Shown here in pieces: positions 1 through 64,000 of a stretch of DNA of 64,000 bases. The notes beneath the pieces were generated by a model. It made no database searches and had not been told where the DNA came from. It worked only from the letters and a program-made list of their open reading frames with translations. A program made the position numbers and the translations under genes. The stretch lies in the NCBI GenBank assembly GCA_964545975.1, contig CAZJHY010000002.1:18867-82866 (forward strand), given 5' to 3'. The DNA is from an uncultured Clostridia bacterium. Its GTDB lineage: Bacteria; Bacillota; DTU025; MWDF01. Each line of letters begins with the position of its first letter. The stretch's first letter is position 1.

Positions 1-1
1 C

Positions 2-574
2 ACCAAGGTTGAGGACCAACCCGATTTCGCAAGCGACCCTCTCGGCCTGGAGGCAAGGAACCTGAACCGCGTGTATCCCGGCAAGGAGGACGGCACGCTC
101 ACTGAGAAGATTGCATATGGAATAATGAGACTTCTGGAAGTGGAGGGCATTGAGGCGGGCATCGACTTTCATGAGGCGAATCCGGGCAGCACCCTCGCCT
201 GGACGATAATCTCGCCAAATGAGACGCTTGATGCTGCTGTCCTTGCCGCTTTTGACCTTGAGGACAGGGGCATAAGGATGAATCCTGACAGAAGCGGGCC
301 GGGCTTTGCAGGATATAGCCACTGGGAATGGAGCAGGCTCGGCACGTCAGCCTACCTTCTGGAGACTGTAAACCCGGGAATGGAGACAGGGAAGAAGGCA
401 GATCCGATCGTCAGCGAGGAGTTCCCGATAAAAAAGCGGGTGGGAATACATCTTGAGACTATGCTGGCGCTGCTGAGATACCAGTCAGAGCTTTCCGGAG
501 TCAGGTTCGAGGCTTCAGGCATACCGGGCTATTCGGACCTGATGAAGCTCGGATTGGCGGGACTGCTCAGATAA
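2..574 (+). CDS. AstE/AspA (succinylglutamate desuccinylase/aspartoacylase, M14-like) family deacylase, C-terminal part; 5' end outside window
   Basis: The frame is open from base 2. The translation reads ..ARNLNRVYPG (family DLNRxFPG-type motif), then IDFHEA. Stop at 572-574. Confidence 0.6.
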   Translation, partial: TKVEDQPDFASDPLGLEARNLNRVYPGKEDGTLTEKIAYGIMRLLEVEGIEAGIDFHEANPGSTLAWTIISPNETLDAAVLAAFDLEDRGIRMNPDRSGPGFAGYSHWEWSRLGTSAYLLETVNPGMETGKKADPIVSEEFPIKKRVGIHLETMLALLRYQSELSGVRFEASGIPGYSDLMKLGLAGLLR

Positions 575-599
575 GATAGGATTACTTTGGATGATAGTG

Positions 600-638
600 G
601 CGCCGCGCGCAGATATGATGCTCGCGGCGCACTTTTTT
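600..638 (+). terminator. Rho-independent terminator after the deacylase gene
   Basis: GCGCCGCG (600-607) pairs with CGCGGCGC (623-630), followed by a T6 run at 633-638. Confidence 0.6.
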
Positions 639-648
639 GGTCTATTCG

Positions 649-1815
649 CTAGATCGCCCTGTCCAGCCTCATGATGACTGCCTCTGCGAACCTGTAGGCT
701 TTGTCCATTATGCCGGGATCCATCTTGTCGAAGGTATCCGATGGCATATGCCAGTGGGGGGCGAAACCGTCCCTCTCGAGGCCGATAAGGGTTACTGCCG
801 GTATGCCCCTGATTATCGCATCGCTTGCCTCGGTGCATCCTCCTGTGAGGACTGACGGATATGCATTGAACTCGGGATGCCGTCCTATCTCCTCCACAAT
901 CTCAAGAAGCTTCCTGTCCGGTTTCAGCGGTAGCAGCAGCCCCTCCTTGGTGATGAAAGATGGCCCGGCGCATCCGAGCATCTCGAAGTTCAGCATGATG
1001 GGGTTGTTGAACTCCCTTTTGTGAACGCTTAGAAAATGGACAGCCCCTTCATGCAGGGACTCCTCACTTCCGGAGCAGACGAACCAGACCCTGGAGTACT
1101 CCAGCGGCTTGGCCTTTATCTCCCGGGCCATCGTCAGCACGAGGCCGGCCCCGGTCGCGTTGTCGTTTGCCCCCTTGGTGAGCGGGGACAGTTCAGCTTC
1201 GAGCGTGATGATGATAAGAGATAGAGCCCCGATCACTGATATGAATGCGATCTTCCAGACAGTCATTGATATCTGAGGCCAGATCAGCGCAGCGCCGAAC
1301 ATGAATGTCTGCAGGAATAGAAGGGCCATTGCTACGTTGGACCATACGGCATAGACCTTCCTCCATGCCTTGGAGGAGAAGATCATAGGGGTGCGCTGGG
1401 TGTCCATGTGTCCCATCAGGATGATGTCCCTCTTCGGTATGCTGCGGGACATCTGCTTTGCATAGACGTTCCTGCTTATCTTCCTGCTGCCGAATATCCT
1501 CAGGGGGTTCGGCCTTAAAAGAAGCTCCAGTATCTCGGATACAAGCGCCACTGCGGCTATTATGAAAGAGGCCACAGGGGACCACAGGAATGTGGCATAG
1601 GATATCGCAAAAGCGACTGCTGCCACAAGGTGCGGCCTGAACACTGAGGCCTGGCTGCGGAAGGTCTCGACTACAGGCTCGAAATCCAGGGCTTTAAGCT
1701 GCGCCTCGCAGTAATCCGCCGCCTTCTTCTCCTCAGGGCTTCCGCTGCCCCTTGCTCCAATAGAGGATGAAAGCTCCTTTACATGTCCAAGCCAGGTAGA
1801 TACCCTCTGGTCCAT
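649..1815 (-). CDS. Membrane-anchored M28 family metallopeptidase (aminopeptidase-like)
   Basis: Motifs GHMDTQ, NDNATGAGLVL, SGSEESLHEGA and HWHMPSDT match M28 zinc-ligand blocks. Several hydrophobic TM segments lie in the middle of the protein. GGAGGG lies 7 nt upstream of the ATG. Confidence 0.8.
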   Translation of the reverse strand: MDQRVSTWLGHVKELSSSIGARGSGSPEEKKAADYCEAQLKALDFEPVVETFRSQASVFRPHLVAAVAFAISYATFLWSPVASFIIAAVALVSEILELLLRPNPLRIFGSRKISRNVYAKQMSRSIPKRDIILMGHMDTQRTPMIFSSKAWRKVYAVWSNVAMALLFLQTFMFGAALIWPQISMTVWKIAFISVIGALSLIIITLEAELSPLTKGANDNATGAGLVLTMAREIKAKPLEYSRVWFVCSGSEESLHEGAVHFLSVHKREFNNPIMLNFEMLGCAGPSFITKEGLLLPLKPDRKLLEIVEEIGRHPEFNAYPSVLTGGCTEASDAIIRGIPAVTLIGLERDGFAPHWHMPSDTFDKMDPGIMDKAYRFAEAVIMRLDRAI

Positions 1816-1885
1816 ATAGGTGCCCTCCCTTGGAAAAACTGGATTGTATTTTCATTATCGCACAGGTTATGATTCGTTGTAAGAT

Positions 1886-1990
1886 AACCGCGCTCCGAGC
1901 CGGACGACCTAAAGCGAGAAGCTATGGGCTTCCGGCCGACAGGGCCAGGGGGGAAACGCCCTGACCTCCCTTTTGGAAAGGATTGCGGCA
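1886..1990 (+). promoter_or_regulatory. Candidate molybdenum/tungsten cofactor (Moco/Tuco RNA motif) riboswitch aptamer
   Basis: CUCCGAGCC is at 1893-1901 and CCUCCC-N4-GGAAAGG is at 1965-1981. Closing helix: CCGC 1888-1891 with GCGG 1985-1988. Inner helices: GCCGG 1899-1903 with CCGGC 1932-1936, and CAGGG 1946-1950 with CCCUG 1959-1963. These were matched from memory to the published consensus and not searched. Confidence 0.6.
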
Positions 1991-2003
1991 GGCTTGAGTT
2001 TTC

Positions 2004-2045
2004 ATGCCGTGCCCTTCCTTCATGAGGATGGGCACGGCATTTTTT
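2004..2045 (+). terminator. Intrinsic terminator/attenuator (putative riboswitch expression platform)
   Basis: ATGCCGTGCCC (2004-2014) pairs with GGGCACGGCAT (2030-2040), followed by T5 (2041-2045). It ends only 11 nt before the ATG at 2057. Confidence 0.7.
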
Positions 2046-2056
2046 CGGAGGTACTG

Positions 2057-3007
2057 ATGAGAAGGATACTTGGCATTGTTTTGGCGCTGGCAGCAATCAC
2101 GGCCCTTTCGGCAGGGGCCCTTGCAAGCCAGGAGGCCCTCAGCATCAAACTGACCGACAGGCTGGGAACGTCGCAGACAGTTGTACTTGCCTCACTGCCA
2201 CAGCTCACCCACCTGGCCTCTTATAAGAGGTCCTCAGGAACGATAGTCGGCCCTTTCACTTATACCGGTCCGTCTCTTAATTCGATACTCGCCCTTATGG
2301 GAGGGATAAACAAGGGCGACGCGGTGCAGCTTATCGCAGGTGACGGCTACAGGATGAGCCTTACCTACGAGCAGGTCAATGGAGAGGTGACTGTCTACAA
2401 CGAGAAAGGCGAGGCGCTGGATGAGTTCTCAAGGCCGATTATGGTGATTGCCACATCCTCCGACAACCCTGCGTTCGACGGCATAAGGGCAATCTACTCG
2501 GGTCCTGCCAGCCCGCTAACCGATGGGCACACGTGGGTCAAGGACATCGTGGAAGTCAGGGTCATACCGATGGTCAAAGAGTGGATGCTCGAGCTTAAAG
2601 GAGCAATATCCACGAAGATGGACAGGTCCACTTTCGAAAGCCTGGCCACCTGCCCGGCATCTCCCCACCCGGGCGAGCAGCACGCGTCGATGTCCGGATC
2701 CTATGCGGGCACCCCGCTTTGGACGCTAGTCTCGGTGGTGGACAACATCGAACCCGAGAACTCTCACTATACCTTCGACAGGCAGCTTGCGGCGAAGGGC
2801 TATATGGTAAGGGTGATATCCGCGGACGGCTCCTTCCTGGACATCAGGTCCCAGGACATGGCCGACGACGGCGGCTATATTGTCGCATTCACAAAGGACG
2901 GGCACATACTGGGCGACGATGAGGGACCCCTTGTGCTTACAGGCCCCAAGGTCTCAAAGACGATTTTCAAGATAGTCTCGATCGAGCTTATCGGTCTGGG
3001 CAATTAG
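2057..3007 (+). CDS. Exported two-domain protein with molybdopterin-oxidoreductase-like (PF00174-like) fold
   Basis: The start was moved to the ATG at 2057 (GGAGG at 2047-2051). Signal peptide is MRRILGIVLALAAITALSAGALA. The pattern G-P-F-x-G-x-L-x-x-L...DGY...L...V occurs twice. The second half begins WMLELKG, which is typical of that fold. Confidence 0.55.
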   Translation: MRRILGIVLALAAITALSAGALASQEALSIKLTDRLGTSQTVVLASLPQLTHLASYKRSSGTIVGPFTYTGPSLNSILALMGGINKGDAVQLIAGDGYRMSLTYEQVNGEVTVYNEKGEALDEFSRPIMVIATSSDNPAFDGIRAIYSGPASPLTDGHTWVKDIVEVRVIPMVKEWMLELKGAISTKMDRSTFESLATCPASPHPGEQHASMSGSYAGTPLWTLVSVVDNIEPENSHYTFDRQLAAKGYMVRVISADGSFLDIRSQDMADDGGYIVAFTKDGHILGDDEGPLVLTGPKVSKTIFKIVSIELIGLGN

Positions 3008-3019
3008 GAGGAGAAGGCA

Positions 3020-3535
3020 ATGATAAGGAAGGTATTGGCGGCGGCATTACTGGCAGCATTTGCACTTAGCGTATCGGTCATGGCGGCAGGCCCCATGCTC
3101 AAGGTATCCAAGGGCGATGCAGCTGCGGTGACTGTGGACATCTCGACCCTGGAGCAGGTGTCAGGCAAGGCATACTACAAGAACTCCAAGGGAGTGCTCT
3201 CAGGCCCGTTCAGCATCAAGGGAGTGAGGCTCTCTGACGTGCTGAAGGCGGCAGGCGGCATCTTAGAGGCCGAGAAGCTTGTAGTCACATCGTCCGACGG
3301 CTATGTCACTGAGCTCACTTTCGCGCAGGTGATGGGCAAGATGGATATAACAAGGGCGGACGGAAGCGCGGAGACCGAGAAGGTCGAAGTGATACCCGTA
3401 ATCATCACATGGTCGGAGCCTGCTATGGAGAAGGACCTACCCAGGCTATCCTTCATAACGAAGGACGGCCACATCACCGAGAGCAAGTACTGGGCGAGAA
3501 ACGTAGTTGAGTTCAAAGTGGTCGCAGTAAAATAG
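3020..3535 (+). CDS. Exported single-domain paralog of the preceding gene (molybdopterin-oxidoreductase-like fold, no cysteine)
   Basis: Signal peptide is MIRKVLAAALLAAFALSVSVMAA. The block GPFSIKGVRLSDVLKAAGG...SSDGYVTELTFAQV...KYWARNVVEFKVV parallels the upstream gene. GGAGG RBS is present. Confidence 0.55.
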   Translation: MIRKVLAAALLAAFALSVSVMAAGPMLKVSKGDAAAVTVDISTLEQVSGKAYYKNSKGVLSGPFSIKGVRLSDVLKAAGGILEAEKLVVTSSDGYVTELTFAQVMGKMDITRADGSAETEKVEVIPVIITWSEPAMEKDLPRLSFITKDGHITESKYWARNVVEFKVVAVK

Positions 3536-3554
3536 GAGTCATCAGCGCAGTTGC

Positions 3555-3583
3555 AAGCGCCCTCTGCAATGGGGGCGCTTTCT
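3555..3583 (+). terminator. Probable terminator after the exported-protein pair
   Basis: AAGCGCCC (3555-3562) pairs with GGGCGCTT (3573-3580), followed by a weak T tract. Confidence 0.45.
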
Positions 3584-3681
3584 CACATCTATAGCCCTAA
3601 AAAGGTTATAATTTATTTATCAGGAAACGTATCCTAAAAGGCAGGCACAAAGCCCTGCCGCCACTTCAGGGAGGTGCCCGG

Positions 3682-5397
3682 ATGGCAGAATCCCTAAAAA
3701 TCTCGATAATCCAGATGGGAGCCTACGACATGATGAGCCCCCATCATTCGGACAACGAGATGTTCTACATGATCGAGATGGAGAAGGACTTCAACCCCGA
3801 CATAATACTGTTGCCCGAGTGCGCCTGGCCTGGCTACTTCCTTTCGGGCTGGGATTATGCGATGCAGGAGAAGTCCGACGATGTGATGGGCCGCCTGGCG
3901 GCAGCGGCAAGGAGGCTGGGTTGCTTCATAGTCGCAGGCCTTCCCGAGCCTGACAAGAGCGAGCCTACGGCGCAGGCCCTCCCGTTCAACGAGCAGTGGA
4001 TGCAACCGGAGGCATGCCCTCTCTACAATTCTGCGATCGCCTGGAATAAGCAGGGGAAGGTCGTGGCAAGGGGCAGGAAGGTGAACCTCTGGCACTTCGA
4101 CGGCAGGTGGTTTAGGAGAGGAGAGGAGCCGGCATCGTTCAGGACCAGATGGGGCAAGGTGGGCCTTATAGTCTGCGCGGACGCCAGGCTTCCGCAGCTT
4201 GTGGAGACCCTGGCGGAAGACGGTTGCCGCCTCGTGCTCAACTGCACGAACTGGGTCACAAGCGGGCCTGACAGGGCGAAACTGACGAATCCGCAGGCAG
4301 ACTACCTGATAAGGGTGAGGGCGGCCGAGAACAACGTCTGGATAGCCTCAGCAAACAAGGCCGGCTTGGAAGACGGGCTCATTGCCTTCTGCGGAGGCTC
4401 GCAGCTGGCATCCCCCGAGGGGGTGACCGTCAGAAGGGCTTCCTCCGACAAAGTGGAGGTCCTGAGGGTGGAGATTCCCCTGGATTCACAGGGAAGGATT
4501 GAGCTTCCGGAACCCCGGGTAGAAAGGATAAGAAACGTAGCCGAGTACGACGCATCAGTGACGGGGCTGTCATCTTCAGGCGCTGAGGGGCCAAAGGCTG
4601 AGGGGCAGGGCAGCATCGCAAGTGCGCCGGTTGCCTCGCATCATCCTTTCGCGGCAGTAGTGCAGCAATCCCCGGATTCGGCAGGGCAACCCGGGACAGG
4701 CCTTGTAGCCAAGGCGCAGGTTAAAAGGCTTGCTGCAAAGATAGAGTCACTGGAGGCGGACATCGTGGTCTTCTCCGGTACCTTCGCCGCGATGGCGGGG
4801 CCGGACCCGCAGGCCGCGGGGCTTAAGCATGAGGCCTCGACAAGGGGTAGGATCCTGGTGATTCCTCATGGGAAATGCGCGAAATGCGGAAACCCGATAG
4901 GAGGGGCGGACGTCGTATTCGACGGAGCGTCAATCGAGCAGTACGGAGCGCTGGCAAGGCGCGAGTCCACGAGAGGATGCCCGAGGTGCGGATACGGCGA
5001 TTCGGTAGCCCTCGCCCCGGTGGTGGAGACGCCATTCGGCCCGCTCGGCCTGCTTCTTGGCCGGGAGGGGCACGAACATAGGCTCGTCGCGAACCTTGCC
5101 GGCATGGGGGTGGGGATGTTCGCATGGATTACCTCCGGGCTCGTATACGAGCATGAGATAGTCACGAGGGCCAGGGCAATGGAATCAAGGGTATGGATGG
5201 CGACAGCCAACCCATCAAGGTTCAAGGCGAAGGGCGAGGAGATAGGATTCAGGTCTGGGCTTAGCCTTATCGCAGAGCCTGACGGAAGGGTCGCATCATG
5301 CGCCTTTCCGGACGAGGAACAGATCATATCCTCCTACATGGACCTTTGCCTTACGTTAAGGCGGGAAGTTGTGCCCGGCACCAAGGCGACGAGATAG
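3682..5397 (+). CDS. Two-domain carbon-nitrogen hydrolase (nitrilase superfamily): an active N-domain plus a degenerate C-domain carrying a 4-Cys insert
   Basis: The N-domain has LPECAWPGY (Glu), GRKVNLWHF (Lys) and GLIVCADARLP (Cys). The C-domain lacks the Glu and Cys equivalents and carries CAKC (4876-4887) and CPRC (4978-4989). Confidence 0.75.
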   Translation: MAESLKISIIQMGAYDMMSPHHSDNEMFYMIEMEKDFNPDIILLPECAWPGYFLSGWDYAMQEKSDDVMGRLAAAARRLGCFIVAGLPEPDKSEPTAQALPFNEQWMQPEACPLYNSAIAWNKQGKVVARGRKVNLWHFDGRWFRRGEEPASFRTRWGKVGLIVCADARLPQLVETLAEDGCRLVLNCTNWVTSGPDRAKLTNPQADYLIRVRAAENNVWIASANKAGLEDGLIAFCGGSQLASPEGVTVRRASSDKVEVLRVEIPLDSQGRIELPEPRVERIRNVAEYDASVTGLSSSGAEGPKAEGQGSIASAPVASHHPFAAVVQQSPDSAGQPGTGLVAKAQVKRLAAKIESLEADIVVFSGTFAAMAGPDPQAAGLKHEASTRGRILVIPHGKCAKCGNPIGGADVVFDGASIEQYGALARRESTRGCPRCGYGDSVALAPVVETPFGPLGLLLGREGHEHRLVANLAGMGVGMFAWITSGLVYEHEIVTRARAMESRVWMATANPSRFKAKGEEIGFRSGLSLIAEPDGRVASCAFPDEEQIISSYMDLCLTLRREVVPGTKATR

Positions 5398-5413
5398 ACT
5401 GGAGGAATAAGGT

Positions 5414-6331
5414 TTGCGCAAGGCCTTTCTTGCAGCACTTTTGATAATGGCATTGCTTGCAGCGTCAGGGGGCGCGGCCTCCTATAAGCCGAGGCTGGTA
5501 GTCCTAAACGGCGTGACGGGCCTAGGGCTCGTTGCACTTCTGGACGATGAGGGCTATGAGGTGGAGATTGGCAAGTCCGCCGATGTGGCAGTAGCAAGGC
5601 TCAACACGATGGGTGCGGACGCCGCAGCTCTTCCCGTGTCCACAGCAGCGCTTCTGAGAAACAAGGGCACGGCCATCAGGCTCGCCGCCATCACAAACTA
5701 CGGCTCCCTTTACATCGTCTCGTCGAAGGCTGATTCCGACCTCATATCTGCGGCGACGTCATTTCTTGGCGTGCCGGGCAAGGGCACGATGCCGGATGTG
5801 GTCCTGGACATACTGCTTTCCTCGAAGAAAGCAGGGGGCTCTGGCATCCAGTACTACTCATCTCCAGCGGAGCTTGCAAACCTTCTGGCGGCTGGTAGGA
5901 TCGAATCCGCCCTCCTCCCGGAGCCTTGGGTGAGCCAGGCTCTTTTCGCAAACAAGGACCTCCGCATAGCATACGACCTGCAGGCCGGATGGAGATCCGC
6001 TTATAGCTCGGACTATCCGCTAAGCTGCGTTGTTGCGACCGAAAGCTTCATAAGGAATCACCCGGCGGAGTTCGCTAAGCTTCTTTCGGATATCGAAGAG
6101 AGCGTAAGATGGGTAGCGGAGAACCCTTCAAAGGCAGCGGGAATAGCCGTAGAAAGGCTCGGGATGTCGGGGCCTTCTACGGAGGCTGCGATACCAAGAT
6201 GCAACTTCAGGTTTTTGGACGGAGCCGACGCCAGGCTTTCGGCCTTGTCCTTCTATGAGAGGGCCCTTCAGTCATCTGCTGCCCTGATAGGAGGCAAGCT
6301 TCCGGATGAAGCTTTCTATGCGGGCCGCTAA
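5414..6331 (+). CDS. ABC transporter substrate-binding protein, NitT/TauT (SsuA/NMT1-like) family
   Basis: TTG start with GGAGG upstream and a signal peptide. Overall similarity is to sulfonate/nitrate-type binding proteins. It is followed by a matching permease and ATPase. Confidence 0.6.
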   Translation: MRKAFLAALLIMALLAASGGAASYKPRLVVLNGVTGLGLVALLDDEGYEVEIGKSADVAVARLNTMGADAAALPVSTAALLRNKGTAIRLAAITNYGSLYIVSSKADSDLISAATSFLGVPGKGTMPDVVLDILLSSKKAGGSGIQYYSSPAELANLLAAGRIESALLPEPWVSQALFANKDLRIAYDLQAGWRSAYSSDYPLSCVVATESFIRNHPAEFAKLLSDIEESVRWVAENPSKAAGIAVERLGMSGPSTEAAIPRCNFRFLDGADARLSALSFYERALQSSAALIGGKLPDEAFYAGR

Positions 6332-7070
6332 GGTCGGGCCAATGGCCGGAACCGCCATAGTGCTCATTATTTGGTGGGCAGGCTCCGCCATTATCGAAAA
6401 CCCGCTGCTTCTGCCTTCCCCGCTGGAGACTGTCAGGGCGTTGGCAGTAGTTCTTGCAGGAAGGTCATTTGCTTCGGATATCTCTGCCACTGCCCTCAGG
6501 GTGGCTTATGCCTTCATCCTCTCCTTCTTGCTTGGAACGGCAGTCGGCGCTGCCTCCGGCAGGAACGTAATGCTAAGATCGATGCTGTCGCCAGCTATGG
6601 CGGCGCTGCGCACTGTTCCTTTCATCTCGCTGTCAGTGCTCTCCCTGGTATGGTTCAAGTCGGGGGCAGTTCCCGTCTTCGTGGCATTTCTGATGGCATT
6701 CCCGTTGGTAGCCTCGATCATTTCGGAGGCCGCGGCGTCCGTCGATGAGAAGCTAATAGAGCTGTCAAGGGTCTACATGGTGCCGAAGCCGAGGATGGTG
6801 AGGCTTCTCTATGCCCCGTCTCTGGCACCATATCTCGTATCGGCTGCTGCTCAGGCAATGGGGGTTAGCTGGAAAATCGTGGTTTCGGCTGAGGTTCTGT
6901 CACTTCCCAGGACGGGAATGGGGGCGAGAATGGATACTGCGAGAGCCTTTCTGGATACTCCCGGGCTATTTGCATGGACGCTTCTTCTGGTGCTCATTGG
7001 CTACGGGAGCGACCTGCTTCTGGGGCATCTCATGAGGTTATCCTTCAGAAGGAAGGAGGGGGCGTTGTGA
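6306..7070 (+). CDS. ABC transporter permease (SsuC/TauC-like)
   Basis: About six hydrophobic segments and an EAA-like loop (ELSRVYMVPKPRMVRLLYAPSLAPYL). The start is uncertain (6306, 6318 or 6342). Confidence 0.75.
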   Translation: MKLSMRAAKVGPMAGTAIVLIIWWAGSAIIENPLLLPSPLETVRALAVVLAGRSFASDISATALRVAYAFILSFLLGTAVGAASGRNVMLRSMLSPAMAALRTVPFISLSVLSLVWFKSGAVPVFVAFLMAFPLVASIISEAAASVDEKLIELSRVYMVPKPRMVRLLYAPSLAPYLVSAAAQAMGVSWKIVVSAEVLSLPRTGMGARMDTARAFLDTPGLFAWTLLLVLIGYGSDLLLGHLMRLSFRRKEGAL

Positions 7071-7819
7071 GCTCCATAACGATAAGCGGCCTATCCAAAT
7101 CCTTCGAGGGCACGCCGGTATTCAAAGGGCTGTCGATGTCGGCTGAGGCAGGCCGCGTGACCGCAATCCTCGGACCCTCCGGAAGGGGGAAAACCACCCT
7201 TCTTCGCATCCTCTGCGGGCTGGAGCGCCAGGACGGGGGAAGCGCCCAATTGCCTGAGGAATCCGGCATAGCTGTAGCATTCCAGGAGCCCAGGCTTCTT
7301 CCATGGCTTACAGTACAGGAGAACATGTCCTATTGCCTGGGCGAGGAATCCACGGCGAGGGCTTTGATGGTGCTAAAAGAGCTTGGACTTGAAGGATTCG
7401 CCCGAAGGAAGCCGTCAGCTATGTCCGGAGGAGAGCAACAAAGAGTGAACCTGGCGCGGGCTTTGGCCTCTGAGGCGAAGGTGCTTCTGCTTGACGAGCC
7501 ATTCAGCTCCATAGGTCTGGGAATGAAGGCCGAGATGCTTCCGAAGCTGAGAGAAAGGCTCGCTTCCGAGGGCAGGACGGTTGTCATGGTCACGCACAGC
7601 CCAGTGGATGTGGCCCTTATGGCCGATGCCTTCTACCTCATGGACGAGGAAGGCTCGGGGGCAAGGGGCCCATACAGTGTCCTTCTCCCCGAAAGAGGAA
7701 GAGAGCTAGGCGACGAGGCGACCGGCAGGGAAGTGCACAGGCTGATGCTGATGATGGCATCGCTCGGGGCTCTCCCGAGTGAATCGGAAGGGTTGAGGGA
7801 GGGCATAAATGGGCGCTGA
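7067..7819 (+). CDS. ABC transporter ATP-binding protein (SsuB/TauB-like)
   Basis: The GTG at 7067 overlaps the permease stop (GTGA). Walker A is GPSGRGKTT, the signature is MSGGEQQRVNLARAL, and Walker B is LLLDEP. Confidence 0.85.
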   Translation: MSSITISGLSKSFEGTPVFKGLSMSAEAGRVTAILGPSGRGKTTLLRILCGLERQDGGSAQLPEESGIAVAFQEPRLLPWLTVQENMSYCLGEESTARALMVLKELGLEGFARRKPSAMSGGEQQRVNLARALASEAKVLLLDEPFSSIGLGMKAEMLPKLRERLASEGRTVVMVTHSPVDVALMADAFYLMDEEGSGARGPYSVLLPERGRELGDEATGREVHRLMLMMASLGALPSESEGLREGINGR

Positions 7820-8528
7820 GGGCAGGTTCCAAAGGGAGATACTGCTCATAGGGCAGGAAGGGTATGAGAGGCTTAGGGATAGCCATGTTGCCGTCTTCGG
7901 CATCGGAGGCGTGGGCTCGTTCTGCGCCGAGGCGCTGGCAAGAGCCGGAGTTGGAGAGATAACACTAGTTGATTCCGACACCGTGCAGGAGAGTAACTCA
8001 AACAGACAGCTTGTGGCCCTTGGAAGTACCCTCGGCAGGGCTAAGGTGGACGTTATGGCCGAACGGATTCACGACATCAACCCCGATGCGACTACCCACC
8101 CGATTAAGGCCTGGTTCGGAGCAGAAAACGCCGATGAGATGCTATCAGAAGGGTTCGACTACGTAGCGGACGCGATAGACAGCGTGGAATCCAAGCTCAT
8201 GCTCATTGCCTCCTGCGTCAGAAAGGGCATTCCCGTGGCATCCAGCATGGGGGCCGGAAATAAGACCGACGCGACAGGTTATAGAATCGCCGACATCTCG
8301 AAGACCAAGGCATGTCCGCTGGCCAGGGTGATAAGGACCAGACTGAGGAAGGTGGGCATAACCGGCGGGGTCACTGCCATCTATTCCGACGATGAACCCT
8401 TATTAAGAAGGCCTGGGCCCCCAGGAAGCATCTCCTTCGTGCCACCAGTCGCGGGGCTTCTGCTCGCCCAGGCGGTAATAAACGCGCTTCTTGCCAGAAA
8501 TGAGGGGTATCTCCCCTTCATCGGATGA
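7809..8528 (+). CDS. tcdA: tRNA threonylcarbamoyladenosine dehydratase (ThiF/E1-like)
   Basis: GIGGVGSFCAEALARAGVGEITLVDSDTVQESNSNRQ and the overall length are typical of TcdA/CsdL. Confidence 0.8.
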   Translation: MGAEGRFQREILLIGQEGYERLRDSHVAVFGIGGVGSFCAEALARAGVGEITLVDSDTVQESNSNRQLVALGSTLGRAKVDVMAERIHDINPDATTHPIKAWFGAENADEMLSEGFDYVADAIDSVESKLMLIASCVRKGIPVASSMGAGNKTDATGYRIADISKTKACPLARVIRTRLRKVGITGGVTAIYSDDEPLLRRPGPPGSISFVPPVAGLLLAQAVINALLARNEGYLPFIG

Positions 8529-9144
8529 AATTAGTTCGGACCGGCTCCTGCCTTTCGGGCACCGTGATGCCGGCCGCCCTTCCGGCTTCGATCGATTTCA
8601 GAAGCCATGCCATGTTCCTTCCCAGCACGCTCATTATCTGAAGGCCTTCGAGGTCCTTTTTGACGTCCTCGGGAGTGGAGCCGTGCACCATGTTCCAGTA
8701 GCGCGATGAGACTATGGGCATGCCGCTTATGGAGAAGTACTTGTTTATCTGGTCGAGGGCGGCAGTGGTGCCTGCGCGGCGCGCGCTCACCACAGCGGCG
8801 GCCGGTTTGAAGGCATACCTCTTCGGGTCGCGGCTTGCATAGAATGCCCTGTCCATGAAGGATGCGAGAATGCCCGAAGCTGACGCATAATGCACAGGCG
8901 AACCGAAGACGAAGCCGTCCGCCTCAAGGGCAAGGTCCAAGAACCTGTTTACAGGATCATCCATGAAGCATCGCCCGGTCTTCGCGCAGGACCCGCATGC
9001 GATGCAGCCCGAGATGGGCTTCACGCCAAGCTGGAACACCTCTGTCTTAATACTGCTCTCCTCAAGCGCGCTCGCTACTGCGGCAAGCGCGGTGTAGGTG
9101 CATCCGTTCGGGTGCGGGCTTCCGTTGACCAGGATAACTTTCAT
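8518..9144 (-). CDS. Iron-sulfur flavoprotein (Isf-like, NADPH-dependent FMN reductase fold)
   Basis: The flavodoxin-like N-terminus is MKVILVNGSPHPNG. The compact motif CIACGSCAKTGRC equals CX2CX2CX5C. Confidence 0.7.
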   Translation of the reverse strand: MKVILVNGSPHPNGCTYTALAAVASALEESSIKTEVFQLGVKPISGCIACGSCAKTGRCFMDDPVNRFLDLALEADGFVFGSPVHYASASGILASFMDRAFYASRDPKRYAFKPAAAVVSARRAGTTAALDQINKYFSISGMPIVSSRYWNMVHGSTPEDVKKDLEGLQIMSVLGRNMAWLLKSIEAGRAAGITVPERQEPVRTNFIR

Positions 9145-9236
9145 CTTCTATACCTCTCTTCAAATGGTTTGGGCCCTGCCTCCAAGACATGACTGGGAAG
9201 AGGTTGCCCTAAGGATTATGGCAATTACGCTTTAAT

Positions 9237-9275
9237 GAAACCGCAGGTTGCCTCATTCCAGCAACCTGCGGTTTC
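9237..9275 (-). terminator. 15-bp perfect hairpin downstream of the 9303..10514 gene
   Basis: GAAACCGCAGGTTGC pairs with GCAACCTGCGGTTTC around a 9-nt loop. The U tract is poor. Confidence 0.45.
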
Positions 9276-9302
9276 ACTTGCTGCATCAGCTATTAGGACA
9301 GC

Positions 9303-10514
9303 CTATTTAAGCGTCCACTCCGCTTTCTGCGTCGTGCCGGTCACAGGGTCGATTACCTTGTCCTCCATCCAATATACCAGAAGACCGTCGGAGGCTCTGA
9401 AAGCCCAAGCCCTCTTGTAGTTCTTTCCGAACTCGAAGATCACCACCCGTCCGGTGCCATCCTTGCTCTCCCCTATGTAGCTGACCTCGATTATGCTGTT
9501 GGTTATGGGGTCCCTGTCAAGGACCTGACCCACCTTGAACTTCGACACTATGCTCTGAGGCATCCAGAAGCTCCCGCCTATCTGGGAAGTTCCGATGATT
9601 ATCTTGGAATCGTATTTCTCCTCAGCGCTGAACACCCGAGTAAGGCTTGCGGTTATGAGCTTCTTGTCTGCCTTCTCCACCCTGAAAGTCACGAGGGCGG
9701 GAACGGAAAGCCCCGGGCCCGTCTTAGGATGCCAGGTCTGTATGTTGCCGTCGTAAGCGAGCGTGAAGCCCGGTTTCACGAAGGCGGGCTGGCTGCTCGC
9801 GCTCCATGGAAGTCCCATGTAGCGCATCGAATAGAACTCGACGGCATTGACCTCTATTGCTGAACCCGGCTTGGCCCTGGATATCCTTGCGCTGTATAGC
9901 AGAAGCCCTGACGATTTCTCCACAATCCATGCGTAATGGGTCTCGGGTCCCTCAACGGGAGTGTATGACAGCTTGACGGCATCGTATGTCTGGTTAAGGA
10001 TCTTCCACTGGATCTCCTCTGTCTTCAGTCCCTTTGCCGTGGTTGCCTTAAGCAGTTCGGTATTGAGCCAGAAAGGTCCCATGCCCGTGGCGGAAATGCT
10101 GCTGTCGTCCTCCCAGGGAAGGAAAGACATATCAACGAATACGGTGCTGAATGTGGTGGCCAGCTTTCCGTCTATTCCTGTGACATCCGTCCTCACAAGC
10201 AGGGGATTGACCGATAGGTCCTCGGGCTTTTGAAGCGGAGCCTCCGACAGCTTTGCTACTGACTGCGACTGAGACCTGCCGATTTCTCCTCCTGCTGTCC
10301 TGTAATAAACGCGAAGGCCTTCCTTCAGCCATGCAGGGGCGGGCATGCCGGCAGCCTCAGGAAGCAGCGATATCAGAATTTCGTCCCCTCCAGTAGCATC
10401 CTTCGTCGGAACGGCCGCATATGCATTGCTCCAGGCCGTCGGCAGGATGCAGGCGGTGGAGAGGATAAGCAGAACAGCAGTCATCACCAGTGATCTCCTT
10501 GCCGGGGTCCTCAT
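9303..10514 (-). CDS. Secreted hypothetical protein
   Basis: ATG at 10514 lies 8 nt after GGGAGGAA. It has a signal peptide (..LSTACILPTAWSNAYA). I recognise no family motif. Confidence 0.6.
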   Translation of the reverse strand: MRTPARRSLVMTAVLLILSTACILPTAWSNAYAAVPTKDATGGDEILISLLPEAAGMPAPAWLKEGLRVYYRTAGGEIGRSQSQSVAKLSEAPLQKPEDLSVNPLLVRTDVTGIDGKLATTFSTVFVDMSFLPWEDDSSISATGMGPFWLNTELLKATTAKGLKTEEIQWKILNQTYDAVKLSYTPVEGPETHYAWIVEKSSGLLLYSARISRAKPGSAIEVNAVEFYSMRYMGLPWSASSQPAFVKPGFTLAYDGNIQTWHPKTGPGLSVPALVTFRVEKADKKLITASLTRVFSAEEKYDSKIIIGTSQIGGSFWMPQSIVSKFKVGQVLDRDPITNSIIEVSYIGESKDGTGRVVIFEFGKNYKRAWAFRASDGLLVYWMEDKVIDPVTGTTQKAEWTLK

Positions 10515-10667
10515 CGCCAATTCCTCCCAGTCATCAGAAGTGCAGGATTAGAAGCCTCCCGCACAGAACTTAGCTATAATCATGGTATCACAGTCCCTCA
10601 ATAATAAATTACGTACGAAAGCGCAAAAACCTTCCATGTCTGACGCAAAAAGACGGAGGCGAGCCCC

Positions 10668-12548
10668 ATGGGAAGATGCTCAATCAGGGCGATGGCGATA
10701 ATAATGTGCCTGATGGCTGCCATAATGAACGGGTGTGTCAAGGAGGAATCCTGCAAGGTAGAGATTTTCGGCACCGTGCGTGACTCATCATCAGAAGCCG
10801 GCATAGCGGGGGCCAGGATATCTGCGGACGGCGGCATATCCGCTCAAAGCGGTCAGGGCGGAGCCTTTGAGACCCAGCAGGTTACGCTTAAGCCCGGGAA
10901 GATAACCGTAAGGTTCACTGCAGACGGCTTTGCCCCCATCAGCAAAGAAATCGCGGTTTCCAGAAGCGCTCGGATGTGCGTGAATGCGGACATGTATCCG
11001 GCATCAGCTGGAAGGCCGCTCGTAGAGTTCAAGTTCACACTGTCCAATGATTATGAGCCTCAAGCGACCGTAATGGCTTCTTCTGCCGTAAGAAGCCTTC
11101 CCATGCAGGCGGAGGGGAGCGAAGAAGCAGCATCGGTTGTCGTATATCCCTCACGTGGGGCGAAGTTCGCTGAGATAAGGGAGACTTCGGAGCGTTTGGG
11201 AAGCATTGTGATAGAATCAGTCCCCGAAATGGGCTACATGCTATTAAGCCTGCCTGAGGGCTCAGACGCAGCGGAGTTCTCCGAAAGGCTCAAAGGCCTC
11301 TCATGGGTGGACGATGCCGAACCGGATTACGTGTGCTACACTCTCGGCGGCTATGTCCCGGATGACATGTACTGGCCGCAGCAGTGGGCTTTAAGGGCTT
11401 CGAGCATGCACAGGATGTGGAGGTATGCGATTCCCTCCGCCCCTGTGGTGGTTGCGGTGGTCGATACCGGCGTCGATGTGAGCCACCCGGACCTTAGCTC
11501 CAGATGCCTTCCAATGCTTAACTCCATAAATACGAACATGTTGGACAATGCGGGGCACGGAACGCACGTGACGGGAATCATAGCCGCCGAGATGGACAAT
11601 TCGGTCGGAATAGCCGGAGTGGCCAGCAATGCCGTGATTCTGCCTATTAAGAGCATGGAGAAGAGAGGGAGCACATCCTCGGGGACTATGTCCACTATCT
11701 CCAGGGGGATCCGCCTTGCCGCAGACAACGGGGCGGATATCATCAGCATGAGCATCGGATGGCCGCTGTTCTTCTCTGATTGTTCCTTCAGGCTTCTGAA
11801 GGAGGCATTGGACTATGCAGATTCCAAGGGGTGCGTGCTTGTGGCCGCGGCAGGCAACAACGGGTCCGACACGGACCTAACCATGCCCGGGAAATATGAG
11901 AAATGTTACTCTGTAGGTGCCATCACGCCGGCAATGTTTGTTGCCAATTACTCTAACACTGGGCCTGGACTGGACATATTCGCCCCCGGAGGGGGCACTG
12001 GCGCCTATGGCGTGCTCAGCACCGTGCCGTTTGCAGTAGAATCCACGGGCTATGTCAGGATGAGCGGCACCTCGATGGCCACCCCCCACATATCCGGGAT
12101 GCTGGCCGTACTTATGTCGCTCGGAATGGATGCTGAAGAGGCTAAGGACGCGCTTGACGCATCCTCGGAGTACTTGGAAGGCGAGGATGTGGGAGTGGCC
12201 AATTGTTATGCTGCGGCCGCCGGAGCCAGGGGAAGCCGCGCGATGTTCTGGCTTTGCGATGAGGATGGAGACCCATTAAGCTATGCATTCATGGGTTCCG
12301 ACGCCTCCAGGGACATGGTTGTCTTCGGCGATACGCAGGGAAGCGCGTTCCTCTGCGGATGGGTGAAGCTTTCTGCAGCAGACTACCCAAGCCAGGGGGA
12401 CTTCTTCGGAAAGCAGGAGGTGTTCCTGGATGAGATTCCGCTGACGCTTCCCTCTATCCTTAAGCTGAGGTTCGTAGACCTTGAGGATGAGGAAACGACG
12501 CGCAGCCTGTCTGTACCGGAAATCTGGGGGGAGTCGGGCAATGAATAG
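10668..12548 (+). CDS. S8 subtilisin-like serine protease, probable lipoprotein, with N-terminal carboxypeptidase-regulatory-like domain
   Basis: Catalytic blocks are VAVVDTGVDVSHPDL (Asp), HGTHVTGIIAA (His) and SGTSMATPHISG (Ser). An N-terminal Cys follows the hydrophobic segment. Confidence 0.85.
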   Translation: MGRCSIRAMAIIMCLMAAIMNGCVKEESCKVEIFGTVRDSSSEAGIAGARISADGGISAQSGQGGAFETQQVTLKPGKITVRFTADGFAPISKEIAVSRSARMCVNADMYPASAGRPLVEFKFTLSNDYEPQATVMASSAVRSLPMQAEGSEEAASVVVYPSRGAKFAEIRETSERLGSIVIESVPEMGYMLLSLPEGSDAAEFSERLKGLSWVDDAEPDYVCYTLGGYVPDDMYWPQQWALRASSMHRMWRYAIPSAPVVVAVVDTGVDVSHPDLSSRCLPMLNSINTNMLDNAGHGTHVTGIIAAEMDNSVGIAGVASNAVILPIKSMEKRGSTSSGTMSTISRGIRLAADNGADIISMSIGWPLFFSDCSFRLLKEALDYADSKGCVLVAAAGNNGSDTDLTMPGKYEKCYSVGAITPAMFVANYSNTGPGLDIFAPGGGTGAYGVLSTVPFAVESTGYVRMSGTSMATPHISGMLAVLMSLGMDAEEAKDALDASSEYLEGEDVGVANCYAAAAGARGSRAMFWLCDEDGDPLSYAFMGSDASRDMVVFGDTQGSAFLCGWVKLSAADYPSQGDFFGKQEVFLDEIPLTLPSILKLRFVDLEDEETTRSLSVPEIWGESGNE

Positions 12549-12599
12549 AACAATCGGGAGCTTGATACCGTCACAAAGCCATGAAGGCGGTGACACTCG

Positions 12600-14477
12600 A
12601 TGATCAAGAGGCTATTGGCGCTGCTGGCCGCATCTGCCCTTGTGCTTATGGCTGGCTGCAGTGAGACGGTGACCTTCAGCTTGGAAGTCGGAGGCACGGT
12701 CAGGGATCAATCGACCAGCTTCGCGATTTTCGGCGTGGCAGTCAGAGCTGAAGTGCAAGGTAAGCCGGGGCAGGTGACCACGAGCACCAACTCAAGCGGA
12801 GGGTATTCGTTCACTTTGACCGGGCTCAAGGCCGGGTCGGTGATAACGGTCAACTTCAGCCATGCCGACTACTACCAGGAGACCAGGACATTCACCAGGA
12901 GTACTGGCGGAAGCCACCTCCTGAATGTGTATATGGTTCAGGAATCGTCGGTAAACACTATATCGGGGTATGCAACCCTGATGAACCTTACCCCGCCGGC
13001 GGCATCGAAGACGCCTCTTGCTTCAAGCACGATAACGGTAAAGCCCGGCTATGATACTGAACCCACGGAAATCATTGTCGCCCCAAGAAAGGGCGCCAGT
13101 TTCCCTGCTATAGAGGGCTTCGCCCTGAAAAGGGGCTCAGCTGTGATAAGAAGCAACCCACGACTTGGCGTGATCATACTGAGAGTGCCCGAGGGAAGGT
13201 TCGCAGACGAGTTCGCGGCCGAAGTAGGCGGCGAGCCCTGGGTGGATTATGCGGAGCCGAACGGCAAGCTTTGGGCTAGCGGCTACTCCATACCAGACGA
13301 CGATTACTTCCAAGGCTACCAGTGGAACCTATTCGCGACCACGATGCCATTCGTATGGGATGGAGGCTTCTTCTCCCCGCCAGTCACGGTTGCCGTAATA
13401 GACACCAGGGTGGACGTGGCCCATCCAGACCTGTCCGGTCATGTAGACGACCTGGTGGATATCGTGAATAGCTCGTATGACTCGACTCAAAAGAAGTATC
13501 CCCATGGCACGCATGTAGCGGGAATAATTGGCGCGGTGACGGACAATAATAGCTATATGGCCGGCATGAACATCGGCGGCATAACGATACTGCCGATAAG
13601 GGGCTTAAGGGATGACGGAGGCGGGGATTATGATCAAATCGCGTCAGCAATCCAGCACGCAAGGCTGAACGGGGCGGATGTGATCAACCTGAGCCTAGGA
13701 GGCGGCGGGTTCAGCCAAGCAGTTTTCAACGAGGTGAATAGCGCGATAGCATCCGGGATAGCCGTTGTGGCTGCGGCTGGAAATGATGGCAGCTCCGAAT
13801 TGGATTTCCCGGCAAACATCCCCGGGGTCATCGCGGTCTCCGCCGTTGGCGATTTCTTCCAGCGGGCGGCTTACTCGAACTATGGAGAGGATTTGGACTT
13901 CGCGGCGCCAGGGGGCACTTCGTCTCTTGGAGTGAGGAGCCTTTATCCTAGCGACAGGGGCTATGTTGGATCCATGGCCGGCACTTCCCAGGCGGCGCCT
14001 CATGTGGCGGCATTGTTCGCAATGCTCATGCAGCAGGGGCACTCGCTGTCCTCCGCCGAGGACATCTTGAGGAAGACGTCACAGCTCAGCGACATATCAT
14101 TGCCTTATTACGGCTCGGGAATAATAAACGCACATGCAGCCTTGAAGGGGCTTACCATGGATAAAGCGGTATTCGCGCTTTTCGACAAGTATACCTTGAT
14201 GCAAGTCCCGGGGTGCTCCGGCTATGGCAACGCTGAGGACAGAAGCTTCGACTTCCCCAGCCAGCAGGGGGAATACTACCTGTTAGGGTGGCTTGATACC
14301 GACGCAAACGGCGACTACTCAGATGAGGATTATTACGGCATCGAAGAAGTCAGCATAGGCGGGTTCGGCCTCTCAAGAGGAAGCGATGTGCTTGAGATGT
14401 ACCTCTACAAGGAGGTAGCGGCAGGATCAGCCAAACAGGGAGGAATGGTCCTGCAGGAGCCTGTGCCTTTCCTCTAG
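12600..14477 (+). CDS. S8 subtilisin-like serine protease, lipoprotein; paralog of the upstream gene
   Basis: Lipobox LMAGC. Catalytic blocks are VAVIDTRVDVAHPDL, HGTHVAGIIGA and AGTSQAAPHVAALFA. The domain order matches the 10668 gene. Confidence 0.85.
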   Translation: MIKRLLALLAASALVLMAGCSETVTFSLEVGGTVRDQSTSFAIFGVAVRAEVQGKPGQVTTSTNSSGGYSFTLTGLKAGSVITVNFSHADYYQETRTFTRSTGGSHLLNVYMVQESSVNTISGYATLMNLTPPAASKTPLASSTITVKPGYDTEPTEIIVAPRKGASFPAIEGFALKRGSAVIRSNPRLGVIILRVPEGRFADEFAAEVGGEPWVDYAEPNGKLWASGYSIPDDDYFQGYQWNLFATTMPFVWDGGFFSPPVTVAVIDTRVDVAHPDLSGHVDDLVDIVNSSYDSTQKKYPHGTHVAGIIGAVTDNNSYMAGMNIGGITILPIRGLRDDGGGDYDQIASAIQHARLNGADVINLSLGGGGFSQAVFNEVNSAIASGIAVVAAAGNDGSSELDFPANIPGVIAVSAVGDFFQRAAYSNYGEDLDFAAPGGTSSLGVRSLYPSDRGYVGSMAGTSQAAPHVAALFAMLMQQGHSLSSAEDILRKTSQLSDISLPYYGSGIINAHAALKGLTMDKAVFALFDKYTLMQVPGCSGYGNAEDRSFDFPSQQGEYYLLGWLDTDANGDYSDEDYYGIEEVSIGGFGLSRGSDVLEMYLYKEVAAGSAKQGGMVLQEPVPFL

Positions 14478-17400
14478 GATCGGGGTTGGATCGCTTCTAT
14501 GCCCCTATCCTTGAAGACCGCGATGCAGGCATCAACGACATCAGGATCCAGCGCCGTTCCACGTAGCGCAAGGACCTCCTCGAGCGCTTCAGGAAGGGAA
14601 CTTGCCGGCCTGTACGGCCTGTGGGAAGTCATAGCGTCCACTATATCGGAGACGGCGATTATCTTGGCCTCCAGGAGGATCTCATCGCCTTTGAGCCCCC
14701 TGGGATAACCGTTTCCGTCGATTCTCTCGTGATGCTGGAACACGATTTCCGCAAGAGGCCACGGCAGCTTAATGTTGGAAAGGATATCCCTTCCCGACTT
14801 GCAATGCATCTGCACAAGCTTGTATTCAAGCGGTGTAAGGGTCCTTGGCCTGTTGAGGATGTCTGCAGGTATGTGAAGCTTTCCTATGTCATGGACCAGG
14901 GCGGATTTCGATATCGCCTCAACCCTGCCGTTCGAAAGGCCCATCTGCCTTGCGATGCTTTCAGCGATTTCCGCAACCCCCCTCTGATGTCCTGCTGTAT
15001 AGGGGTCTTTGAACTCGGTTACGGAGGAGAGCACGTCAAGGCTCCTGTTCCAAGCGAGCTTAAGCTCCTCGTGAGTTCTCAGCCTTTCGATTTCGGCAAG
15101 CTTCTTCTCCGTGTTGTCAATGATGACTCCCTGGATGCCTTCGATACTGCCGTCAGTCGCCCGAACTATCTTCGTATGGTCCTCAACCCAGATGAAATCC
15201 CCGTTTGCCATTCGCAGCCGGTATTCCTGGACGTATTCGGACATGCCTTTCTGCATGTACTCATCCGCTTCCCTGGTAAGATTCGCCAGATCCTCCTCGT
15301 GGACAAGTTCGGTGAACATTAGCTTGCGGCCCAGCAGGTCGTCAGGGCTGTACCCCCAGCGCGACACATTGGATGAAACATATTCTATAGACCAGTCAAC
15401 CTGATTTGACCATTTGATGAGCACTGCAGGGCTCTCCTTGATCACTTCGTTCGCCAAGCCGAGCATCTGCTGGCTTTGCGCCAGCTCGGACATGTCGTGG
15501 TAGATCGCATAGACATACCTCGAACCATCAGGGAGAGTCAACGGGATGCAGATCACACGGACCGGGATAATGCTTCCGTCCGCCCTCTGCCTCCTTGCCG
15601 TAAAATCGAGCTTGCTGCCCTCGATCGATTTGACGATATTTGATTCTATATCCTGTGCCGTCAGCTCAGTGCCTATCAGCCCTGAGAGAGTCTTCCCAAT
15701 TATTGAGCTCCTTGAGAATCCGAAAAGCTTCCTGAAGGCGATGTTTGCGCGGGTGATCCTTATGTCGCTGTCTATTACGACGACAGCGTCCGGGTTATTC
15801 TCGAACAGGCTGTCCAGATAAGCCCTCTCCCGTTCCAGCTTATCCTCCATCTGCCTGCGTTCCGAGATGTCATTGACGGTGAAGGAGAGCACCATCTTGT
15901 CCGCAAGGAAGAGTGTGCTTGCGAAAAGTTCGACATCCTTAACTAAGCCGCCTGATGCAAGCTGTCTTGTAAGCATTGAGCCGAACCCGGAATCCTTTGC
16001 TGATCCGGCCATGGCTTCGATGCTTCCGGATGATTCCGGCGGGGAGAAGCTGATAATGGTTCTGCCCTGCAAATCCTGCTCCGACAGACCATAGAACGAC
16101 TGCGATGCCTTGTTGGCCATCAGTACGGAGTACCTGTCGGCCTCGACGATAAGCATGGGGAGGTAGTTGTCCATGAACAGGGTCCTGAAGCGCTCTTCAG
16201 ACAGCGACATGCTTATGGCGGCCTCTTTCTGTTCTGTTATGTCCTGGCCCAGACAGATATAGCCCATGGTCTCGCCTTTGTCGATCACAGCTTTGGCAAT
16301 CCACCTCTGCCAGCGCTTCCTTTCATTCCTTATCAGCTCCAGCTCCTCAGAGTGGGTGGCATCCTTTCCATCAACTTCACTTCGCATCTTCCTGAAGAAC
16401 TGAACGTAATCCTCGCTGAAGACCTCATCCAGGGCTTTGCCGAGGTACTGCTCAGGGCTTCCGAGCTCGGCCATCTCCCTTAAAGAATCGTTGACATAGG
16501 TTATCCGGTAGCCAGAATCAAGGGAGAGGACGCACATAGGCATGCTCTCCACAAGGCTCCTGTACTTCAGCTCGCTTGCGGAGATCTCCCTTTGGAAGTT
16601 CCTTAGCGCAGTCTGGTCGGCAATCACCATGCCGAAAGTCTCTTCCGTCACGGGGAAGGCGGATATGTAAAGCCATCTTTGCGCTCCTGAAGAGAATCCG
16701 TCGATGACCACTGAACGCTTATCCAAGGCAGCCCGAAGTATCATGTCATACCAGCCTGCGTTAAGGAAGCTTGTGTTCTCCCGGAGCTTCCCGCCCAGCT
16801 GGAAGGGGCCTTTCTCGCCGGTGTTCCTCTCAAAAGCCGGATTCACGTCGATTAGCTCCATCTCCTTGTTTGAAGAACCGACTGGAAGCCTGTAGAGCAT
16901 GAACCCGGTTCCTGTGTGCAGGAAGAGGCTCCTGTACGTCCTTTCGCTCCTCTCCAGGTTCTGCTCTGCCTTGACCTCGCCCGAAACATCCCAGCCCACA
17001 AAGGTGAACCTGGTTGCCTGATTGTCGGGGTTTATGCTCGGATAGAGAGTGAAGCTCACATGTCTGCCCGCCAGCCTTTGCGTCTGCCTTGTTGACTCCC
17101 TCAGGGTCATCCTTGATTCAGAAACCATATCCTTCAGAAGATGCTCTGCCTCAGGCAGGATGTGGTAAATGGTCTGCCCGATGAGATCCATGCGGCTCTT
17201 TTTCAGCCATTTCTCCGATTCCTTGTTGGCAGCGATTATGAGCATGTCAGTATCAGTAATGAATGCGGGGTGGGCCAGAGCGGCAATCAGGGATGACCTG
17301 TCTGCAAGCAGAGGCATGATGCCCATCTCCAGATTGCCCCTTATGGCAGGCACTGTGAAACCTATGTAGAAGGACAGGTATGCAAACATATAGGAGAGTG

Positions 17401-18073
17401 ATTCCAGTATGTGGTAGTTGGGGCTGCTTGCCCTCAAACTGACGAGAGATACAACTCCACCAGTGATTAGCAGAACTCCGCCAATGGCGAAGGAAGCCAG
17501 ATAGGGTCTAAGGAACCTTTTACCGAGCAGGGCAGCAAGAAGGCCCGCTATCGAGAAAAGCTGCATGAAATTGAAGGATAACGCCAGGAAGGTAGGGTTT
17601 GACGCATCGTCGATAAGCGCAGGGAATGCTCCGAGATAGATCAGGAAATAGCAAAGAAGCATTACGAAGATAGTTACCGGCTGCATAAGCCAGATCCTGT
17701 CCTCCCTTGACCTAAGGACAAGATACTCTATGATGACGAAGCTTTGAGCTATCCTTACTACATATTGGATCTGCAAGCCGGCCTGCCCGGAGTAGTTCAG
17801 GAATGTAAGATATCCCAAATCGAACAGCAGGTGTATGTAAATGGACAGCCATGTGGCTATGGATGCGACCATGAGCGAGAAAGTATAGATGTCCTTGCTG
17901 TTGCGGTTCAGGTAATACAGGGTCACCATCGCCATCAAACCGATTGTCATGGAGCAGAAGCCGAAGAAGATATGCGTGGCTGCGTTGCCCTGCAAGGCTA
18001 TAAGAGCGATTGATGACAGGATCGCAAACGCTGATATACCCCATATGATAAACTCCCTGATCCTTCTGTACAT
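14474..18073 (-). CDS. Membrane-bound multi-PAS HD-GYP domain protein (probable c-di-GMP phosphodiesterase/sensor)
   Basis: The start was set to the ATG at 18073 (GGAGG 4 nt upstream). It has about 8 N-terminal TM segments and several PAS-like modules. The C-terminus reads HDIGKLHIP...HHERIDGNGYPRGL. Confidence 0.85.
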   Translation of the reverse strand: MYRRIREFIIWGISAFAILSSIALIALQGNAATHIFFGFCSMTIGLMAMVTLYYLNRNSKDIYTFSLMVASIATWLSIYIHLLFDLGYLTFLNYSGQAGLQIQYVVRIAQSFVIIEYLVLRSREDRIWLMQPVTIFVMLLCYFLIYLGAFPALIDDASNPTFLALSFNFMQLFSIAGLLAALLGKRFLRPYLASFAIGGVLLITGGVVSLVSLRASSPNYHILESLSYMFAYLSFYIGFTVPAIRGNLEMGIMPLLADRSSLIAALAHPAFITDTDMLIIAANKESEKWLKKSRMDLIGQTIYHILPEAEHLLKDMVSESRMTLRESTRQTQRLAGRHVSFTLYPSINPDNQATRFTFVGWDVSGEVKAEQNLERSERTYRSLFLHTGTGFMLYRLPVGSSNKEMELIDVNPAFERNTGEKGPFQLGGKLRENTSFLNAGWYDMILRAALDKRSVVIDGFSSGAQRWLYISAFPVTEETFGMVIADQTALRNFQREISASELKYRSLVESMPMCVLSLDSGYRITYVNDSLREMAELGSPEQYLGKALDEVFSEDYVQFFRKMRSEVDGKDATHSEELELIRNERKRWQRWIAKAVIDKGETMGYICLGQDITEQKEAAISMSLSEERFRTLFMDNYLPMLIVEADRYSVLMANKASQSFYGLSEQDLQGRTIISFSPPESSGSIEAMAGSAKDSGFGSMLTRQLASGGLVKDVELFASTLFLADKMVLSFTVNDISERRQMEDKLERERAYLDSLFENNPDAVVVIDSDIRITRANIAFRKLFGFSRSSIIGKTLSGLIGTELTAQDIESNIVKSIEGSKLDFTARRQRADGSIIPVRVICIPLTLPDGSRYVYAIYHDMSELAQSQQMLGLANEVIKESPAVLIKWSNQVDWSIEYVSSNVSRWGYSPDDLLGRKLMFTELVHEEDLANLTREADEYMQKGMSEYVQEYRLRMANGDFIWVEDHTKIVRATDGSIEGIQGVIIDNTEKKLAEIERLRTHEELKLAWNRSLDVLSSVTEFKDPYTAGHQRGVAEIAESIARQMGLSNGRVEAISKSALVHDIGKLHIPADILNRPRTLTPLEYKLVQMHCKSGRDILSNIKLPWPLAEIVFQHHERIDGNGYPRGLKGDEILLEAKIIAVSDIVDAMTSHRPYRPASSLPEALEEVLALRGTALDPDVVDACIAVFKDRGIEAIQPRS

Positions 18074-18104
18074 GCAGCCTCCGTTGCCCCGATGGCTTCT
18101 GCCA

Positions 18105-19919
18105 TTAGAAGGCGATGAACTCGAAGCCATCCTTGCCGAAAACTGCAAGGCAGGCATCCACTACTTCCCTGTCGAAGGTTATCGCCGATTTCGAGGCTAT
18201 CTCCTCCAACGCCGCCGCAATCCCGAGCGCCGGCCTGTATGGCCTGTTTGAGGACATGGCCTCCACGACGTCTGCTACTGCCAGTATCCTTGCCTCCTTC
18301 AGTATTTGGCTCCCTACAAGCCTGTTCGGGTAGCCGGACCCGTCCATCCTCTCATGATGCTGATAGGCGATTTCCGCAAGAGGCCAAGGAAATTCGATAT
18401 CCTTCAGGATACGCCAGCTCATCTCGCTGTGGGTCCTGAGAATCTCCAGCTCCACATCCTCAAGCCTGCCGGGTTTGGTAAGGATCTCGATGGGAATGTC
18501 AATCTTTCCAATATCGTGAACAATCCCTGCCAACTCCAGGCCCTTAAGGGCATCGGATGAAAGGCCCAGCCTGCTGCCTATAGCCTTTGCCAATTGCGCT
18601 ACCCTTCTTTGATGGCCCGCAGTGTAAAGGTCGCGCGCTTCAGATGCCGTGGCGAGCACGCTTATGGTCTGTATCCACGTCCGCTCAAGCTGCTTGACCT
18701 GGACCATAAGCCTCTCGTTAACGTCTCGGACCAGCCTTTCCGTGCTTTTGCGCTCTGTTATGTCATGGCTCATCCCGATTATGCCGGTAATCTTTCCGTC
18801 ATTGTCCTTGACAGGGGACAAGGTTATCTCAAAATCCCTTTCGCCGGTAAGAGTAGGCAGCCTTTCCTCTATGATGATGTTGCGGGTGCCTTCCAAGACC
18901 TTCAGGTCGAGCGCGCTGAGCCGGTCGGCGTTTCTTTTGGGCAGTATATCGTAATAGGTCATGCCAACCATGTCAGACGGAGGAAGGCCGCACCTGTCGG
19001 CCAGGGTCTTGCTGACCATCTGGAACCTTCCTTCAGTATCCTTATAGAAGATTCCGTCCGGGGCGACCTCAAATAGCGATCTGACGAAATCGAGGGCCTT
19101 CCTAAGCTCGTCTTCAAAAAGCTTCCTTTCGCTTATGTCCTGGTAAATCGCAAAAAACGCTACCTCCTGCTCCCTGTATGTTATGGGAAGCCCGATGAAG
19201 TGCACGTCAAGGAGCTTTCCATCCTTCCTCTTCCTTTTTCCCGTGGCGGAAAGCACATGCCCTGAGGAGCTCTCCCTGGTCAAGTCCATCGCTTCCGGAA
19301 GCTCCCCATGCGGGACGATCAGGTCATCGGCCTTCCGGCCAATCATTTCAGACCTCTCGAAACCGAACATGCTAGTACAGGCCTTGTTTATGTTTATAAT
19401 TGCCCCATCTCTTTCCGAGAGCATGATCGCCATCGGATAATTGTCGAAAAGCTGCTCGAGAAGCGCTACCTCAAGCCTGCCCTCCGAGCCCTGCCCCCGA
19501 GGATTGAAGGCGCTCATGTTCACCATGTATGATTCCGCGCCTATCTGCGTGCAGTAGGCCTCGAACCACATCCTCTTCTCCGGGCCGACCTTCAAAGGCA
19601 GGTCGAATGAGCGGATACCGGTGCTGAAAAGCTCATTGAGCTCAGCTTCTGCTACGTGGCTCCAGTTATCGGGGACAAAATCAGTCAGGGTGCGGCCGAT
19701 AAGGGCTTCAGCGGTCTCGCTGAAAAGCTCTGCAAAGGTTCTGCTCGCATGCAGGATGCGTCCGTCGGAGCCAAGCAGCACATTATGGAACATGCTTCCC
19801 GGGCCGATTGCAAGCGGCACGGCCTCATTATCATCGGCAGCAGCCCCTGCATCCTCGATTCCCATAATCGCAATTTTGAAGATGAGGCTTCGAACCCCAG
19901 TATATGGGCATGGCAACAA
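18105..19919 (-). CDS. PAS/HD-GYP domain protein; start uncertain and possibly the 3' part of a frameshifted longer gene
   Basis: HDIGKIDIP...HHERMDGSGYPNRL. Candidate starts are TTG 19919, ATG 19865 and ATG 19793, none with a good RBS. It overlaps the upstream PAS ORF by 89 nt in the +1 frame. Confidence 0.8.
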   Translation of the reverse strand: MLPCPYTGVRSLIFKIAIMGIEDAGAAADDNEAVPLAIGPGSMFHNVLLGSDGRILHASRTFAELFSETAEALIGRTLTDFVPDNWSHVAEAELNELFSTGIRSFDLPLKVGPEKRMWFEAYCTQIGAESYMVNMSAFNPRGQGSEGRLEVALLEQLFDNYPMAIMLSERDGAIININKACTSMFGFERSEMIGRKADDLIVPHGELPEAMDLTRESSSGHVLSATGKRKRKDGKLLDVHFIGLPITYREQEVAFFAIYQDISERKLFEDELRKALDFVRSLFEVAPDGIFYKDTEGRFQMVSKTLADRCGLPPSDMVGMTYYDILPKRNADRLSALDLKVLEGTRNIIIEERLPTLTGERDFEITLSPVKDNDGKITGIIGMSHDITERKSTERLVRDVNERLMVQVKQLERTWIQTISVLATASEARDLYTAGHQRRVAQLAKAIGSRLGLSSDALKGLELAGIVHDIGKIDIPIEILTKPGRLEDVELEILRTHSEMSWRILKDIEFPWPLAEIAYQHHERMDGSGYPNRLVGSQILKEARILAVADVVEAMSSNRPYRPALGIAAALEEIASKSAITFDREVVDACLAVFGKDGFEFIAF

Positions 19920-20577
19920 TGTCGCATAAAGACCTTCGCCCCCTAGCCGGGGAGAAGATCAGCTCGGCGTGGCGCATCTCGCCTCTCATCGCAGAGGAAA
20001 GCAGCTCGACTGCCTTCATCTTCTCGATTTCCAGCAGGTCATATATGCTCTTTCCCGTTAGATCGGCATTATATGCGGCAGCCATCCTTGCTGCCATGGA
20101 ATTGACATCGACTATCCTGCCCGTACTGATTTCGATAATCAGGATGGGGAGCTTGTTTTGAAGGAATTTACCTTCCTTGTAGGCATTAGTGGCGGGATGC
20201 CACCTGTTTCTTTGCCTGTGGTAGGTAATAAGCAAGAACTCTCCGTCGGAACAAAGGAAATGCAAGTCCCTTCTTCTTATCGATGGGCTGCCTAAGTGCT
20301 CAGTTCTGGGGGTTCCGCTTGCCTTCGAAACCTTGCCTGATGCAACGCCAGGAGGGCAGACAGGAAGTCCGTCAGGGCCGGACATCTGCTCGCACGACCT
20401 ACCCACCGCCTCTTCGGCGCCGATGCCCAGGTAATCGGCCATGATATCGCTAACCCAAACCACTTCGAGGGTCTGCTTCCTTAAAATGAGAGCAAGCTGA
20501 TCAAAGGCGCTGAAGATATCGATCAGCCCCTTCAGGTCAAGCTCCCTGAGGATGGCAGTGAACGCTTCTTGTTTCAT
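19831..20577 (-). CDS. Tandem-PAS protein (possible 5' part of the split sensor gene)
   Basis: The start was set to the ATG at 20577 (MKQEAF..), because the longer track ORF runs antisense through tRNA-Asp. It contains two PAS-like modules. The last PAS is truncated by the stop at 19831. Confidence 0.65.
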   Translation of the reverse strand: MKQEAFTAILRELDLKGLIDIFSAFDQLALILRKQTLEVVWVSDIMADYLGIGAEEAVGRSCEQMSGPDGLPVCPPGVASGKVSKASGTPRTEHLGSPSIRRRDLHFLCSDGEFLLITYHRQRNRWHPATNAYKEGKFLQNKLPILIIEISTGRIVDVNSMAARMAAAYNADLTGKSIYDLLEIEKMKAVELLSSAMRGEMRHAELIFSPARGRRSLCDIVAMPIYWGSKPHLQNCDYGNRGCRGCCR

Positions 20578-20699
20578 GGTCTGGTGCCCTTCCGTCGCGG
20601 TTGCGCATTGGATGTTATGAATATTAATACTATGCCTAAATGCTTTCTCCTTCCCTGTTCCCTGCTTGGCCTGATTATTGTATAATCTTATAGCAACGC

Positions 20700-20776
20700 G
20701 GAGGCGTGGTGTAGTGGTCAAACATGCCTGCCTGTCACGCAGGAGAACGCGGGTTCGACTCCCGTCGCTTCCGCCA
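20700..20776 (+). tRNA. tRNA-Asp: tRNA-Asp (anticodon GTC), CCA encoded
   Basis: Acceptor stem is GGAGGCG with CGCTTCC. Anticodon arm is CCTGC-CTGTCAC-GCAGG. T loop is TTCGACT. Discriminator G is followed by CCA. Confidence 0.93.
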
Positions 20777-20942
20777 TCTTTCTGGTTCATTGGGAGAACA
20801 GCCTGCCGGCAGCGGCAGGCTGTAGCCTCATCGTAAGCTGCATTCGAATGCGCCCACCTGTTATAACCTGTGAGGATGTGTTGGCACTTACCGGCGATAA
20901 GCGATCAGGAGCATCCGCCAAACAATGCCCGTAAGGGCTAAC

Positions 20943-20972
20943 TTGCCTAGCGGGCAGTCCAGGGTCTATAAT
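20943..20972 (+). promoter_or_regulatory. Sigma70-like promoter for tRNA-Gly
   Basis: TTGCCT (20943-20948), N18, TATAAT (20967-20972). The tRNA starts 12 nt downstream. Confidence 0.5.
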
Positions 20973-20984
20973 ATCTTCTGCCGA

Positions 20985-21059
20985 GCGGATGTAGCCCAGT
21001 GGTAGGGCAATGGCTTCCCAAGCCATGTGTCGCGGGTTCGAATCCCGTCATCCGCTCCA
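20985..21059 (+). tRNA. tRNA-Gly: tRNA-Gly (anticodon CCC), CCA encoded
   Basis: Acceptor stem is GCGGATG with CATCCGC. Anticodon arm is ATGGC-TTCCCAA-GCCAT. T loop is TTCGAAT. Confidence 0.93.
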
Positions 21060-21250
21060 TTTCTTTGCCTGATTTGCGAAGCGCCGAATCCCTCAAAACA
21101 ATTAAAGGCAGCATGGATGACTATTGCCGGCTGATGACGCATAAGCTTAGGGAACCCCTGCACCGCAGACATGACGAGTACTCCGGCAAGCCTGGATCTC
21201 ACCCTCTTTTGCTACGCCTGTTATAGGACCCTAAGCCGGGCAGTAGTATC

Positions 21251-21730
21251 ATGAAGGCAGAGAGAATGAATGCGGCAATCAAGGAGGCTTTTTTACTTAT
21301 GCCCAGATATGGCTATATCAGGGAAGCTGAGGCGGGCGCATCGGATTCTCCTGCAGAGAAGGTGAAGATGGGTTCTGATGTAGTCTACATCGAGGAACCC
21401 CCAACCACCCCAGCTGGCAGGCCGCGCCTTAATAAGCTAATGGCGGAGATAGGCGAGGGGGATTATCTTGTGACAGCCTCGTTCTCCGAGATAGCAGGGT
21501 CGTCGCATCTGCTTATGAACATAGTCTCAGTTCTAAACGCCAAGGGGGCCGACTTGATTAGCCTCAGGGAGGGTGTAGATACCTCCACAGGCGAAGGCAA
21601 AGCCGTGATCCGTGCCATGATGGCACTTAAGGAGCTTGATGAGGCCTCGATGGCCGAATGGACCAGGAACAGGGTGGATTACATTAAGAGGAATGCGTCG
21701 CCCAAGCACCAGATCGGAAGAAAGAAGTAA
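21251..21730 (+). CDS. Resolvase/serine-recombinase catalytic-domain homolog lacking the catalytic Ser and the HTH domain
   Basis: GRPRLNKLMAEIGEGDYLV...ISLREGVDTSTGEGKAVIRAMMALKELD aligns to the resolvase N-domain. YGYIREAEAG replaces Y-x-R-V-S-T, and FSEIAGS replaces LDRLGRS. The protein ends at GRKK. Confidence 0.6.
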   Translation: MKAERMNAAIKEAFLLMPRYGYIREAEAGASDSPAEKVKMGSDVVYIEEPPTTPAGRPRLNKLMAEIGEGDYLVTASFSEIAGSSHLLMNIVSVLNAKGADLISLREGVDTSTGEGKAVIRAMMALKELDEASMAEWTRNRVDYIKRNASPKHQIGRKK

Positions 21731-21772
21731 GGAAAGCGCCACGGGAGTTAAGGCCTCCATGACATCAGGTGC

Positions 21773-21991
21773 TCATCTTGCCAGCTCGAGAACTATAAGC
21801 GCAGAATCGGAAGCCCTCTGGATCACGGTGCGCTTCTTCAGGGCTGCAACCTTACGAACTGCCTCTTCGGGCTCGCCTGTGTCGACTGTCACAATTACTG
21901 GGCAGCCTCCAGAAACTGCTATGGCGCGCCTTACAATCTCCCCTGCCATTCTTCTATCAAGCCCGCGGGCATCGACTTCAACCTTATTCAC
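21773..21991 (-). CDS. Small TusA/SirA-fold-like protein without the active-site Cys-Pro
   Basis: VDARGLDRRMAGEIVRRA...VTVDTGEPEEAV resembles TusA D-x-RGL-CP-x-P...V..DD. The CP is replaced by DR. It overlaps the upstream DUF937 gene by 8 nt. Confidence 0.4.
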   Translation of the reverse strand: MNKVEVDARGLDRRMAGEIVRRAIAVSGGCPVIVTVDTGEPEEAVRKVAALKKRTVIQRASDSALIVLELAR

Positions 21992-22580
21992 CGGGCAATT
22001 TCCTTCCCAGGGAACCTAAGAGGCCCCCGATGTCATCCATAATGTCGCCGTCACCGTCAGCATCAAGAAGCCTCGTCGCCAACCCGGCGACATTGCCGCC
22101 TCCGAGCTTGCTTGCCGATCCGGTAAGCGACGACAGCAGGCCGGGGATACCTTCTGTGCCAATATTGCTGCTCTTCTTCTGCTGACCGAGAAGCCCTAAT
22201 AAAAGTGGAGCGAACTGAGAAAGAAGCCCTGCTACCTGGCTTGCGTCAAGCCCGGTGCTTCGTGCGATGCCCACCTCCACTTTCTGTTGCTTTCCGGAGA
22301 ATATGTGGCTTAGTATCTTCGCACCGTCATCAGTGTCCACAGAATCGAAGAAGCTGTCGAAGTCATCCACCTTTGAATCGGCATGCCTATCGAGCGCCCT
22401 CGAAAGAGATTCTGCGCCTTCCTGGGTGCTGGTATTCCTGGACATTGCAGTAAGAAGCGTGGGTAAGGCCAGCTGCGCCATCTGCATGACCTGGTCTGGC
22501 TTGGCCTGTACCTTGCTGCCGATTTTATTAAGCGTATTTGGGTTCATCAATCCGCCGGCAAGCATTTCCAATAGATCCAT
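21984..22580 (-). CDS. DUF937 (YidB-like) domain protein
   Basis: An N-terminal block (LLEMLAGGL...LALPTLLTAMSRN) and a Gly/Leu-rich C-terminus are typical of DUF937. Confidence 0.55.
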   Translation of the reverse strand: MDLLEMLAGGLMNPNTLNKIGSKVQAKPDQVMQMAQLALPTLLTAMSRNTSTQEGAESLSRALDRHADSKVDDFDSFFDSVDTDDGAKILSHIFSGKQQKVEVGIARSTGLDASQVAGLLSQFAPLLLGLLGQQKKSSNIGTEGIPGLLSSLTGSASKLGGGNVAGLATRLLDADGDGDIMDDIGGLLGSLGRKLPGE

Positions 22581-22721
22581 AATAATCCCCCCTCAATAAT
22601 CTAATTCTAACATGCGGGAACAGCAGTGCCCTTCTATGGGATTTCAAGAAACCGGGTTACTATGCAATGCCTGTGATGATAGAATCGTTTTATCCTTTAG
22701 ACTGCCTACGGAGGTGCACTG

Positions 22722-23666
22722 ATGCGCTACAGGATTCTGATGTTGCTTCTGGTTGCAGCGATTGTGTCATCATACGCCGCCTTGGCATTTGCGGCTGACG
22801 GCACATGGACCGAGGCGAAAGTAAAATATGACGGGTACGAGAGGGAATATGCGACCTATATACCGGCCTCCTGGAAGAGGGGTGGCCCTGTCATGGTCTT
22901 CTTCCATGGGTTTACGCTGGGCTTCAGGGATTACAGGAAGGGTTCCGGCATTCTGGAGGCATCCGACAAGCACTCGATTGCGCTTCTGATGCCTAACGGG
23001 CTGGCCCTGAAGGTTAAGTCAGCAGCATGGATTCTAAACCCCAGGGTCTGGGATATGGGGCAGGTGCAGGACAGAAACGAGTTCGTGGACGATGCCGGGT
23101 TCGTAAGCTGGCTTATCAACGATTTTGTTGCGCAAAACGGTGCTGATGCCGGAAGAGTGTTCCTCGGCGGGCATTCAAACGGCGCCTTCTTCGCGCATTA
23201 CCTGGCAGGGCTGAACCCAGGCAGGTTCGCCGGGCTGGCATCTATAATGGGAAGATTCTACAAGCTCACTGTGCCGAAGGCCATACCTCCCATGCCAACG
23301 GTGATAATCAACGGGCTTCAGGATCCTATCCTTCCCATCGAGGGCAAGGATGGAAATGCCCCGCAGCAGAACGTGCCCGCAGCCCAGGAGAACATAGAAT
23401 ACTGGGCATCGATAATGGGGCTTGAGGCATCCGCATCGCGAAGCGAGCTGAAGGAGGGCGGATACCGCCTCCAATACAAGGATGCGTTCGGAAAAGTAAT
23501 GCTTGTAGCCGATTACGTCGACAAGCAGGGTCACTGGATACCGGGAGCCCGGCCTTCAGTATTCCAGGCGTTCTTCGCAGGCCCGATAAACATGAGCTAC
23601 AAGGGGTTCGACAGGGCCTTCGGCATGCTTCTGGGATCGACCGGAGAAGGTTTCGGCATTTATTAG
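22722..23666 (+). CDS. Secreted alpha/beta-hydrolase, PHB-depolymerase/LpqC-type esterase family
   Basis: Signal peptide is present. Motifs are VMVFFHGFT and the nucleophile elbow GGHSNGA. GGAGG RBS is present. Confidence 0.65.
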   Translation: MRYRILMLLLVAAIVSSYAALAFAADGTWTEAKVKYDGYEREYATYIPASWKRGGPVMVFFHGFTLGFRDYRKGSGILEASDKHSIALLMPNGLALKVKSAAWILNPRVWDMGQVQDRNEFVDDAGFVSWLINDFVAQNGADAGRVFLGGHSNGAFFAHYLAGLNPGRFAGLASIMGRFYKLTVPKAIPPMPTVIINGLQDPILPIEGKDGNAPQQNVPAAQENIEYWASIMGLEASASRSELKEGGYRLQYKDAFGKVMLVADYVDKQGHWIPGARPSVFQAFFAGPINMSYKGFDRAFGMLLGSTGEGFGIY

Positions 23667-23695
23667 GGTCGGAAGCATGGATGGGATGCGGTAAA

Positions 23696-23724
23696 TTGAC
23701 ATGCTTGCATCCAGTTGGTAAAAT
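23696..23724 (+). promoter_or_regulatory. Consensus sigma70 promoter for tRNA-Thr
   Basis: TTGACA (23696-23701), N17, TAAAAT (23719-23724). Confidence 0.6.
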
Positions 23725-23743
23725 CAAGTCTGCTATAGGGTTT

Positions 23744-23818
23744 GCCGGTGTAGCTCAGTGGTAGAGCAGCGCATTCGTAATGCGCGGGTCGCGGGTTCAA
23801 CTCCCATCACCGGCTCCA
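23744..23818 (+). tRNA. tRNA-Thr: tRNA-Thr (anticodon CGT), CCA encoded
   Basis: Acceptor stem is GCCGGTG with CACCGGC. D arm is TAGCTCAGTGGTAGAGC. Anticodon arm is GCGCA-TTCGTAA-TGCGC. Confidence 0.93.
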
Positions 23819-23828
23819 TAGGAATAAC

Positions 23829-23860
23829 AGCCGCGGAGGTCGGATGGCCCTGCGGCTTTT
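23829..23860 (+). terminator. Hairpin plus T4 after tRNA-Thr
   Basis: AGCCGC (23829-23834) pairs with GCGGCT (23852-23857), followed by TTTT. Confidence 0.45.
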
Positions 23861-23884
23861 CCTTACATATCGCTGGAGGGCGGC

Positions 23885-24334
23885 ATGAAGATAGACTTGC
23901 ACGGAATGAGGACAAGAGATGCGATTGAGCTTTTCATAGCCCGGTATAACAAGCTTCTCTCGGAAGGAGGGGAGAGGCTTGAGGTGGTGCACGGCTACGG
24001 CTCTTCCGGTGTAGGAGGTGACATCAGAGGTGCCATCAGAGTCCTCATGGATGCATACCCGGGCAAGGTAAGATATATTAATGGTGAGATGATTGGAAAC
24101 AAGGGCGTCACAGTCGTAATACCGGATGGGCCGCTGCCCTCGCGAAGGGCGTCTGTCGCAGCGATTGTGAAAACCCATCTGGGTGTTAAGCCGGTGAGCG
24201 CATATTCGCTTGAGGAGAAGCTCAGCGGCCTAGCCAGCGCTGATGAGATTATTTCGGGCCTATCCGCCCTCGTGGCACAGGGAGCGGCAATTAAGATAGT
24301 CCAGGATGGCAGGGTCCTTTACAAGAGAAGATAG
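23885..24334 (+). CDS. Smr (MutS2 C-terminal-like) domain protein
   Basis: MKIDLHGMRTRDA...LEVVHGYGSSG matches the Smr D-L-H-G and H-G-x-G blocks. Confidence 0.65.
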   Translation: MKIDLHGMRTRDAIELFIARYNKLLSEGGERLEVVHGYGSSGVGGDIRGAIRVLMDAYPGKVRYINGEMIGNKGVTVVIPDGPLPSRRASVAAIVKTHLGVKPVSAYSLEEKLSGLASADEIISGLSALVAQGAAIKIVQDGRVLYKRR

Positions 24335-24343
24335 GATGGAGGT

Positions 24344-24736
24344 ATGCGCATGGCAAGCAAGGATGTCTACAATTACACGCTGAAGATAGACAAGGACGGA
24401 AGGACTTGGATGTTCAACGAGACAGGCGAGATAGACAGGCCGGAAAATTCCATAAGCTACATGCTCGTAGGCCTATTGAGCTGCATGGGGCTTACAGCCC
24501 AGTCGATTCTCGAAAAGATGAAGATCGATTATGAGAAAGTCGTTATGAACGGCCTTCTCTACATGGTCGACGAGAAGATCAGATACGGAAACAGGATAGA
24601 GTGCAGCTTGAGCCTTGAAGGAGGCCCTGAGCTGGATGGAGAGACGAAGGCAAGGATAGCCCAGATAACCAAGAAGTACTGCACGGTCTCCGTAACCATC
24701 GAGAAGAATCCCGAGATCACCCTTTCCATGAAATAA
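24344..24736 (+). CDS. OsmC/Ohr-family-like protein
   Basis: The size and the central block (GLLSCMGLTAQS) resemble the OsmC family. This is a weak call. Confidence 0.4.
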   Translation: MRMASKDVYNYTLKIDKDGRTWMFNETGEIDRPENSISYMLVGLLSCMGLTAQSILEKMKIDYEKVVMNGLLYMVDEKIRYGNRIECSLSLEGGPELDGETKARIAQITKKYCTVSVTIEKNPEITLSMK

Positions 24737-24745
24737 GGTGATCGA

Positions 24746-25369
24746 ATGGTAAAGCCGCCTACTTTTCTCGTAAGGCTTAAGGACTATCTGATAGCAGGGC
24801 TGCTGCTGGTGGCCCCGATAGTCCTCACGATCTATGCACTGATCTGGTCGTTCAACCTCCTTGACGGGATATTGAGCCCCATAGTCATCAAGATAGCAGG
24901 ACGACCGCTTCCCGGCGTAGGGCTTGTTTCCGGCTTTCTCATCACTCTATTGGCCGGTGTGCTCACAAGAGGGTGGGTCACGAGAAGATTAATGAAGTGG
25001 ATGGAGCTGTCCGTATCCAGACTGCCTCTCATAAGGCCGCTATATGGCACTTTGAAACAGCTGACCAACGCCCTTCTGTCAGGAAGCGACAAGAACATGT
25101 TCAAGCGCGTCGTGATGCTGGAGTACCCCAAGGCAGGGGTGTGGAGCATCGGTTTCGTCACTTCGGAAGAGATGGGCGAGCTTGGAAGGCAGATTGAGTC
25201 AAAGATGGGGAAGCATCTGTGCTCGGTATTCATGGTATCTTCCCCCAACCCGACGACCGGCTGGCTGATATTGGTGCCGGAAGAGAACCTGATAACCTTG
25301 AACGTGAGCGTCGAGGAAGCGCTTAAGCTCATAGTCTCGGGCGGTTATGTAAGACCGGAGGACAAATAG
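24746..25369 (+). CDS. DUF502 family membrane protein
   Basis: Two N-terminal TM helices are present. Blocks PLIRPLYGTLKQL, EYPKAGVWSIGFVT and PNPTTGWL..VP are typical of DUF502. Confidence 0.7.
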   Translation: MVKPPTFLVRLKDYLIAGLLLVAPIVLTIYALIWSFNLLDGILSPIVIKIAGRPLPGVGLVSGFLITLLAGVLTRGWVTRRLMKWMELSVSRLPLIRPLYGTLKQLTNALLSGSDKNMFKRVVMLEYPKAGVWSIGFVTSEEMGELGRQIESKMGKHLCSVFMVSSPNPTTGWLILVPEENLITLNVSVEEALKLIVSGGYVRPEDK

Positions 25370-25385
25370 GTTTACCTACAACGAG

Positions 25386-25421
25386 AAGGCGCCGCAGGTC
25401 TTTTGACCGCGGCGCCTTTTT
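25386..25421. terminator. Bidirectional terminator between convergent genes
   Basis: AAGGCGCCGC pairs with GCGGCGCCTT (10 bp) around a 13-nt loop, followed by a T run. Confidence 0.65.
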
Positions 25422-25438
25422 ACGCTCCCTAGCTTAAG

Positions 25439-26650
25439 CTATTCCCCCTCGGGGGCTGCCGACAATGTGAGGGTCAAATCCATCCTCTTGCCGTTTCTTA
25501 GTATCGTCAGCTTCACGTTTTCACCGATCTGCTTCTCCCTGACCCTTAAGGCCAGGTTGAACTTGCCCTCTGTGGATACCCCTTCAAACGCTTTTATTAT
25601 GTCGCCAGTCTTGATTCCTGCCCTTGAGGCCGGACTGCCGTCCGCGACATCCGCGACGTATATGCCGGACGTTTCCTTTATGCCGAGCTGCTCCGCCGCA
25701 TCTGCGTCAAGAGGGTAGTACCAGATGCCGATCCATGGCCTTGCGTATTTGCCGGTCTGTTTCAGCGACTGTATGGCATCCTTGACCGAGTCAATGGATA
25801 TTGCAAAGCTGATTCCCTGGGCATATGGGATTATCGCCGTATTGATGCCGACTATCTTGCCGTCCATGTTTATAAGAGGCCCGCCGCTGTTACCGGAGTT
25901 GATCGCAGCGTCGGTCTGTATTAGCTCGGCCTGAGAGATATCCTCCGCCCCTTCGACGTTCGCCAGGTTTCTTTCTATGGCGCTTACTATGCCGGCTGTG
26001 ACTGTATGCTCGAAGCCATGCGGATTGCCTATGGCAACAACCCATTCTCCGGGGCGCAGGTCCTTCGAGCTGCCAAGCACTGCATACGGAAGGCCGCTGG
26101 CCTCGACCTTAATCACAGCGATGTCATAGGCCGAGTAGCTTCCTATGAGCTTGGCATCGTAGGTCCGCCCATCCAGGAGGGTGACCTTTATCTCGTTCAT
26201 GCCGTCAATTACGTGATGGTTGGTAACTATGTAGCCGTCTGCGGATATGATGAAGCCTGATCCCGAGCCCTGCTGCTCGTACTGATAGTCGCCGAAGTTT
26301 CTGAATATGTCGCCGAAGATGCCGAAGTTCTCCTCGGGGGACTGCGATACGGTCTTCGTGACATCGATTCTAACCACCGCGGGGCTTACCGCTTCTGCGA
26401 TGTCCGCAATAGGCGGAAGCGCTGAAGCGTAGTCCGCACCTGTGGAAGGAAGCGCCGCGCCTCCTTCAAGAAGGCCGTCTGCATCCTCGTTTTGTTCCCC
26501 GGGGATGTCACCTGTTTCCTCCGTCTCATCCGATTGCCTGCTTAACGCGAGCTTGTCCCAGCCGTCGTATAGAACCATTCCGACTGCAAGAAGGCATGCG
26601 ATTATCACTATGAACGCTACAATCCTGTACACTCCGCCCTTTTCGGACAT
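25439..26650 (-). CDS. htrA: HtrA/DegP-family serine protease with one PDZ domain, membrane-anchored
   Basis: Motifs are GSGFIISADGYIVTNHHV, DIAVIKV and GNSGGPLINMDGKIVGINTA. The C-terminal PDZ block is GSPASRAGIKTGDII. Confidence 0.9.
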   Translation of the reverse strand: MSEKGGVYRIVAFIVIIACLLAVGMVLYDGWDKLALSRQSDETEETGDIPGEQNEDADGLLEGGAALPSTGADYASALPPIADIAEAVSPAVVRIDVTKTVSQSPEENFGIFGDIFRNFGDYQYEQQGSGSGFIISADGYIVTNHHVIDGMNEIKVTLLDGRTYDAKLIGSYSAYDIAVIKVEASGLPYAVLGSSKDLRPGEWVVAIGNPHGFEHTVTAGIVSAIERNLANVEGAEDISQAELIQTDAAINSGNSGGPLINMDGKIVGINTAIIPYAQGISFAISIDSVKDAIQSLKQTGKYARPWIGIWYYPLDADAAEQLGIKETSGIYVADVADGSPASRAGIKTGDIIKAFEGVSTEGKFNLALRVREKQIGENVKLTILRNGKRMDLTLTLSAAPEGE

Positions 26651-26672
26651 TCTATCACTCCCGTTTTCTTAC

Positions 26673-27314
26673 TCACCAATTGCTTCTGTATGAAGCCGGG
26701 CTGTATGAGCCCGATGTCTCGAAGGTCTGCACATACCGTGAAAGCCTGGGGTCGTCTATTGTCAATATCAGGTCGGACTGCGCCTGAGTAGAGCCCAGAG
26801 TAAGCGTGCCGTAGGATGCGCTGCTTACCACAGGCGAGCTCAGAGTGCCTATTCCGTTGGGGTTGAGGTCGGGGAGGACCACCTCCGCGGTATCGTCCAG
26901 CTGCTCCTCCAGGGGCTGCCTTGTCACAAGGCCCGCGATGGCTCCCGTGATGTTCACGTTGAATGCAAACTGCAGAATCGGGATGGCGATAAGCGTACCG
27001 ACAAGTGCCGCCGGAAGTAGCGCCCTTCCCAGGAATGAGAACAGCCCATATCGCCTTGCTCCGGCCGATGAGCCCTCCTCCTCCATCTCAAGCTGCAGCG
27101 CCCTGGTGCGGATGATCCCCATGTCGAAGGCTCCCTCGGGCTCCTCGGCGGGTTCCAGCTGCTCCAGCGCCTCTTTTATCCTCTCGAACTCATCGAGCAG
27201 CCTTGCGCAGCTGGCACACTCGATGACGTGCCTCTTTACCATCGCCGTCTCCTCGCTAGTCAGCTCCCTGTCGAGGAATGCGGAAAGCAGCCTCTCATAC
27301 TTGCTGCAAGTCAT
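26673..27314 (-). CDS. Anti-sigma factor (zf-HC2 type), single-pass membrane
   Basis: H-x3-C-x2-C (HVIECASC) lies after LSAFLDRELT, and there is a central TM segment. The gene abuts the sigma gene. Confidence 0.75.
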   Translation of the reverse strand: MTCSKYERLLSAFLDRELTSEETAMVKRHVIECASCARLLDEFERIKEALEQLEPAEEPEGAFDMGIIRTRALQLEMEEEGSSAGARRYGLFSFLGRALLPAALVGTLIAIPILQFAFNVNITGAIAGLVTRQPLEEQLDDTAEVVLPDLNPNGIGTLSSPVVSSASYGTLTLGSTQAQSDLILTIDDPRLSRYVQTFETSGSYSPASYRSNW

Positions 27315-27917
27315 CTAATTGATCCTCCTTTGGGCATCGAAGTGGGGCGCCAGCGCCTCCCTCAGGGCCTTCCTCGCCCTGTGGAGCCTGCTTCTGACCG
27401 TACCGATGGATGTGTTCATGATCCCTGCGATCTCCTCGTAGGAGAAGCCCTCGATGTCGCAAAGGATCACTACCATCCTGAACTCCGGCTGAAGCGCCTG
27501 AAGCGCCGCCGATACCCTGCTGTCCATCGCATTCTTGTCCAATACTATGAAGGGGTCCGCCCCGTGGTCGGGCAGCTCCCTTTGCATGCTGCCCTCCTCG
27601 GTCCTGACCGGGGCGTCGTATGACTCGGTCTCAGGGCGCCGCTTCCTCTTCCGTACCTCGTCTATGAAAAGGTTGGTCACTATCCTGTACAGCCACTTGT
27701 CGAAGGCCGTATCCTTCTTGTAGCTGTCGAAGGAGCGATATGCCCTGACAAAGGCGTCCTGGGCCAGGTCCTTGGCGTCCTCGGGGTTTCCCGTCATCCT
27801 GAGCGCAGCGTTATATACCGAGCCCTGATGCTTGCGCATGAGCTGCTCGAATTCCTCGGCCCGCGACATCCCGCCGGCGGCTGTGGCCAAAGTCCGCTCG
27901 GCAAGAATATTGAGCAT
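27315..27917 (-). CDS. ECF-type RNA polymerase sigma factor
   Basis: Region 2 is DLAQDAFVRAY and region 4 is FSYEEIAGIMNTSIGTVRSRLHRARKAL. Confidence 0.88.
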   Translation of the reverse strand: MLNILAERTLATAAGGMSRAEEFEQLMRKHQGSVYNAALRMTGNPEDAKDLAQDAFVRAYRSFDSYKKDTAFDKWLYRIVTNLFIDEVRKRKRRPETESYDAPVRTEEGSMQRELPDHGADPFIVLDKNAMDSRVSAALQALQPEFRMVVILCDIEGFSYEEIAGIMNTSIGTVRSRLHRARKALREALAPHFDAQRRIN

Positions 27918-27982
27918 TCGGCTTCCTCCATTGCTTGGGCATATGGGCCCAAAATTGACTAGAAATGTCGTTCAGTTCAGAA

Positions 27983-28010
27983 TAACGACAGGGAACCGCC
28001 TGTTGTTCCC
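27983..28010 (-). promoter_or_regulatory. Candidate ECF-type autoregulated promoter
   Basis: The minus strand reads GGGAAC-N17-CGTTA about 60 nt upstream of the sigma gene ATG. Confidence 0.4.
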
Positions 28011-28068
28011 GTAATCATTATAGTGCGTATCGGCAAATGGGCGAAACAGGCTCGGAAGGCGGTATGGC

Positions 28069-29370
28069 ATGCAGGGCCCTGAGATGAACGGGAAAAGGCT
28101 CCTTGAGCCGTCTGAGCTCCCTCAAAGGGTGAGGGAGGCGCTTTCCCGCCTTAAAGAGGACGGAAACAGCGCCTACATCGTCGGAGGGGCCATAAGGGAC
28201 ATTTACGTCAAGGGAAGCGCCGATGACTGGGACATAGCAACATCCGCCCGACCGGACAGGGTGAAGCTGCTGTTCCCCCATAATGCGCCCTTAGGGGAGC
28301 GGCATGGATCAGTCATGGCGATATTCGACGACGGTACCGTGGACATCACCACTTTCAGGACCGAGGGAGCCTACAGCGACTCCAGAAGGCCGGACAGCGT
28401 TGGCTACGTTGGGGATATTGAGCAGGACCTCTCCCGACGCGACTTCACCATGAACGCCATGGCTTGGGATCCATATGACAATAGGCTTATCGACCCATTC
28501 GGAGGATCAAGGGATATTGAATCAAGGATCATAAGGGCGGTTGGAGATCCCAGGGTCAGGTTCACCGAGGATGCTTTGAGGATGCTGAGGGCCTTAAGGT
28601 TCTGCTCCGCGCTGTGTTTTGAAATCGACAACGGCATTAAGGAGGCCATCAGGGCGGAAAGCAGGGGCATTGCCCTCATCTCCGGTGAGAGGAAGGCCAT
28701 GGAGCTGGGAAGAACCGTCCTTGGCCCATGCGCCCAGAATGCTCTGGCCATGATGGTGGAACTCGGGCTTGCTGAGGCGATCTTCCCCGGTCTGGAACGG
28801 GGGCTGATGCTGACCGCAGCCCGCAATATCGGCGATCTCCCGCAGGATGCGCTCATAAGGCTTGCGGCGTTCATATCCTCATCCGAGCCAGAAGGACCTC
28901 AGAGAGTCCAGTCGGCGCTGTCGGCAAGGCTTGATGCCCTGAAGCTTCCGAAGGCCGCCAGGCTTCATGCGGTGAGGCTGGCCGAGGGGCTTTACGAAGG
29001 GTACAAGCTTTCGGACGGGCCGTCCATCAGAAGGTGGGCTGCGCTCCTGGGGAGGGAAGCGGCTCAAGAGGGGCTCGCATTAAGAAGCTGGTACGACAGG
29101 TTATTCCGCCCGGATTCGGACTGGAGGGCTGAAAGGCGGAGGGTGGAATCAGTGCTTGCGGAGAAGCCCCCTCTTGCCATGGATGAGCTTCAGATCAGAG
29201 GCTCAGACATAGTCAGCCTGCTTAACGGGGAGAAGGGGCCGAGGGTTAAGGCCGTTATGAACAGGATCTACCTTGATGTACTGGATGCACCTGAGCTCAA
29301 CGACAGGCAGAAGCTTCTGATGCTCGCCTGGATGTATATAAAAGGAGACGAAGGAGGATTGCCGCAATGA
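28069..29370 (+). CDS. cca: CCA-adding tRNA nucleotidyltransferase / poly(A) polymerase family
   Basis: AYIVGGAIRDIYVKGSADDWDIATSARPDRV, then RRDFTMNAMA. Confidence 0.85.
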   Translation: MQGPEMNGKRLLEPSELPQRVREALSRLKEDGNSAYIVGGAIRDIYVKGSADDWDIATSARPDRVKLLFPHNAPLGERHGSVMAIFDDGTVDITTFRTEGAYSDSRRPDSVGYVGDIEQDLSRRDFTMNAMAWDPYDNRLIDPFGGSRDIESRIIRAVGDPRVRFTEDALRMLRALRFCSALCFEIDNGIKEAIRAESRGIALISGERKAMELGRTVLGPCAQNALAMMVELGLAEAIFPGLERGLMLTAARNIGDLPQDALIRLAAFISSSEPEGPQRVQSALSARLDALKLPKAARLHAVRLAEGLYEGYKLSDGPSIRRWAALLGREAAQEGLALRSWYDRLFRPDSDWRAERRRVESVLAEKPPLAMDELQIRGSDIVSLLNGEKGPRVKAVMNRIYLDVLDAPELNDRQKLLMLAWMYIKGDEGGLPQ

Positions 29371-30509
29371 AGATCGTGCTTGCCCCAGACTCTTTCAAGG
29401 GCTGCCTTACGGCGGTCGAGGTCTGCGACGCCCTGGAGAACGGGATAAGAAGGCGGTTTCCGGAAGCAGAAGTGGTCAAAGTCCCCATGGCCGACGGCGG
29501 GGAGGGCACTGTGCAGTCACTGGTGGACGTCTCCGGAGGCAAGGTGATCGAGAAGACGGTCCATGACCCCCTGGGAAGGAGGGTCAAATCCTTCTTCGGG
29601 ATTATGGGGGACGGCAGCACGGCGGTCATTGAGATGGCGGCGGCATCGGGCCTTCCCCTTCTGAGGCAGGGGGAGAGGAATCCGAGGGTCACAAGCACCG
29701 TAGGCACCGGCGAGCTGATACTGGAGGCCATCGGGATGGGGGCCAGAAGGGTGATAATGGGAATAGGGGGGTCAGCCACCAATGACGGGGGAAGGGGCAT
29801 GGCGGAGGCGCTGGGTGCGAGGTTCATGGATTCGGACGGAAAGCCTCTGGCTGAACCTGGAGGCGCGGCTCTTCACAGCCTTGCATCCATCGATGTGAGC
29901 GGGCTTGATGAAAGGCTCGCCGGGGTGCAGTTCATCGTTGCATGCGACGTCGACAACCCGCTGACAGGGCCCAAGGGCGCATCGGCGGTATACGGGCCTC
30001 AGAAGGGAGCGACTCCCGCTGACGTGGAGTACCTGGACGCAGCCCTTGCGAATTACGCCCATGTTGTGAAAAGGCAGCTCGGCAAGGATGTATCTGAGGT
30101 CCCTGGCGCAGGGGCCGCAGGAGGCTTGGGCGCCGGGCTACTGACCTTCTGCAACGCGACATTGCGCAGGGGAGTTGAGATAGTCGTGGAAGCTACTGGC
30201 CTTACGGATAAGTGCAGGGGCGCAGACCTCGTAATAAGCGGAGAGGGCAGGACCGATTTCCAGACCAAATTCGGAAAAACGCCCATGGGGGTCGCAAAGG
30301 CGGCCAAGGTGCACAAGATTCCTGTTATACTAATCAGCGGCAGCATAGCAGCCGGAGCGAGGGATTTGTACGAGCTGGGAGTCGAGGCCCTGTTTGCTAT
30401 TCCGAACGGGCCAATGACGCTGGAGTCTTCCCTCAAGGACGCTGAGGCGCTTCTGTCAGACGCAGCGGAGAATGCAGTCAGGCTTTTCGCCGTGGGCAAG
30501 GGGCTCTAA
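29367..30509 (+). CDS. glxK: Glycerate kinase
   Basis: MKIVLAPDSFKGCLTA, ADGGEGT and the C-terminal GEGRTDFQTKFGKTP blocks. It overlaps cca by 4 nt. Confidence 0.85.
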   Translation: MKIVLAPDSFKGCLTAVEVCDALENGIRRRFPEAEVVKVPMADGGEGTVQSLVDVSGGKVIEKTVHDPLGRRVKSFFGIMGDGSTAVIEMAAASGLPLLRQGERNPRVTSTVGTGELILEAIGMGARRVIMGIGGSATNDGGRGMAEALGARFMDSDGKPLAEPGGAALHSLASIDVSGLDERLAGVQFIVACDVDNPLTGPKGASAVYGPQKGATPADVEYLDAALANYAHVVKRQLGKDVSEVPGAGAAGGLGAGLLTFCNATLRRGVEIVVEATGLTDKCRGADLVISGEGRTDFQTKFGKTPMGVAKAAKVHKIPVILISGSIAAGARDLYELGVEALFAIPNGPMTLESSLKDAEALLSDAAENAVRLFAVGKGL

Positions 30510-30552
30510 GGAGCCGGAAGCCCATGCTGGCGGAATGCTGCCGGAGGATTTC

Positions 30553-31983
30553 ATGGCTACAGAAAGGCAAAGAAGGATACTTAGGTCCTTCGAGGGCAAG
30601 AGGGTCGCAGTCGCCGGCCTCGGCCGCACAAGCGTGCCGCTGGTTAGGCTTCTATCGGGCTCCGGCGCAAGGGTCACCGTATTCGACAAGAAGGGCCAGA
30701 AGGAGCTTATCTCGCAACTGGACCAGCTTAGGGGCTCCGTCTATGAGCTTCGTGCGGGGACTGACTCTTTCGATGGCATAAGCTGCTTCGATTACTTCTT
30801 TCCGTCTCCGGGGATCAACCCCGACAGGCCGGACTTCCTATCAGCAAAGGCGGCAGGGGTCAAGTTCGGCTATGAGATAGAGCTTACCATTGAGCTGGCG
30901 GAATGCCCTGTGATCGGCATTACGGGGAGCTCAGGGAAGACCACGACCACCACCCTTGTGGGCCTTATGCTTGAGGAGGCCTGCAGGCGCCGCGGCAAGG
31001 GAGTCGTCATGGTAGGCGGAAACATCGGAAGGCCGCTGGTCGAGGAAGTGCTCTCTGGCTCGCCAAGCGATTTCGCGGTGCTTGAGATGTCCAGCTTTCA
31101 GCTGAAGTTCATACGCACCAGCCCCGATATCTCCGCAGTGCTCAACATAACACCGAACCACCTGGACGTGCATCCTAGCATGGAGGACTATATATCGTCC
31201 AAGGCGAATATACTCGCCTTCCAGGGGAAGGATTCAACTGCGGTGCTTGGCGCGGACGATCCTACGGCGGCATCGCTGGCCTCCGCCTGCAAGGGCCGCT
31301 TGCTGTGGTTCTCAACGGAAACTGAGGTCGAGGCGGGTGCTTTCCTGAAAGGCGACGTGCTTATGCTCAGGATGCCCGGCCGATCGGACGAGGCTGTGAT
31401 GTCAAGGCATGACATAAGGATACCGGGGATGCACAACGTCCTGAACGTGCTGGCGTCGATGGCTGTGTCTGCCGCAGCAGGCGCTGAGGCTTCGGACATG
31501 CGCTCTGCGGTGATTGGTTTCACCGGGGTCGAGCATAGGCTCGAGCACGCCGGGGAGGATGACGGTGTGCTCTATGTCAACGACTCGATAGCTACCAGCC
31601 CAGCAAGGACGATAGCGGCCCTTGAGGCCTTCGACAGGCCCATTGTGCTCATTGCGGGAGGATACGACAAGCACCTTCCGTTTGACGAGATGGCGGAGAT
31701 CGCACTAGGCAGGGTAAGGCATCTGGTCACGCTTGGAGTCACTGCGGGGAAGATAGAGGAAGCCTTCGCCGCCGCTGCGGCAAGGACGGGGAAGGCGCTT
31801 CCTGGAATGGAGAGGTCCGCTACTTTCGATGATGCCGTCATGGCGGCATCAAGGGCGGCAAGAGAAGGGGACGTGGTCCTTATGTCGCCTGCTTGCGCAA
31901 GCTACGACATGTTCAACAACTTCGAGGAGCGCGGCAGGCGTTTCAAGGAGCTTGCCGGGGAGATTACGGGCAAAGGGAGGTAA
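30553..31983 (+). CDS. murD: UDP-N-acetylmuramoylalanine--D-glutamate ligase
   Basis: The start was set to the ATG at 30553 (GGAGGA 4 nt upstream). Motifs are [22 protein letters not shown] and DSIATSP. Confidence 0.88.
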
Positions 31984-31987
31984 TCAG

Positions 31988-32854
31988 ATGTCCGCTATCA
32001 TAATCGACGGAAAGGCAGTCGCTGCCGAAATCAGGGAGGGCCTCAAATGCGAGGTGGCCAAGTTCACGGAGGCTTACGGTAGGGCGCCCGGACTTGCCGT
32101 CGTAATCGTAGGGGAGGATCCGGCCAGCAGGACCTATGTCAACAACAAGAAGAAGGGCTGCGCGGAGCTGGGTATGTACTCTGAAGAGCACTCCCTGCCG
32201 GACACGACGACGCAGTGCGAGCTAGTGGAGCTGGTCAACAGGCTTAACTGCGATCCGAACATCGACGGCATCCTCGTGCAGCTGCCGCTTCCCAAGCACA
32301 TGGACGCCGACGCGGTAATAAGCACGATAGACCCGATGAAGGACGTCGACGGGTTCCATCCCGTCAGCGTGGGAAACCTCATGATAGGAAGGCCTTGCCT
32401 TAAGTCATGCACCCCCGCCGGGATAATGGAGCTCATCAGAAGAAGCGGGCAGGAGCTCACAGGAAAGAACGCAGTCGTGGTAGGCAGGAGCAACATCGTA
32501 GGGAAGCCCGTCTCCCTTCTTCTGCTCGAGAAGCATGCCACAGTCACGATATGCCATTCCAGGACGAAGGACCTGGCCGAAGTCTGCCGAAGGGCTGACG
32601 TGCTCGTTGCGGCGGTAGGAAAGGCCAAGCTAATAAAGGGCGATTGGATAAAGCCCGGCGCAGTCGTGATAGACGTCGGCACCAATAAAGTCGAAGGCTC
32701 CAAGAAACTTGTCGGAGATGTGGATTTCGATGAAGCAAAGGAGGTTGCCGGCTGGATCACACCCGTTCCCGGAGGAGTGGGGCCGATGACGATAACCATG
32801 CTCATGAACAACACCTTGAGGGCCGCGAAGGCCATACAGGAATGCAGGAAGTAG
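31988..32854 (+). CDS. folD: Bifunctional methylenetetrahydrofolate dehydrogenase/cyclohydrolase
   Basis: The start was set to the ATG at 31988 (GGGAGG upstream). Motifs are [35 protein letters not shown] and GGVGPMT. Confidence 0.92.
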
Positions 32855-32871
32855 GCGGAAAAGCCCGCGAC

Positions 32872-33570
32872 ATGCTTCTGGAGCTTCTCAAGAGGGAGCC
32901 CATAGTGAACTACGGGTTCATCAGATACTTGGGGAAATATGAAGTTAAGAGGTCGGCGGTGTGCGGGGGATCCTGCGCCGCCGTCTTCGGTTTCGGGGAC
33001 GAGCGTTTCGGGGCGCTGTACTCAAGAGACGAGGATGAGGCACGGAGTGTCTGTAAGATCTTTGAAGGGATCACCGACCTTGCGATAGAGCCTGCCTTCG
33101 ACTGGAGCATCAGTGCCGCCCTTGGTGAGAGGAAGCCGGCAAACGTCCTGCATGCGGTGATGCTTTACTTGCCGGAGGATGTTGAAGTGGGCAAGCCGTC
33201 CAGTGAAGTCGTGGAGATCGGAGATGAACATACCGAGACGGTCTACTCCAATTATGCAAGGGCGGAGCTGGTAAATCTCGATTATATCAGGGAAAGGCTC
33301 TCCGAAGGCCCTGCGGTGGGAGTCTTCAGGGACGGCGCCCTGGTGGGGTGGGCCATGACCCATGACGACATGGCCATGGGCATGCTTACCGTGCTTCCCG
33401 AGTACAGAAGGCAGGGGATCGCCTACGACATTACGCTGGCGCTCATTAGGAAGATGAGGCAGATTGGCGAGATTCCGATAGTTCACATCTCAAAGGGCAA
33501 CTCGATGTCCCTGCCGCTTGTCCGGAAGCTGGGATTTCTCGAAATCTGTGACGTCATGTTCATAAGCTGA
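32872..33570 (+). CDS. GNAT family N-acetyltransferase
   Basis: The C-terminal acetyl-CoA block is LTVLPEYRRQGIAYDI. The start could be 32842 or 32872. Confidence 0.65.
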   Translation: MLLELLKREPIVNYGFIRYLGKYEVKRSAVCGGSCAAVFGFGDERFGALYSRDEDEARSVCKIFEGITDLAIEPAFDWSISAALGERKPANVLHAVMLYLPEDVEVGKPSSEVVEIGDEHTETVYSNYARAELVNLDYIRERLSEGPAVGVFRDGALVGWAMTHDDMAMGMLTVLPEYRRQGIAYDITLALIRKMRQIGEIPIVHISKGNSMSLPLVRKLGFLEICDVMFIS

Positions 33571-33573
33571 TTA

Positions 33574-33606
33574 CAGGCGGTGAGGCAAGCACCGCCTGAC
33601 TTTTTC
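33574..33606 (+). terminator. Rho-independent terminator
   Basis: CAGGCGGT pairs with ACCGCCTG, followed by ACTTTTT. Confidence 0.65.
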
Positions 33607-33690
33607 GGGAGCTAAGCGAAGGAATAGAGGATTCCGGGCGGGATTATTGAATTACGGTTCATTCCTAATAATTCAGGAGGGGGTGACTGT

Positions 33691-34338
33691 ATGAAGGGCT
33701 TGCGCATGATTGCAACGATTTGCATGCTTGCGGTCCTGTTTATGCTTGCTGGCTGCAGGGCATCCTGGGTGGTCGATTTCACGGAGGCGGAGGATGCAGA
33801 CCTTGATGATTGGGGAGGATACACATCCTGGAGCCTGAACGACCCTGAAGGCACCGGCCTTACCGTGCCTTACGATTACGTGATGACGCCGGTCGGCTTC
33901 CCTTCGGACTTCGCTCTTACGATTTGGATGAAGATGAAGACCAGCGAAATCAACAACGCGGACTTCAGGATATGGATCGCTGGAGATGAAAGCGATTATC
34001 CGGAGCACTACATAGAGTGCGTCTTCTCTGAAGCCGGGGATGAGGACAATGAGGAGGTGCTCATCCACGAGGACGGTGTAGGCATAGGCTACAGGGACGT
34101 GGACACCTTGAAACCGATTCCTGGGTTGAAGTCAGGAGACAATGTATTCAAGCTTGTAAGAAACGGCGACCATTATCGGATTACGGTGAATGGGGCGCTT
34201 CTTGCGAGCTTCGATGCACTTTACTTCGATCCTGAGGCATGCTATGTGGCTTTCGTCACACCCGACACTTCCGACGTAGTCATCTACTACACGAAGATCA
34301 AGGTAGATTACGAAGGGGAGACGGTCCCCCTGCATTGA
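33691..34338 (+). CDS. Hypothetical lipoprotein (beta-sandwich-like)
   Basis: Lipobox MLAGC with a strong GGAGGGGG RBS. No family was recognised. Confidence 0.6.
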   Translation: MKGLRMIATICMLAVLFMLAGCRASWVVDFTEAEDADLDDWGGYTSWSLNDPEGTGLTVPYDYVMTPVGFPSDFALTIWMKMKTSEINNADFRIWIAGDESDYPEHYIECVFSEAGDEDNEEVLIHEDGVGIGYRDVDTLKPIPGLKSGDNVFKLVRNGDHYRITVNGALLASFDALYFDPEACYVAFVTPDTSDVVIYYTKIKVDYEGETVPLH

Positions 34339-34369
34339 TGGAAGGACGACTTGGAAAGCGGTGATCTGA

Positions 34370-34843
34370 TTGAAGCATCTTAGTTTTAGGCTGACAATAC
34401 TCGTAATCCTGATTTCCATATTCATGCCGCACATAGCCCTTGCCGTGGATAAAGGGCTCAGCTACGAATGGGTCAGGGAAGGACTTACGGCTCCGCTGGC
34501 TGCCGTAAGCGGTGACGGTTCCGTCCTTGTAGCAGACGGCGAGCAGCTGTTGAGGCTCACCGGTGCTGGCGTTCAGCAATGGAGCATCAAGCTGGGTGAG
34601 AAAACAAAATTCCTGGAGGCGGACGCAAAGGGAGGATGCTGGGCAGCTTCCGATGAAACCGTCGCAAGGGTGCTGCCATCAGGTAAGGTCTCATGGACAT
34701 ATCGCTGCGATGAGAGGATCACCTGCCTGGAGCCCCTGCCCGACGGAAGGGTGCTTGTGGGGACCAGCCTGGGAGGCTTCCTGCTGGATGAGGATGGCAG
34801 GTTCGTGTGGCTGTACGACCCAGCCACCGGCTGCGACACTTGA
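34370..34843 (+). CDS. Secreted beta-propeller-like protein, N-terminal half; ends at an in-frame TGA
   Basis: TTG start and a signal peptide. PQQ-like blade motifs recur (G-x-V-x-W). The C-terminus is ..ATGCDT-TGA. Confidence 0.6.
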   Translation: MKHLSFRLTILVILISIFMPHIALAVDKGLSYEWVREGLTAPLAAVSGDGSVLVADGEQLLRLTGAGVQQWSIKLGEKTKFLEADAKGGCWAASDETVARVLPSGKVSWTYRCDERITCLEPLPDGRVLVGTSLGGFLLDEDGRFVWLYDPATGCDT

Positions 34844-34852
34844 ATACCTATC

Positions 34853-34880
34853 ATTCTTGGACCTGTAAGGTCCATGGAAT
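34853..34880 (+). other. Stem-loop immediately 3' of the in-frame TGA (SECIS-like candidate, or a structure occluding the next ATG)
   Basis: ATTC with GAAT forms the lower stem, with an internal loop. GGACC (34859-34863) pairs with GGTCC (34869-34873) around the loop UGUAA. Confidence 0.45.
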
Positions 34881-35461
34881 ACCTCGGCGGAGATGACATA
34901 CTCTTCCTCGGTCAGGTTTTCGGCATATACAGCGACATGGAGGCGCTCGACTACCTTACCGTGGTGAGCGTCAAATACGGGGACACATCTTACGACTGCA
35001 ATTACCTGTGGCCTTTCAATCTCTACGAGGCAGTGGCGGTGGCAAGGGATGCGATAGTAGTGTCTGCCGACTACCGGAGGGTCTGCAGATGGAACGGGGT
35101 AAGCGGCACGACGGTAGACTGGCAGGTATCAATCGATATCCCTTCCTACATCGTCAGGAGAGATGAGGGAAGCGTACTTGCGGTGGCCGATGATATGAGA
35201 ACAGCATTCCCGATCATGCTTTCCGACGGAAAGGTAGAAGCGGGTTCCTCCCTGCCGTTCGCAATTATCGCAAGACCTGCATCCCTGGGGGAAAATGGGG
35301 TGGCAATCGCGGGGCAGGGGGTAGTCGCCCTCCTCTCATGGGACCTTTTGGTCCTTGGGGAGATCCGCGACGACAGGATAGGTCAGGGGAGCATCCTAAT
35401 CCCTGATAGGGACTCAGTGATAGTAGTAGGGAGAGGATTTGTGGCGAAGATAGAGCTATAA
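34874..35461 (+). CDS. Beta-propeller-like protein, C-terminal half; same frame as 34370..34843, no signal peptide
   Basis: The ATG at 34874 is in phase with the upstream ORF, with 10 sense codons between the TGA and the ATG. Blade-like repeats continue. Confidence 0.55.
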   Translation: MEYLGGDDILFLGQVFGIYSDMEALDYLTVVSVKYGDTSYDCNYLWPFNLYEAVAVARDAIVVSADYRRVCRWNGVSGTTVDWQVSIDIPSYIVRRDEGSVLAVADDMRTAFPIMLSDGKVEAGSSLPFAIIARPASLGENGVAIAGQGVVALLSWDLLVLGEIRDDRIGQGSILIPDRDSVIVVGRGFVAKIEL

Positions 35462-36388
35462 GAAAGATGAGGGCTTTGCTGACCTGCAGGCGAAGCAGCG
35501 CAGCTTCGTGAAGCCCTCGCTTGTATAGAGCCTGAGCGCAGTCTCGTTGTCCGCATTCACGCTAAGAGTAGTCACTCCGAAGCCCTTCACGCTGGCGACC
35601 GAAACGAGGCTTCTGAGAAGCGCCCTGCCGAGCCCCATGCCCTGCCTGTCGGGAAGCACCGCTATAGGCCCGATGTTCATCGAGGGCTTGCCTTCAAGCA
35701 CATCTCGTGAACCTCTGGCCACGGCAACGGCCGTGCCCCGTTCTTCCAGCATCAGCATGGCTCCATCGATTCCATCGGTCGAGGAGGCCATCAAAGAGAC
35801 TTCTTCGGGAGACTGCGGCGCCTCATTGCCCTTAACCGCGGCGAAGGCGGCGTTTCTTACCTTGCACCATGCATGCTCATCCTTCCCCATTACAAAGGGC
35901 CTGATAGCGAAGCCTTCAGGAAGGGCGACTTCACCAGGCGGAAGCGCAGTGTCCCTCTTAAGGGAGTATACATTCCTTTCGATAGTGAAGCCCAAATCAT
36001 CGAGAAGGCCGCTCAGATGTGCGTCCTCAAGTGGCGCGAAGAAGTAGGCCGTATCTATGCCGGCGGCCTCCTTCATCAACTCGGCAAGAAGGAGGGCATA
36101 GTCCTCTCTGGACCCTTTTGGGCACCAAAGGATCCTGAAGCGCGCCTTCCTTGCGGCAACCGCCCTTGCTGTGAGCATGATGGACGCGGCGCCTGCGATG
36201 GACCCATCACATCCAGCAAGAATGCACGTCGGGTCGGCCTCACCGACGGCGAAGCCATGAAGCTCCTCATCGGAAAGATACGAGCCGTCGACCTTCTCCC
36301 TGCTGGCAATGCAGAACTCCTTGAACTCCCCCAGGCGGTCCGCATCAAGCTTAATGACTTCCAAGAGGTCACCACCCTCCGTACGCAA
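35456..36388 (-). CDS. Tandem-GNAT acetyltransferase (MshD-like architecture)
   Basis: The C-terminal block is IAVLPDRQGMGLGRALL and an N-terminal degenerate GNAT is present. It has a TTG start, which is uncertain. Confidence 0.65.
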   Translation of the reverse strand: MRTEGGDLLEVIKLDADRLGEFKEFCIASREKVDGSYLSDEELHGFAVGEADPTCILAGCDGSIAGAASIMLTARAVAARKARFRILWCPKGSREDYALLLAELMKEAAGIDTAYFFAPLEDAHLSGLLDDLGFTIERNVYSLKRDTALPPGEVALPEGFAIRPFVMGKDEHAWCKVRNAAFAAVKGNEAPQSPEEVSLMASSTDGIDGAMLMLEERGTAVAVARGSRDVLEGKPSMNIGPIAVLPDRQGMGLGRALLRSLVSVASVKGFGVTTLSVNADNETALRLYTSEGFTKLRCFACRSAKPSSFL

Positions 36389-36393
36389 TCTAA

Positions 36394-37302
36394 TCAGAAA
36401 TCCGTCAGCTCTCCAGAGATGCCCAGCTTATCAAGAGGGATGATGGCCCGTACGGTCATCTGTGGGTCCACGCACTGGCTTATGCGCAAGTCGACGAGAA
36501 GGCTTGCCATCATGTAGGCCTCCTCCCATCCGATGCCGCACGCCCTTGAGATATATCTGACAGCCGAATCTGTAGCTGACCGCGCCGCATCCTCAAGATC
36601 CGCTCCGGAAGATACGACCATCAGCTTGCTTCCTCGCCTGATTGCCGGCCAGCTTATGCTTAGATTCTTCACAACACTCACCTGAACGAGAACCTTAGCG
36701 GCTATCTCAAGGCCGGTGACGCAGGCCTCTCCGTCGGCCATTAGGGCATGGACGTCGCCAATGGCAAGCATCGCCCCCTCCTGGCTTACAGGAAGGTATA
36801 GGGTTGAGCCTTCTGAGATGTCCTTTGTGTCCATGTTTCCGCCGTGCCTTCCGGGAACGCCTGTAGATACCCGGCCCTGCTCCGAAGACGTCGCGACGCC
36901 GATTACGCCTATCATGGGGGAAACGGGAAGGAGCCTTCCTGCAAAGCTTGCCATCCCGGAGGAGACGGGGATGACTTTGGTTACGGATTTCTTCACTTTC
37001 GCGCCGAGAAGCCCGGCACCCGGGATTACGCTGATGACTCCACGGGAAGCGACCTCGATTGAAAGCACCGAGACGGAGAGGACGTCTCCGGGCTCTGCCC
37101 CTTCGATGAAGACCGGCCCTGTGGCGGGATTCAGGCAGGAGAAATCCACCTTGTCTATATCCTGGCCTTCGGAGCTCATCTGGCCGTGCCAGCAGTCGTG
37201 GGTCTCGAAAAGTATCAGCTCGCCGGGCTTTGCGAAAGCCACAGGGCTCATCGCAGGGGTGAATGCGCCCACTGAGCTCTCCTTTGGTATCCTTAGCATC
37301 AC
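36394..37302 (-). CDS. Acetamidase/formamidase (FmdA_AmdA) family amidohydrolase
   Basis: Motifs are GPVFIEGAEPGDVLSV, GGNMDTKDI and AIGDVHALMADGE. Confidence 0.8.
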   Translation of the reverse strand: MMLRIPKESSVGAFTPAMSPVAFAKPGELILFETHDCWHGQMSSEGQDIDKVDFSCLNPATGPVFIEGAEPGDVLSVSVLSIEVASRGVISVIPGAGLLGAKVKKSVTKVIPVSSGMASFAGRLLPVSPMIGVIGVATSSEQGRVSTGVPGRHGGNMDTKDISEGSTLYLPVSQEGAMLAIGDVHALMADGEACVTGLEIAAKVLVQVSVVKNLSISWPAIRRGSKLMVVSSGADLEDAARSATDSAVRYISRACGIGWEEAYMMASLLVDLRISQCVDPQMTVRAIIPLDKLGISGELTDF

Positions 37303-37314
37303 GCCACCTCCCGA

Positions 37315-38109
37315 CTACTTAAGGAAATTCCACTCATCCGCCCTGTATTTGCCTACAAGCTCCGTGGCTCGCCTAACCTCTGCATCGCTAAGGCCTGCCT
37401 CAGTAAGGGGCGAACCCACCAGCTTTCCGAACTCCTCTGAGATGGACCCAGTAAGCTCATAGGCCCCGACCTTCCTGCCGAGCGCCTCATCCACGGTCGC
37501 AATCCCTCCGGTAAGCCTTCCTTTCATGGTTTCCGGGAGGGCGCACACCTTCAAAAGCGCATCTATATCGGCGGACATGAGTATGGAGCCATGCTGCAGG
37601 AAGTGCCTTCCCGACCTGAACTGCGCGCTTCCTATGATCTTCCTGCCCCTCCAGGCGACCTCGAAGCTGGACGGCACGTCGAAGCAGGCGGCTGTCTTCT
37701 CCTTGCCCCTGTCGCTGTAAGCCGGCACAAGGTCGGCCGCTATCCCGTATGCCTTAAGCCCGTCTGACAGGGCGCTGCTGATCATCATGTAAACGTCGAG
37801 GACAGCCCCTCCCCCGAAGAGAAGGGAGTCGGCGATTACGCTGTACGTAAGCTCGTCGTCATGGAGCACGGCGCGGCCTCCGGTCCTTCTTCTCACCATC
37901 GTGAAGCCTCTGGACCGCACCTCCTCCATGTCGCATGATTCCACCGCCTTCTGGTTGTAGCCCAATGAAAGGCAGGGCGGATTCCATGTATAGAACCTGA
38001 GGGTGGGCGGAGATGCGCCGGCTATTACGGATTCGAGCACCGCCTCATCGGCCGCCATGTTCCAGGCGCCCTCCGATGCTGGCGATATGATAAGCCTCCA
38101 CTGCGCCAA
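37315..38109 (-). CDS. Lipoate-protein ligase / octanoyltransferase (LplA/LipM-type catalytic domain)
   Basis: Motifs are PTLRFYTWNPPCLSLGYNQ, RRRTGGRAVLHDDELTYS, GRKIIGSAQFR and LQHGSIL. Confidence 0.8.
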   Translation of the reverse strand: MAQWRLIISPASEGAWNMAADEAVLESVIAGASPPTLRFYTWNPPCLSLGYNQKAVESCDMEEVRSRGFTMVRRRTGGRAVLHDDELTYSVIADSLLFGGGAVLDVYMMISSALSDGLKAYGIAADLVPAYSDRGKEKTAACFDVPSSFEVAWRGRKIIGSAQFRSGRHFLQHGSILMSADIDALLKVCALPETMKGRLTGGIATVDEALGRKVGAYELTGSISEEFGKLVGSPLTEAGLSDAEVRRATELVGKYRADEWNFLK

Positions 38110-38123
38110 ATGAATCCCTCCCG

Positions 38124-39122
38124 TCAGTCCAGCATAAGACCCTCAAGGGCCATAGACAGAGCCTTCTCGGATTCCTCGCTGGTCAGCGCCTTAGGGTAGT
38201 TGTAGAGCTCCGCGCCCGGGCTTTCGTTGTAGTAGGGCCTGTTGCAGAAGCTGCAGCCGGAAGTAAGAAACGGGGAACCTCCTGCTGCCAGCAAGACTAT
38301 GTCGTGCTCCTTAAGCGAGATGCCGCTGAGCCTTCCATCTACATCGAAGCGCATCCCATCCGCCTTAAGGTCATGGTGTTTAATCAGCCAGAAAGCGAGC
38401 TGCACCCTCCTGTAGGAGCGGATGTCCGGCTTTGGGTGCCCTTCCATCTCCGTACCCCTAAGGGGGGTGAAGGCGAACAGGCCGAGGCCTACACCCATAT
38501 CCTTCATCTTGGCAGCGAGAAGGAGCAGGTCTTTTTCGGTTTCGCCCATTCCTGAGATCAGATGGGTCGATATTCTCCCCGGGTACTTGGAAGAAGCCTC
38601 GGAGATGAGCCTCATCGAAGCCTCCATGGAGGACTTCTTTATCAGAAGGTGCAGCTTAGGATTGCAGGCGTCTATCGAGAGGGCAACCTTGTCGGCTCCC
38701 GCCTCGATAATGCTTCCTATGTCGCCTAAACCCGCCGTCGCGCTGAATGATACAGATATCGGTGTTCCGCCCTCGCAGGCATCTCTTAGCTTTCCCACTG
38801 CAGCCACGACTGCCTTCAGGGATGAGCTTCCTCCAACGGTCTGAATGCAGACACGCCTGATGATGCCGGTTGCTGTGGCAGCACCAAGGGCCTGCATGAG
38901 CTCCTTCTCTTCTGCCTCCGGCCAGGTGATCCGGGACAGCCTGCCCGCGCCGGCGCCGCTTCTTCTTGCCTGGGCGCAGAACGCGCAGTCTCTTACGCAC
39001 TTCTCCCCCAGCATGATGTAGGCGGTGGTAGGAAGGGCGTCGGCCTTAATGTCCATGAGGCCCAAAGCGGCCATGGTCCCGGAGGACGGCCTGAACTTAA
39101 GGGCCTGCCCTGGGTCATCCAT
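38124..39122 (-). CDS. Radical SAM protein, biotin-synthase-like; candidate LipS1/LipS2-type lipoyl synthase subunit
   Basis: CVRDCAFC equals CX3CX2C, and there is no LipA-type CX4CX5C motif. The gene sits between the ligase and a second rSAM gene, which it overlaps by 8 nt. Confidence 0.65.
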   Translation of the reverse strand: MDDPGQALKFRPSSGTMAALGLMDIKADALPTTAYIMLGEKCVRDCAFCAQARRSGAGAGRLSRITWPEAEEKELMQALGAATATGIIRRVCIQTVGGSSSLKAVVAAVGKLRDACEGGTPISVSFSATAGLGDIGSIIEAGADKVALSIDACNPKLHLLIKKSSMEASMRLISEASSKYPGRISTHLISGMGETEKDLLLLAAKMKDMGVGLGLFAFTPLRGTEMEGHPKPDIRSYRRVQLAFWLIKHHDLKADGMRFDVDGRLSGISLKEHDIVLLAAGGSPFLTSGCSFCNRPYYNESPGAELYNYPKALTSEESEKALSMALEGLMLD

Positions 39123-39987
39123 CCTTCCTCATCCCCCTTCCGAGGGCGGGGAAGACGCAGCATTCATCCGCTGCAAGCACTTCGAAGCCTTCAGACTGCG
39201 CCCAGAGCACTGCCTCCTTCGCCGGCATGACGATTATGTCTGCGCCTGCTTTCAAGGCAAGGATGTCCAGCCTGGAGCGATACCCACCGGCCGGCCTCAT
39301 GCAGCCCAGCGAGACAGGAGAATTCGGGAAGGTCTCCTTCGCATGCCTTATCACATCGGCGGCTGTAGCCTCAGAAGGAGGCATTACGCCTTCCATCCTT
39401 GTCCCCTTGGTGGGCCTGAACACAATAACGACAACTCCGGGTGGCTCCGGTATGCTGCCGGAATCGGCCAAAGCCCTTATTTCATCCAGGACGCCGACGG
39501 AGAAGTACGGTTCGGAATCCGGTCCCAGCAGCCCTACCGTTATGTGGGGGATGGTGGGTACAGCGTTTGATGCCAGCACGAAGCTTCTCACATAGTCCCC
39601 CGGAGCCGACTTCGAACCATATACACCCTCAGTTATCCTTATGTCGTTTACATAGTCGAAAGAGATGACGTCGGCAACACCCGCAAGCCTTGAGATCCCA
39701 TCCTCATCCAATATGCCAGTATGGCAATTAATGGAAAGGTGGGGATGATCCTCGGATACCCTCTCGGGCCAACCCTCTATCGGGACATGTCCATAGGCAT
39801 CGCTTCCGCCTGAGATGAGCACGCTTCTTGCCGACAGGTCGATGAAGGCCGCCAGCGCTTCATCCGGCGGCCTCATCCCCTTCAGGTATCTAGCGCCGCA
39901 GTGGGCGCAGTTTAGCCCGCAGGCCTCACCGGTGACGGATATCGCCACGGTGGCCGTGGGGCGAGCGAAGATGACCTTCCTACTCAT
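39115..39987 (-). CDS. Radical SAM protein; candidate second LipS1/LipS2-type lipoyl synthase subunit
   Basis: CGLNCAHC equals CX3CX2C. It overlaps gcvPB by 8 nt. Confidence 0.65.
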
Positions 39988-41449
39988 TGTCCGCTTTAGT
40001 CCACCTCAGTACCGGTTTTCTTGCAGCAAGCGTCTCATCCAGCCTTCCGACCGGAGTGTTGTGGGGCGCTGAGTGCAGGTTCTCCGGGTTCTCCTTCGCT
40101 TCCTTAGCTATCTCCCTCATCGCCTCGATGAAGGAGTCCAGGGTCTCTTTGCTCTCAGTCTCGGTGGGCTCAATCATTATCGCCTCCTCGACTATGAGGG
40201 GGAAGTAGACTGTGGGGGCATGGTAGCCGTAGTCCAGGAGCCTCTTTGCCATGTCGAGGGTCCTTACTCCGCTCTCCTTCTTCTGCTTGGCTCCGGAGAG
40301 CACGAATTCGTGCTTGCAGGTCCTGTCGAAGTTGAGCTGGAAGTCGCTTTTAAGCTCGTGCATGAGGTAGTTGGCGTTTAGCACCGCTAGCTCGGATGCC
40401 GCCTTGAGGCCGTCCGGGCCCATCGTCCTGATGTAAGCCCAGGTCCTAAGAAGCACGCCGAAGTTGCCGTTGAAGGAGTGCACGTGGCCTATGGAATCCG
40501 GCCTGTCGAAGTCCCACCTGTACATGCCGCCGTTGAGCTCCACCAGGGGCTTGGGGAGGAATGGCTCAAGGAACTTCTTCACGCCGACTGGGCCTGCTCC
40601 CGGCCCTCCCCCGCCATGGGGCGTGGAGAAGGTCTTATGCAAATTCAGGTGGACGACGTCGAAACCCATGTCGCCGGGCCTGGATTTGCCCATTATGGCG
40701 TTTGCGTTCGCCCCGTCGTAATAGACGAGGCCGCCCGCGTCATGGACTATCTCGGTAATATCGCAGATATGCTCGTCGAAAAGGCCGAGCGTGTTGGGGT
40801 TCGTGAGCATGAGCGCCGCTGTGTCGGGACCTACCTTCGCCTTCAGGTCCTCAATGTCCACGTTGCCCCTCGCGTCCGATGCCACCTGTATGACCGTCAT
40901 CCCGGCGGCCGCCGCGCTTGCAGGGTTGGTGCCGTGAGACGAGTCGGGGGCCAGTATCTTGTCCCTCTTGCAGTCCATCCTGCTGAAGTGGTAGGCGCGG
41001 ATAATGAAAAGGCCGGTTAGCTCACCATGGGCGCCTGCCACCGGCTGGAGCGTGAACCTGTCCATGCCGCAGATCTCGGAAAGCCATAGGTCGAGGTCAT
41101 GGATGACCTTAAGGGCGCCTTGCGCGCCACGCTCCGGCATATCGGGGTGCAGCCTGGCAAAGCCGGGAAGCCTCGCCGCATCCTCGTTTATTTTCGGGTT
41201 GTACTTCATAGTGCAGCTTCCCAGAGGGTAGAATCCCGTGTCGACGCTGTGGTTAAGGTTCGAGAGGTTCACGAAGTGCCTCACCACGTCAACCTCGGAG
41301 ACTTCGGGTAGCCCCGGAGCTTGCTTTCTAATCATGCTGTCCGGCACCATGGACTCCACGGCAAGTTCCGGCACGTCCGAGGCAGGAAGGCTTACGCCCA
41401 CCCTTCCGGGCCTGCTCATCTCGAAAATCAGGGGCATGAGCCTCTTCAT
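39980..41449 (-). CDS. gcvPB: Glycine dehydrogenase (aminomethyl-transferring) subunit 2
   Basis: Typical GcvPB sequence including the PLP-Lys block [16 protein letters not shown]. Confidence 0.93.
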
Positions 41450-42798
41450 CTTGCGCTCACCTCCAGTAGGGATACGAGCCTGTCCATCTGCTCCCTGGTG
41501 CGAAGCTCGGTCACCGCCCAGAGGGAGTTGTGCTTAAGCTCGGGGTATGCGGTTGAAAGGGGTAATCCTCCGAGCATGCCTTCATCCAATAGCCTGTCTC
41601 TAAGCTCAGCCGCGCAGCCATCGCCCTCTATTGCAAACTCGTTGAAGAATGGACCTGTAAACTTGAGCTTATAGGGCGTCTTCTCTGAGATGCTCTTCGC
41701 CAGGTAGTGTGCCTTCCACATGGAAAGCTCCGCTGCCTTTCTAAGGCCTTTGGGACCCATCAGGCTCAGGTGTATCGTGGCAGCAAGCGCGCATAGAGCC
41801 TCGTTGGAACAGATGTTGCTAGTGGCGTTCTCTCGCCTTATGTGCTGCTCTCTGGTCTGAAGCGTCAGGACGAATGCCCTCTGGCCGCGGTTGTCCAGCG
41901 TCTGGCCGACGAGCCTTCCCGGCATGCGCCTTACCAGCTGCTGGGTCGCCGCCATGAAGCCGAGGAGCGGGCCTCCGAAGTTCATGCCGTTTCCCATCGA
42001 CTGTCCCTCGCCGACTGCGATGTCGGCGCCGTAGGCTCTCGGTGCTTCAAGCACAGCGAGGCTTACCGGGTTAACCACCGTGACGAAGAAGCCCCCGTCT
42101 GAGTGGGCTGCCTCCGAAAGCCCGTGCATGTCCTCTATCACGCCCAGGTAATTGGGATTTTGAGCTATCACGCAGGCAGCCCCTTCCGCAGCCTTCCTGA
42201 GCTCCGCCGCGTCTGTCTGGCCTGTCTTGGGGTCGAAGGGGACTTCCACGACCTCGTACTCCCTGGGTTCGGCATAGGTCTTGACCACCTCGCGGTAGCG
42301 CGGGTTGGTTGCCCTGGTGATGACTACCTTCTTCCTGCCGGACTGGCTTGCGCACATTATCGAGGCTTCGGCGGCTGCCGTGCCGGCGTCATACATCGAT
42401 GCGTTCGCCTGGTCCATGCCGGTGAGCTCGCATATCATCGTCTGATACTGGAAGATCGCGGTGAGGGTCCCCTGGCTTACCTCCGGCTGATAGGGCGTAT
42501 AGGCTGTGTAGAACTCGCCGCGCCTTAGCATGTGGTCCACCACGGATGGCACGAAGTGGTCGTAGATGCCGCCTCCTGCGAAACAGACCGCGCATGCATC
42601 ATTCATTTTGGCTATCATGTCCAGCTCGGCTACCAGCTCGGGCTCCGAAAGAGATTCGGGGATGTCGAGCTTCCCGGTGAACCTAAGGCCCTCGGGGATA
42701 TCGGAGAAAAGGTCATCGATGCTCTTTGCGCCTATCGCATCCAGCATCTCGCGCACTTCCTGCTCGGTCGCAGGAAGGTAATGGCGAGGAGCTCCCAT
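41446..42798 (-). CDS. gcvPA: Glycine dehydrogenase subunit 1
   Basis: [17 protein letters not shown]. It overlaps gcvPB by 4 nt. Confidence 0.93.
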
Positions 42799-42816
42799 AT
42801 CCAGCTACCTCCTAAC

Positions 42817-43188
42817 TTAATGCTGCGACTCGAGGAACTTGCGGTAAGCTGCCTCGTCCATCAGCGCATCCAGCTCGGCGGGGTTCGCCGCCTCGATTTT
42901 CACTATCCAGCCATCTCCCTGGGGGGATTCGTTGATTATTCCGGCGTTGCTGCCTACGCCCTCGTTTACTTCAACGACCTTGCCGCTGACAGGCGAGAAT
43001 ACCTCGGCTACCGCCTTCACTGATTCGAGGTCCACGAGCTTTGCGCCCTTCTTCACGGTCGAACCGACCGCGGGAAGTTCAGCGAAGATCACGTCGCCGA
43101 GGTGCTCGGCCGCGTAATCGCTTATGCCCACTGTGACGAGCTTGCCCTCTGCCTTTGCCCATTCATGGCTGTCTGCGTACTTGAACAT
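42817..43188 (-). CDS. gcvH: Glycine cleavage system H protein
   Basis: The lipoyl-lysine block is ESVKAVAEVFSPVSGKV. Confidence 0.93.
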   Translation of the reverse strand: MFKYADSHEWAKAEGKLVTVGISDYAAEHLGDVIFAELPAVGSTVKKGAKLVDLESVKAVAEVFSPVSGKVVEVNEGVGSNAGIINESPQGDGWIVKIEAANPAELDALMDEAAYRKFLESQH

Positions 43189-43226
43189 CTCTCCAACCTC
43201 CGTATGTTTATTTCAGTGCTTGTCCA

Positions 43227-44354
43227 TCAAGGCTTCTTATAGGCTTTCTTGTAGAATGGAGTCTTCACGACGACCGCCTTCATCGCCCTGTCTCTTATCT
43301 GGACTGCTATTTCGGTGCCGGTCTTCGCGTAGGCGATGGCAACCTGCGCCATGGCGAGATTCTTGCCCAGTGTCGGGCTGGGAAGCCCGCTTGTGACCCA
43401 GCCGATCTCCGCGCCTTCGGGGGAGAGCACCTTGTAGCCGTTTCTGGGTATGCCCCTGTCTATGAGCTCGACTCCTACCTGCTTTCTTGCAAGGCCATTC
43501 TCCTTCTGGGCGATGAGGACGTCCTTTCCGATGAAGGAGGGCTTGTCCAGCTTCACGAAGTAGCCAAGCGACGCTTCAAGCGGGGTGATGTCCTTCGAAA
43601 GCTCGTGGCCGTACAGCGGCAGGCATGCCTCGAACCTGAGCGAATCCCTCGAGCCGAGCCCGCAGGGCGATACTCCGAGGTCCTCGCCGGCCTTCATCGC
43701 GCTCTCCCAGACATTGACTGCATCCTCCGGCTTCATATAGATTTCGAAGCCGTCCTCGCCGGTATAGCCCGTTCGGGAGATAAGGCACTCCGCACCTGCT
43801 ATGCCTACATTTTCCTTGCAGTAGAAGAACTTGAGCTCGTCGAGGTTGTAGTCGGTGAGCCTCTGCACCAGCTCCTGCGCCTTGGGTCCCTGCACCGCGA
43901 TTTCCGCCCATTCGGCCGATTCGTTGACGACCGTGCAGTCCCAGCCCTCGGCCTGCTTTCTGATCCATTCGTAGTCCTTGTCGGAATTGGAGGCGTTGAC
44001 AACGAGGAAGAACTCCTCGTCGGAGAGCTTGTAGGCGAGAAGGTCGTCCACTATGCCGCCTTCCGGGTAGCACATCTGGGCGTATGTGACCTGGTTCATC
44101 TCGGCGCCTGCGACGTCGTTTGTTATGAGGTTGTCCACGAACTTGAGCGTGGCCGGCCCCTTGACCCTTATCTCGCCCATGTGGGACACGTCGAAAAGGC
44201 CGACTGCCTCCCTCACGGTCCTATGCTCCTCAAGGTCGCCCTTGCCCTTGTACCTTACCGGCAGCTCCCAGCCGCCGAAGTCGACGATCATCCCGCCGTA
44301 TTTTATGTGCATCTCGTATAGCGGGGTCCTCTTCAATCCTGACAATCGGGACAC
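43227..44354 (-). CDS. gcvT: Aminomethyltransferase (glycine cleavage T protein)
   Basis: LKRTPLYEMH..GWELPVRY. The GTG at 44354 abuts the GGAG, so the TTG at 44345 (RBS spacing about 8) may be the real start. Confidence 0.92.
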   Translation of the reverse strand: MSRLSGLKRTPLYEMHIKYGGMIVDFGGWELPVRYKGKGDLEEHRTVREAVGLFDVSHMGEIRVKGPATLKFVDNLITNDVAGAEMNQVTYAQMCYPEGGIVDDLLAYKLSDEEFFLVVNASNSDKDYEWIRKQAEGWDCTVVNESAEWAEIAVQGPKAQELVQRLTDYNLDELKFFYCKENVGIAGAECLISRTGYTGEDGFEIYMKPEDAVNVWESAMKAGEDLGVSPCGLGSRDSLRFEACLPLYGHELSKDITPLEASLGYFVKLDKPSFIGKDVLIAQKENGLARKQVGVELIDRGIPRNGYKVLSPEGAEIGWVTSGLPSPTLGKNLAMAQVAIAYAKTGTEIAVQIRDRAMKAVVVKTPFYKKAYKKP

Positions 44355-44519
44355 CTCCGATATTGTGATGTGTACAAACTGTGCATGCGAATAAAGTGCG
44401 GTTCTTGCCGCTTACTATTATATAATACTCCTTGGGCTAATAGGACATAGCGGAGGGTGCGGCGAATAGCACAACTGAGAGCCTCTCCGCTTCGTTAATA
44501 TACTCGTGGAGGTATCGCG

Positions 44520-45893
44520 ATGTTCGACGTGCTGGTCATAGGCGGAGGGCCTGGAGGCTACACCTGCGCGATAAGGTCTGCCCAGCTCGGGCTCAAAGTG
44601 GCGGTCGCAGAGAGGAAGCATCTGGGGGGTATCTGCCTCAACTGGGGATGCATCCCCACCAAGGCGCTCTCCCATACTGCTGAGATGCTGGCAAACGCGA
44701 GGAGAGGCGCCGAATACGGCATCAACTCCGAGGGCGTAAGCTTCGACATAGTCAAGGCCATGTCCAGGAAGGACAGGGTAACCGCCAAGCTAAAAGCCGG
44801 CGTGGGCTACCTTATGAAGAAGAACGGCATCACCGTGATAAACGGCGACGCCAGGGTGCTATCCCCCGGAAAAGTGGAAGTGACCGCCGCGGATGGCAAC
44901 AAGCAATTGTATGAAACAAAGAACATCGTGATAGCTACCGGCTCTTCGCCCGTGGCCCCGAAGATGTTCGGTTACGACGGGAGCCTGGTGCTAACCTCGG
45001 ACGAGATGCTGGCATTGAGGGAAGTGCCGGGGGAGCTGCTGGTAGTAGGCGCCGGAGTCATCGGATGCGAGTTTGCCAGCATATACGGCACGTTCGGCAG
45101 CAAGGTGACCCTCGTAGACGTGATGCCGAGGATACTTCCCATGGTGGACGAGGAGGCGGCATCCATAGTGGAGGCCTCTTTCAGGAAGAGGGGCATGGAG
45201 GTCATCACAGGGGTGGGCGTAGGATCCGTCGAGAAGGCTGAGGGCAGGGTCGCCGCGGTATTGGAGGACGGAAGGCGCATAGAGGCCGACAGGATGCTCC
45301 TGTCCATAGGAAGAAAGCCTAACGGTTCGTCAGCAGGCGCTGCGGATGCCGGGGTCGAAATCGGCAAGGCCGGGGAGATTGTAGTCGACAACGCGATGAG
45401 CACTAACGTGCCCGGCATATGGGCCATCGGCGACGTGAACAACAGGATGCAGCTTGCCCACGTTGCGTCATATCAGGGCATGGTCTGCGCCGCTAACATG
45501 GCCGGCGGAAACCGCACGATGGGCTATTATGCCGTACCGAACTGCATCTTCACTTATCCCGAGGTGGCACAGGTCGGAGTGAGCGAGGATGGAGCCAAGT
45601 CCTCAGGGATTGAGTACACGGTCGGAAGATTCCCGTATTCGGCTCTGGGCAAGGCATCCGCGATGGGAGAGCCCGAGGGCTTCGCGAAGCTGGTTGCAGA
45701 CGGGGCAGGCAGGGTGATAGGAGGAACTGTCGTGGGAGCGCACGCGTCGGACATAATCGCCGAGGTGGCGCTGGCCGTGACCGCGGGCCTTACGCTCAAG
45801 GAAGTCGGACATACGGTCCACGCGCATCCGACGCTAGCCGAGTCGGTGCTTGAGGCCGCGGAGGCCGCCTACGGGCTGGCCATCAACATATAA
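44520..45893 (+). CDS. lpdA: Dihydrolipoyl dehydrogenase (L protein/E3)
   Basis: Motifs are GGGPGGY, the redox disulfide GGICLNWGCIPTK, and a C-terminal HAHPT block. Confidence 0.92.
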   Translation: MFDVLVIGGGPGGYTCAIRSAQLGLKVAVAERKHLGGICLNWGCIPTKALSHTAEMLANARRGAEYGINSEGVSFDIVKAMSRKDRVTAKLKAGVGYLMKKNGITVINGDARVLSPGKVEVTAADGNKQLYETKNIVIATGSSPVAPKMFGYDGSLVLTSDEMLALREVPGELLVVGAGVIGCEFASIYGTFGSKVTLVDVMPRILPMVDEEAASIVEASFRKRGMEVITGVGVGSVEKAEGRVAAVLEDGRRIEADRMLLSIGRKPNGSSAGAADAGVEIGKAGEIVVDNAMSTNVPGIWAIGDVNNRMQLAHVASYQGMVCAANMAGGNRTMGYYAVPNCIFTYPEVAQVGVSEDGAKSSGIEYTVGRFPYSALGKASAMGEPEGFAKLVADGAGRVIGGTVVGAHASDIIAEVALAVTAGLTLKEVGHTVHAHPTLAESVLEAAEAAYGLAINI

Positions 45894-45934
45894 TCCACAA
45901 CATGGGCGGTAAAACCGCTTGGGAGGTGCGTAAG

Positions 45935-46213
45935 ATGAGGGGTAAGGACTGGTTCGCGCTGGTGCTGGTTCTCCTGGGGCTCGTGCTTCTGGGGGACAAC
46001 CTGGGATTGTTCAGGCTGAGCTACATAATCAGGCTGTGGCCTGTGGTGCTGATAATACTCGGCCTTTGGGTCTTCATAAGAAGGGACCAGCCAAAGAAGA
46101 CGGCAGTGGAAGTGAGCTTCTCTACTTTAAAGGCGGTGGAGCCCGAGACCAAAGTGGAACCTGAGGAGGTCATCGCCGCGAATGACGATGACGACGACGA
46201 GGACGAAGTCTAA
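45935..46213 (+). CDS. Small membrane protein with LiaF/DUF5668-like TM hairpin and poly-acidic tail
   Basis: The start was set to the ATG at 45935 (GGGAGG 8 nt upstream). Sequence is LVLLGDNLGLF..WPVVLIILGLW, with a tail of NDDDDDEDEV. Confidence 0.6.
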   Translation: MRGKDWFALVLVLLGLVLLGDNLGLFRLSYIIRLWPVVLIILGLWVFIRRDQPKKTAVEVSFSTLKAVEPETKVEPEEVIAANDDDDDEDEV

Positions 46214-46236
46214 ATCTTGTTCTTGGAGGGGAGAAA

Positions 46237-46719
46237 ATGAGAGGCAGGGTGTTCTTGGCGCTGGCCCTCATAGCAGTGGGCGTCGTGCTTCTTCTTAACA
46301 ATCTGGGCATGGGGGTCCTGCCTAATAAGCTGGTGCTCTGGCCCGTGCTTCTGATGGCGTTCGGGGCAGCCATAGGCGCCGACGCAGTGCGCAGGGGCGA
46401 GAAGGACCCGCTCTTCGGGGCGGTTATCCTGTTCTTCGTGGGACTCCTGTTCCTGCTTACGGAAAGCGGCTACCTTACCGGAGGAATAAACAAACTGTGG
46501 CCCGTCTTCGTCATCATATTGGGATTGGCGTTCATGTCCAACTCCCTTATGTCCGGGACGGTCCGCGGGCTTCTCATCGGGCTTGTGTACGCAGCGGTTG
46601 GCTTCGTGCTTCTTGCCGACAAGTTCGGGCTGTTCAGGGTCGACTTCGACCTTGGGACCTACTGGCCCGTCATCCTGATAATACTGGGGCTTGCGACCTT
46701 CTTTCAGAAGGGGAGATAG
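46237..46719 (+). CDS. Membrane protein with repeated LiaF/DUF5668-like TM hairpins (paralog of the preceding gene)
   Basis: The N-terminus MRGRVFLALALIAVGVVLLLNNLGMG parallels the upstream MRGKDWFALVLVLLGLVLLGDNLGLF. Confidence 0.6.
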   Translation: MRGRVFLALALIAVGVVLLLNNLGMGVLPNKLVLWPVLLMAFGAAIGADAVRRGEKDPLFGAVILFFVGLLFLLTESGYLTGGINKLWPVFVIILGLAFMSNSLMSGTVRGLLIGLVYAAVGFVLLADKFGLFRVDFDLGTYWPVILIILGLATFFQKGR

Positions 46720-46722
46720 GAC

Positions 46723-48282
46723 TTGAGAAGAGGACTGGCTTGCGCCGGCAGTCCCGGCGGCCCATCCGGTTGCGCGGAGAAGGCCGTCCGGGAGTTCTTC
46801 GCCGCCCTGTTCAAAGACAGGGAGGAAGGGGCAGTGGAACCCGTCGTGGTCGGCTTCTCCGGAGGTGTTGATTCGACGGTCCTCCTTCATGTGCTTTACG
46901 AGCTGGGACCCGAAATCGGAGCCCAGCCTGTGGCAGCGCATCTGAACCACGGGCTAAGGGGCGCCGATTCGGATGCCGATCAGGAGCACTGCAGGGTCTT
47001 CTGCGAGAAAAGGGGCATACCCTTCAGGTCTGCGACGAGGGACATCGCAAGGGAGGCTTCCGACAGCGGGCTAAATCTGGAGGATGCCGGAAGGCGGGCG
47101 AGATACTCCTTCTACAAGGAAGTGGCCGAGGAGTTCGGGGCAAGGTATGCCGCACTGGCCCACCATGCCGACGACCAGGCCGAGACGGTCCTCATGAGGA
47201 TCATAAGGGGCACAGGGACCAGGGGAATGGGCGCGATGCCGGCCATCAGGAGCTCCGGCGGCATATTCATAGTCAGGCCCCTCATCTCTGTCAGAAAGCA
47301 GGATGTCGCCTACTATGCCGACGCCAGCGGCCTTGAGTACAGGGATGATGCCAGCAACCTGGACACCGGTTACCTAAGAAACAAGGTGAGGCACGAGCTG
47401 ATGCCGCTTCTGGAGAAGAGCTACTCGGCCAGCATAGTCGACGTGCTGTGCAGGACGGCTGAGCTGGCCAGAGACGAATCTGCAGCACTTGACGAGCTAG
47501 GCGACAAGGCCTTCAGGAAGTCGCTCAGGTCAGGTGCCCCGAACGAAGGGGCGGTGCTTGACCTCGATGCCCTAAGCGGAATGCCAGCCGCGGTGACAGC
47601 CCGCTGCCTGAGGATGGCATTCGCCTATGTAAGGGGGAGCGCCTCCGACCTCTATGCTTCCAACCAGGCTGACCTTGCAAAGCTGGCCGCATCGACCGGA
47701 AGGGCCAGGTCGCTGTACCTTCCCGGAGGGATCAAGGCCTCAAGAAGCGGCAGGGAGCTTACGATCGAAAGGCGGGGCGGCGAGAAGGCGCTGGCCAAGC
47801 TTAATGGCATGAGGATCGAAGTGCCGGGCATAACCGACACACCCCTTATGAGGATAAGGGCAGCATCTATCGATATCCCTGAGGAGCTTTCGGGCAAGAG
47901 GCGCTACACTCACTCCGAGCTTGCTGCCATCGCATCAAAGGCGATGGGAACGGGCTATGCCGACGAGAAGGGTGCCGGCACTGAATGGGCCGTATTCGAC
48001 CTGGACCTTGCGGGCGAGCCGGGCGTGAGGGCATGGGAACCAGGAGATGCCGTCACGCCGTTCGGAATGAGGGGGAAGAAAAAGCTGCAGGACCTATTCA
48101 CGGACGCCAAGGTGCCTAAGGACAGAAGGTCGCTGTGGCCGGTGGTCACAATCTCGGACGGAACCATCGCATGGGTGCCCGGCATCAGGCAGGCAAGCGC
48201 AGCCAAGCTGGGACCGGAGTCGGCCGCAGCGCTTGTGCTTGGCATAGAATGGAAGAGGCGGTCTGGCCGATGCGGGGCCTAA
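46723..48282 (+). CDS. tilS: tRNA(Ile)-lysidine synthetase
   Basis: PP-loop VGFSGGVDSTVLLH, with the C-terminal block KKLQDLFTDAKVP. TTG start, uncertain. Confidence 0.88.
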   Translation: MRRGLACAGSPGGPSGCAEKAVREFFAALFKDREEGAVEPVVVGFSGGVDSTVLLHVLYELGPEIGAQPVAAHLNHGLRGADSDADQEHCRVFCEKRGIPFRSATRDIAREASDSGLNLEDAGRRARYSFYKEVAEEFGARYAALAHHADDQAETVLMRIIRGTGTRGMGAMPAIRSSGGIFIVRPLISVRKQDVAYYADASGLEYRDDASNLDTGYLRNKVRHELMPLLEKSYSASIVDVLCRTAELARDESAALDELGDKAFRKSLRSGAPNEGAVLDLDALSGMPAAVTARCLRMAFAYVRGSASDLYASNQADLAKLAASTGRARSLYLPGGIKASRSGRELTIERRGGEKALAKLNGMRIEVPGITDTPLMRIRAASIDIPEELSGKRRYTHSELAAIASKAMGTGYADEKGAGTEWAVFDLDLAGEPGVRAWEPGDAVTPFGMRGKKKLQDLFTDAKVPKDRRSLWPVVTISDGTIAWVPGIRQASAAKLGPESAAALVLGIEWKRRSGRCGA

Positions 48283-48336
48283 ATGATGGTATAATGTTAA
48301 GGTAATGCGCGTCTGACCCGTAAGGAGGATATAGAT

Positions 48337-50265
48337 TTGAACCGTGGTTTTCAGAGGGCGGCGTTATGGATACTCATCTTCCTAATCGCCGTAACAATAG
48401 GACAGAACTTCCTTGGCTCTCAGAACAGGACCGAGCAGATGACTGCGGACGGCTTCATCAACGAATGGAACGCCGGCAACGTCAAGGTGCTTGAGATACT
48501 GCCCGAGGGGATAATTAGCGGAGAGCTGAGCGACGGAAAGAAGTTCGAACTGTATTACACAAACTCCGCAGGGCTCATCGAGGATGTGAAAAGCAACCCC
48601 GAGAAGTTTGCCGGCTTGACCATATCCGAAAAGCCCAAGACCAACGACTGGCTCCTGACGCTTCTGCCCAACATCTTCTTCATAGTGGCGCTGGGCCTGT
48701 TCTTCATGTTCATGCTAAACCAGATGCAGGGCTCCAACAACAGGGCGATGCAGTTCGGAAAGAGCAGGGCGCGCCTGCAGTCAGACGGAAGGGGCAAGGT
48801 CACCTTCGCAGATGTAGCCGGCATCGACGAGGTCATGGAGGAGCTTGCGGAGATAGTAGACTACTTGAAGTACCCCAGGCGCTTCACCGAGATGGGCGCA
48901 AGGATACCCAAGGGCATACTGCTCATGGGACCTCCCGGCACCGGGAAGACTCATGTTACCAGGGCTTTGGCCGGTGAGGCCGGAGTGCCCTTCTTCTTCA
49001 TATCGGGCTCTGACTTCGTCGAGATGTTCGTAGGAGTGGGCGCAAGCAGGGTGCGCGACATGTTCACGCAGGCCAAGAAGGCCGCCCCCTGCATCATATT
49101 CATAGACGAGATCGACGCCGTCGGCCGCCAGAGGGGCGCAGGCCTGGGCGGCGGGCACGATGAGAGGGAGCAGACCTTAAATCAGCTTCTAGTCGAGATG
49201 GACGGCTTTGAGAACAACTCCGGAGTCATAGTGGTTGCGGCCACCAACAGGCCGGACGTCCTTGACCCGGCGCTTCTCAGGCCCGGCAGGTTCGACAGGC
49301 AGATCACCCTGGATGTCCCTGATGCAAAAGGGCGCGAGGAGATACTGAAGATTTACGCGAGAAACAAGCAGCTCTCCGAGATAAACCTCAAGGAGCTGGC
49401 AAGGCGCACTCCCGGCTTCACCGGAGCCGACCTTGAGAACCTGCTTAACGAGGCCGCGCTTCTTACTGTGCGCTACAGGAGGAAAAGGATATCGATGGAC
49501 CTCATGGACGAGGCCATCGAAAGGATAGTGATGGGACCGGCGAAGAAGGGGCGCCTTCTTACGGACAAGGAGAAGGACCTGGTCGCATACCATGAGACGG
49601 GGCACGCCCTTCTTGCCAAGCTCCTTCCCGGAGCTGACCCGGTCGTGAAGGTGTCCATAGTCGGAAGGGGCAGCGCAGGCGGGTTCACCCTTGTCATACC
49701 CGAAGACGAGAGGAAGTTCAGATATTCCTCCAAAGAGGACATAATAAACAACATCACCATGTCGCTGGGCGGGCGCGTCGCAGAGGAACTCTGCCTGGAT
49801 GACGTCTCGACCGGAGCGTCAAAGGACCTTGAGAGGGCCACGAGCCTTGCCAGGAAGATGGTGGTGGAGTACGGAATGAGCAGCCTCGGCCTTATCACCT
49901 ACGGCAGGCCGGAGACCCAGAACGTCTTCCTGGGAAGGGACATCTCCCGCGAGAGGAACTACTCCGAGGAGGTCGCCGCCCAGATAGACAAGGAAGTAAA
50001 GGCCATAGTGGATCAGTGCTACTCCAAGGCAAAGCAGCTGCTCTCCGACAACATCGAGCTTCTCAGGAGGATCGCAGCCGTGCTCAAAGAGCGCGAGAAC
50101 CTCGAGGGAAGCGAGATTGACCTCATCCTTGAGGGCAAGGAGCTTCCTCCCATGCAAGCTCCCATGCCCGAGCAGGCAGCGCATCAGGAAACGCCAAATT
50201 CGGAAACGGCAGACAAGGAGCACGTCTCAGCCCCCCTAAACAAACCGGCGGCAGAGGAGCGATAA
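48337..50265 (+). CDS. ftsH: ATP-dependent zinc metalloprotease FtsH
   Basis: Two TM segments are present. Motifs are [17 protein letters not shown], the SRH, and HETGHAL (HEXXH). TTG start. Confidence 0.95.
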
Positions 50266-50292
50266 CCCGCAGCATAATGTATTCGCCGGGCC

Positions 50293-50700
50293 ATGGCCCA
50301 TGGCCCGGTTTGTTTCGCACCCATAGGAAAAATGAGCATGCGGATGATCAGGAGGGATAAGGTGGAGTTGATCGATTCACACCCTATACTGGAATTCAAG
50401 CATGGAAGGGAAGTGGAGTTCACGTTCGACGGGGCCTTGTTGAAAGGCTTCGAGGGTGAACCCATAGCAGTCGCCCTGCACGCAAACGGCGTGAAGGTAT
50501 ACAGGCATAGCCCCGTGGATAGAAGGCCGCGGGGTTTCTTCTGCGCCATAGGGAAGTGCAGCTCATGCTTCATGGTAGTAGACGGGATTCCTAACGTAAG
50601 GACCTGCGTGACTCCCTTGAAGGAGGGCATGGCTGTCCAGACCCAGCATGGCAGGGGAGCGCTTCCCCCAGCGGAGACGGGGGGGCGGGACGATGCTTGA
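50293..50700 (+). CDS. [2Fe-2S]-binding small subunit (HcnA / sarcosine-oxidase-alpha N-terminal-like)
   Basis: FTFDGALLKGFEGEPIAVAL..RGFFCAIGKCSSCFMVVDGIPNVRTC. The start is more likely the ATG at 50332. Confidence 0.7.
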   Translation: MAHGPVCFAPIGKMSMRMIRRDKVELIDSHPILEFKHGREVEFTFDGALLKGFEGEPIAVALHANGVKVYRHSPVDRRPRGFFCAIGKCSSCFMVVDGIPNVRTCVTPLKEGMAVQTQHGRGALPPAETGGRDDA

Positions 50701-51781
50701 GACGGAGATTCTCGTAATAGGAGGAGGGCCGGCCGGCCTGTCGGCCGCTTGCGAGGCGGCATCCATGGGCGCGGGCGTGATGCTTGTGGACAGCGCCCCG
50801 ATGCTCGGAGGGCAGCTCATCAAGCAGACGCACAAGTTCTTCGGAAGCCGGGACGAGTATGCCGGAACCAGGGGCTACAAGATATCAGACATATTGCTTG
50901 AGGAGCTCAAAGGGCTATCCGGCAGAGTGAGCGCGATGACTGACACCACAGCTACGGGCTACTACAGGGAGGACGGCACCGTGGCCCTTACAAGAGGTGA
51001 GGAGGAGTACTTCCTGGTTAGGCCGAAGAAGATCATCCTTGCCGCAGGCGCGCAGGAGAGGCTCATACCATTTCCCGGAAACGACCTGCCCGGAGTCTAC
51101 GGAGCGGGTGCCGTGCAGACGCTGATGAATGTGTACGGTGTAGCACCCGGCAAGAAAGTGCTCATGGTAGGCGCCGGAAACATCGGCATAATCGTAGCCT
51201 ATCAGCTCATGCAGGCGGGAGTGGAGGTCGCAGGGGTGCTCGAGGCAATGCCAAGAGTGGGCGGCTATTGGGTGCATGCTGCGAAGATCAGGCGCCTGGG
51301 CGTGCCCATCCACCTCATGCACAGCATAAAGAGGGCTGTCGGAGACACCGTGGTCACCGGCGCCGAAGTCATGGAGCTAGATGAGAGGTTCAAACCTACC
51401 GGTATAGAATTCGCCGTCGAATGCGACACCATCTGCCTTGCAGTAGGGCTCACTCCCACGGTCGAGATGCTGTGGCAGGCCGGCTGCCAGATGAAGTACG
51501 TATCCCAGCTTTGCGGATATGTTCCGGTAAGGGACTGCGGCCTGAGGACTACAAACAGGGACATCTGGGTCGCCGGCGACTCTTCCGGGATAGAGGAGGC
51601 GAGCTCAGCCATGGTAGAAGGAAGGCTTGCCGGGCTTGGAGCCGCATCGTCGCTCGGATATAAGCCGATTGCAGGAAGGTATGAGAGCTTCATGGCAAGG
51701 CTCGAGCACCTGAGGGCCGGGGAAGTGTGCGACAAGATCAGGGCGGGCATCGCCTGCGCCCTTTGCGAAGGAGGCGAGTGA
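50693..51781 (+). CDS. FAD/NAD(P)-binding oxidoreductase subunit (HcnB/OoxA/PDH-alpha-like)
   Basis: The start was set to the ATG at 50693 (8-nt overlap). First dinucleotide fold is ILVIGGGPAGLSAA and the second is VLMVGAGNIGI. Confidence 0.75.
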   Translation: MLETEILVIGGGPAGLSAACEAASMGAGVMLVDSAPMLGGQLIKQTHKFFGSRDEYAGTRGYKISDILLEELKGLSGRVSAMTDTTATGYYREDGTVALTRGEEEYFLVRPKKIILAAGAQERLIPFPGNDLPGVYGAGAVQTLMNVYGVAPGKKVLMVGAGNIGIIVAYQLMQAGVEVAGVLEAMPRVGGYWVHAAKIRRLGVPIHLMHSIKRAVGDTVVTGAEVMELDERFKPTGIEFAVECDTICLAVGLTPTVEMLWQAGCQMKYVSQLCGYVPVRDCGLRTTNRDIWVAGDSSGIEEASSAMVEGRLAGLGAASSLGYKPIAGRYESFMARLEHLRAGEVCDKIRAGIACALCEGGE

Positions 51782-51784
51782 GCG

Positions 51785-52306
51785 ATGCCAACCGCAGAAG
51801 AGCTTCTGTACGGCTCCGGAGTGCTCGCCGACAGAAGGCCCGGTGTCTGCGTCCCTGAGGATGCGGACTGGTTAAGGAAGAGGAACGGCTACGTGGTGAT
51901 AGAGTGCCCCCAGAGGATACCCTGCAATCCGTGCCACACCAGCTGCCCCACAGGAGCCGTGCTCCCCTTCGAGGACATAAACGACGTGCCGAAGGTGGAT
52001 TACTCCAAATGCACAGGATGCGCGAGGTGCGTCGCAAGATGCCCGGGGCTTGCCTGCTTCGTGGTGGACCTCGCCTGGAAAGAGGGCTGGGCGCTCATGA
52101 AGCTGCCCTATGAGATGCTTCCCAGGCCTGTGAAGGGCATGGAGGCGGAATGCCTCGACAGGCAGGGCAATGCTGTATGCCGGTCGATGATAGAGCAGGT
52201 CTTGGAACCCTTCAAGGACCGCACCTACGTCGTGGCCGTGCCCGTGCCCATAGAGCTTAAGGACAAGGTCAGGGCGGTAAGGGTGGTGAGATCCGATGCC
52301 AGGTAA
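51785..52306 (+). CDS. 2x[4Fe-4S] ferredoxin-like subunit
   Basis: Cluster motifs are CPQRIPCNPCHTSCP and CTGCARCVARCP. Confidence 0.7.
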   Translation: MPTAEELLYGSGVLADRRPGVCVPEDADWLRKRNGYVVIECPQRIPCNPCHTSCPTGAVLPFEDINDVPKVDYSKCTGCARCVARCPGLACFVVDLAWKEGWALMKLPYEMLPRPVKGMEAECLDRQGNAVCRSMIEQVLEPFKDRTYVVAVPVPIELKDKVRAVRVVRSDAR

Positions 52307-52586
52307 GGAGAAGGTCTACATCTGCAGGTGCGAGGAGATCACCATCGACGAGGTCAGGGAGTGGATACTAAGAGGATATGACACGCCAGAGGAGCTCAAA
52401 AGGGTGACAAGGATCGGAATGGGCCCCTGCCAGGGCAGGGGATGCACCGACATACTCGTAAGGGAGATAGCGCGCCTTAAGGGCATCGAGGTAAGCGAGG
52501 TCAAGCCGCCTAGCTTCAGGCCCCCTGCGAAGCCCATCAAGCTAGGGCTTCTTGCCGGGACATGTAAGGATGGTGGCCGCAAATGA
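52296..52586 (+). CDS. BFD-like [2Fe-2S]-binding small subunit
   Basis: CRCEEIT...GPCQGRGC. Confidence 0.65.
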   Translation: MPGKEKVYICRCEEITIDEVREWILRGYDTPEELKRVTRIGMGPCQGRGCTDILVREIARLKGIEVSEVKPPSFRPPAKPIKLGLLAGTCKDGGRK

Positions 52587-53725
52587 TGACGAAGGCCGAC
52601 GTGGTGATAATAGGCGGCGGCATAAATGGGGCGGCGACAGCATACAACCTTGCGAAGCTGGGCGTGAAGGACATACTTGTCGTAGAGCGGGATACCATCT
52701 GCGGCGGATCGACAGGAAGGTGCGGCGCTGGGATAAGGGCACAGTGGGGAACGCTCATGAACTGCCAGATCGCCGCCAATGCGCTCTCCACGTTCGAAAA
52801 CCTCAGGGAAGAGCTGGGCATGGATATCGGCCTCAATCAATGCGGATACCTCATGGTCGCCTATAAGGAAAGCGAGTTCGAACAGCTTCAGAGGAACGTG
52901 TGCCTCCAGAACTCGTGCGGCATTGGCTCAAGAACAGTGACCAAAGAGGAGGCATATGAAATCTGCCCCGGCCTTTGGGCGGAGGATGCGGTAGGCTTCA
53001 CTTTCCACTCCAAGGACGGGCACGCCGACCCGTTCCTAACCACCTTCGCCTATGTAGAGGCAGCCAAGAGGCTGGGCGTGGAGTTTGCGCGGTTCACCGA
53101 GGTGCAAGCCATTAACCTGGCCGGCGGTAAGGTGGAATCGGTGCTTACCAGCAACGGCACCGTCTGGACCAAGGCTGTCATAAACTGCGCGGGACCTTAC
53201 TCCCAGGTGGTAGGCAAGATGGCAGGCGTCAATCTTCCTGTGTTCTCGGAGAGGCATGAGATTCTCATCACCGAGCCGGTGGATCCGGGAGTGTGCCCTC
53301 CAATGCTCATGAGCTTCTCAGGCAACTACTACATACAGCAGAGGCCCCATGGCTCGATAATCGGCGGATGCAGCCCCGAAGGGCACCCGCAGGACTTCGC
53401 CAACAATGTCTCGTGGGACTTCCTCGGCCATATGGCGAGCGTGTTCACCAAGCTCCTTCCCCGAACGAGGAACATCAGGGTCGTAAGGCAGTGGGCAGGC
53501 ATGTACAACATGACGCCGGACAGGCAGCCTCTTCTCGGAAGGACCGAAGTCGAGGGCTTCTTCATCTCTTGCGGCTACTCCGGCCACGGCTTCATGCTCG
53601 CGCCGTTCACAGGGAAGCTTCTGGCCGAGATGGTCGCTTGCGGGGAATCGTCGATGGACATGTCTATGCTCGATTACAGGCGCTTTGAAAGAGGCGAGAT
53701 GATAGTGGAGCCGGCGGTAGTCTGA
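52583..53725 (+). CDS. FAD-dependent oxidoreductase (DAO family; sarcosine-oxidase-beta / proline-dehydrogenase-beta-like)
   Basis: VVIIGGGINGAATAYNLAK and the C-terminal GYSGHGFMLAP. It overlaps the preceding gene by 4 nt. Confidence 0.8.
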   Translation: MMTKADVVIIGGGINGAATAYNLAKLGVKDILVVERDTICGGSTGRCGAGIRAQWGTLMNCQIAANALSTFENLREELGMDIGLNQCGYLMVAYKESEFEQLQRNVCLQNSCGIGSRTVTKEEAYEICPGLWAEDAVGFTFHSKDGHADPFLTTFAYVEAAKRLGVEFARFTEVQAINLAGGKVESVLTSNGTVWTKAVINCAGPYSQVVGKMAGVNLPVFSERHEILITEPVDPGVCPPMLMSFSGNYYIQQRPHGSIIGGCSPEGHPQDFANNVSWDFLGHMASVFTKLLPRTRNIRVVRQWAGMYNMTPDRQPLLGRTEVEGFFISCGYSGHGFMLAPFTGKLLAEMVACGESSMDMSMLDYRRFERGEMIVEPAVV

Positions 53726-53744
53726 GAAGGCGGCATGTCCATGG

Positions 53745-53778
53745 AAAAGAGGCCCGTCTGCGAAGATGGGCCTCTTTT
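53745..53778. terminator. Bidirectional terminator between convergent genes
   Basis: AAAAGAGGCCC pairs with GGGCCTCTTTT (11 bp) around a 12-nt loop. Confidence 0.7.
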
Positions 53779-53806
53779 CATTAAGTCCGTACAATTCCCC
53801 AAGCTT

Positions 53807-54385
53807 CTACAGGAAAAGCGACACCGCGCAGTACAGAAGAAGCATCGCCATCACGGCGTTGACAGGCCTGTAGTTCTTCTCATAGAACGACTGGAACAGC
53901 GCACCGAAGCCTCCCCAGATGAGCGTTGATGCTATGCACATGGCTCCGACCAGTAGCGCAAGCGCGATGATCGGAAGCGTGGCGGTGAAGTTCGGGGTTA
54001 TGTACACCGAGGCCACCGTAAGTGCCATCAGTATGCCCTTGGGGTTTATGAACTGGACGGCAAGCCCCGGAAGGAAGGTATGGATGCTGGCCCCTCCCGA
54101 ACTCGAATGGGGCTTCGAACTCCATGTCCTCCATGCAAGATAAAGTATGTAGGCTGCACCGATGAAGGTAACAAAGGGCTTCACCTGCGGCACCAGCTTA
54201 TACAGGTATGAGCTGAACAGGCTAGCCAGTAGCACGTTCATGGTCTGTCCGGCGAAGACCCCGAAATTGAAGCCCAGGCTCTTTGCAACGCCGTATCTTA
54301 TTCCGTTGTTCATCGCCATGATGTTGTTCGGCCCTGGCGTGATGATCTGCAGCATCGTGTACGAGAAGAAGGAAGCGTAGTTCAT
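53807..54385 (-). CDS. LysE/RhtB family amino-acid exporter
   Basis: The start was set to the ATG at 54385. ITPGPNN is near the N-terminus, and there are about six TM segments. Confidence 0.75.
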   Translation of the reverse strand: MNYASFFSYTMLQIITPGPNNIMAMNNGIRYGVAKSLGFNFGVFAGQTMNVLLASLFSSYLYKLVPQVKPFVTFIGAAYILYLAWRTWSSKPHSSSGGASIHTFLPGLAVQFINPKGILMALTVASVYITPNFTATLPIIALALLVGAMCIASTLIWGGFGALFQSFYEKNYRPVNAVMAMLLLYCAVSLFL

Positions 54386-54529
54386 TCCGGCGACCTCATA
54401 TCTATCCGCCTTCCGGCGGGCTTTTGTAGAAATATACCACAAGAGGCCCGGGTGCGCACCTTTATGCGAATATTCACTATGTCGGTGCTGAGAGACAAAG
54501 ACAGCGCCAGGAAGCCCTCTGAGGGCCTC

Positions 54530-55918
54530 CTAGCTGGTTGCGCCGGTAGTCAGGTTCTTGACCCAGCGTTCCTTCCTGAACAGCGTGTAAGCTATCGTAA
54601 GCTTCACGAACTCCGTGATTTGGACCAGCAGGAACAGCTGCAGCAGAGTCACCTTGGTGAAGTATGCGATCGCAAGGGCATATGGTACCGTGATGAACCA
54701 TGTGAACAGCGAGTCCATGAGCATCACGGATTTCGTGTCCCCGCCCGACCTAAGCACAAAGAAGAAACTCGCGTTGGTTAGGTAGATCGGCATCATGAAC
54801 GCTGAAAGCGAGGTCAGTATCCTTGCCGTCGTGCGCACTTCATCAGTCACATTGTAGATCGAAGGCACAGCAAGTCCGGAGCCTATATGCAGCAGCATCA
54901 GGCAACCTGAGATCATCATCCCGAATACTATGAGCCTCCTTGAATCCCTGCGGGCATCATCCAGCCTGTCGGCCCCGAGCGCATGCCCGATTATCACGGA
55001 GATGGCCGTCGCCTGACCGCCGGTAACCACGAAGAAGATATTATTGACAGCATACATAATATTTAGTGCAGCAAGCGCGACCACTCCACGCGTGGAATAG
55101 GCTTTGAACTGCATAGTAACGCCTGTTGACCAAAGCAGCTCATTTGCTATGAGCGGAAGCGACTTGATTAGTATGGTCTTGAATAGGGCGGGCTTCACCC
55201 TGAACATACGGGATAATGAACTTCTGAACGCGCAAGTGTCCTTGCGCATAGCAATGTAGAGCAGCGTCATCTCGACCAGCCTTGCCAGAATGGTCGCATA
55301 TGCGGCGCCCTGGACTCCAAGCCTCGGGGCACCGAACTTGCCGAATATGAGGATATAGTTGAAGACCATGTTGACGAATACGGCAATTATCGAAGGAAGC
55401 ATGGCCACCTTGGCCTGACCGATGCTCCTGAAGGATCCTGCCGTAGAGATGCTGAAAGCAGTCGGCATGAAGGTGAACAAGACCACCCTAAGGTATGCGA
55501 CACCCTCCGATATCGTCCCAGCATCCTTGGTGAAAAAGCCTATTATGCTGGGTGCGCCGAAGAAGGCAAGAAGCATGAAGGTTATGGAGACGAAAAATGA
55601 CGAGATGAGCATGAACCTGTAGGACTGCTTCATGCCGTCGTTGTCCCTTGCCCCCCAGAACTGCGCGACGAATAGGCCTCCTCCACCTGCTATGCCGAAG
55701 AGCATAAGGGAATAGATGAAGAAGAACTGGTTTGCGATGCCGACTCCTGCTATGGATTGCGAACCGAGCTGCCCGACTTGAAGGTTGTCCACAAGGTTCA
55801 CCACTGTTGTTATGAGCTGCTGCGCCATTATGGGCATCATCACGGAAAGGGTGCGCTTGTAGAAGGCCTTGTCGGCTATATGCGGCTTGATCTTGTTGTA
55901 AACTTTAGAGCCTAGCAT
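54530..55918 (-). CDS. MATE family efflux transporter
   Basis: The start was set to the ATG at 55918 (AAGGAGG 5 nt upstream). It has a 12-TM profile and typical MATE N-terminal blocks (P.....L......D....VG.LG). Confidence 0.8.
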   Translation of the reverse strand: MLGSKVYNKIKPHIADKAFYKRTLSVMMPIMAQQLITTVVNLVDNLQVGQLGSQSIAGVGIANQFFFIYSLMLFGIAGGGGLFVAQFWGARDNDGMKQSYRFMLISSFFVSITFMLLAFFGAPSIIGFFTKDAGTISEGVAYLRVVLFTFMPTAFSISTAGSFRSIGQAKVAMLPSIIAVFVNMVFNYILIFGKFGAPRLGVQGAAYATILARLVEMTLLYIAMRKDTCAFRSSLSRMFRVKPALFKTILIKSLPLIANELLWSTGVTMQFKAYSTRGVVALAALNIMYAVNNIFFVVTGGQATAISVIIGHALGADRLDDARRDSRRLIVFGMMISGCLMLLHIGSGLAVPSIYNVTDEVRTTARILTSLSAFMMPIYLTNASFFFVLRSGGDTKSVMLMDSLFTWFITVPYALAIAYFTKVTLLQLFLLVQITEFVKLTIAYTLFRKERWVKNLTTGATS

Positions 55919-56084
55919 GCCGGCCTCCTTCGCCACAAAGCGGCGAATATATATTTTAACAGCACAAAAACCGCGCGGCAAGAAGAATCGGATGAGTTGT
56001 TGTTGGTCAGCGATAATGCCATGGCATAACTCACCAGGCAGGTCATGATGAGAAGCTGCCTGAACCCGCAGCCCAAAGAAGAAG

Positions 56085-56112
56085 CCCGTCCGACTTTTCT
56101 AAGCAGGACGGG
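56085..56112 (-). terminator. Terminator after the UxaA-like genes
   Basis: On the minus strand, CCCGTCC pairs with GGACGGG, followed by CTTCTTCTTT. Confidence 0.45.
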
Positions 56113-56139
56113 CAGCGAGCCTTAAACGGCGGTCCGGCG

Positions 56140-57318
56140 TCAGAAGGTGGGGCCCACCCTGTATATGCCGAACTCCCTGTGGCCTGTAATCTCTGATTTG
56201 GTGAGCTTGCCCCTTGCGGATTCGACCATCGCGGAGAAGATCAGGGCTCCGGCCTCGTCCAGCGTCATCTCCCCGGCCATGACGGGGCTCAGGTCGATAT
56301 CGATGTTGCCGCTCATCCTTTCATAGGTCCTGCCGTTGGCTGTCACTTTTATGACCGGCGCAATGGGAGTCCCGGTCGGGGTGCCCAGCCCGGTGGTGAA
56401 GACAACTATATGAGCCCCTCCTGCGAGCATGCCGATCATGGAATCGACATCCTGGCCCGGGCTGTCCATCATGTAGAGGCCCCGTGCTCCTTCAGGAAGC
56501 TCCTCACCATACTTGAGGACGCCCATCATCCTGGACTTTCCTGCCTTCAGGATGCAGCCCAGGGACTTCTCCTCTATCGTTGAAAGGCCTCCTTTGATGT
56601 TTCCTGGTGTGGGTTGCGTGCCCCTGAGGTCCGATCCCATCGCAAGCGCCCGCTTCTCGACGTCGTCGACAATCCCAAGAAGCTGATGCGCGGTCTCATC
56701 AGAGCAGCACCTTGCCGCAAGTATCCTCTCCGCGCCTATGAGCTCAGTGGTCTCGGAAAGTATGGAAGTGCCGCCCGCTGCGACGAGCATGTCCGACGCT
56801 ACTCCTAATGAAGGGTTGGCGGCTATCCCGGACGTGGGGTCCGATCCTCCGCATTCAAGCCCCAGCACCAGCTCGGATATCGGGAAAGGTTCCGGCTTCA
56901 TGTCCGAGATGCCGGAAGCAAGAGCCCTTGCCTTCCTGATGCCATCCGCGACCGCACCGTCAGTCCCGCCGCATTCCTGTATGATAACCAGCTCAACCTG
57001 CTTCCCCGATCTTGCTATGCCCTCTACGAGCTGCGAGGGCTGCATGCCCTCGCAGCCGAGTCCCACTACAAGGACAGCGCCCGTATTGGGATTGGTCCCC
57101 ATGCCGATGAGCGTCCTTGCCGTCTGAGCGTAGTCTTCCCCCATCTGGCAGCAGCCGTTCGAATGGACGAGCGCGACAGCGCCCGGCACAGCGGCGGCGA
57201 TGCGCGACGACACCTCGCCTGCGCAGACTGAAGCAGGGATGATCGCCATGTGGTTTCTTAAGCCGTGCCTTCCGTCGGGCCTTCTATACCCGTAGAGCAT
57301 TATCGTATCGCCTGCCAT
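56140..57318 (-). CDS. UxaA-family dehydratase, large (C-terminal) subunit (altronate dehydratase / SuyB-like)
   Basis: Blocks include VVGLGCEG, LGLECGGSD and GLSTIEEKSLGC. Confidence 0.8.
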   Translation of the reverse strand: MAGDTIMLYGYRRPDGRHGLRNHMAIIPASVCAGEVSSRIAAAVPGAVALVHSNGCCQMGEDYAQTARTLIGMGTNPNTGAVLVVGLGCEGMQPSQLVEGIARSGKQVELVIIQECGGTDGAVADGIRKARALASGISDMKPEPFPISELVLGLECGGSDPTSGIAANPSLGVASDMLVAAGGTSILSETTELIGAERILAARCCSDETAHQLLGIVDDVEKRALAMGSDLRGTQPTPGNIKGGLSTIEEKSLGCILKAGKSRMMGVLKYGEELPEGARGLYMMDSPGQDVDSMIGMLAGGAHIVVFTTGLGTPTGTPIAPVIKVTANGRTYERMSGNIDIDLSPVMAGEMTLDEAGALIFSAMVESARGKLTKSEITGHREFGIYRVGPTF

Positions 57319-57608
57319 CAGGAATTCCTCCTGGCCCTAAGGCTTGCTATGTTGTGTATGTGCACATGCTCGCCCTTTGCTATGGGCTTCGTAGCAACTC
57401 CCATCGGATTTCCGTATTTGCTTATGATCCCGCCCTCGGGAATGTCCGCAAGAGAGATCTTGTGGTACATCGGCACATTGGTGGAAGCCGTCACCGAGAA
57501 ACTTGAAACACCCGCCTTGCCGGCCACGAGCACTTCCTCGCCGGTTATCGCGTCTTGCAGCATGGTCGCTATGTTGTCAGCCGGGTCGGAGATCAATCCC
57601 TTGGGCAT
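57318..57608 (-). CDS. UxaA-family small subunit (SAF domain; SuyA-like)
   Basis: SAF-type blocks are D.VATML..I..GE and G..I.KYG.PIG.AT..I..GEHVH.HN. Its stop overlaps the start of the large subunit. Confidence 0.75.
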   Translation of the reverse strand: MPKGLISDPADNIATMLQDAITGEEVLVAGKAGVSSFSVTASTNVPMYHKISLADIPEGGIISKYGNPMGVATKPIAKGEHVHIHNIASLRARRNS

Positions 57609-57738
57609 GATAATCCTCCTGATGCTCAGGTAAGTTGGACACCAATCGGCGCCTTACTGATAGAATAATACATGGGGACGCCCATTGCACCAACCAAAGG
57701 GCGGCTCTGAAGCTGAAGACACATCGCGGAGGTGTGGC

Positions 57739-58458
57739 ATGGGCAGATATGACAGACACCGGGGCCTTCCGGGCTTCGATGGGGGCGCGCAGGGCAGGCT
57801 GGCAAATTCGGGCGCGCTCGTAGTGGGAGCTGGAGGCATAGGTTCGCCGCTTCTTTACTACCTCGCCGCAGCGGGCGTGGGCAGAATCGGCATAATCGAT
57901 TCCGATGTAATCGAGCTTTCGAACTTGAACAGGCAGATTCTGCACTTCACACCGGACATAGGTGAAGTGAAGGCCTCCTCGGCCGCATTCAAGATAACCC
58001 AGCTGAACCCCGAGGTGAAGGCCATGGTGCATGCCTTAAGGCTGGAGGACGAGAACGCGCCGGAGCTAATAATGGGCTACGATATAGTGCTGGGCGCCGT
58101 TGACAACCCCCATGCAAGGCAGGTGATAAACAGGGCCTGCAGGAAGACCGGCACTGCATATATCGACGGGTCGGTTGAAGGGTATACTGGCATGGTCGGC
58201 TTCTTCGAACCGAAGATCGGCCCCTGCAGGGCATGCCTTCTGCCCGACGAGTCAGAGGAGAAGGGGGAGCCCCCTTCGGTGCTTGGAGCCACTGCCGGTG
58301 TTGTCGGTTCCATCATGGCTGCGGAAGCTGTGAAGTTCCTTGCCGCCGGGAGGACCGGATTCCCGTCCGGTAGGCTGATATATTTCGACCTCTACACCGG
58401 CGCCTTCGAGACGATGGAGCTTCAGAGGAAGGACAACTGCAAGGTTTGCGGGGCATAG
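57739..58458 (+). CDS. ThiF/MoeB/HesA-family E1-like adenylyltransferase
   Basis: The start was set to the ATG at 57739 (GGAGG 6 nt upstream). Motifs are VVGAGGIGSPLLYYLAAAGVGRIGIIDSDVIELSNLNRQ, CRAC...CKVC. Confidence 0.8.
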   Translation: MGRYDRHRGLPGFDGGAQGRLANSGALVVGAGGIGSPLLYYLAAAGVGRIGIIDSDVIELSNLNRQILHFTPDIGEVKASSAAFKITQLNPEVKAMVHALRLEDENAPELIMGYDIVLGAVDNPHARQVINRACRKTGTAYIDGSVEGYTGMVGFFEPKIGPCRACLLPDESEEKGEPPSVLGATAGVVGSIMAAEAVKFLAAGRTGFPSGRLIYFDLYTGAFETMELQRKDNCKVCGA

Positions 58459-58564
58459 AAGCCGTCCTGCCTGTTGAACAAGGGCAGTGATTGAAGCATA
58501 ATCATATGTGTTGCCGAATATGGCCGGCTTGGAGCTGGCTTCAATAAACTTAGGAGGAAGAAAG

Positions 58565-59728
58565 ATGCGCAATAAGGAAATGTTGCTGATACCGGGCCCG
58601 ACTCCGGTAGCCGACGAAGTGTACGATGCCTTATCAGGAGAGACCCGCGCCCATACCGACCCCAGGTTCGTCGAGATCTATAAGAATGCCCTCGCAATGA
58701 CCAGGCAGATGTTCAGTTGCGACGGGGAAGTATTCGTGGTGGCGGGTTCCGGCACGCTTTCGATGGAGATTGCGATTGTGAACACCGTAGCTCCCGGGGA
58801 GAAGCTCCTGGTATTGAGCCATGGCTATTTCGGCGACAGGTTCATCCAGCTTGCCGAGGCATTCGGAATCAAGGCCGAGGCGATCAAGTCCGAGTGGGGC
58901 AAGCACGTCGATTTGAAGGAAGTCGAGGCGAAGCTCGCCGAGGGAGGCTTCAAGGCCGTCACAGTCACCCATGTCGACACGTCTACCGGCGTCGAGTCAG
59001 ACCTGGAGAAGCTAGTCCCCGTCATCAAGAAGAGCGGCGCCCTTCTCATACTTGACGGCGTGTGCGCGACAGCGGCTATAGAGGAGGACATGTCCAGAGC
59101 TTACGCAGGCAACGAGGCCTATAAGATCGACTTGGTGCTCACCGGGAGCCAGAAGGCCATCGGAGTGCCACCGGGACTTGCGATAGTGGCTTTCGGCAAG
59201 AAGGCGCTTGAGGCGAGGGCCGCATTGGGAAGGGTGAGCGCATACTACGCCGACATCAACATGTGGACGCCCGTCATGCAGAACCCGGGCAAGTACTACG
59301 CAACCCCAGCCGTGAACATGATCTACGCATACGAGGCAGGCATGAAAGCTGTAATGGCCGAGGGGCTCAAAGCCCGCTACGCAAGGCACAAGGCATATGG
59401 GAAGGCAGTGAGGGCGGCTCTCGCCACATACGGGCTCAAGCCCCTTGCCGAATCCGGCATAGAAGCGCCGACTCTTACGACCTTCAGGCACGTCGAGGGC
59501 ACGGACGACGCGGCATTCAGGGCAGCCCTCGCCAAGCGCGGCATGATAGTCGCAGGCGCCCTCGCATCCCTCGCAGGAAAGGCGTTCAGGCTTGGACACA
59601 TGGGAAGCACCACCCCTGAGATGCTGGAGAAGGCCATCACTCTTATCGGAGAGGTACTAAGCGAGATGGGGATGAAGGCCGATGCCGGCAGGGCTGTTGC
59701 CGAGTTCAGGAAGGCCTACGGAGCGTAA
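58565..59728 (+). CDS. Class-V aminotransferase (serine/alanine--glyoxylate aminotransferase family)
   Basis: The start was set to the ATG at 58565 (AGGAGG upstream). Motifs are LLIPGPTPV and PLP-Lys TGSQKAIGVPPGLA. Confidence 0.85.
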   Translation: MRNKEMLLIPGPTPVADEVYDALSGETRAHTDPRFVEIYKNALAMTRQMFSCDGEVFVVAGSGTLSMEIAIVNTVAPGEKLLVLSHGYFGDRFIQLAEAFGIKAEAIKSEWGKHVDLKEVEAKLAEGGFKAVTVTHVDTSTGVESDLEKLVPVIKKSGALLILDGVCATAAIEEDMSRAYAGNEAYKIDLVLTGSQKAIGVPPGLAIVAFGKKALEARAALGRVSAYYADINMWTPVMQNPGKYYATPAVNMIYAYEAGMKAVMAEGLKARYARHKAYGKAVRAALATYGLKPLAESGIEAPTLTTFRHVEGTDDAAFRAALAKRGMIVAGALASLAGKAFRLGHMGSTTPEMLEKAITLIGEVLSEMGMKADAGRAVAEFRKAYGA

Positions 59729-59748
59729 GGGAAGGCTGGCGATAAACC

Positions 59749-59787
59749 GGAGGGGGCTGCGCACAGTATGCGCAACCCCCTCCTTTT
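59749..59787. terminator. Strong bidirectional terminator between convergent genes
   Basis: GGAGGGGG-C-TGCGC pairs with GCGCA-A-CCCCCTCC, followed by TTTT. Confidence 0.75.
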
Positions 59788-59801
59788 CACATGAAGAACA
59801 C

Positions 59802-62800
59802 CTAGAACAGGTCGAATTCGAGGTTGTAGCCGACGACGCTGACGCTGAACTTGCCAGTTGCAAGGTCTACTGAACCACTTACCGACTTGGGGTCGATTAC
59901 TGGCGCGTCCACTGTCCCTGAAGCGGTGAGCTTGAGTTCGTTCGTGTTCTGGATTCCTACCGAGACAGTCGCGGAAAGGGAGAACGTGGGGTCGGATATG
60001 AGCGGAACGGGCACGGTGCAGCTTGCGCTCGCAGACATGCTGCCTGTCAGCGAAATCGAGCTTGATGTAAGGGTGAAGTTGCACTTCACGTTGTTTGCGC
60101 CCAGCCCCAGATAGGCGATTCCCGTTATGCTGCCGGATTTTGCGATGCCGAAGTCCGCGTTTGCAAGAGTCACATTCGCGAGCTTAAGCCTTCCGGTTCC
60201 CCTCATGCCGTTTGCGGTGTCAAGCGTGAGCTTGCAGTTTTCGATAGTCACCTTCTTTCCTCCGGGCAGCGGGAAGTCCATGTTCTGCTCGTATTTGCCG
60301 GAAGCTCCGGTCGGAGTCACGGTGAAGTCGAAGTTCGGCTTCACTCCCAGGATGTCTATCTTGCCAGTACCTGTTATCGCCGAGTTGGCAAGCTTGAGGG
60401 AGGCCTCCGCGGCATCCCAGCTGCACACCGTTATCTGGCCAGTCGCCGTGGCTTCGAACTTAGTGGTGCTGGCAGCGACGGTGAACTGGGTCGACGTCAG
60501 CCCGGGGACGGCCAGCTTGAAGCTTCCTGTCATCGTGGAACCGGCAATCCTAAGGTCCGCATTGGTCACGTCATAGCCCATTACCGTGATGCTTCCGGCG
60601 TATGTGATGTCCAGCTTGGTAGGTGAGGCATCCACGAGATAGCTTGTCTTGGCGATTCCCGGCACAGTAATATCGAGGGTCCCCGTGACGGCAAGGCCGT
60701 TTAATGTCAGCGAGCCTGTCGCAAGCGTCCAGCCCATCAGGGTGGGCCCGGCGACGGTGGCGGAGCCGGAAATGCCGGTCGGCGTTATGGTTACGTTGAA
60801 CGACTGAGTGAACGACGGAGTAGTGCCAAGCTTGAGGCTTGCCGTCCCGACCAGGCTGTTGTTGCTGAAGCTCACGCTTATGGAAGTTGACGTCCAGCTC
60901 AGGAGCTTGCCTGAGGAGAGGCTTGCGCTTCCTGTGACCGTCGTGGGGGTGAATGTTAGGTTTGCCGCGGCCTTGCTTCCTCCGGGCAGGTCGACCTTGC
61001 CGGCGCCCGTGAACGATGTATCCGTCATCGTGAGCTTCATCGTCGTGAAGGTCCATCCCATAATCGTGAGATCCTGCGTGACAGTCCCGGAGAAGGACGT
61101 AGGTGTGATGTTGAATGCCAGGCTCACGCTTGGTCCAGAAGGCAGCGACACTGAAGCGCTGCCGGAGATCTTCGTCGTGCTGAGCGAAAGAGATGCATTC
61201 GTGAGGTTGTACCCGAGAAGCGTGAGGCTTTGGGCTGCTGTCGCGGTGAAGCTCGTAGGTGTTCCGCTGAGGCCGAAGGCGATGCTCGAGTTTCCGGGTA
61301 TGCCGGCCTTGGCGCTTCCGGAGAAGCTGCCATCGGTCACCGTGACTGCCGCCTCGGCCAGCGTCCATGAGCCGTACCCGACCGAGCCTGCCCAGCTTGC
61401 GCTCAGCTTCAGGTCCGATGTTATGGTTATACCGTACTGCATCTCGGTCGCGGTGCCGGGAAGCTTAATGTATCCTGTACCCGTGATCTTTGTGTTGCCG
61501 ATCGCAAGCTGAGTCCTTGCCAGCGACCAGCCTGCTATCTTGAAATCCTTAGCATAGCTTCCGCTGATTGTGCCGTCGCTGCTTACGCTGATGTCCCATC
61601 GTGTGGTCGTCCCGCCCGGCATGACGAGGTCGCCTGAGCCTGTGATGCCGGAGTTATCCAACCGGAAGTCTGCGTTGGCAAAGGCCCAGGGGCCGATTCT
61701 CACCGACTGCTTGGCACTTCCATAGAACTGCCCTGTAGAAAGGTCGATGCCCACTGCATACTGCTGGCTCACCCCGAGCAGGCTTGCCGTGGCTGTGCCC
61801 TGGCCCGACAGCTCGAAGTCGGGGCCTAACCTCATGTCAATCGAGGCCGACGCCGGCATGAAGGGAAGGCCGGGGTTTGCAGACCAGTGCAGCCCATCAT
61901 CCTTAAGGCTCCCCGAAGCTATGCTGAAGGTCCTTTCGGCTATTCTGACTGTCCCCTTCCAGCTGCCGGACAGCACCTTACCGGCTTTGTCGGTTTTAAA
62001 GCTCGCATCGACCGTGCCGCCGATAGGAAGGTGAAGCTTCCCTGAGCCGCTCAATGACCCGTCCTGCGCCACGGAACCCTTGTAGGATGTGACAAGGAAG
62101 CCTGCTACGATGACCTCAACAGGTGAGGTTGGCTTGCTGTCCACCTCCCGGAACGTAACGTTGAACAACTTGTGCTTGGTATCAACCCCCGCTGAGGCCT
62201 CCACCTCTACGAATTCTCCGGGCTCGACCTTGCCCTCGCCTTCAAACTCGAACAGAAGGCCCACGGAAGCCTCGCCGTCCTTGCCTGCGCTGTCGTACTT
62301 GCTTCCTGCCAAAACGCAGGGCAGCTCTAGGTCGGTCTTGATGAATGCCTTGGCTCCGATTCCGATTTCCGCTGCAGCTTCGGCGCCCAAGGAGACGTCG
62401 AATCCACCGCCGAGCTTAAGCGTGAATGTGGAATCCTTCTTGAATTCGGTGACTGCCTTGGATGTCAGGCTTGCAAATGAACCGGCGGCCTTCTTCATGA
62501 GCGGCGTGAAGTTGCCGCTTCGCACGCACTCGGGAAGCGATGCCAGCAGTTCGATTACGGAAGAGCCTCCCGCCTTTATGGTCTCCGCCATTGAGGAGAG
62601 GGGGAACTTGGCCTCAAGTGTCATAAGGGGTATGCCCGGACTCAGCTCCAGTTCGAGCAGCGTGCCAGCCGGGACTGCTGAAAGCAGCCTGTTCCAGTCA
62701 GGTTCCTGTGCCGCCCGCCTTCCGGAGATGCCCTTAGGGGAGATCCGGTCGATTATATAGACTATCGCATTGATGCATTCATTGACGAAATCGGTCCTGA

Positions 62801-64000
62801 AAATTGACTGAATGCTTCGACCCGCCGGAATCTCAGCCTCTATCCCGAACATGCGAAGCGAAGTGGCGGAATCGGACTTCCCCTCGCCAAGCGCGTCCAA
62901 TGCAACTTCAAGCTTCGCTTTGGAGTTCGATGAAGCAGCCAAGGCCTTGGACAGGCCGCTTCTTGCAAGGTTTGCCAGGATGCGCTCTAGCTCCGCGGCA
63001 TCCCTTCCGATTGCCTCAGGATCGTTGAAGGACCTATATGTCGCATACCTCTGAATATATGGAAGGGAGTCCATGCCTGCCTGAAGGACATCTCCTATGA
63101 CGGCTACGGTCAGCTTCGCCGCGTCTCCTACCGGCAGCATGAAGCCTATCCCTGCCTTAAGGCTTCCTGCGGTTGCGGAAGTGTCAGCCGCCCCGACGCC
63201 GGCCTTTGCCGTAAGCTCGACCTGGATGCCGACTTCACCAAGCGTGTCTCCTGAGGCGGTTATGCTTGAGAGCACCTGCCTGAAGCCGGCATAAAGCATA
63301 TTTGCGGCCGTCCTTGCGTCAACCTCCATGCCGGGTTTAATGGGCGCCGACCTCTGCATCGCCTCCATGGCCTGCCTGGCAAACGCCGTGGCCTTATGAG
63401 GCTCGCACTCGTAGCAGAGCTTGCCTTCCAGCTCTCCTTCAAGCATGAGCTCGGCATCGAAGGTGGCCTCAATGCCGAGTCCTATCTCACATTCGACTTT
63501 GGTGGGGACAAAGTCGAAGGCGGACAGGTCGATGCTGAACAGCTGACCGCCGATTTCCATCGATGAAGAGGCCCTGATAAGCGGGAGGCCCCCAACCAGG
63601 GGCATCCTTGCCTGGAAGGACGAGTACAAGCCTCCGGTGATGTCGATGAATGCGTAGGGAAGGCCGGGGGTGGGATTTGAAAGCCTGCCTCCGGCGTAAT
63701 CGCAAAGAGGGTCGGAGTTCGAGATGCCTACGATGAGCCTGCTTCCGGATGCTCTCATTATACCCATCACCGCAAGAGATCCTCCCCGCTTGAAAGCCTC
63801 AAACCTTCCTCCTGGGAAGCTCCAGCCTATCTCCGCATCGGGAATGGATGCCAATGCCGACCTGATCTTGTCATAGGCGGCCTTGATCTGCGGGCCTGTT
63901 ATGTAGATCATCGCCTGTGCGAGCTTGCTGAGCTCGCCGGCGACCGCCTTCATCTCTTCATCCAGTTTTACTTCCAGAGGGCTTTTGAAGCGGTTGATGA
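59802..64000 (-). CDS. Giant Ser/Thr/Gly-rich repeat protein of unknown function (at least 1399 aa); 5' end probably outside window
   Basis: The frame stays open upstream of the first Met (63953) to the window edge. No signal peptide is visible at the first Met. The C-terminal half is repetitive beta-strand-like sequence ending ..NLEFDLF. Confidence 0.75.
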   Translation of the reverse strand, partial: INRFKSPLEVKLDEEMKAVAGELSKLAQAMIYITGPQIKAAYDKIRSALASIPDAEIGWSFPGGRFEAFKRGGSLAVMGIMRASGSRLIVGISNSDPLCDYAGGRLSNPTPGLPYAFIDITGGLYSSFQARMPLVGGLPLIRASSSMEIGGQLFSIDLSAFDFVPTKVECEIGLGIEATFDAELMLEGELEGKLCYECEPHKATAFARQAMEAMQRSAPIKPGMEVDARTAANMLYAGFRQVLSSITASGDTLGEVGIQVELTAKAGVGAADTSATAGSLKAGIGFMLPVGDAAKLTVAVIGDVLQAGMDSLPYIQRYATYRSFNDPEAIGRDAAELERILANLARSGLSKALAASSNSKAKLEVALDALGEGKSDSATSLRMFGIEAEIPAGRSIQSIFRTDFVNECINAIVYIIDRISPKGISGRRAAQEPDWNRLLSAVPAGTLLELELSPGIPLMTLEAKFPLSSMAETIKAGGSSVIELLASLPECVRSGNFTPLMKKAAGSFASLTSKAVTEFKKDSTFTLKLGGGFDVSLGAEAAAEIGIGAKAFIKTDLELPCVLAGSKYDSAGKDGEASVGLLFEFEGEGKVEPGEFVEVEASAGVDTKHKLFNVTFREVDSKPTSPVEVIVAGFLVTSYKGSVAQDGSLSGSGKLHLPIGGTVDASFKTDKAGKVLSGSWKGTVRIAERTFSIASGSLKDDGLHWSANPGLPFMPASASIDMRLGPDFELSGQGTATASLLGVSQQYAVGIDLSTGQFYGSAKQSVRIGPWAFANADFRLDNSGITGSGDLVMPGGTTTRWDISVSSDGTISGSYAKDFKIAGWSLARTQLAIGNTKITGTGYIKLPGTATEMQYGITITSDLKLSASWAGSVGYGSWTLAEAAVTVTDGSFSGSAKAGIPGNSSIAFGLSGTPTSFTATAAQSLTLLGYNLTNASLSLSTTKISGSASVSLPSGPSVSLAFNITPTSFSGTVTQDLTIMGWTFTTMKLTMTDTSFTGAGKVDLPGGSKAAANLTFTPTTVTGSASLSSGKLLSWTSTSISVSFSNNSLVGTASLKLGTTPSFTQSFNVTITPTGISGSATVAGPTLMGWTLATGSLTLNGLAVTGTLDITVPGIAKTSYLVDASPTKLDITYAGSITVMGYDVTNADLRIAGSTMTGSFKLAVPGLTSTQFTVAASTTKFEATATGQITVCSWDAAEASLKLANSAITGTGKIDILGVKPNFDFTVTPTGASGKYEQNMDFPLPGGKKVTIENCKLTLDTANGMRGTGRLKLANVTLANADFGIAKSGSITGIAYLGLGANNVKCNFTLTSSSISLTGSMSASASCTVPVPLISDPTFSLSATVSVGIQNTNELKLTASGTVDAPVIDPKSVSGSVDLATGKFSVSVVGYNLEFDLF
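60306..61727 (-). repeat. Protein-level tandem array: nine ~51-55-aa degenerate repeats inside the giant gene
   Basis: By manual alignment, the units start FYGSAKQ, ISGSYAK, LSASWAG, FTATAAQ, FSGTVTQ, VTGSASL, ISGSATV, LDITYAG and FEATATG. The consensus is x-SG-S-x5-T-x2-GW-T-L-x2-A-x-L-x-L-x5-TG-S/T-G-x3-LPG-x7-F-x-I/V-TPT. There are weaker copies on both sides. Confidence 0.7.

What the first reader, a model, noticed from the sequence alone, without database searches (positions are those of the whole stretch)
59802..64000. Giant (at least 1399 aa) repeat protein of unknown family, with nine or more ~52-aa beta-strand-like repeats and a C-terminal Phe
The reading frame is open to the window edge, so the N-terminus is missing. 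The visible N-terminal ~740 aa are Ala/Gly/Ser-rich with no motif I recognise. The C-terminal ~640 aa hold nine clearly alignable 51-55-aa units (60306-61727) plus weaker copies on both sides. These have an alternating hydrophobic pattern and invariant landmarks (SG-S.., GW-T-L, L-x-L, TG-S/T-G, LPG, F-x-I/V-TPT). The repeats are diverged at DNA level, so the array is old rather than a recent expansion. The protein ends ..GYNLEFDLF; a terminal aromatic residue is the hallmark of the outer-membrane beta-signal in diderms. Candidate interpretations are a beta-helical adhesin or S-layer-type surface protein, or an AsmA/TamB-like envelope-spanning beta-taco. I cannot place it in a described family from sequence alone, and the partner genes upstream are outside the window.
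Basis: seen in the sequence. Interest (0 to 1): 0.65.

Follow-up and report, generated by a model that had tools for sequence, protein, structure and literature searches.

The report
Giant exported beta-repeat protein, unannotated family
This is a real, expressed and strongly conserved gene for a 1465-residue exported protein from an uncultured Clostridia-like anaerobe; it belongs to a rare protein family with no entry in any domain or structure database, it most likely sits on or outside the cell surface, and its fold and function are still unknown.

Summary
The minus-strand frame 59802-64000 is open to the window edge. An overlapping public contig identical over 647 bases supplies the missing 67 codons, giving a 1465-aa protein with an N-terminal signal peptide. 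The nine 51-55-aa repeats are real: leave-one-out HMM scores are 20-50 bits against 5-12 for shuffles. A family-wide model finds 14 units, so the whole C-terminal half is one repeat array. Pfam, NCBIfam, PHROGs and PDB give no match.

An exhaustive HMMER scan of 1.84 billion representative proteins finds only 82 relatives, in several phyla. They reveal three modules:
- a ~620-aa alpha/beta "head";
- a beta-meander array of 52-53-aa units;
- a ~165-aa C-terminal cap ending GxxΦxΦ-[D/K]-Φ-[F/W]-COOH.

In relatives the head sits at the N-terminus of proteins carrying SLH, HYR, Ig-like or cadherin-like domains, or C-terminal sorting-type tails. I therefore read this as an exported surface or envelope protein.

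The terminal aromatic residue is conserved, but the motif is out of register with the outer-membrane beta-signal. AsmA/TamB membership fails on sequence. The fold is unresolved: AlphaFold pTM is 0.43-0.44. dN/dS is 0.05-0.07, and metatranscriptome contigs cover parts of the gene. It is a new family of a familiar kind, of moderate interest.

The parts
59802..64000 (-). In-window part of the gene, residues 68-1465 plus the stop codon. The full gene is 1465 codons; its first 67 codons lie beyond the window edge.
   Evidence: Contig L016 overlaps with 647 of 647 identical bases and supplies the ATG and a GGAGG ribosome-binding site. dN/dS is 0.05-0.07 against orthologues.
62130..63992 (-). Head module, residues 70-690. 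It is alpha/beta: an N-terminal helical stretch, then about five long amphipathic beta-hairpins, each followed by helices. It is acidic (pI 5.0).
   Evidence: It is conserved in most of the 82 family members as an N-terminal module. AlphaFold secondary structure comes from a low-confidence model, pLDDT 49. No PDB match by fold or by sequence.
60300..62129 (-). Beta-meander repeat array, residues 691-1300, made of 52-53-aa units of four strands each. The first unit carries the conserved VAGFxV...GSGxLxLPxGG motif.
   Evidence: Family-wide unit HMM: 14 matches in this protein between residues 695 and 1374 (the last two in the cap), spacing mode 51-53 aa. AlphaFold gives an all-beta meander, with pLDDT 75-90 over the first 300 residues of the model.
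60300..61721 (-).
   Evidence: Leave-one-out HMM scores are 20-50 bits, against a shuffle maximum of 5-12 bits. Pairwise identity is 25% at protein level and 42% at nucleotide level. No DNA tandem repeat is detected.
59805..60299 (-). C-terminal cap, residues 1301-1465. It is a divergent continuation of the array and is conserved across distant relatives.
   Evidence: It aligns with the C-termini of P0009, P0013, P0043, P0050, P0054 and P0064, among others. AlphaFold confidence is below 40 for the last 76 residues.
59805..59870 (-). Terminal motif ..VDLATGKFSVSVVGYNLEFDLF-COOH. The family pattern is [VI][DN]LxxG[EK]ΦxΦxΦxGxxΦxΦ[DK]Φ[FW].
   Evidence: Alignment of 15 cap-bearing C-termini: 12 end in F or W.

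Best explanation
The gene encodes an exported, non-enzymatic cell-surface or envelope-associated protein of a previously unannotated family.

**Proposed mechanism**
1. A Sec-type signal peptide takes the protein across the cytoplasmic membrane. In this sub-lineage the sequence ILAC also fits the lipobox rule, so lipidation is possible.
2. The ~620-aa alpha/beta head is the working end, most likely a binding or contact module.
3. The head is carried on an all-beta array of 52-53-aa four-strand units. The array acts as a stiff stalk or platform whose length is set by the number of units.
4. The array is closed by a conserved first unit (VAGF..) and by a ~165-aa cap. The cap's last strand ends exactly at the free C-terminus with an aromatic residue. 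I take this cap to seal the edge of the sheet and perhaps to dock the protein on the envelope.

**Shown:** export signal, module boundaries, repeat array, conserved cap, purifying selection, presence in metatranscriptome assemblies, absence from all family libraries, and the surface-type domains of relatives.

**Inferred:** surface location of this particular protein, the binding role of the head, the stalk or platform role of the array, and any docking role of the cap.
For: - **Export.** The full protein and all relatives with complete N-termini that were inspected start with signal peptides.
- **A real but rare family.** The exhaustive HMMER scan finds 82 relatives at E <= 1e-3 among 1.84 billion representatives.
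- **Surface-type relatives.** Of 26 long relatives, 10 carry HYR, 5 Big_13, 3 cadherin-like and 3 SLH domains. Single members carry fn3, Laminin_G_3, CBM_X2 and ricin-type lectin domains. Several others end in a Gly/Ser-rich stretch, a hydrophobic helix and a basic tail, like a C-terminal sorting signal.
- **Head at the far end.** In these proteins the head is always N-terminal, so it lies at the end opposite a C-terminal anchor. An example is P0046, with the head at residues 83-709 and a C-terminal anchor region.
- **Autonomous beta module.** The module with its cap also occurs without the head. It follows a Cu_amine_oxidN1 domain in P0054, follows a Pro/Thr linker in P0050, and stands alone after a signal peptide in P0059.
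- **Variable length.** The unit count runs from a few to 38 per protein. That fits an open-ended, elongated structure better than a closed one.
- **No conserved partner gene.** Loci L001, L002, L005, L008, L011, L013, L014 and L015 share no neighbour. In L015 the neighbours are other giant beta-helix proteins.
- **Selection.** dN/dS is 0.05-0.07 in both halves.
- **Expression.** Metatranscriptome contigs cover parts of the gene.
Against: - This protein has no recognised anchor. Pfam and NCBIfam find no SLH, LPXTG, PEP-CTERM-type or T9SS C-terminal domain at E <= 1. Surface retention is therefore inferred only from relatives.
- No ligand, binding motif or catalytic residues can be named. The nearly invariant head positions are mostly Gly and Pro, plus N175, D339, T340 and E607.
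- The fold is unresolved. AlphaFold pTM is 0.44 for the beta half and 0.43 for the head, and the head's mean pLDDT is 49. Foldseek TM-scores are at most 0.18 when normalised to the query. "Stalk" is therefore one reading among several.
- A protein made only of the beta module (P0059) argues that the module does more than act as a spacer.
Confidence: 0.5

Rival explanations
1. Outer-membrane-anchored protein. The C-terminal beta module, or its cap, is recognised by BAM through the terminal aromatic strand and is inserted into or docked on an outer membrane. The head then acts as a passenger, as in an autotransporter.
For: - The terminal F or W is conserved in distant relatives and always sits at the very C-terminus.
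- Variable N-terminal domains precede a conserved C-terminal beta module.
- In the window's own contig and in close relatives, a nearby upstream gene encodes a 168-aa signal-peptide protein. By my reading of the alignment it has eight amphipathic strands. Its invariant ending ..G-x-[R/T]-F fits the canonical beta-signal register. The lineage may therefore be diderm.
- One relative comes from Armatimonadota and one from a gammaproteobacterial isolate.
Against: - The motif is out of register with ζxGxx[Ω/Φ]x[Ω/Φ] (PMC10945584). The third residue from the end is D or K, and the Gly sits 9 rather than 6 residues from the end.
- In many relatives the same beta units are followed by coiled coils and Ig-like domains, so there they are soluble and extracellular.
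- Module length varies from about 325 aa to more than 2000 aa, which does not suit a single barrel.
- Foldseek on the beta half returns no outer-membrane barrel among its significant hits.
- Public records label the host MAGs Clostridia, Firmicutes or Bacillota.
- No Pfam or NCBIfam outer-membrane protein model hits the 168-aa neighbour.
Confidence: 0.15
2. The 52-aa four-strand units are beta-propeller blades. The module folds into one or more propellers closed by "velcro" pairing of the conserved first and last strands, and it serves as a binding platform rather than a rod.
For: - Unit size and the four-strand meander match a propeller blade.
- A conserved first unit, and a last strand that ends exactly at the C-terminus, would suit ring closure.
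- Many low-ranking Foldseek hits are propellers: DDB1, GH43 enzymes, sortilin and neuraminidase-like proteins.
- Within a strand, hydrophobic positions switch from one face to the other (alignment).
Against: - TM-scores to every propeller hit are 0.05-0.13, so the model is not a closed propeller.
- No blade-type Pfam family hits even at E <= 1.
- Predicted strands are 8-12 residues long, which from my general knowledge is long for propeller blades.
- Unit counts of 30-38 in some relatives would need many tandem propellers.
Confidence: 0.12
3. S-layer or sheath-type self-assembling surface protein.
For: The protein is exported, large, acidic overall (pI 5.3) and rich in Ala, Gly, Ser and Thr. 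It is lineage-restricted and has no known domains. Three relatives carry SLH domains.
Against: - Metatranscriptome contig depth over the gene is 0-3.3, against 4.6-7.6 for the adjacent ThiF and aminotransferase genes. S-layer genes are usually among the most highly expressed; that is general knowledge. The tool itself warns that contig depth is a poor measure of expression.
- This protein has no SLH or other wall-binding domain.
- It contains 11 Cys residues.
Confidence: 0.08
4. AsmA/TamB-like or ApoB-like amphipathic beta-groove or belt that binds or conducts lipids or other hydrophobic material.
For: - The only Foldseek hits with a high probability are to the ApoB100 beta-belt: probability 0.85, with about 790-806 aligned columns.
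- The beta part is unusually hydrophobic and poor in charge: GRAVY +0.19 and about 11% charged residues.
- Relative P0009 gives a weak YhdP hit at E 0.0099.
- E. coli TamB also ends in an aromatic residue..LLYQFEF.
Against: - TM-score to ApoB100 is only 0.17 with an rmsd of 23-24 Å.
- No AsmA-clan Pfam hit is significant in any member scanned.
- hhalign against TamB gives probability 0.95%.
- AsmA-like proteins are defined by an N-terminal membrane helix and a Chorein-N start (PMC10345924). Here a signal peptide with a cleavage-type c-region is followed by a 620-aa alpha/beta head.
- Relatives combine the units with extracellular domains.
Confidence: 0.07
5. Rhs/YD-type beta-cocoon or another toxin-delivery shell. 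Alternatively, a pore-former that uses the head's amphipathic hairpins.
For: - The best Foldseek E-values are to teneurin YD shells (1.6e-4 and 2.6e-4) and to an Rhs protein (5.2e-3).
- The head contains about five long amphipathic hairpins flanked by helices.
Against: - TM-scores are 0.07-0.08 with an rmsd of 45-55 Å.
- There is no RHS_repeat hit, and nothing follows the array that could be a cargo.
- Variable unit number and head-less members do not fit a closed shell.
- One face of the head hairpins is very acidic, which is unusual for a membrane-inserting hairpin.
Confidence: 0.05

Closest known systems
Fibrillar or giant surface adhesins with a distal binding head on a repeat stalk (for example RTX adhesins and SLH-anchored clostridial surface proteins)
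   Same: It is exported and very large, with a unique N-terminal module followed by a variable-number repeat array. Relatives place the same head at the N-terminal end of SLH-, HYR-, Ig- or cadherin-containing proteins. [quoted passage not shown]
   Different: Neither the head nor the repeat unit matches any described adhesin domain. This protein has no RTX or T1SS signal, no SLH domain and no sortase motif. The repeat is a four-strand meander unit rather than an Ig-like or beta-helix domain.
Outer-membrane protein beta-signal and type V (autotransporter) architecture
   Same: There is a signal peptide, a variable N-terminal part and a conserved C-terminal all-beta module. The chain ends in F or W in most members.
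   Different: The motif register differs from ζxGxx[Ω/Φ]x[Ω/Φ] (PMC10945584). No autotransporter or outer-membrane protein Pfam model hits. The module length is highly variable. The same units occur internally in extracellular proteins.
AsmA-like / TamB bridge proteins (repeating beta-groove superfamily)
   Same: It is a long beta-meander with a C-terminal aromatic residue. E. coli TamB ends ..YQFEF.
   Different: There is no significant sequence relationship. There is no Chorein-N start and no N-terminal membrane helix directly followed by a groove, both defining features in PMC10345924. An alpha/beta head comes first. No partner outer-membrane protein gene is conserved.
Teneurin / Rhs YD-repeat shells and the ApoB100 beta-belt
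   Same: These are the top Foldseek hits to the predicted beta half. All are very long antiparallel meanders.
   Different: TM-scores are 0.07-0.18. There are no YD motifs, no plug, protease or cargo, and no lipoprotein N-terminal domain. The resemblance is at the level of "long antiparallel sheet" only.

Membership tests
BAM substrate / outer-membrane beta-signal | The last residue is aromatic or hydrophobic | tested here: met
   The protein ends in F. Of 15 cap-bearing family C-termini, 12 end in F or W.
BAM substrate / outer-membrane beta-signal | The eight-residue consensus ζxGxx[Ω/Φ]x[Ω/Φ], with a hydrophobic or aromatic residue third from the end and Gly sixth from the end (PMC10945584) | tested here: not met
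   The last eight residues are YNLEFDLF. The third from the end is D (D or K in the family), and the Gly is ninth from the end. The core GxxΦxΦ is present but is followed by three extra residues.
BAM substrate / outer-membrane beta-signal | The host has an outer membrane and a BAM machinery | tested here: inconclusive
   Public records label the MAGs Clostridia, Firmicutes or Bacillota. No outer-membrane biogenesis gene was found among about 45 window ORFs scanned. The upstream 168-aa protein looks like a small outer-membrane barrel and ends ..GxRF, but it has no Pfam, NCBIfam or PDB support.
AsmA-like / TamB | Detectable Chorein-N, AsmA, TamB (DUF490) or YhdP sequence domains | tested here: not met
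   This protein gives no Pfam hit at E <= 1. Searches give no significant AsmA-clan hit in the relatives scanned; the only one listed is YhdP in P0009 at E 0.0099, far below cut-off. hhalign of the beta module against E. coli TamB gives probability 0.95%.
AsmA-like / TamB | An N-terminal inner-membrane helix followed directly by a periplasmic beta-groove (PMC10345924) | tested here: not met
   The N-terminal hydrophobic segment is followed by a small-residue cleavage-type region (ACASS, or SSASSS in P0004). A 620-aa alpha/beta head then follows. Cleavage itself was not tested.
AsmA-like / TamB | A continuous hydrophobic groove | not testable with these tools
Rhs / YD-repeat shell | YD repeats (Pfam RHS_repeat), and a C-terminal protease motif with an encapsulated cargo | tested here: not met
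   No Pfam hit. The chain ends with the array itself. Foldseek E-values are 1.6e-4 to 5e-3, but TM-scores are 0.07-0.08.
Beta-propeller repeat families | A match to a known blade family, or a closed-ring fold | tested here: inconclusive
   No blade-family Pfam hit. TM-scores to propellers are at most 0.13. The model is of low global confidence, so a ring cannot be excluded.
SLH-anchored or other sorted surface proteins | A recognised anchor or sorting signal (SLH, LPXTG, PEP-CTERM-type, T9SS C-terminal domain) | tested here: not met
   None is found in this protein by Pfam or NCBIfam. SLH domains are present in 3 relatives only. The N-terminus fits the PROSITE-style lipobox rule (ILAC) as I recall it, but that Cys is absent in the 58-61% relatives P0004 and P0006.

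The most novel reading that the evidence does not exclude
The capped beta-meander module is a new autonomous structural element of bacterial envelopes. It runs from the first unit VAGF.. through n units of 52-53 aa to a cap ending GxxΦxΦ-[D/K]-Φ-[F/W]-COOH. Under this reading it is either a new kind of C-terminal anchor that docks exported proteins on the envelope through its free aromatic C-terminal strand, or an amphipathic beta-belt that coats lipid or hydrophobic surfaces, as ApoB does. The head would then be an equally new binding or membrane-active domain.
Probability: 0.12. Interest if true: 0.75.

Novelty: new variant of a known kind. Interest (0 to 1): 0.45.

Why it matters
If the reading is right, this adds a new multi-phylum family to the catalogue of giant bacterial surface proteins. 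The family has three modules, and none of them is in Pfam, NCBIfam or the PDB.

The capped beta module is the most useful piece. It is autonomous, varies in length, is found behind different N-terminal domains, and ends in a conserved free aromatic residue. That makes a concrete and cheap target for structure determination: P0059, P0054 and P0064 carry it within about 325-370 residues. It also gives a testable question about how exported proteins are retained on poorly known envelopes. The case also shows that a terminal Phe alone is not evidence of an outer-membrane beta-signal.

The stakes are modest. The family is very rare, with 82 clusters among 1.84 billion representative proteins. It is known only from uncultured organisms, apart from one Aliiglaciecola isolate, and no phenotype is attached to it.

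Tried and rejected
- **Family libraries.** Pfam, NCBIfam and PHROGs on the protein gave nothing significant. Pfam on head-less and repeat-only relatives gave no model covering the repeat.
- **Word-indexed homologue searches.** These found only 5-6 close relatives. The exhaustive scan was needed to see the family.
- **AlphaFold.** Both halves were run with 5-6-sequence alignments. The beta half gave pLDDT 67 and pTM 0.44; the head gave pLDDT 49 and pTM 0.43.
- **Foldseek.** Searches against the PDB (both halves) and against viral models (beta half) gave no match with a query-normalised TM-score above 0.18.
- **Profile searches of PDB sequences.** With the family and with the beta module, the only hits were coiled-coil noise from relatives and an insignificant transglycosylase stretch.
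- **hhalign against E. coli TamB.** Negative.
- **Conserved gene neighbours.** Nine loci were inspected and none share a partner. The 168-aa and 269-aa upstream genes are restricted to the close relatives and are absent in the 60% relative L005.
- **Is the 168-aa neighbour an outer-membrane protein?** Pfam, NCBIfam, PDB and homologue names gave no support beyond the sequence pattern.
- **Contact inference.** Mean-field direct-coupling analysis on 203 consecutive unit pairs was meant to decide between a continuous sheet and separate blades. With an effective sample of 173, gap artefacts and same-column couplings dominated. It was uninformative apart from a hint of the first hairpin.
- **Regulatory scans.** Promoter and terminator scans at the two gene ends found no promoter match and nothing usable.
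- **Phage or plasmid origin.** Considered and dropped. The window is ordinary chromosome, with TilS, FtsH, the glycine cleavage system, MurD-type ligase and FolD.

Full report

Yes. Translating the minus strand from 63998 to 59802 gives 1398 residues without a stop, ending ..VVGYNLEFDLF and then a stop codon. The window sequence equals residues 68-1465 of a 1465-aa database protein, P0001. A 4.2-kb Logan contig, L016, overlaps the window end with 647 of 647 identical bases. It shows the true start: an ATG with GGAGG 8 nt upstream and the N-terminus MRRSFLKVFCLALIACILILACASSDVSG... That is a typical signal peptide.

The sequence ILAC also satisfies the lipobox rule as I recall it. However, that Cys is absent in the 58-61% relatives P0004 and P0006, so lipidation, if any, is a sub-lineage feature.

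**2. The repeats**

I cut nine units at residues 827-1300, window 60300-61721. In a leave-one-out test, each unit scored 20.3-49.5 bits against an HMM of the other eight. The best of 200 shuffles scored 5.4-12.5 bits.

Iterating a unit model over the whole family gave 448 units in 61 proteins, with a modal spacing of 51-53 aa. This protein gives 14 matches between residues 695 and 1374, a few of them partial or overlapping. The family consensus for one period is TGTGSVTLAGFTLANASLTLTNGSLSGSGTLNLPGGGTVSFTGTVDSSGNFSG. So the whole C-terminal half is one array, and the conserved stretch VAGFLV..GSGKLHLPIGG at residue ~697 is simply its first unit.

The units are old. Tandem Repeats Finder sees nothing with this period. 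Mean pairwise identity is 25% at protein level and 42% at nucleotide level. The 61% orthologue P0004 keeps nearly the same length, 1468 against 1465 aa.

**3. It is a real gene**

Against orthologues at 88-91% protein identity (L001, L006), dN/dS is 0.05-0.07. The value is the same in the head and in the beta half.

Contigs of an anaerobic-digester metatranscriptome (X24) lie on 59998-60327, 60564-60975 and 63131-63502. A contig from a second RNA run (X25) lies on 62602-62836. Depth is low: 0-3.3 over the gene, against 4.6-7.6 over the adjacent ThiF and aminotransferase genes. The tool warns that contig depth is a poor measure of expression and that DNA carry-over is possible.

DNA runs that hold the sequence come from sediment, sludge, biosolids, biofilm and aquatic metagenomes.

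**4. What family?**

- Pfam and NCBIfam give no hit at E <= 1. PHROGs gives one insignificant hit at E 0.43.
- The word-indexed search of 5.8 billion clusters found only four close relatives, one N-terminal fragment, and one 24%-identical 1768-aa protein.
- The GTDB-species genome scan found four loci. All are in MAGs labelled uncultured Clostridia, Firmicutes or Bacillota.
- An exhaustive HMMER scan with a profile of residues 68-1267 found 82 proteins at E <= 1e-3 among 1.84 billion representatives. Of these, 65 fall below 1e-10.

So the family is real, very rare and spread across phyla. Named members come from:
- Armatimonadota (P0009);
- Symbiobacteriaceae (P0012);
- a Bacilli MAG (P0037);
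- the isolate Aliiglaciecola sp. CAU 1673 (P0014, WP_275794003.1);
- a MAG labelled Thaumarchaeota (the P0043 cluster), a label I would not trust without checking the binning.

**5. Module architecture across the family**

- **Module A, the head**, is residues ~70-690. It is present in most members and always near the N-terminus after a signal peptide.
- **Module B/C** is the unit array.
- **Module D** is a ~165-aa cap that ends the chain.

P0001-P0004, P0009 and P0013 share the full A-B/C-D plan at about 1450 aa. P0043 has it with an inserted region.

Many others have A plus a few units (four to seven in most cases), then a coiled coil and HYR, Big_13 or OmpL47-type barrel repeats. Some of these end in a Gly/Ser-rich stretch, a hydrophobic helix and a basic tail, which is typical of C-terminal sorting signals.

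Some have A followed directly by cadherin-like, HYR, GLUG or Flg_new domains. One search finds SLH domains in three relatives, and the 3731-aa P0046 is of this type.

Others lack A altogether:
- P0059 is a signal peptide plus the B/C-D module, 368 aa in all.
- P0054 has a Cu_amine_oxidN1 domain before the module.
- P0050 has an unrelated N-terminal part and a Pro/Thr linker before it.
- P0080 and P0084 are almost entirely units (31 and 38).

The cap's end is conserved far beyond the close relatives:
- ..SVDLATGKFSVSVVGYNLEFDLF (P0001)
- ..DVNLASGEFSVSVFGKSITFDLF (P0013)
- ..SVDLASGKVTVSAFGLSLTFDLF (P0050)
- ..EVDLETGEIEFEILGEGISIDLF (P0043)
- ..SINLVTGEITVEILGVKVNFKLF (P0054)
- ..DVNLDTGEVEFEIPGPNPKFDFF (P0009)
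- three further members end ..F[KDH][LF]W.

Twelve of the 15 sequences listed end in F or W.

**6. Structure**

*Beta half.* AlphaFold2 on residues 690-1465 with a five-sequence alignment gave mean pLDDT 67 and pTM 0.44. The prediction is an uninterrupted antiparallel meander of about 60 strands, mostly 8-12 residues long and joined by tight turns. Confidence is 75-90 over the first 300 residues and below 40 over the last 76.

Foldseek against the PDB gave only generic "long antiparallel sheet" matches:
- teneurin YD shells, E 1.6e-4 and 2.6e-4, TM 0.07-0.08;
- ApoB100 beta-belt, E about 1e-3, probability 0.85, TM 0.17;
- an Rhs shell;
- many beta-propellers, at TM 0.13 or less.

Viral models gave nothing useful.

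*Head.* AlphaFold on residues 27-760 with six sequences gave pLDDT 49. Its secondary structure is an N-terminal helical stretch, then about five long amphipathic hairpins, each followed by helices. Foldseek gave no significant match.

Profile searches of PDB sequences were negative. The three-dimensional arrangement therefore remains open: rod, superhelix, groove, propellers or barrel. A direct-coupling analysis on unit pairs did not resolve it.

**7. Surroundings and host**

The window is ordinary chromosome. It carries TilS, FtsH, the glycine-cleavage system with lipoate ligase, a MurD-type ligase, FolD, glycerate kinase, an ECF sigma / anti-sigma / HtrA cluster, PAS-HD signalling proteins and two subtilases.

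The gene is convergent with a class-V aminotransferase gene. The 73-bp gap between them holds no recognisable terminator. Upstream, outside the window, lie a divergent 269-aa lipoprotein gene and a 168-aa gene.

The 168-aa protein has a signal peptide. By my reading of the alignment it has eight amphipathic strands. Its invariant ending ..G-x-[R/T]-F fits the canonical beta-signal register. It looks like a small outer-membrane barrel, which would make this lineage diderm. No library or structure search supports that, however.

These two neighbours are absent in the 60% relative L005, where MsrAB lies upstream. Loci of more distant relatives share no neighbour. The protein therefore appears to work without a dedicated partner.

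**8. Interpretation**

Export is shown. A surface or extracellular location is inferred from the company the modules keep in relatives. Because the head is always at the N-terminal end, opposite any C-terminal anchor, I take it to be the contact or binding end. Because unit number varies from a few to 38, I take the array to be an open-ended scaffold.

The cap is the most intriguing part. It is conserved, it always ends the chain, and it ends in an aromatic residue. The published consensus ζxGxx[Ω/Φ]x[Ω/Φ] (PMC10945584) is not matched in register. The family has GxxΦxΦ followed by [D/K]-Φ-[F/W], so the antepenultimate residue is charged. By contrast, E. coli TamB ends ..LLYQFEF and the 168-aa neighbour ends ..VGLRF. 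Both of those fit the canonical pattern.

The same units occur internally in clearly extracellular proteins. Cap-bearing members include proteins with a Cu_amine_oxidN1 domain or a Pro/Thr linker, an architecture that from general knowledge is usual in Gram-positive exoproteins. I therefore favour a structural edge-capping role, with envelope docking as a possibility. I give the BAM-dependent reading 0.15.

The AsmA/TamB reading fails the sequence tests. It also fails the architectural definition in PMC10345924.

**9. Novelty and score**

This is a validated new protein family with three modules absent from Pfam, NCBIfam, PHROGs and the PDB. It belongs to a familiar general kind: giant exported repeat proteins of the cell surface. 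The function is not established and the fold is unresolved. The conserved, autonomous, C-terminally aromatic beta module is a concrete and inexpensive target for structural work. I score interest at 0.45.

Noticed in passing
L016:1845-2351 (+), L006:5570-6076 (+); just beyond window position 64000: A 168-aa signal-peptide protein (P0087/P0088 family). By my reading of the alignment it has eight amphipathic strands, and its invariant C-terminus is ..G-x-[R/T]-F. It looks like a small outer-membrane beta-barrel, which would imply that this "Clostridia" lineage is diderm. It has no Pfam, NCBIfam or PDB match and only 14 homologues.
   Followed up: partly
L016:2422-3231 (-), L006:6147-6956 (-): A 269-aa predicted lipoprotein (lipobox LSGC) with no known family, transcribed divergently from the giant gene. 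It is conserved only in the close relatives and is absent in L005.
   Followed up: partly
L002:10001-14401 / L007:10001-14380: In the 59% relative, on a 509-kb contig, the orthologous gene is called as three ORFs of 691, 309 and 420 aa. This is either a pseudogene or frameshift errors in the assembly.
   Followed up: no
window 14474-20790 (-): Three consecutive genes for PAS-domain proteins of 1227, 604 and 319 aa. The first two carry HD_5 (HD-GYP-type) output domains. The ORFs overlap at their ends, which may indicate a split or duplicated sensor.
   Followed up: no
window 10668-12548 (+) and 12600-14477 (+): Tandem paralogous genes for about 625-aa subtilases (Peptidase_S8), each with an N-terminal CarboxypepD_reg domain.
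   Followed up: no
window 25439-27917 (-): A cluster of an ECF sigma factor, a zf-HC2 anti-sigma factor and an HtrA-like protease (Trypsin_2 + PDZ), typical of an envelope-stress module.
   Followed up: no
window 1973-3007 (+) and 9303-10520 (-): Two further signal-peptide proteins of 344 and 405 aa with no Pfam family.
   Followed up: no
L015:1-7834: In the locus of the distant relative P0104, the giant gene sits beside two other giant beta-helix (NosD/Beta_helix) proteins and a CarboxypepD_reg/Big_13 protein. This is a cluster of large secreted proteins. The cluster's NCBI member is labelled Thaumarchaeota, which may be a binning error.
   Followed up: no
P0001 residues 18-23 (outside the window; L016:3423-3440): The signal peptide of this sub-lineage contains ILAC, which fits the lipobox rule as I recall it. 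The mature protein could therefore be N-terminally lipidated. The Cys is not conserved in the 58-61% relatives.
   Followed up: partly
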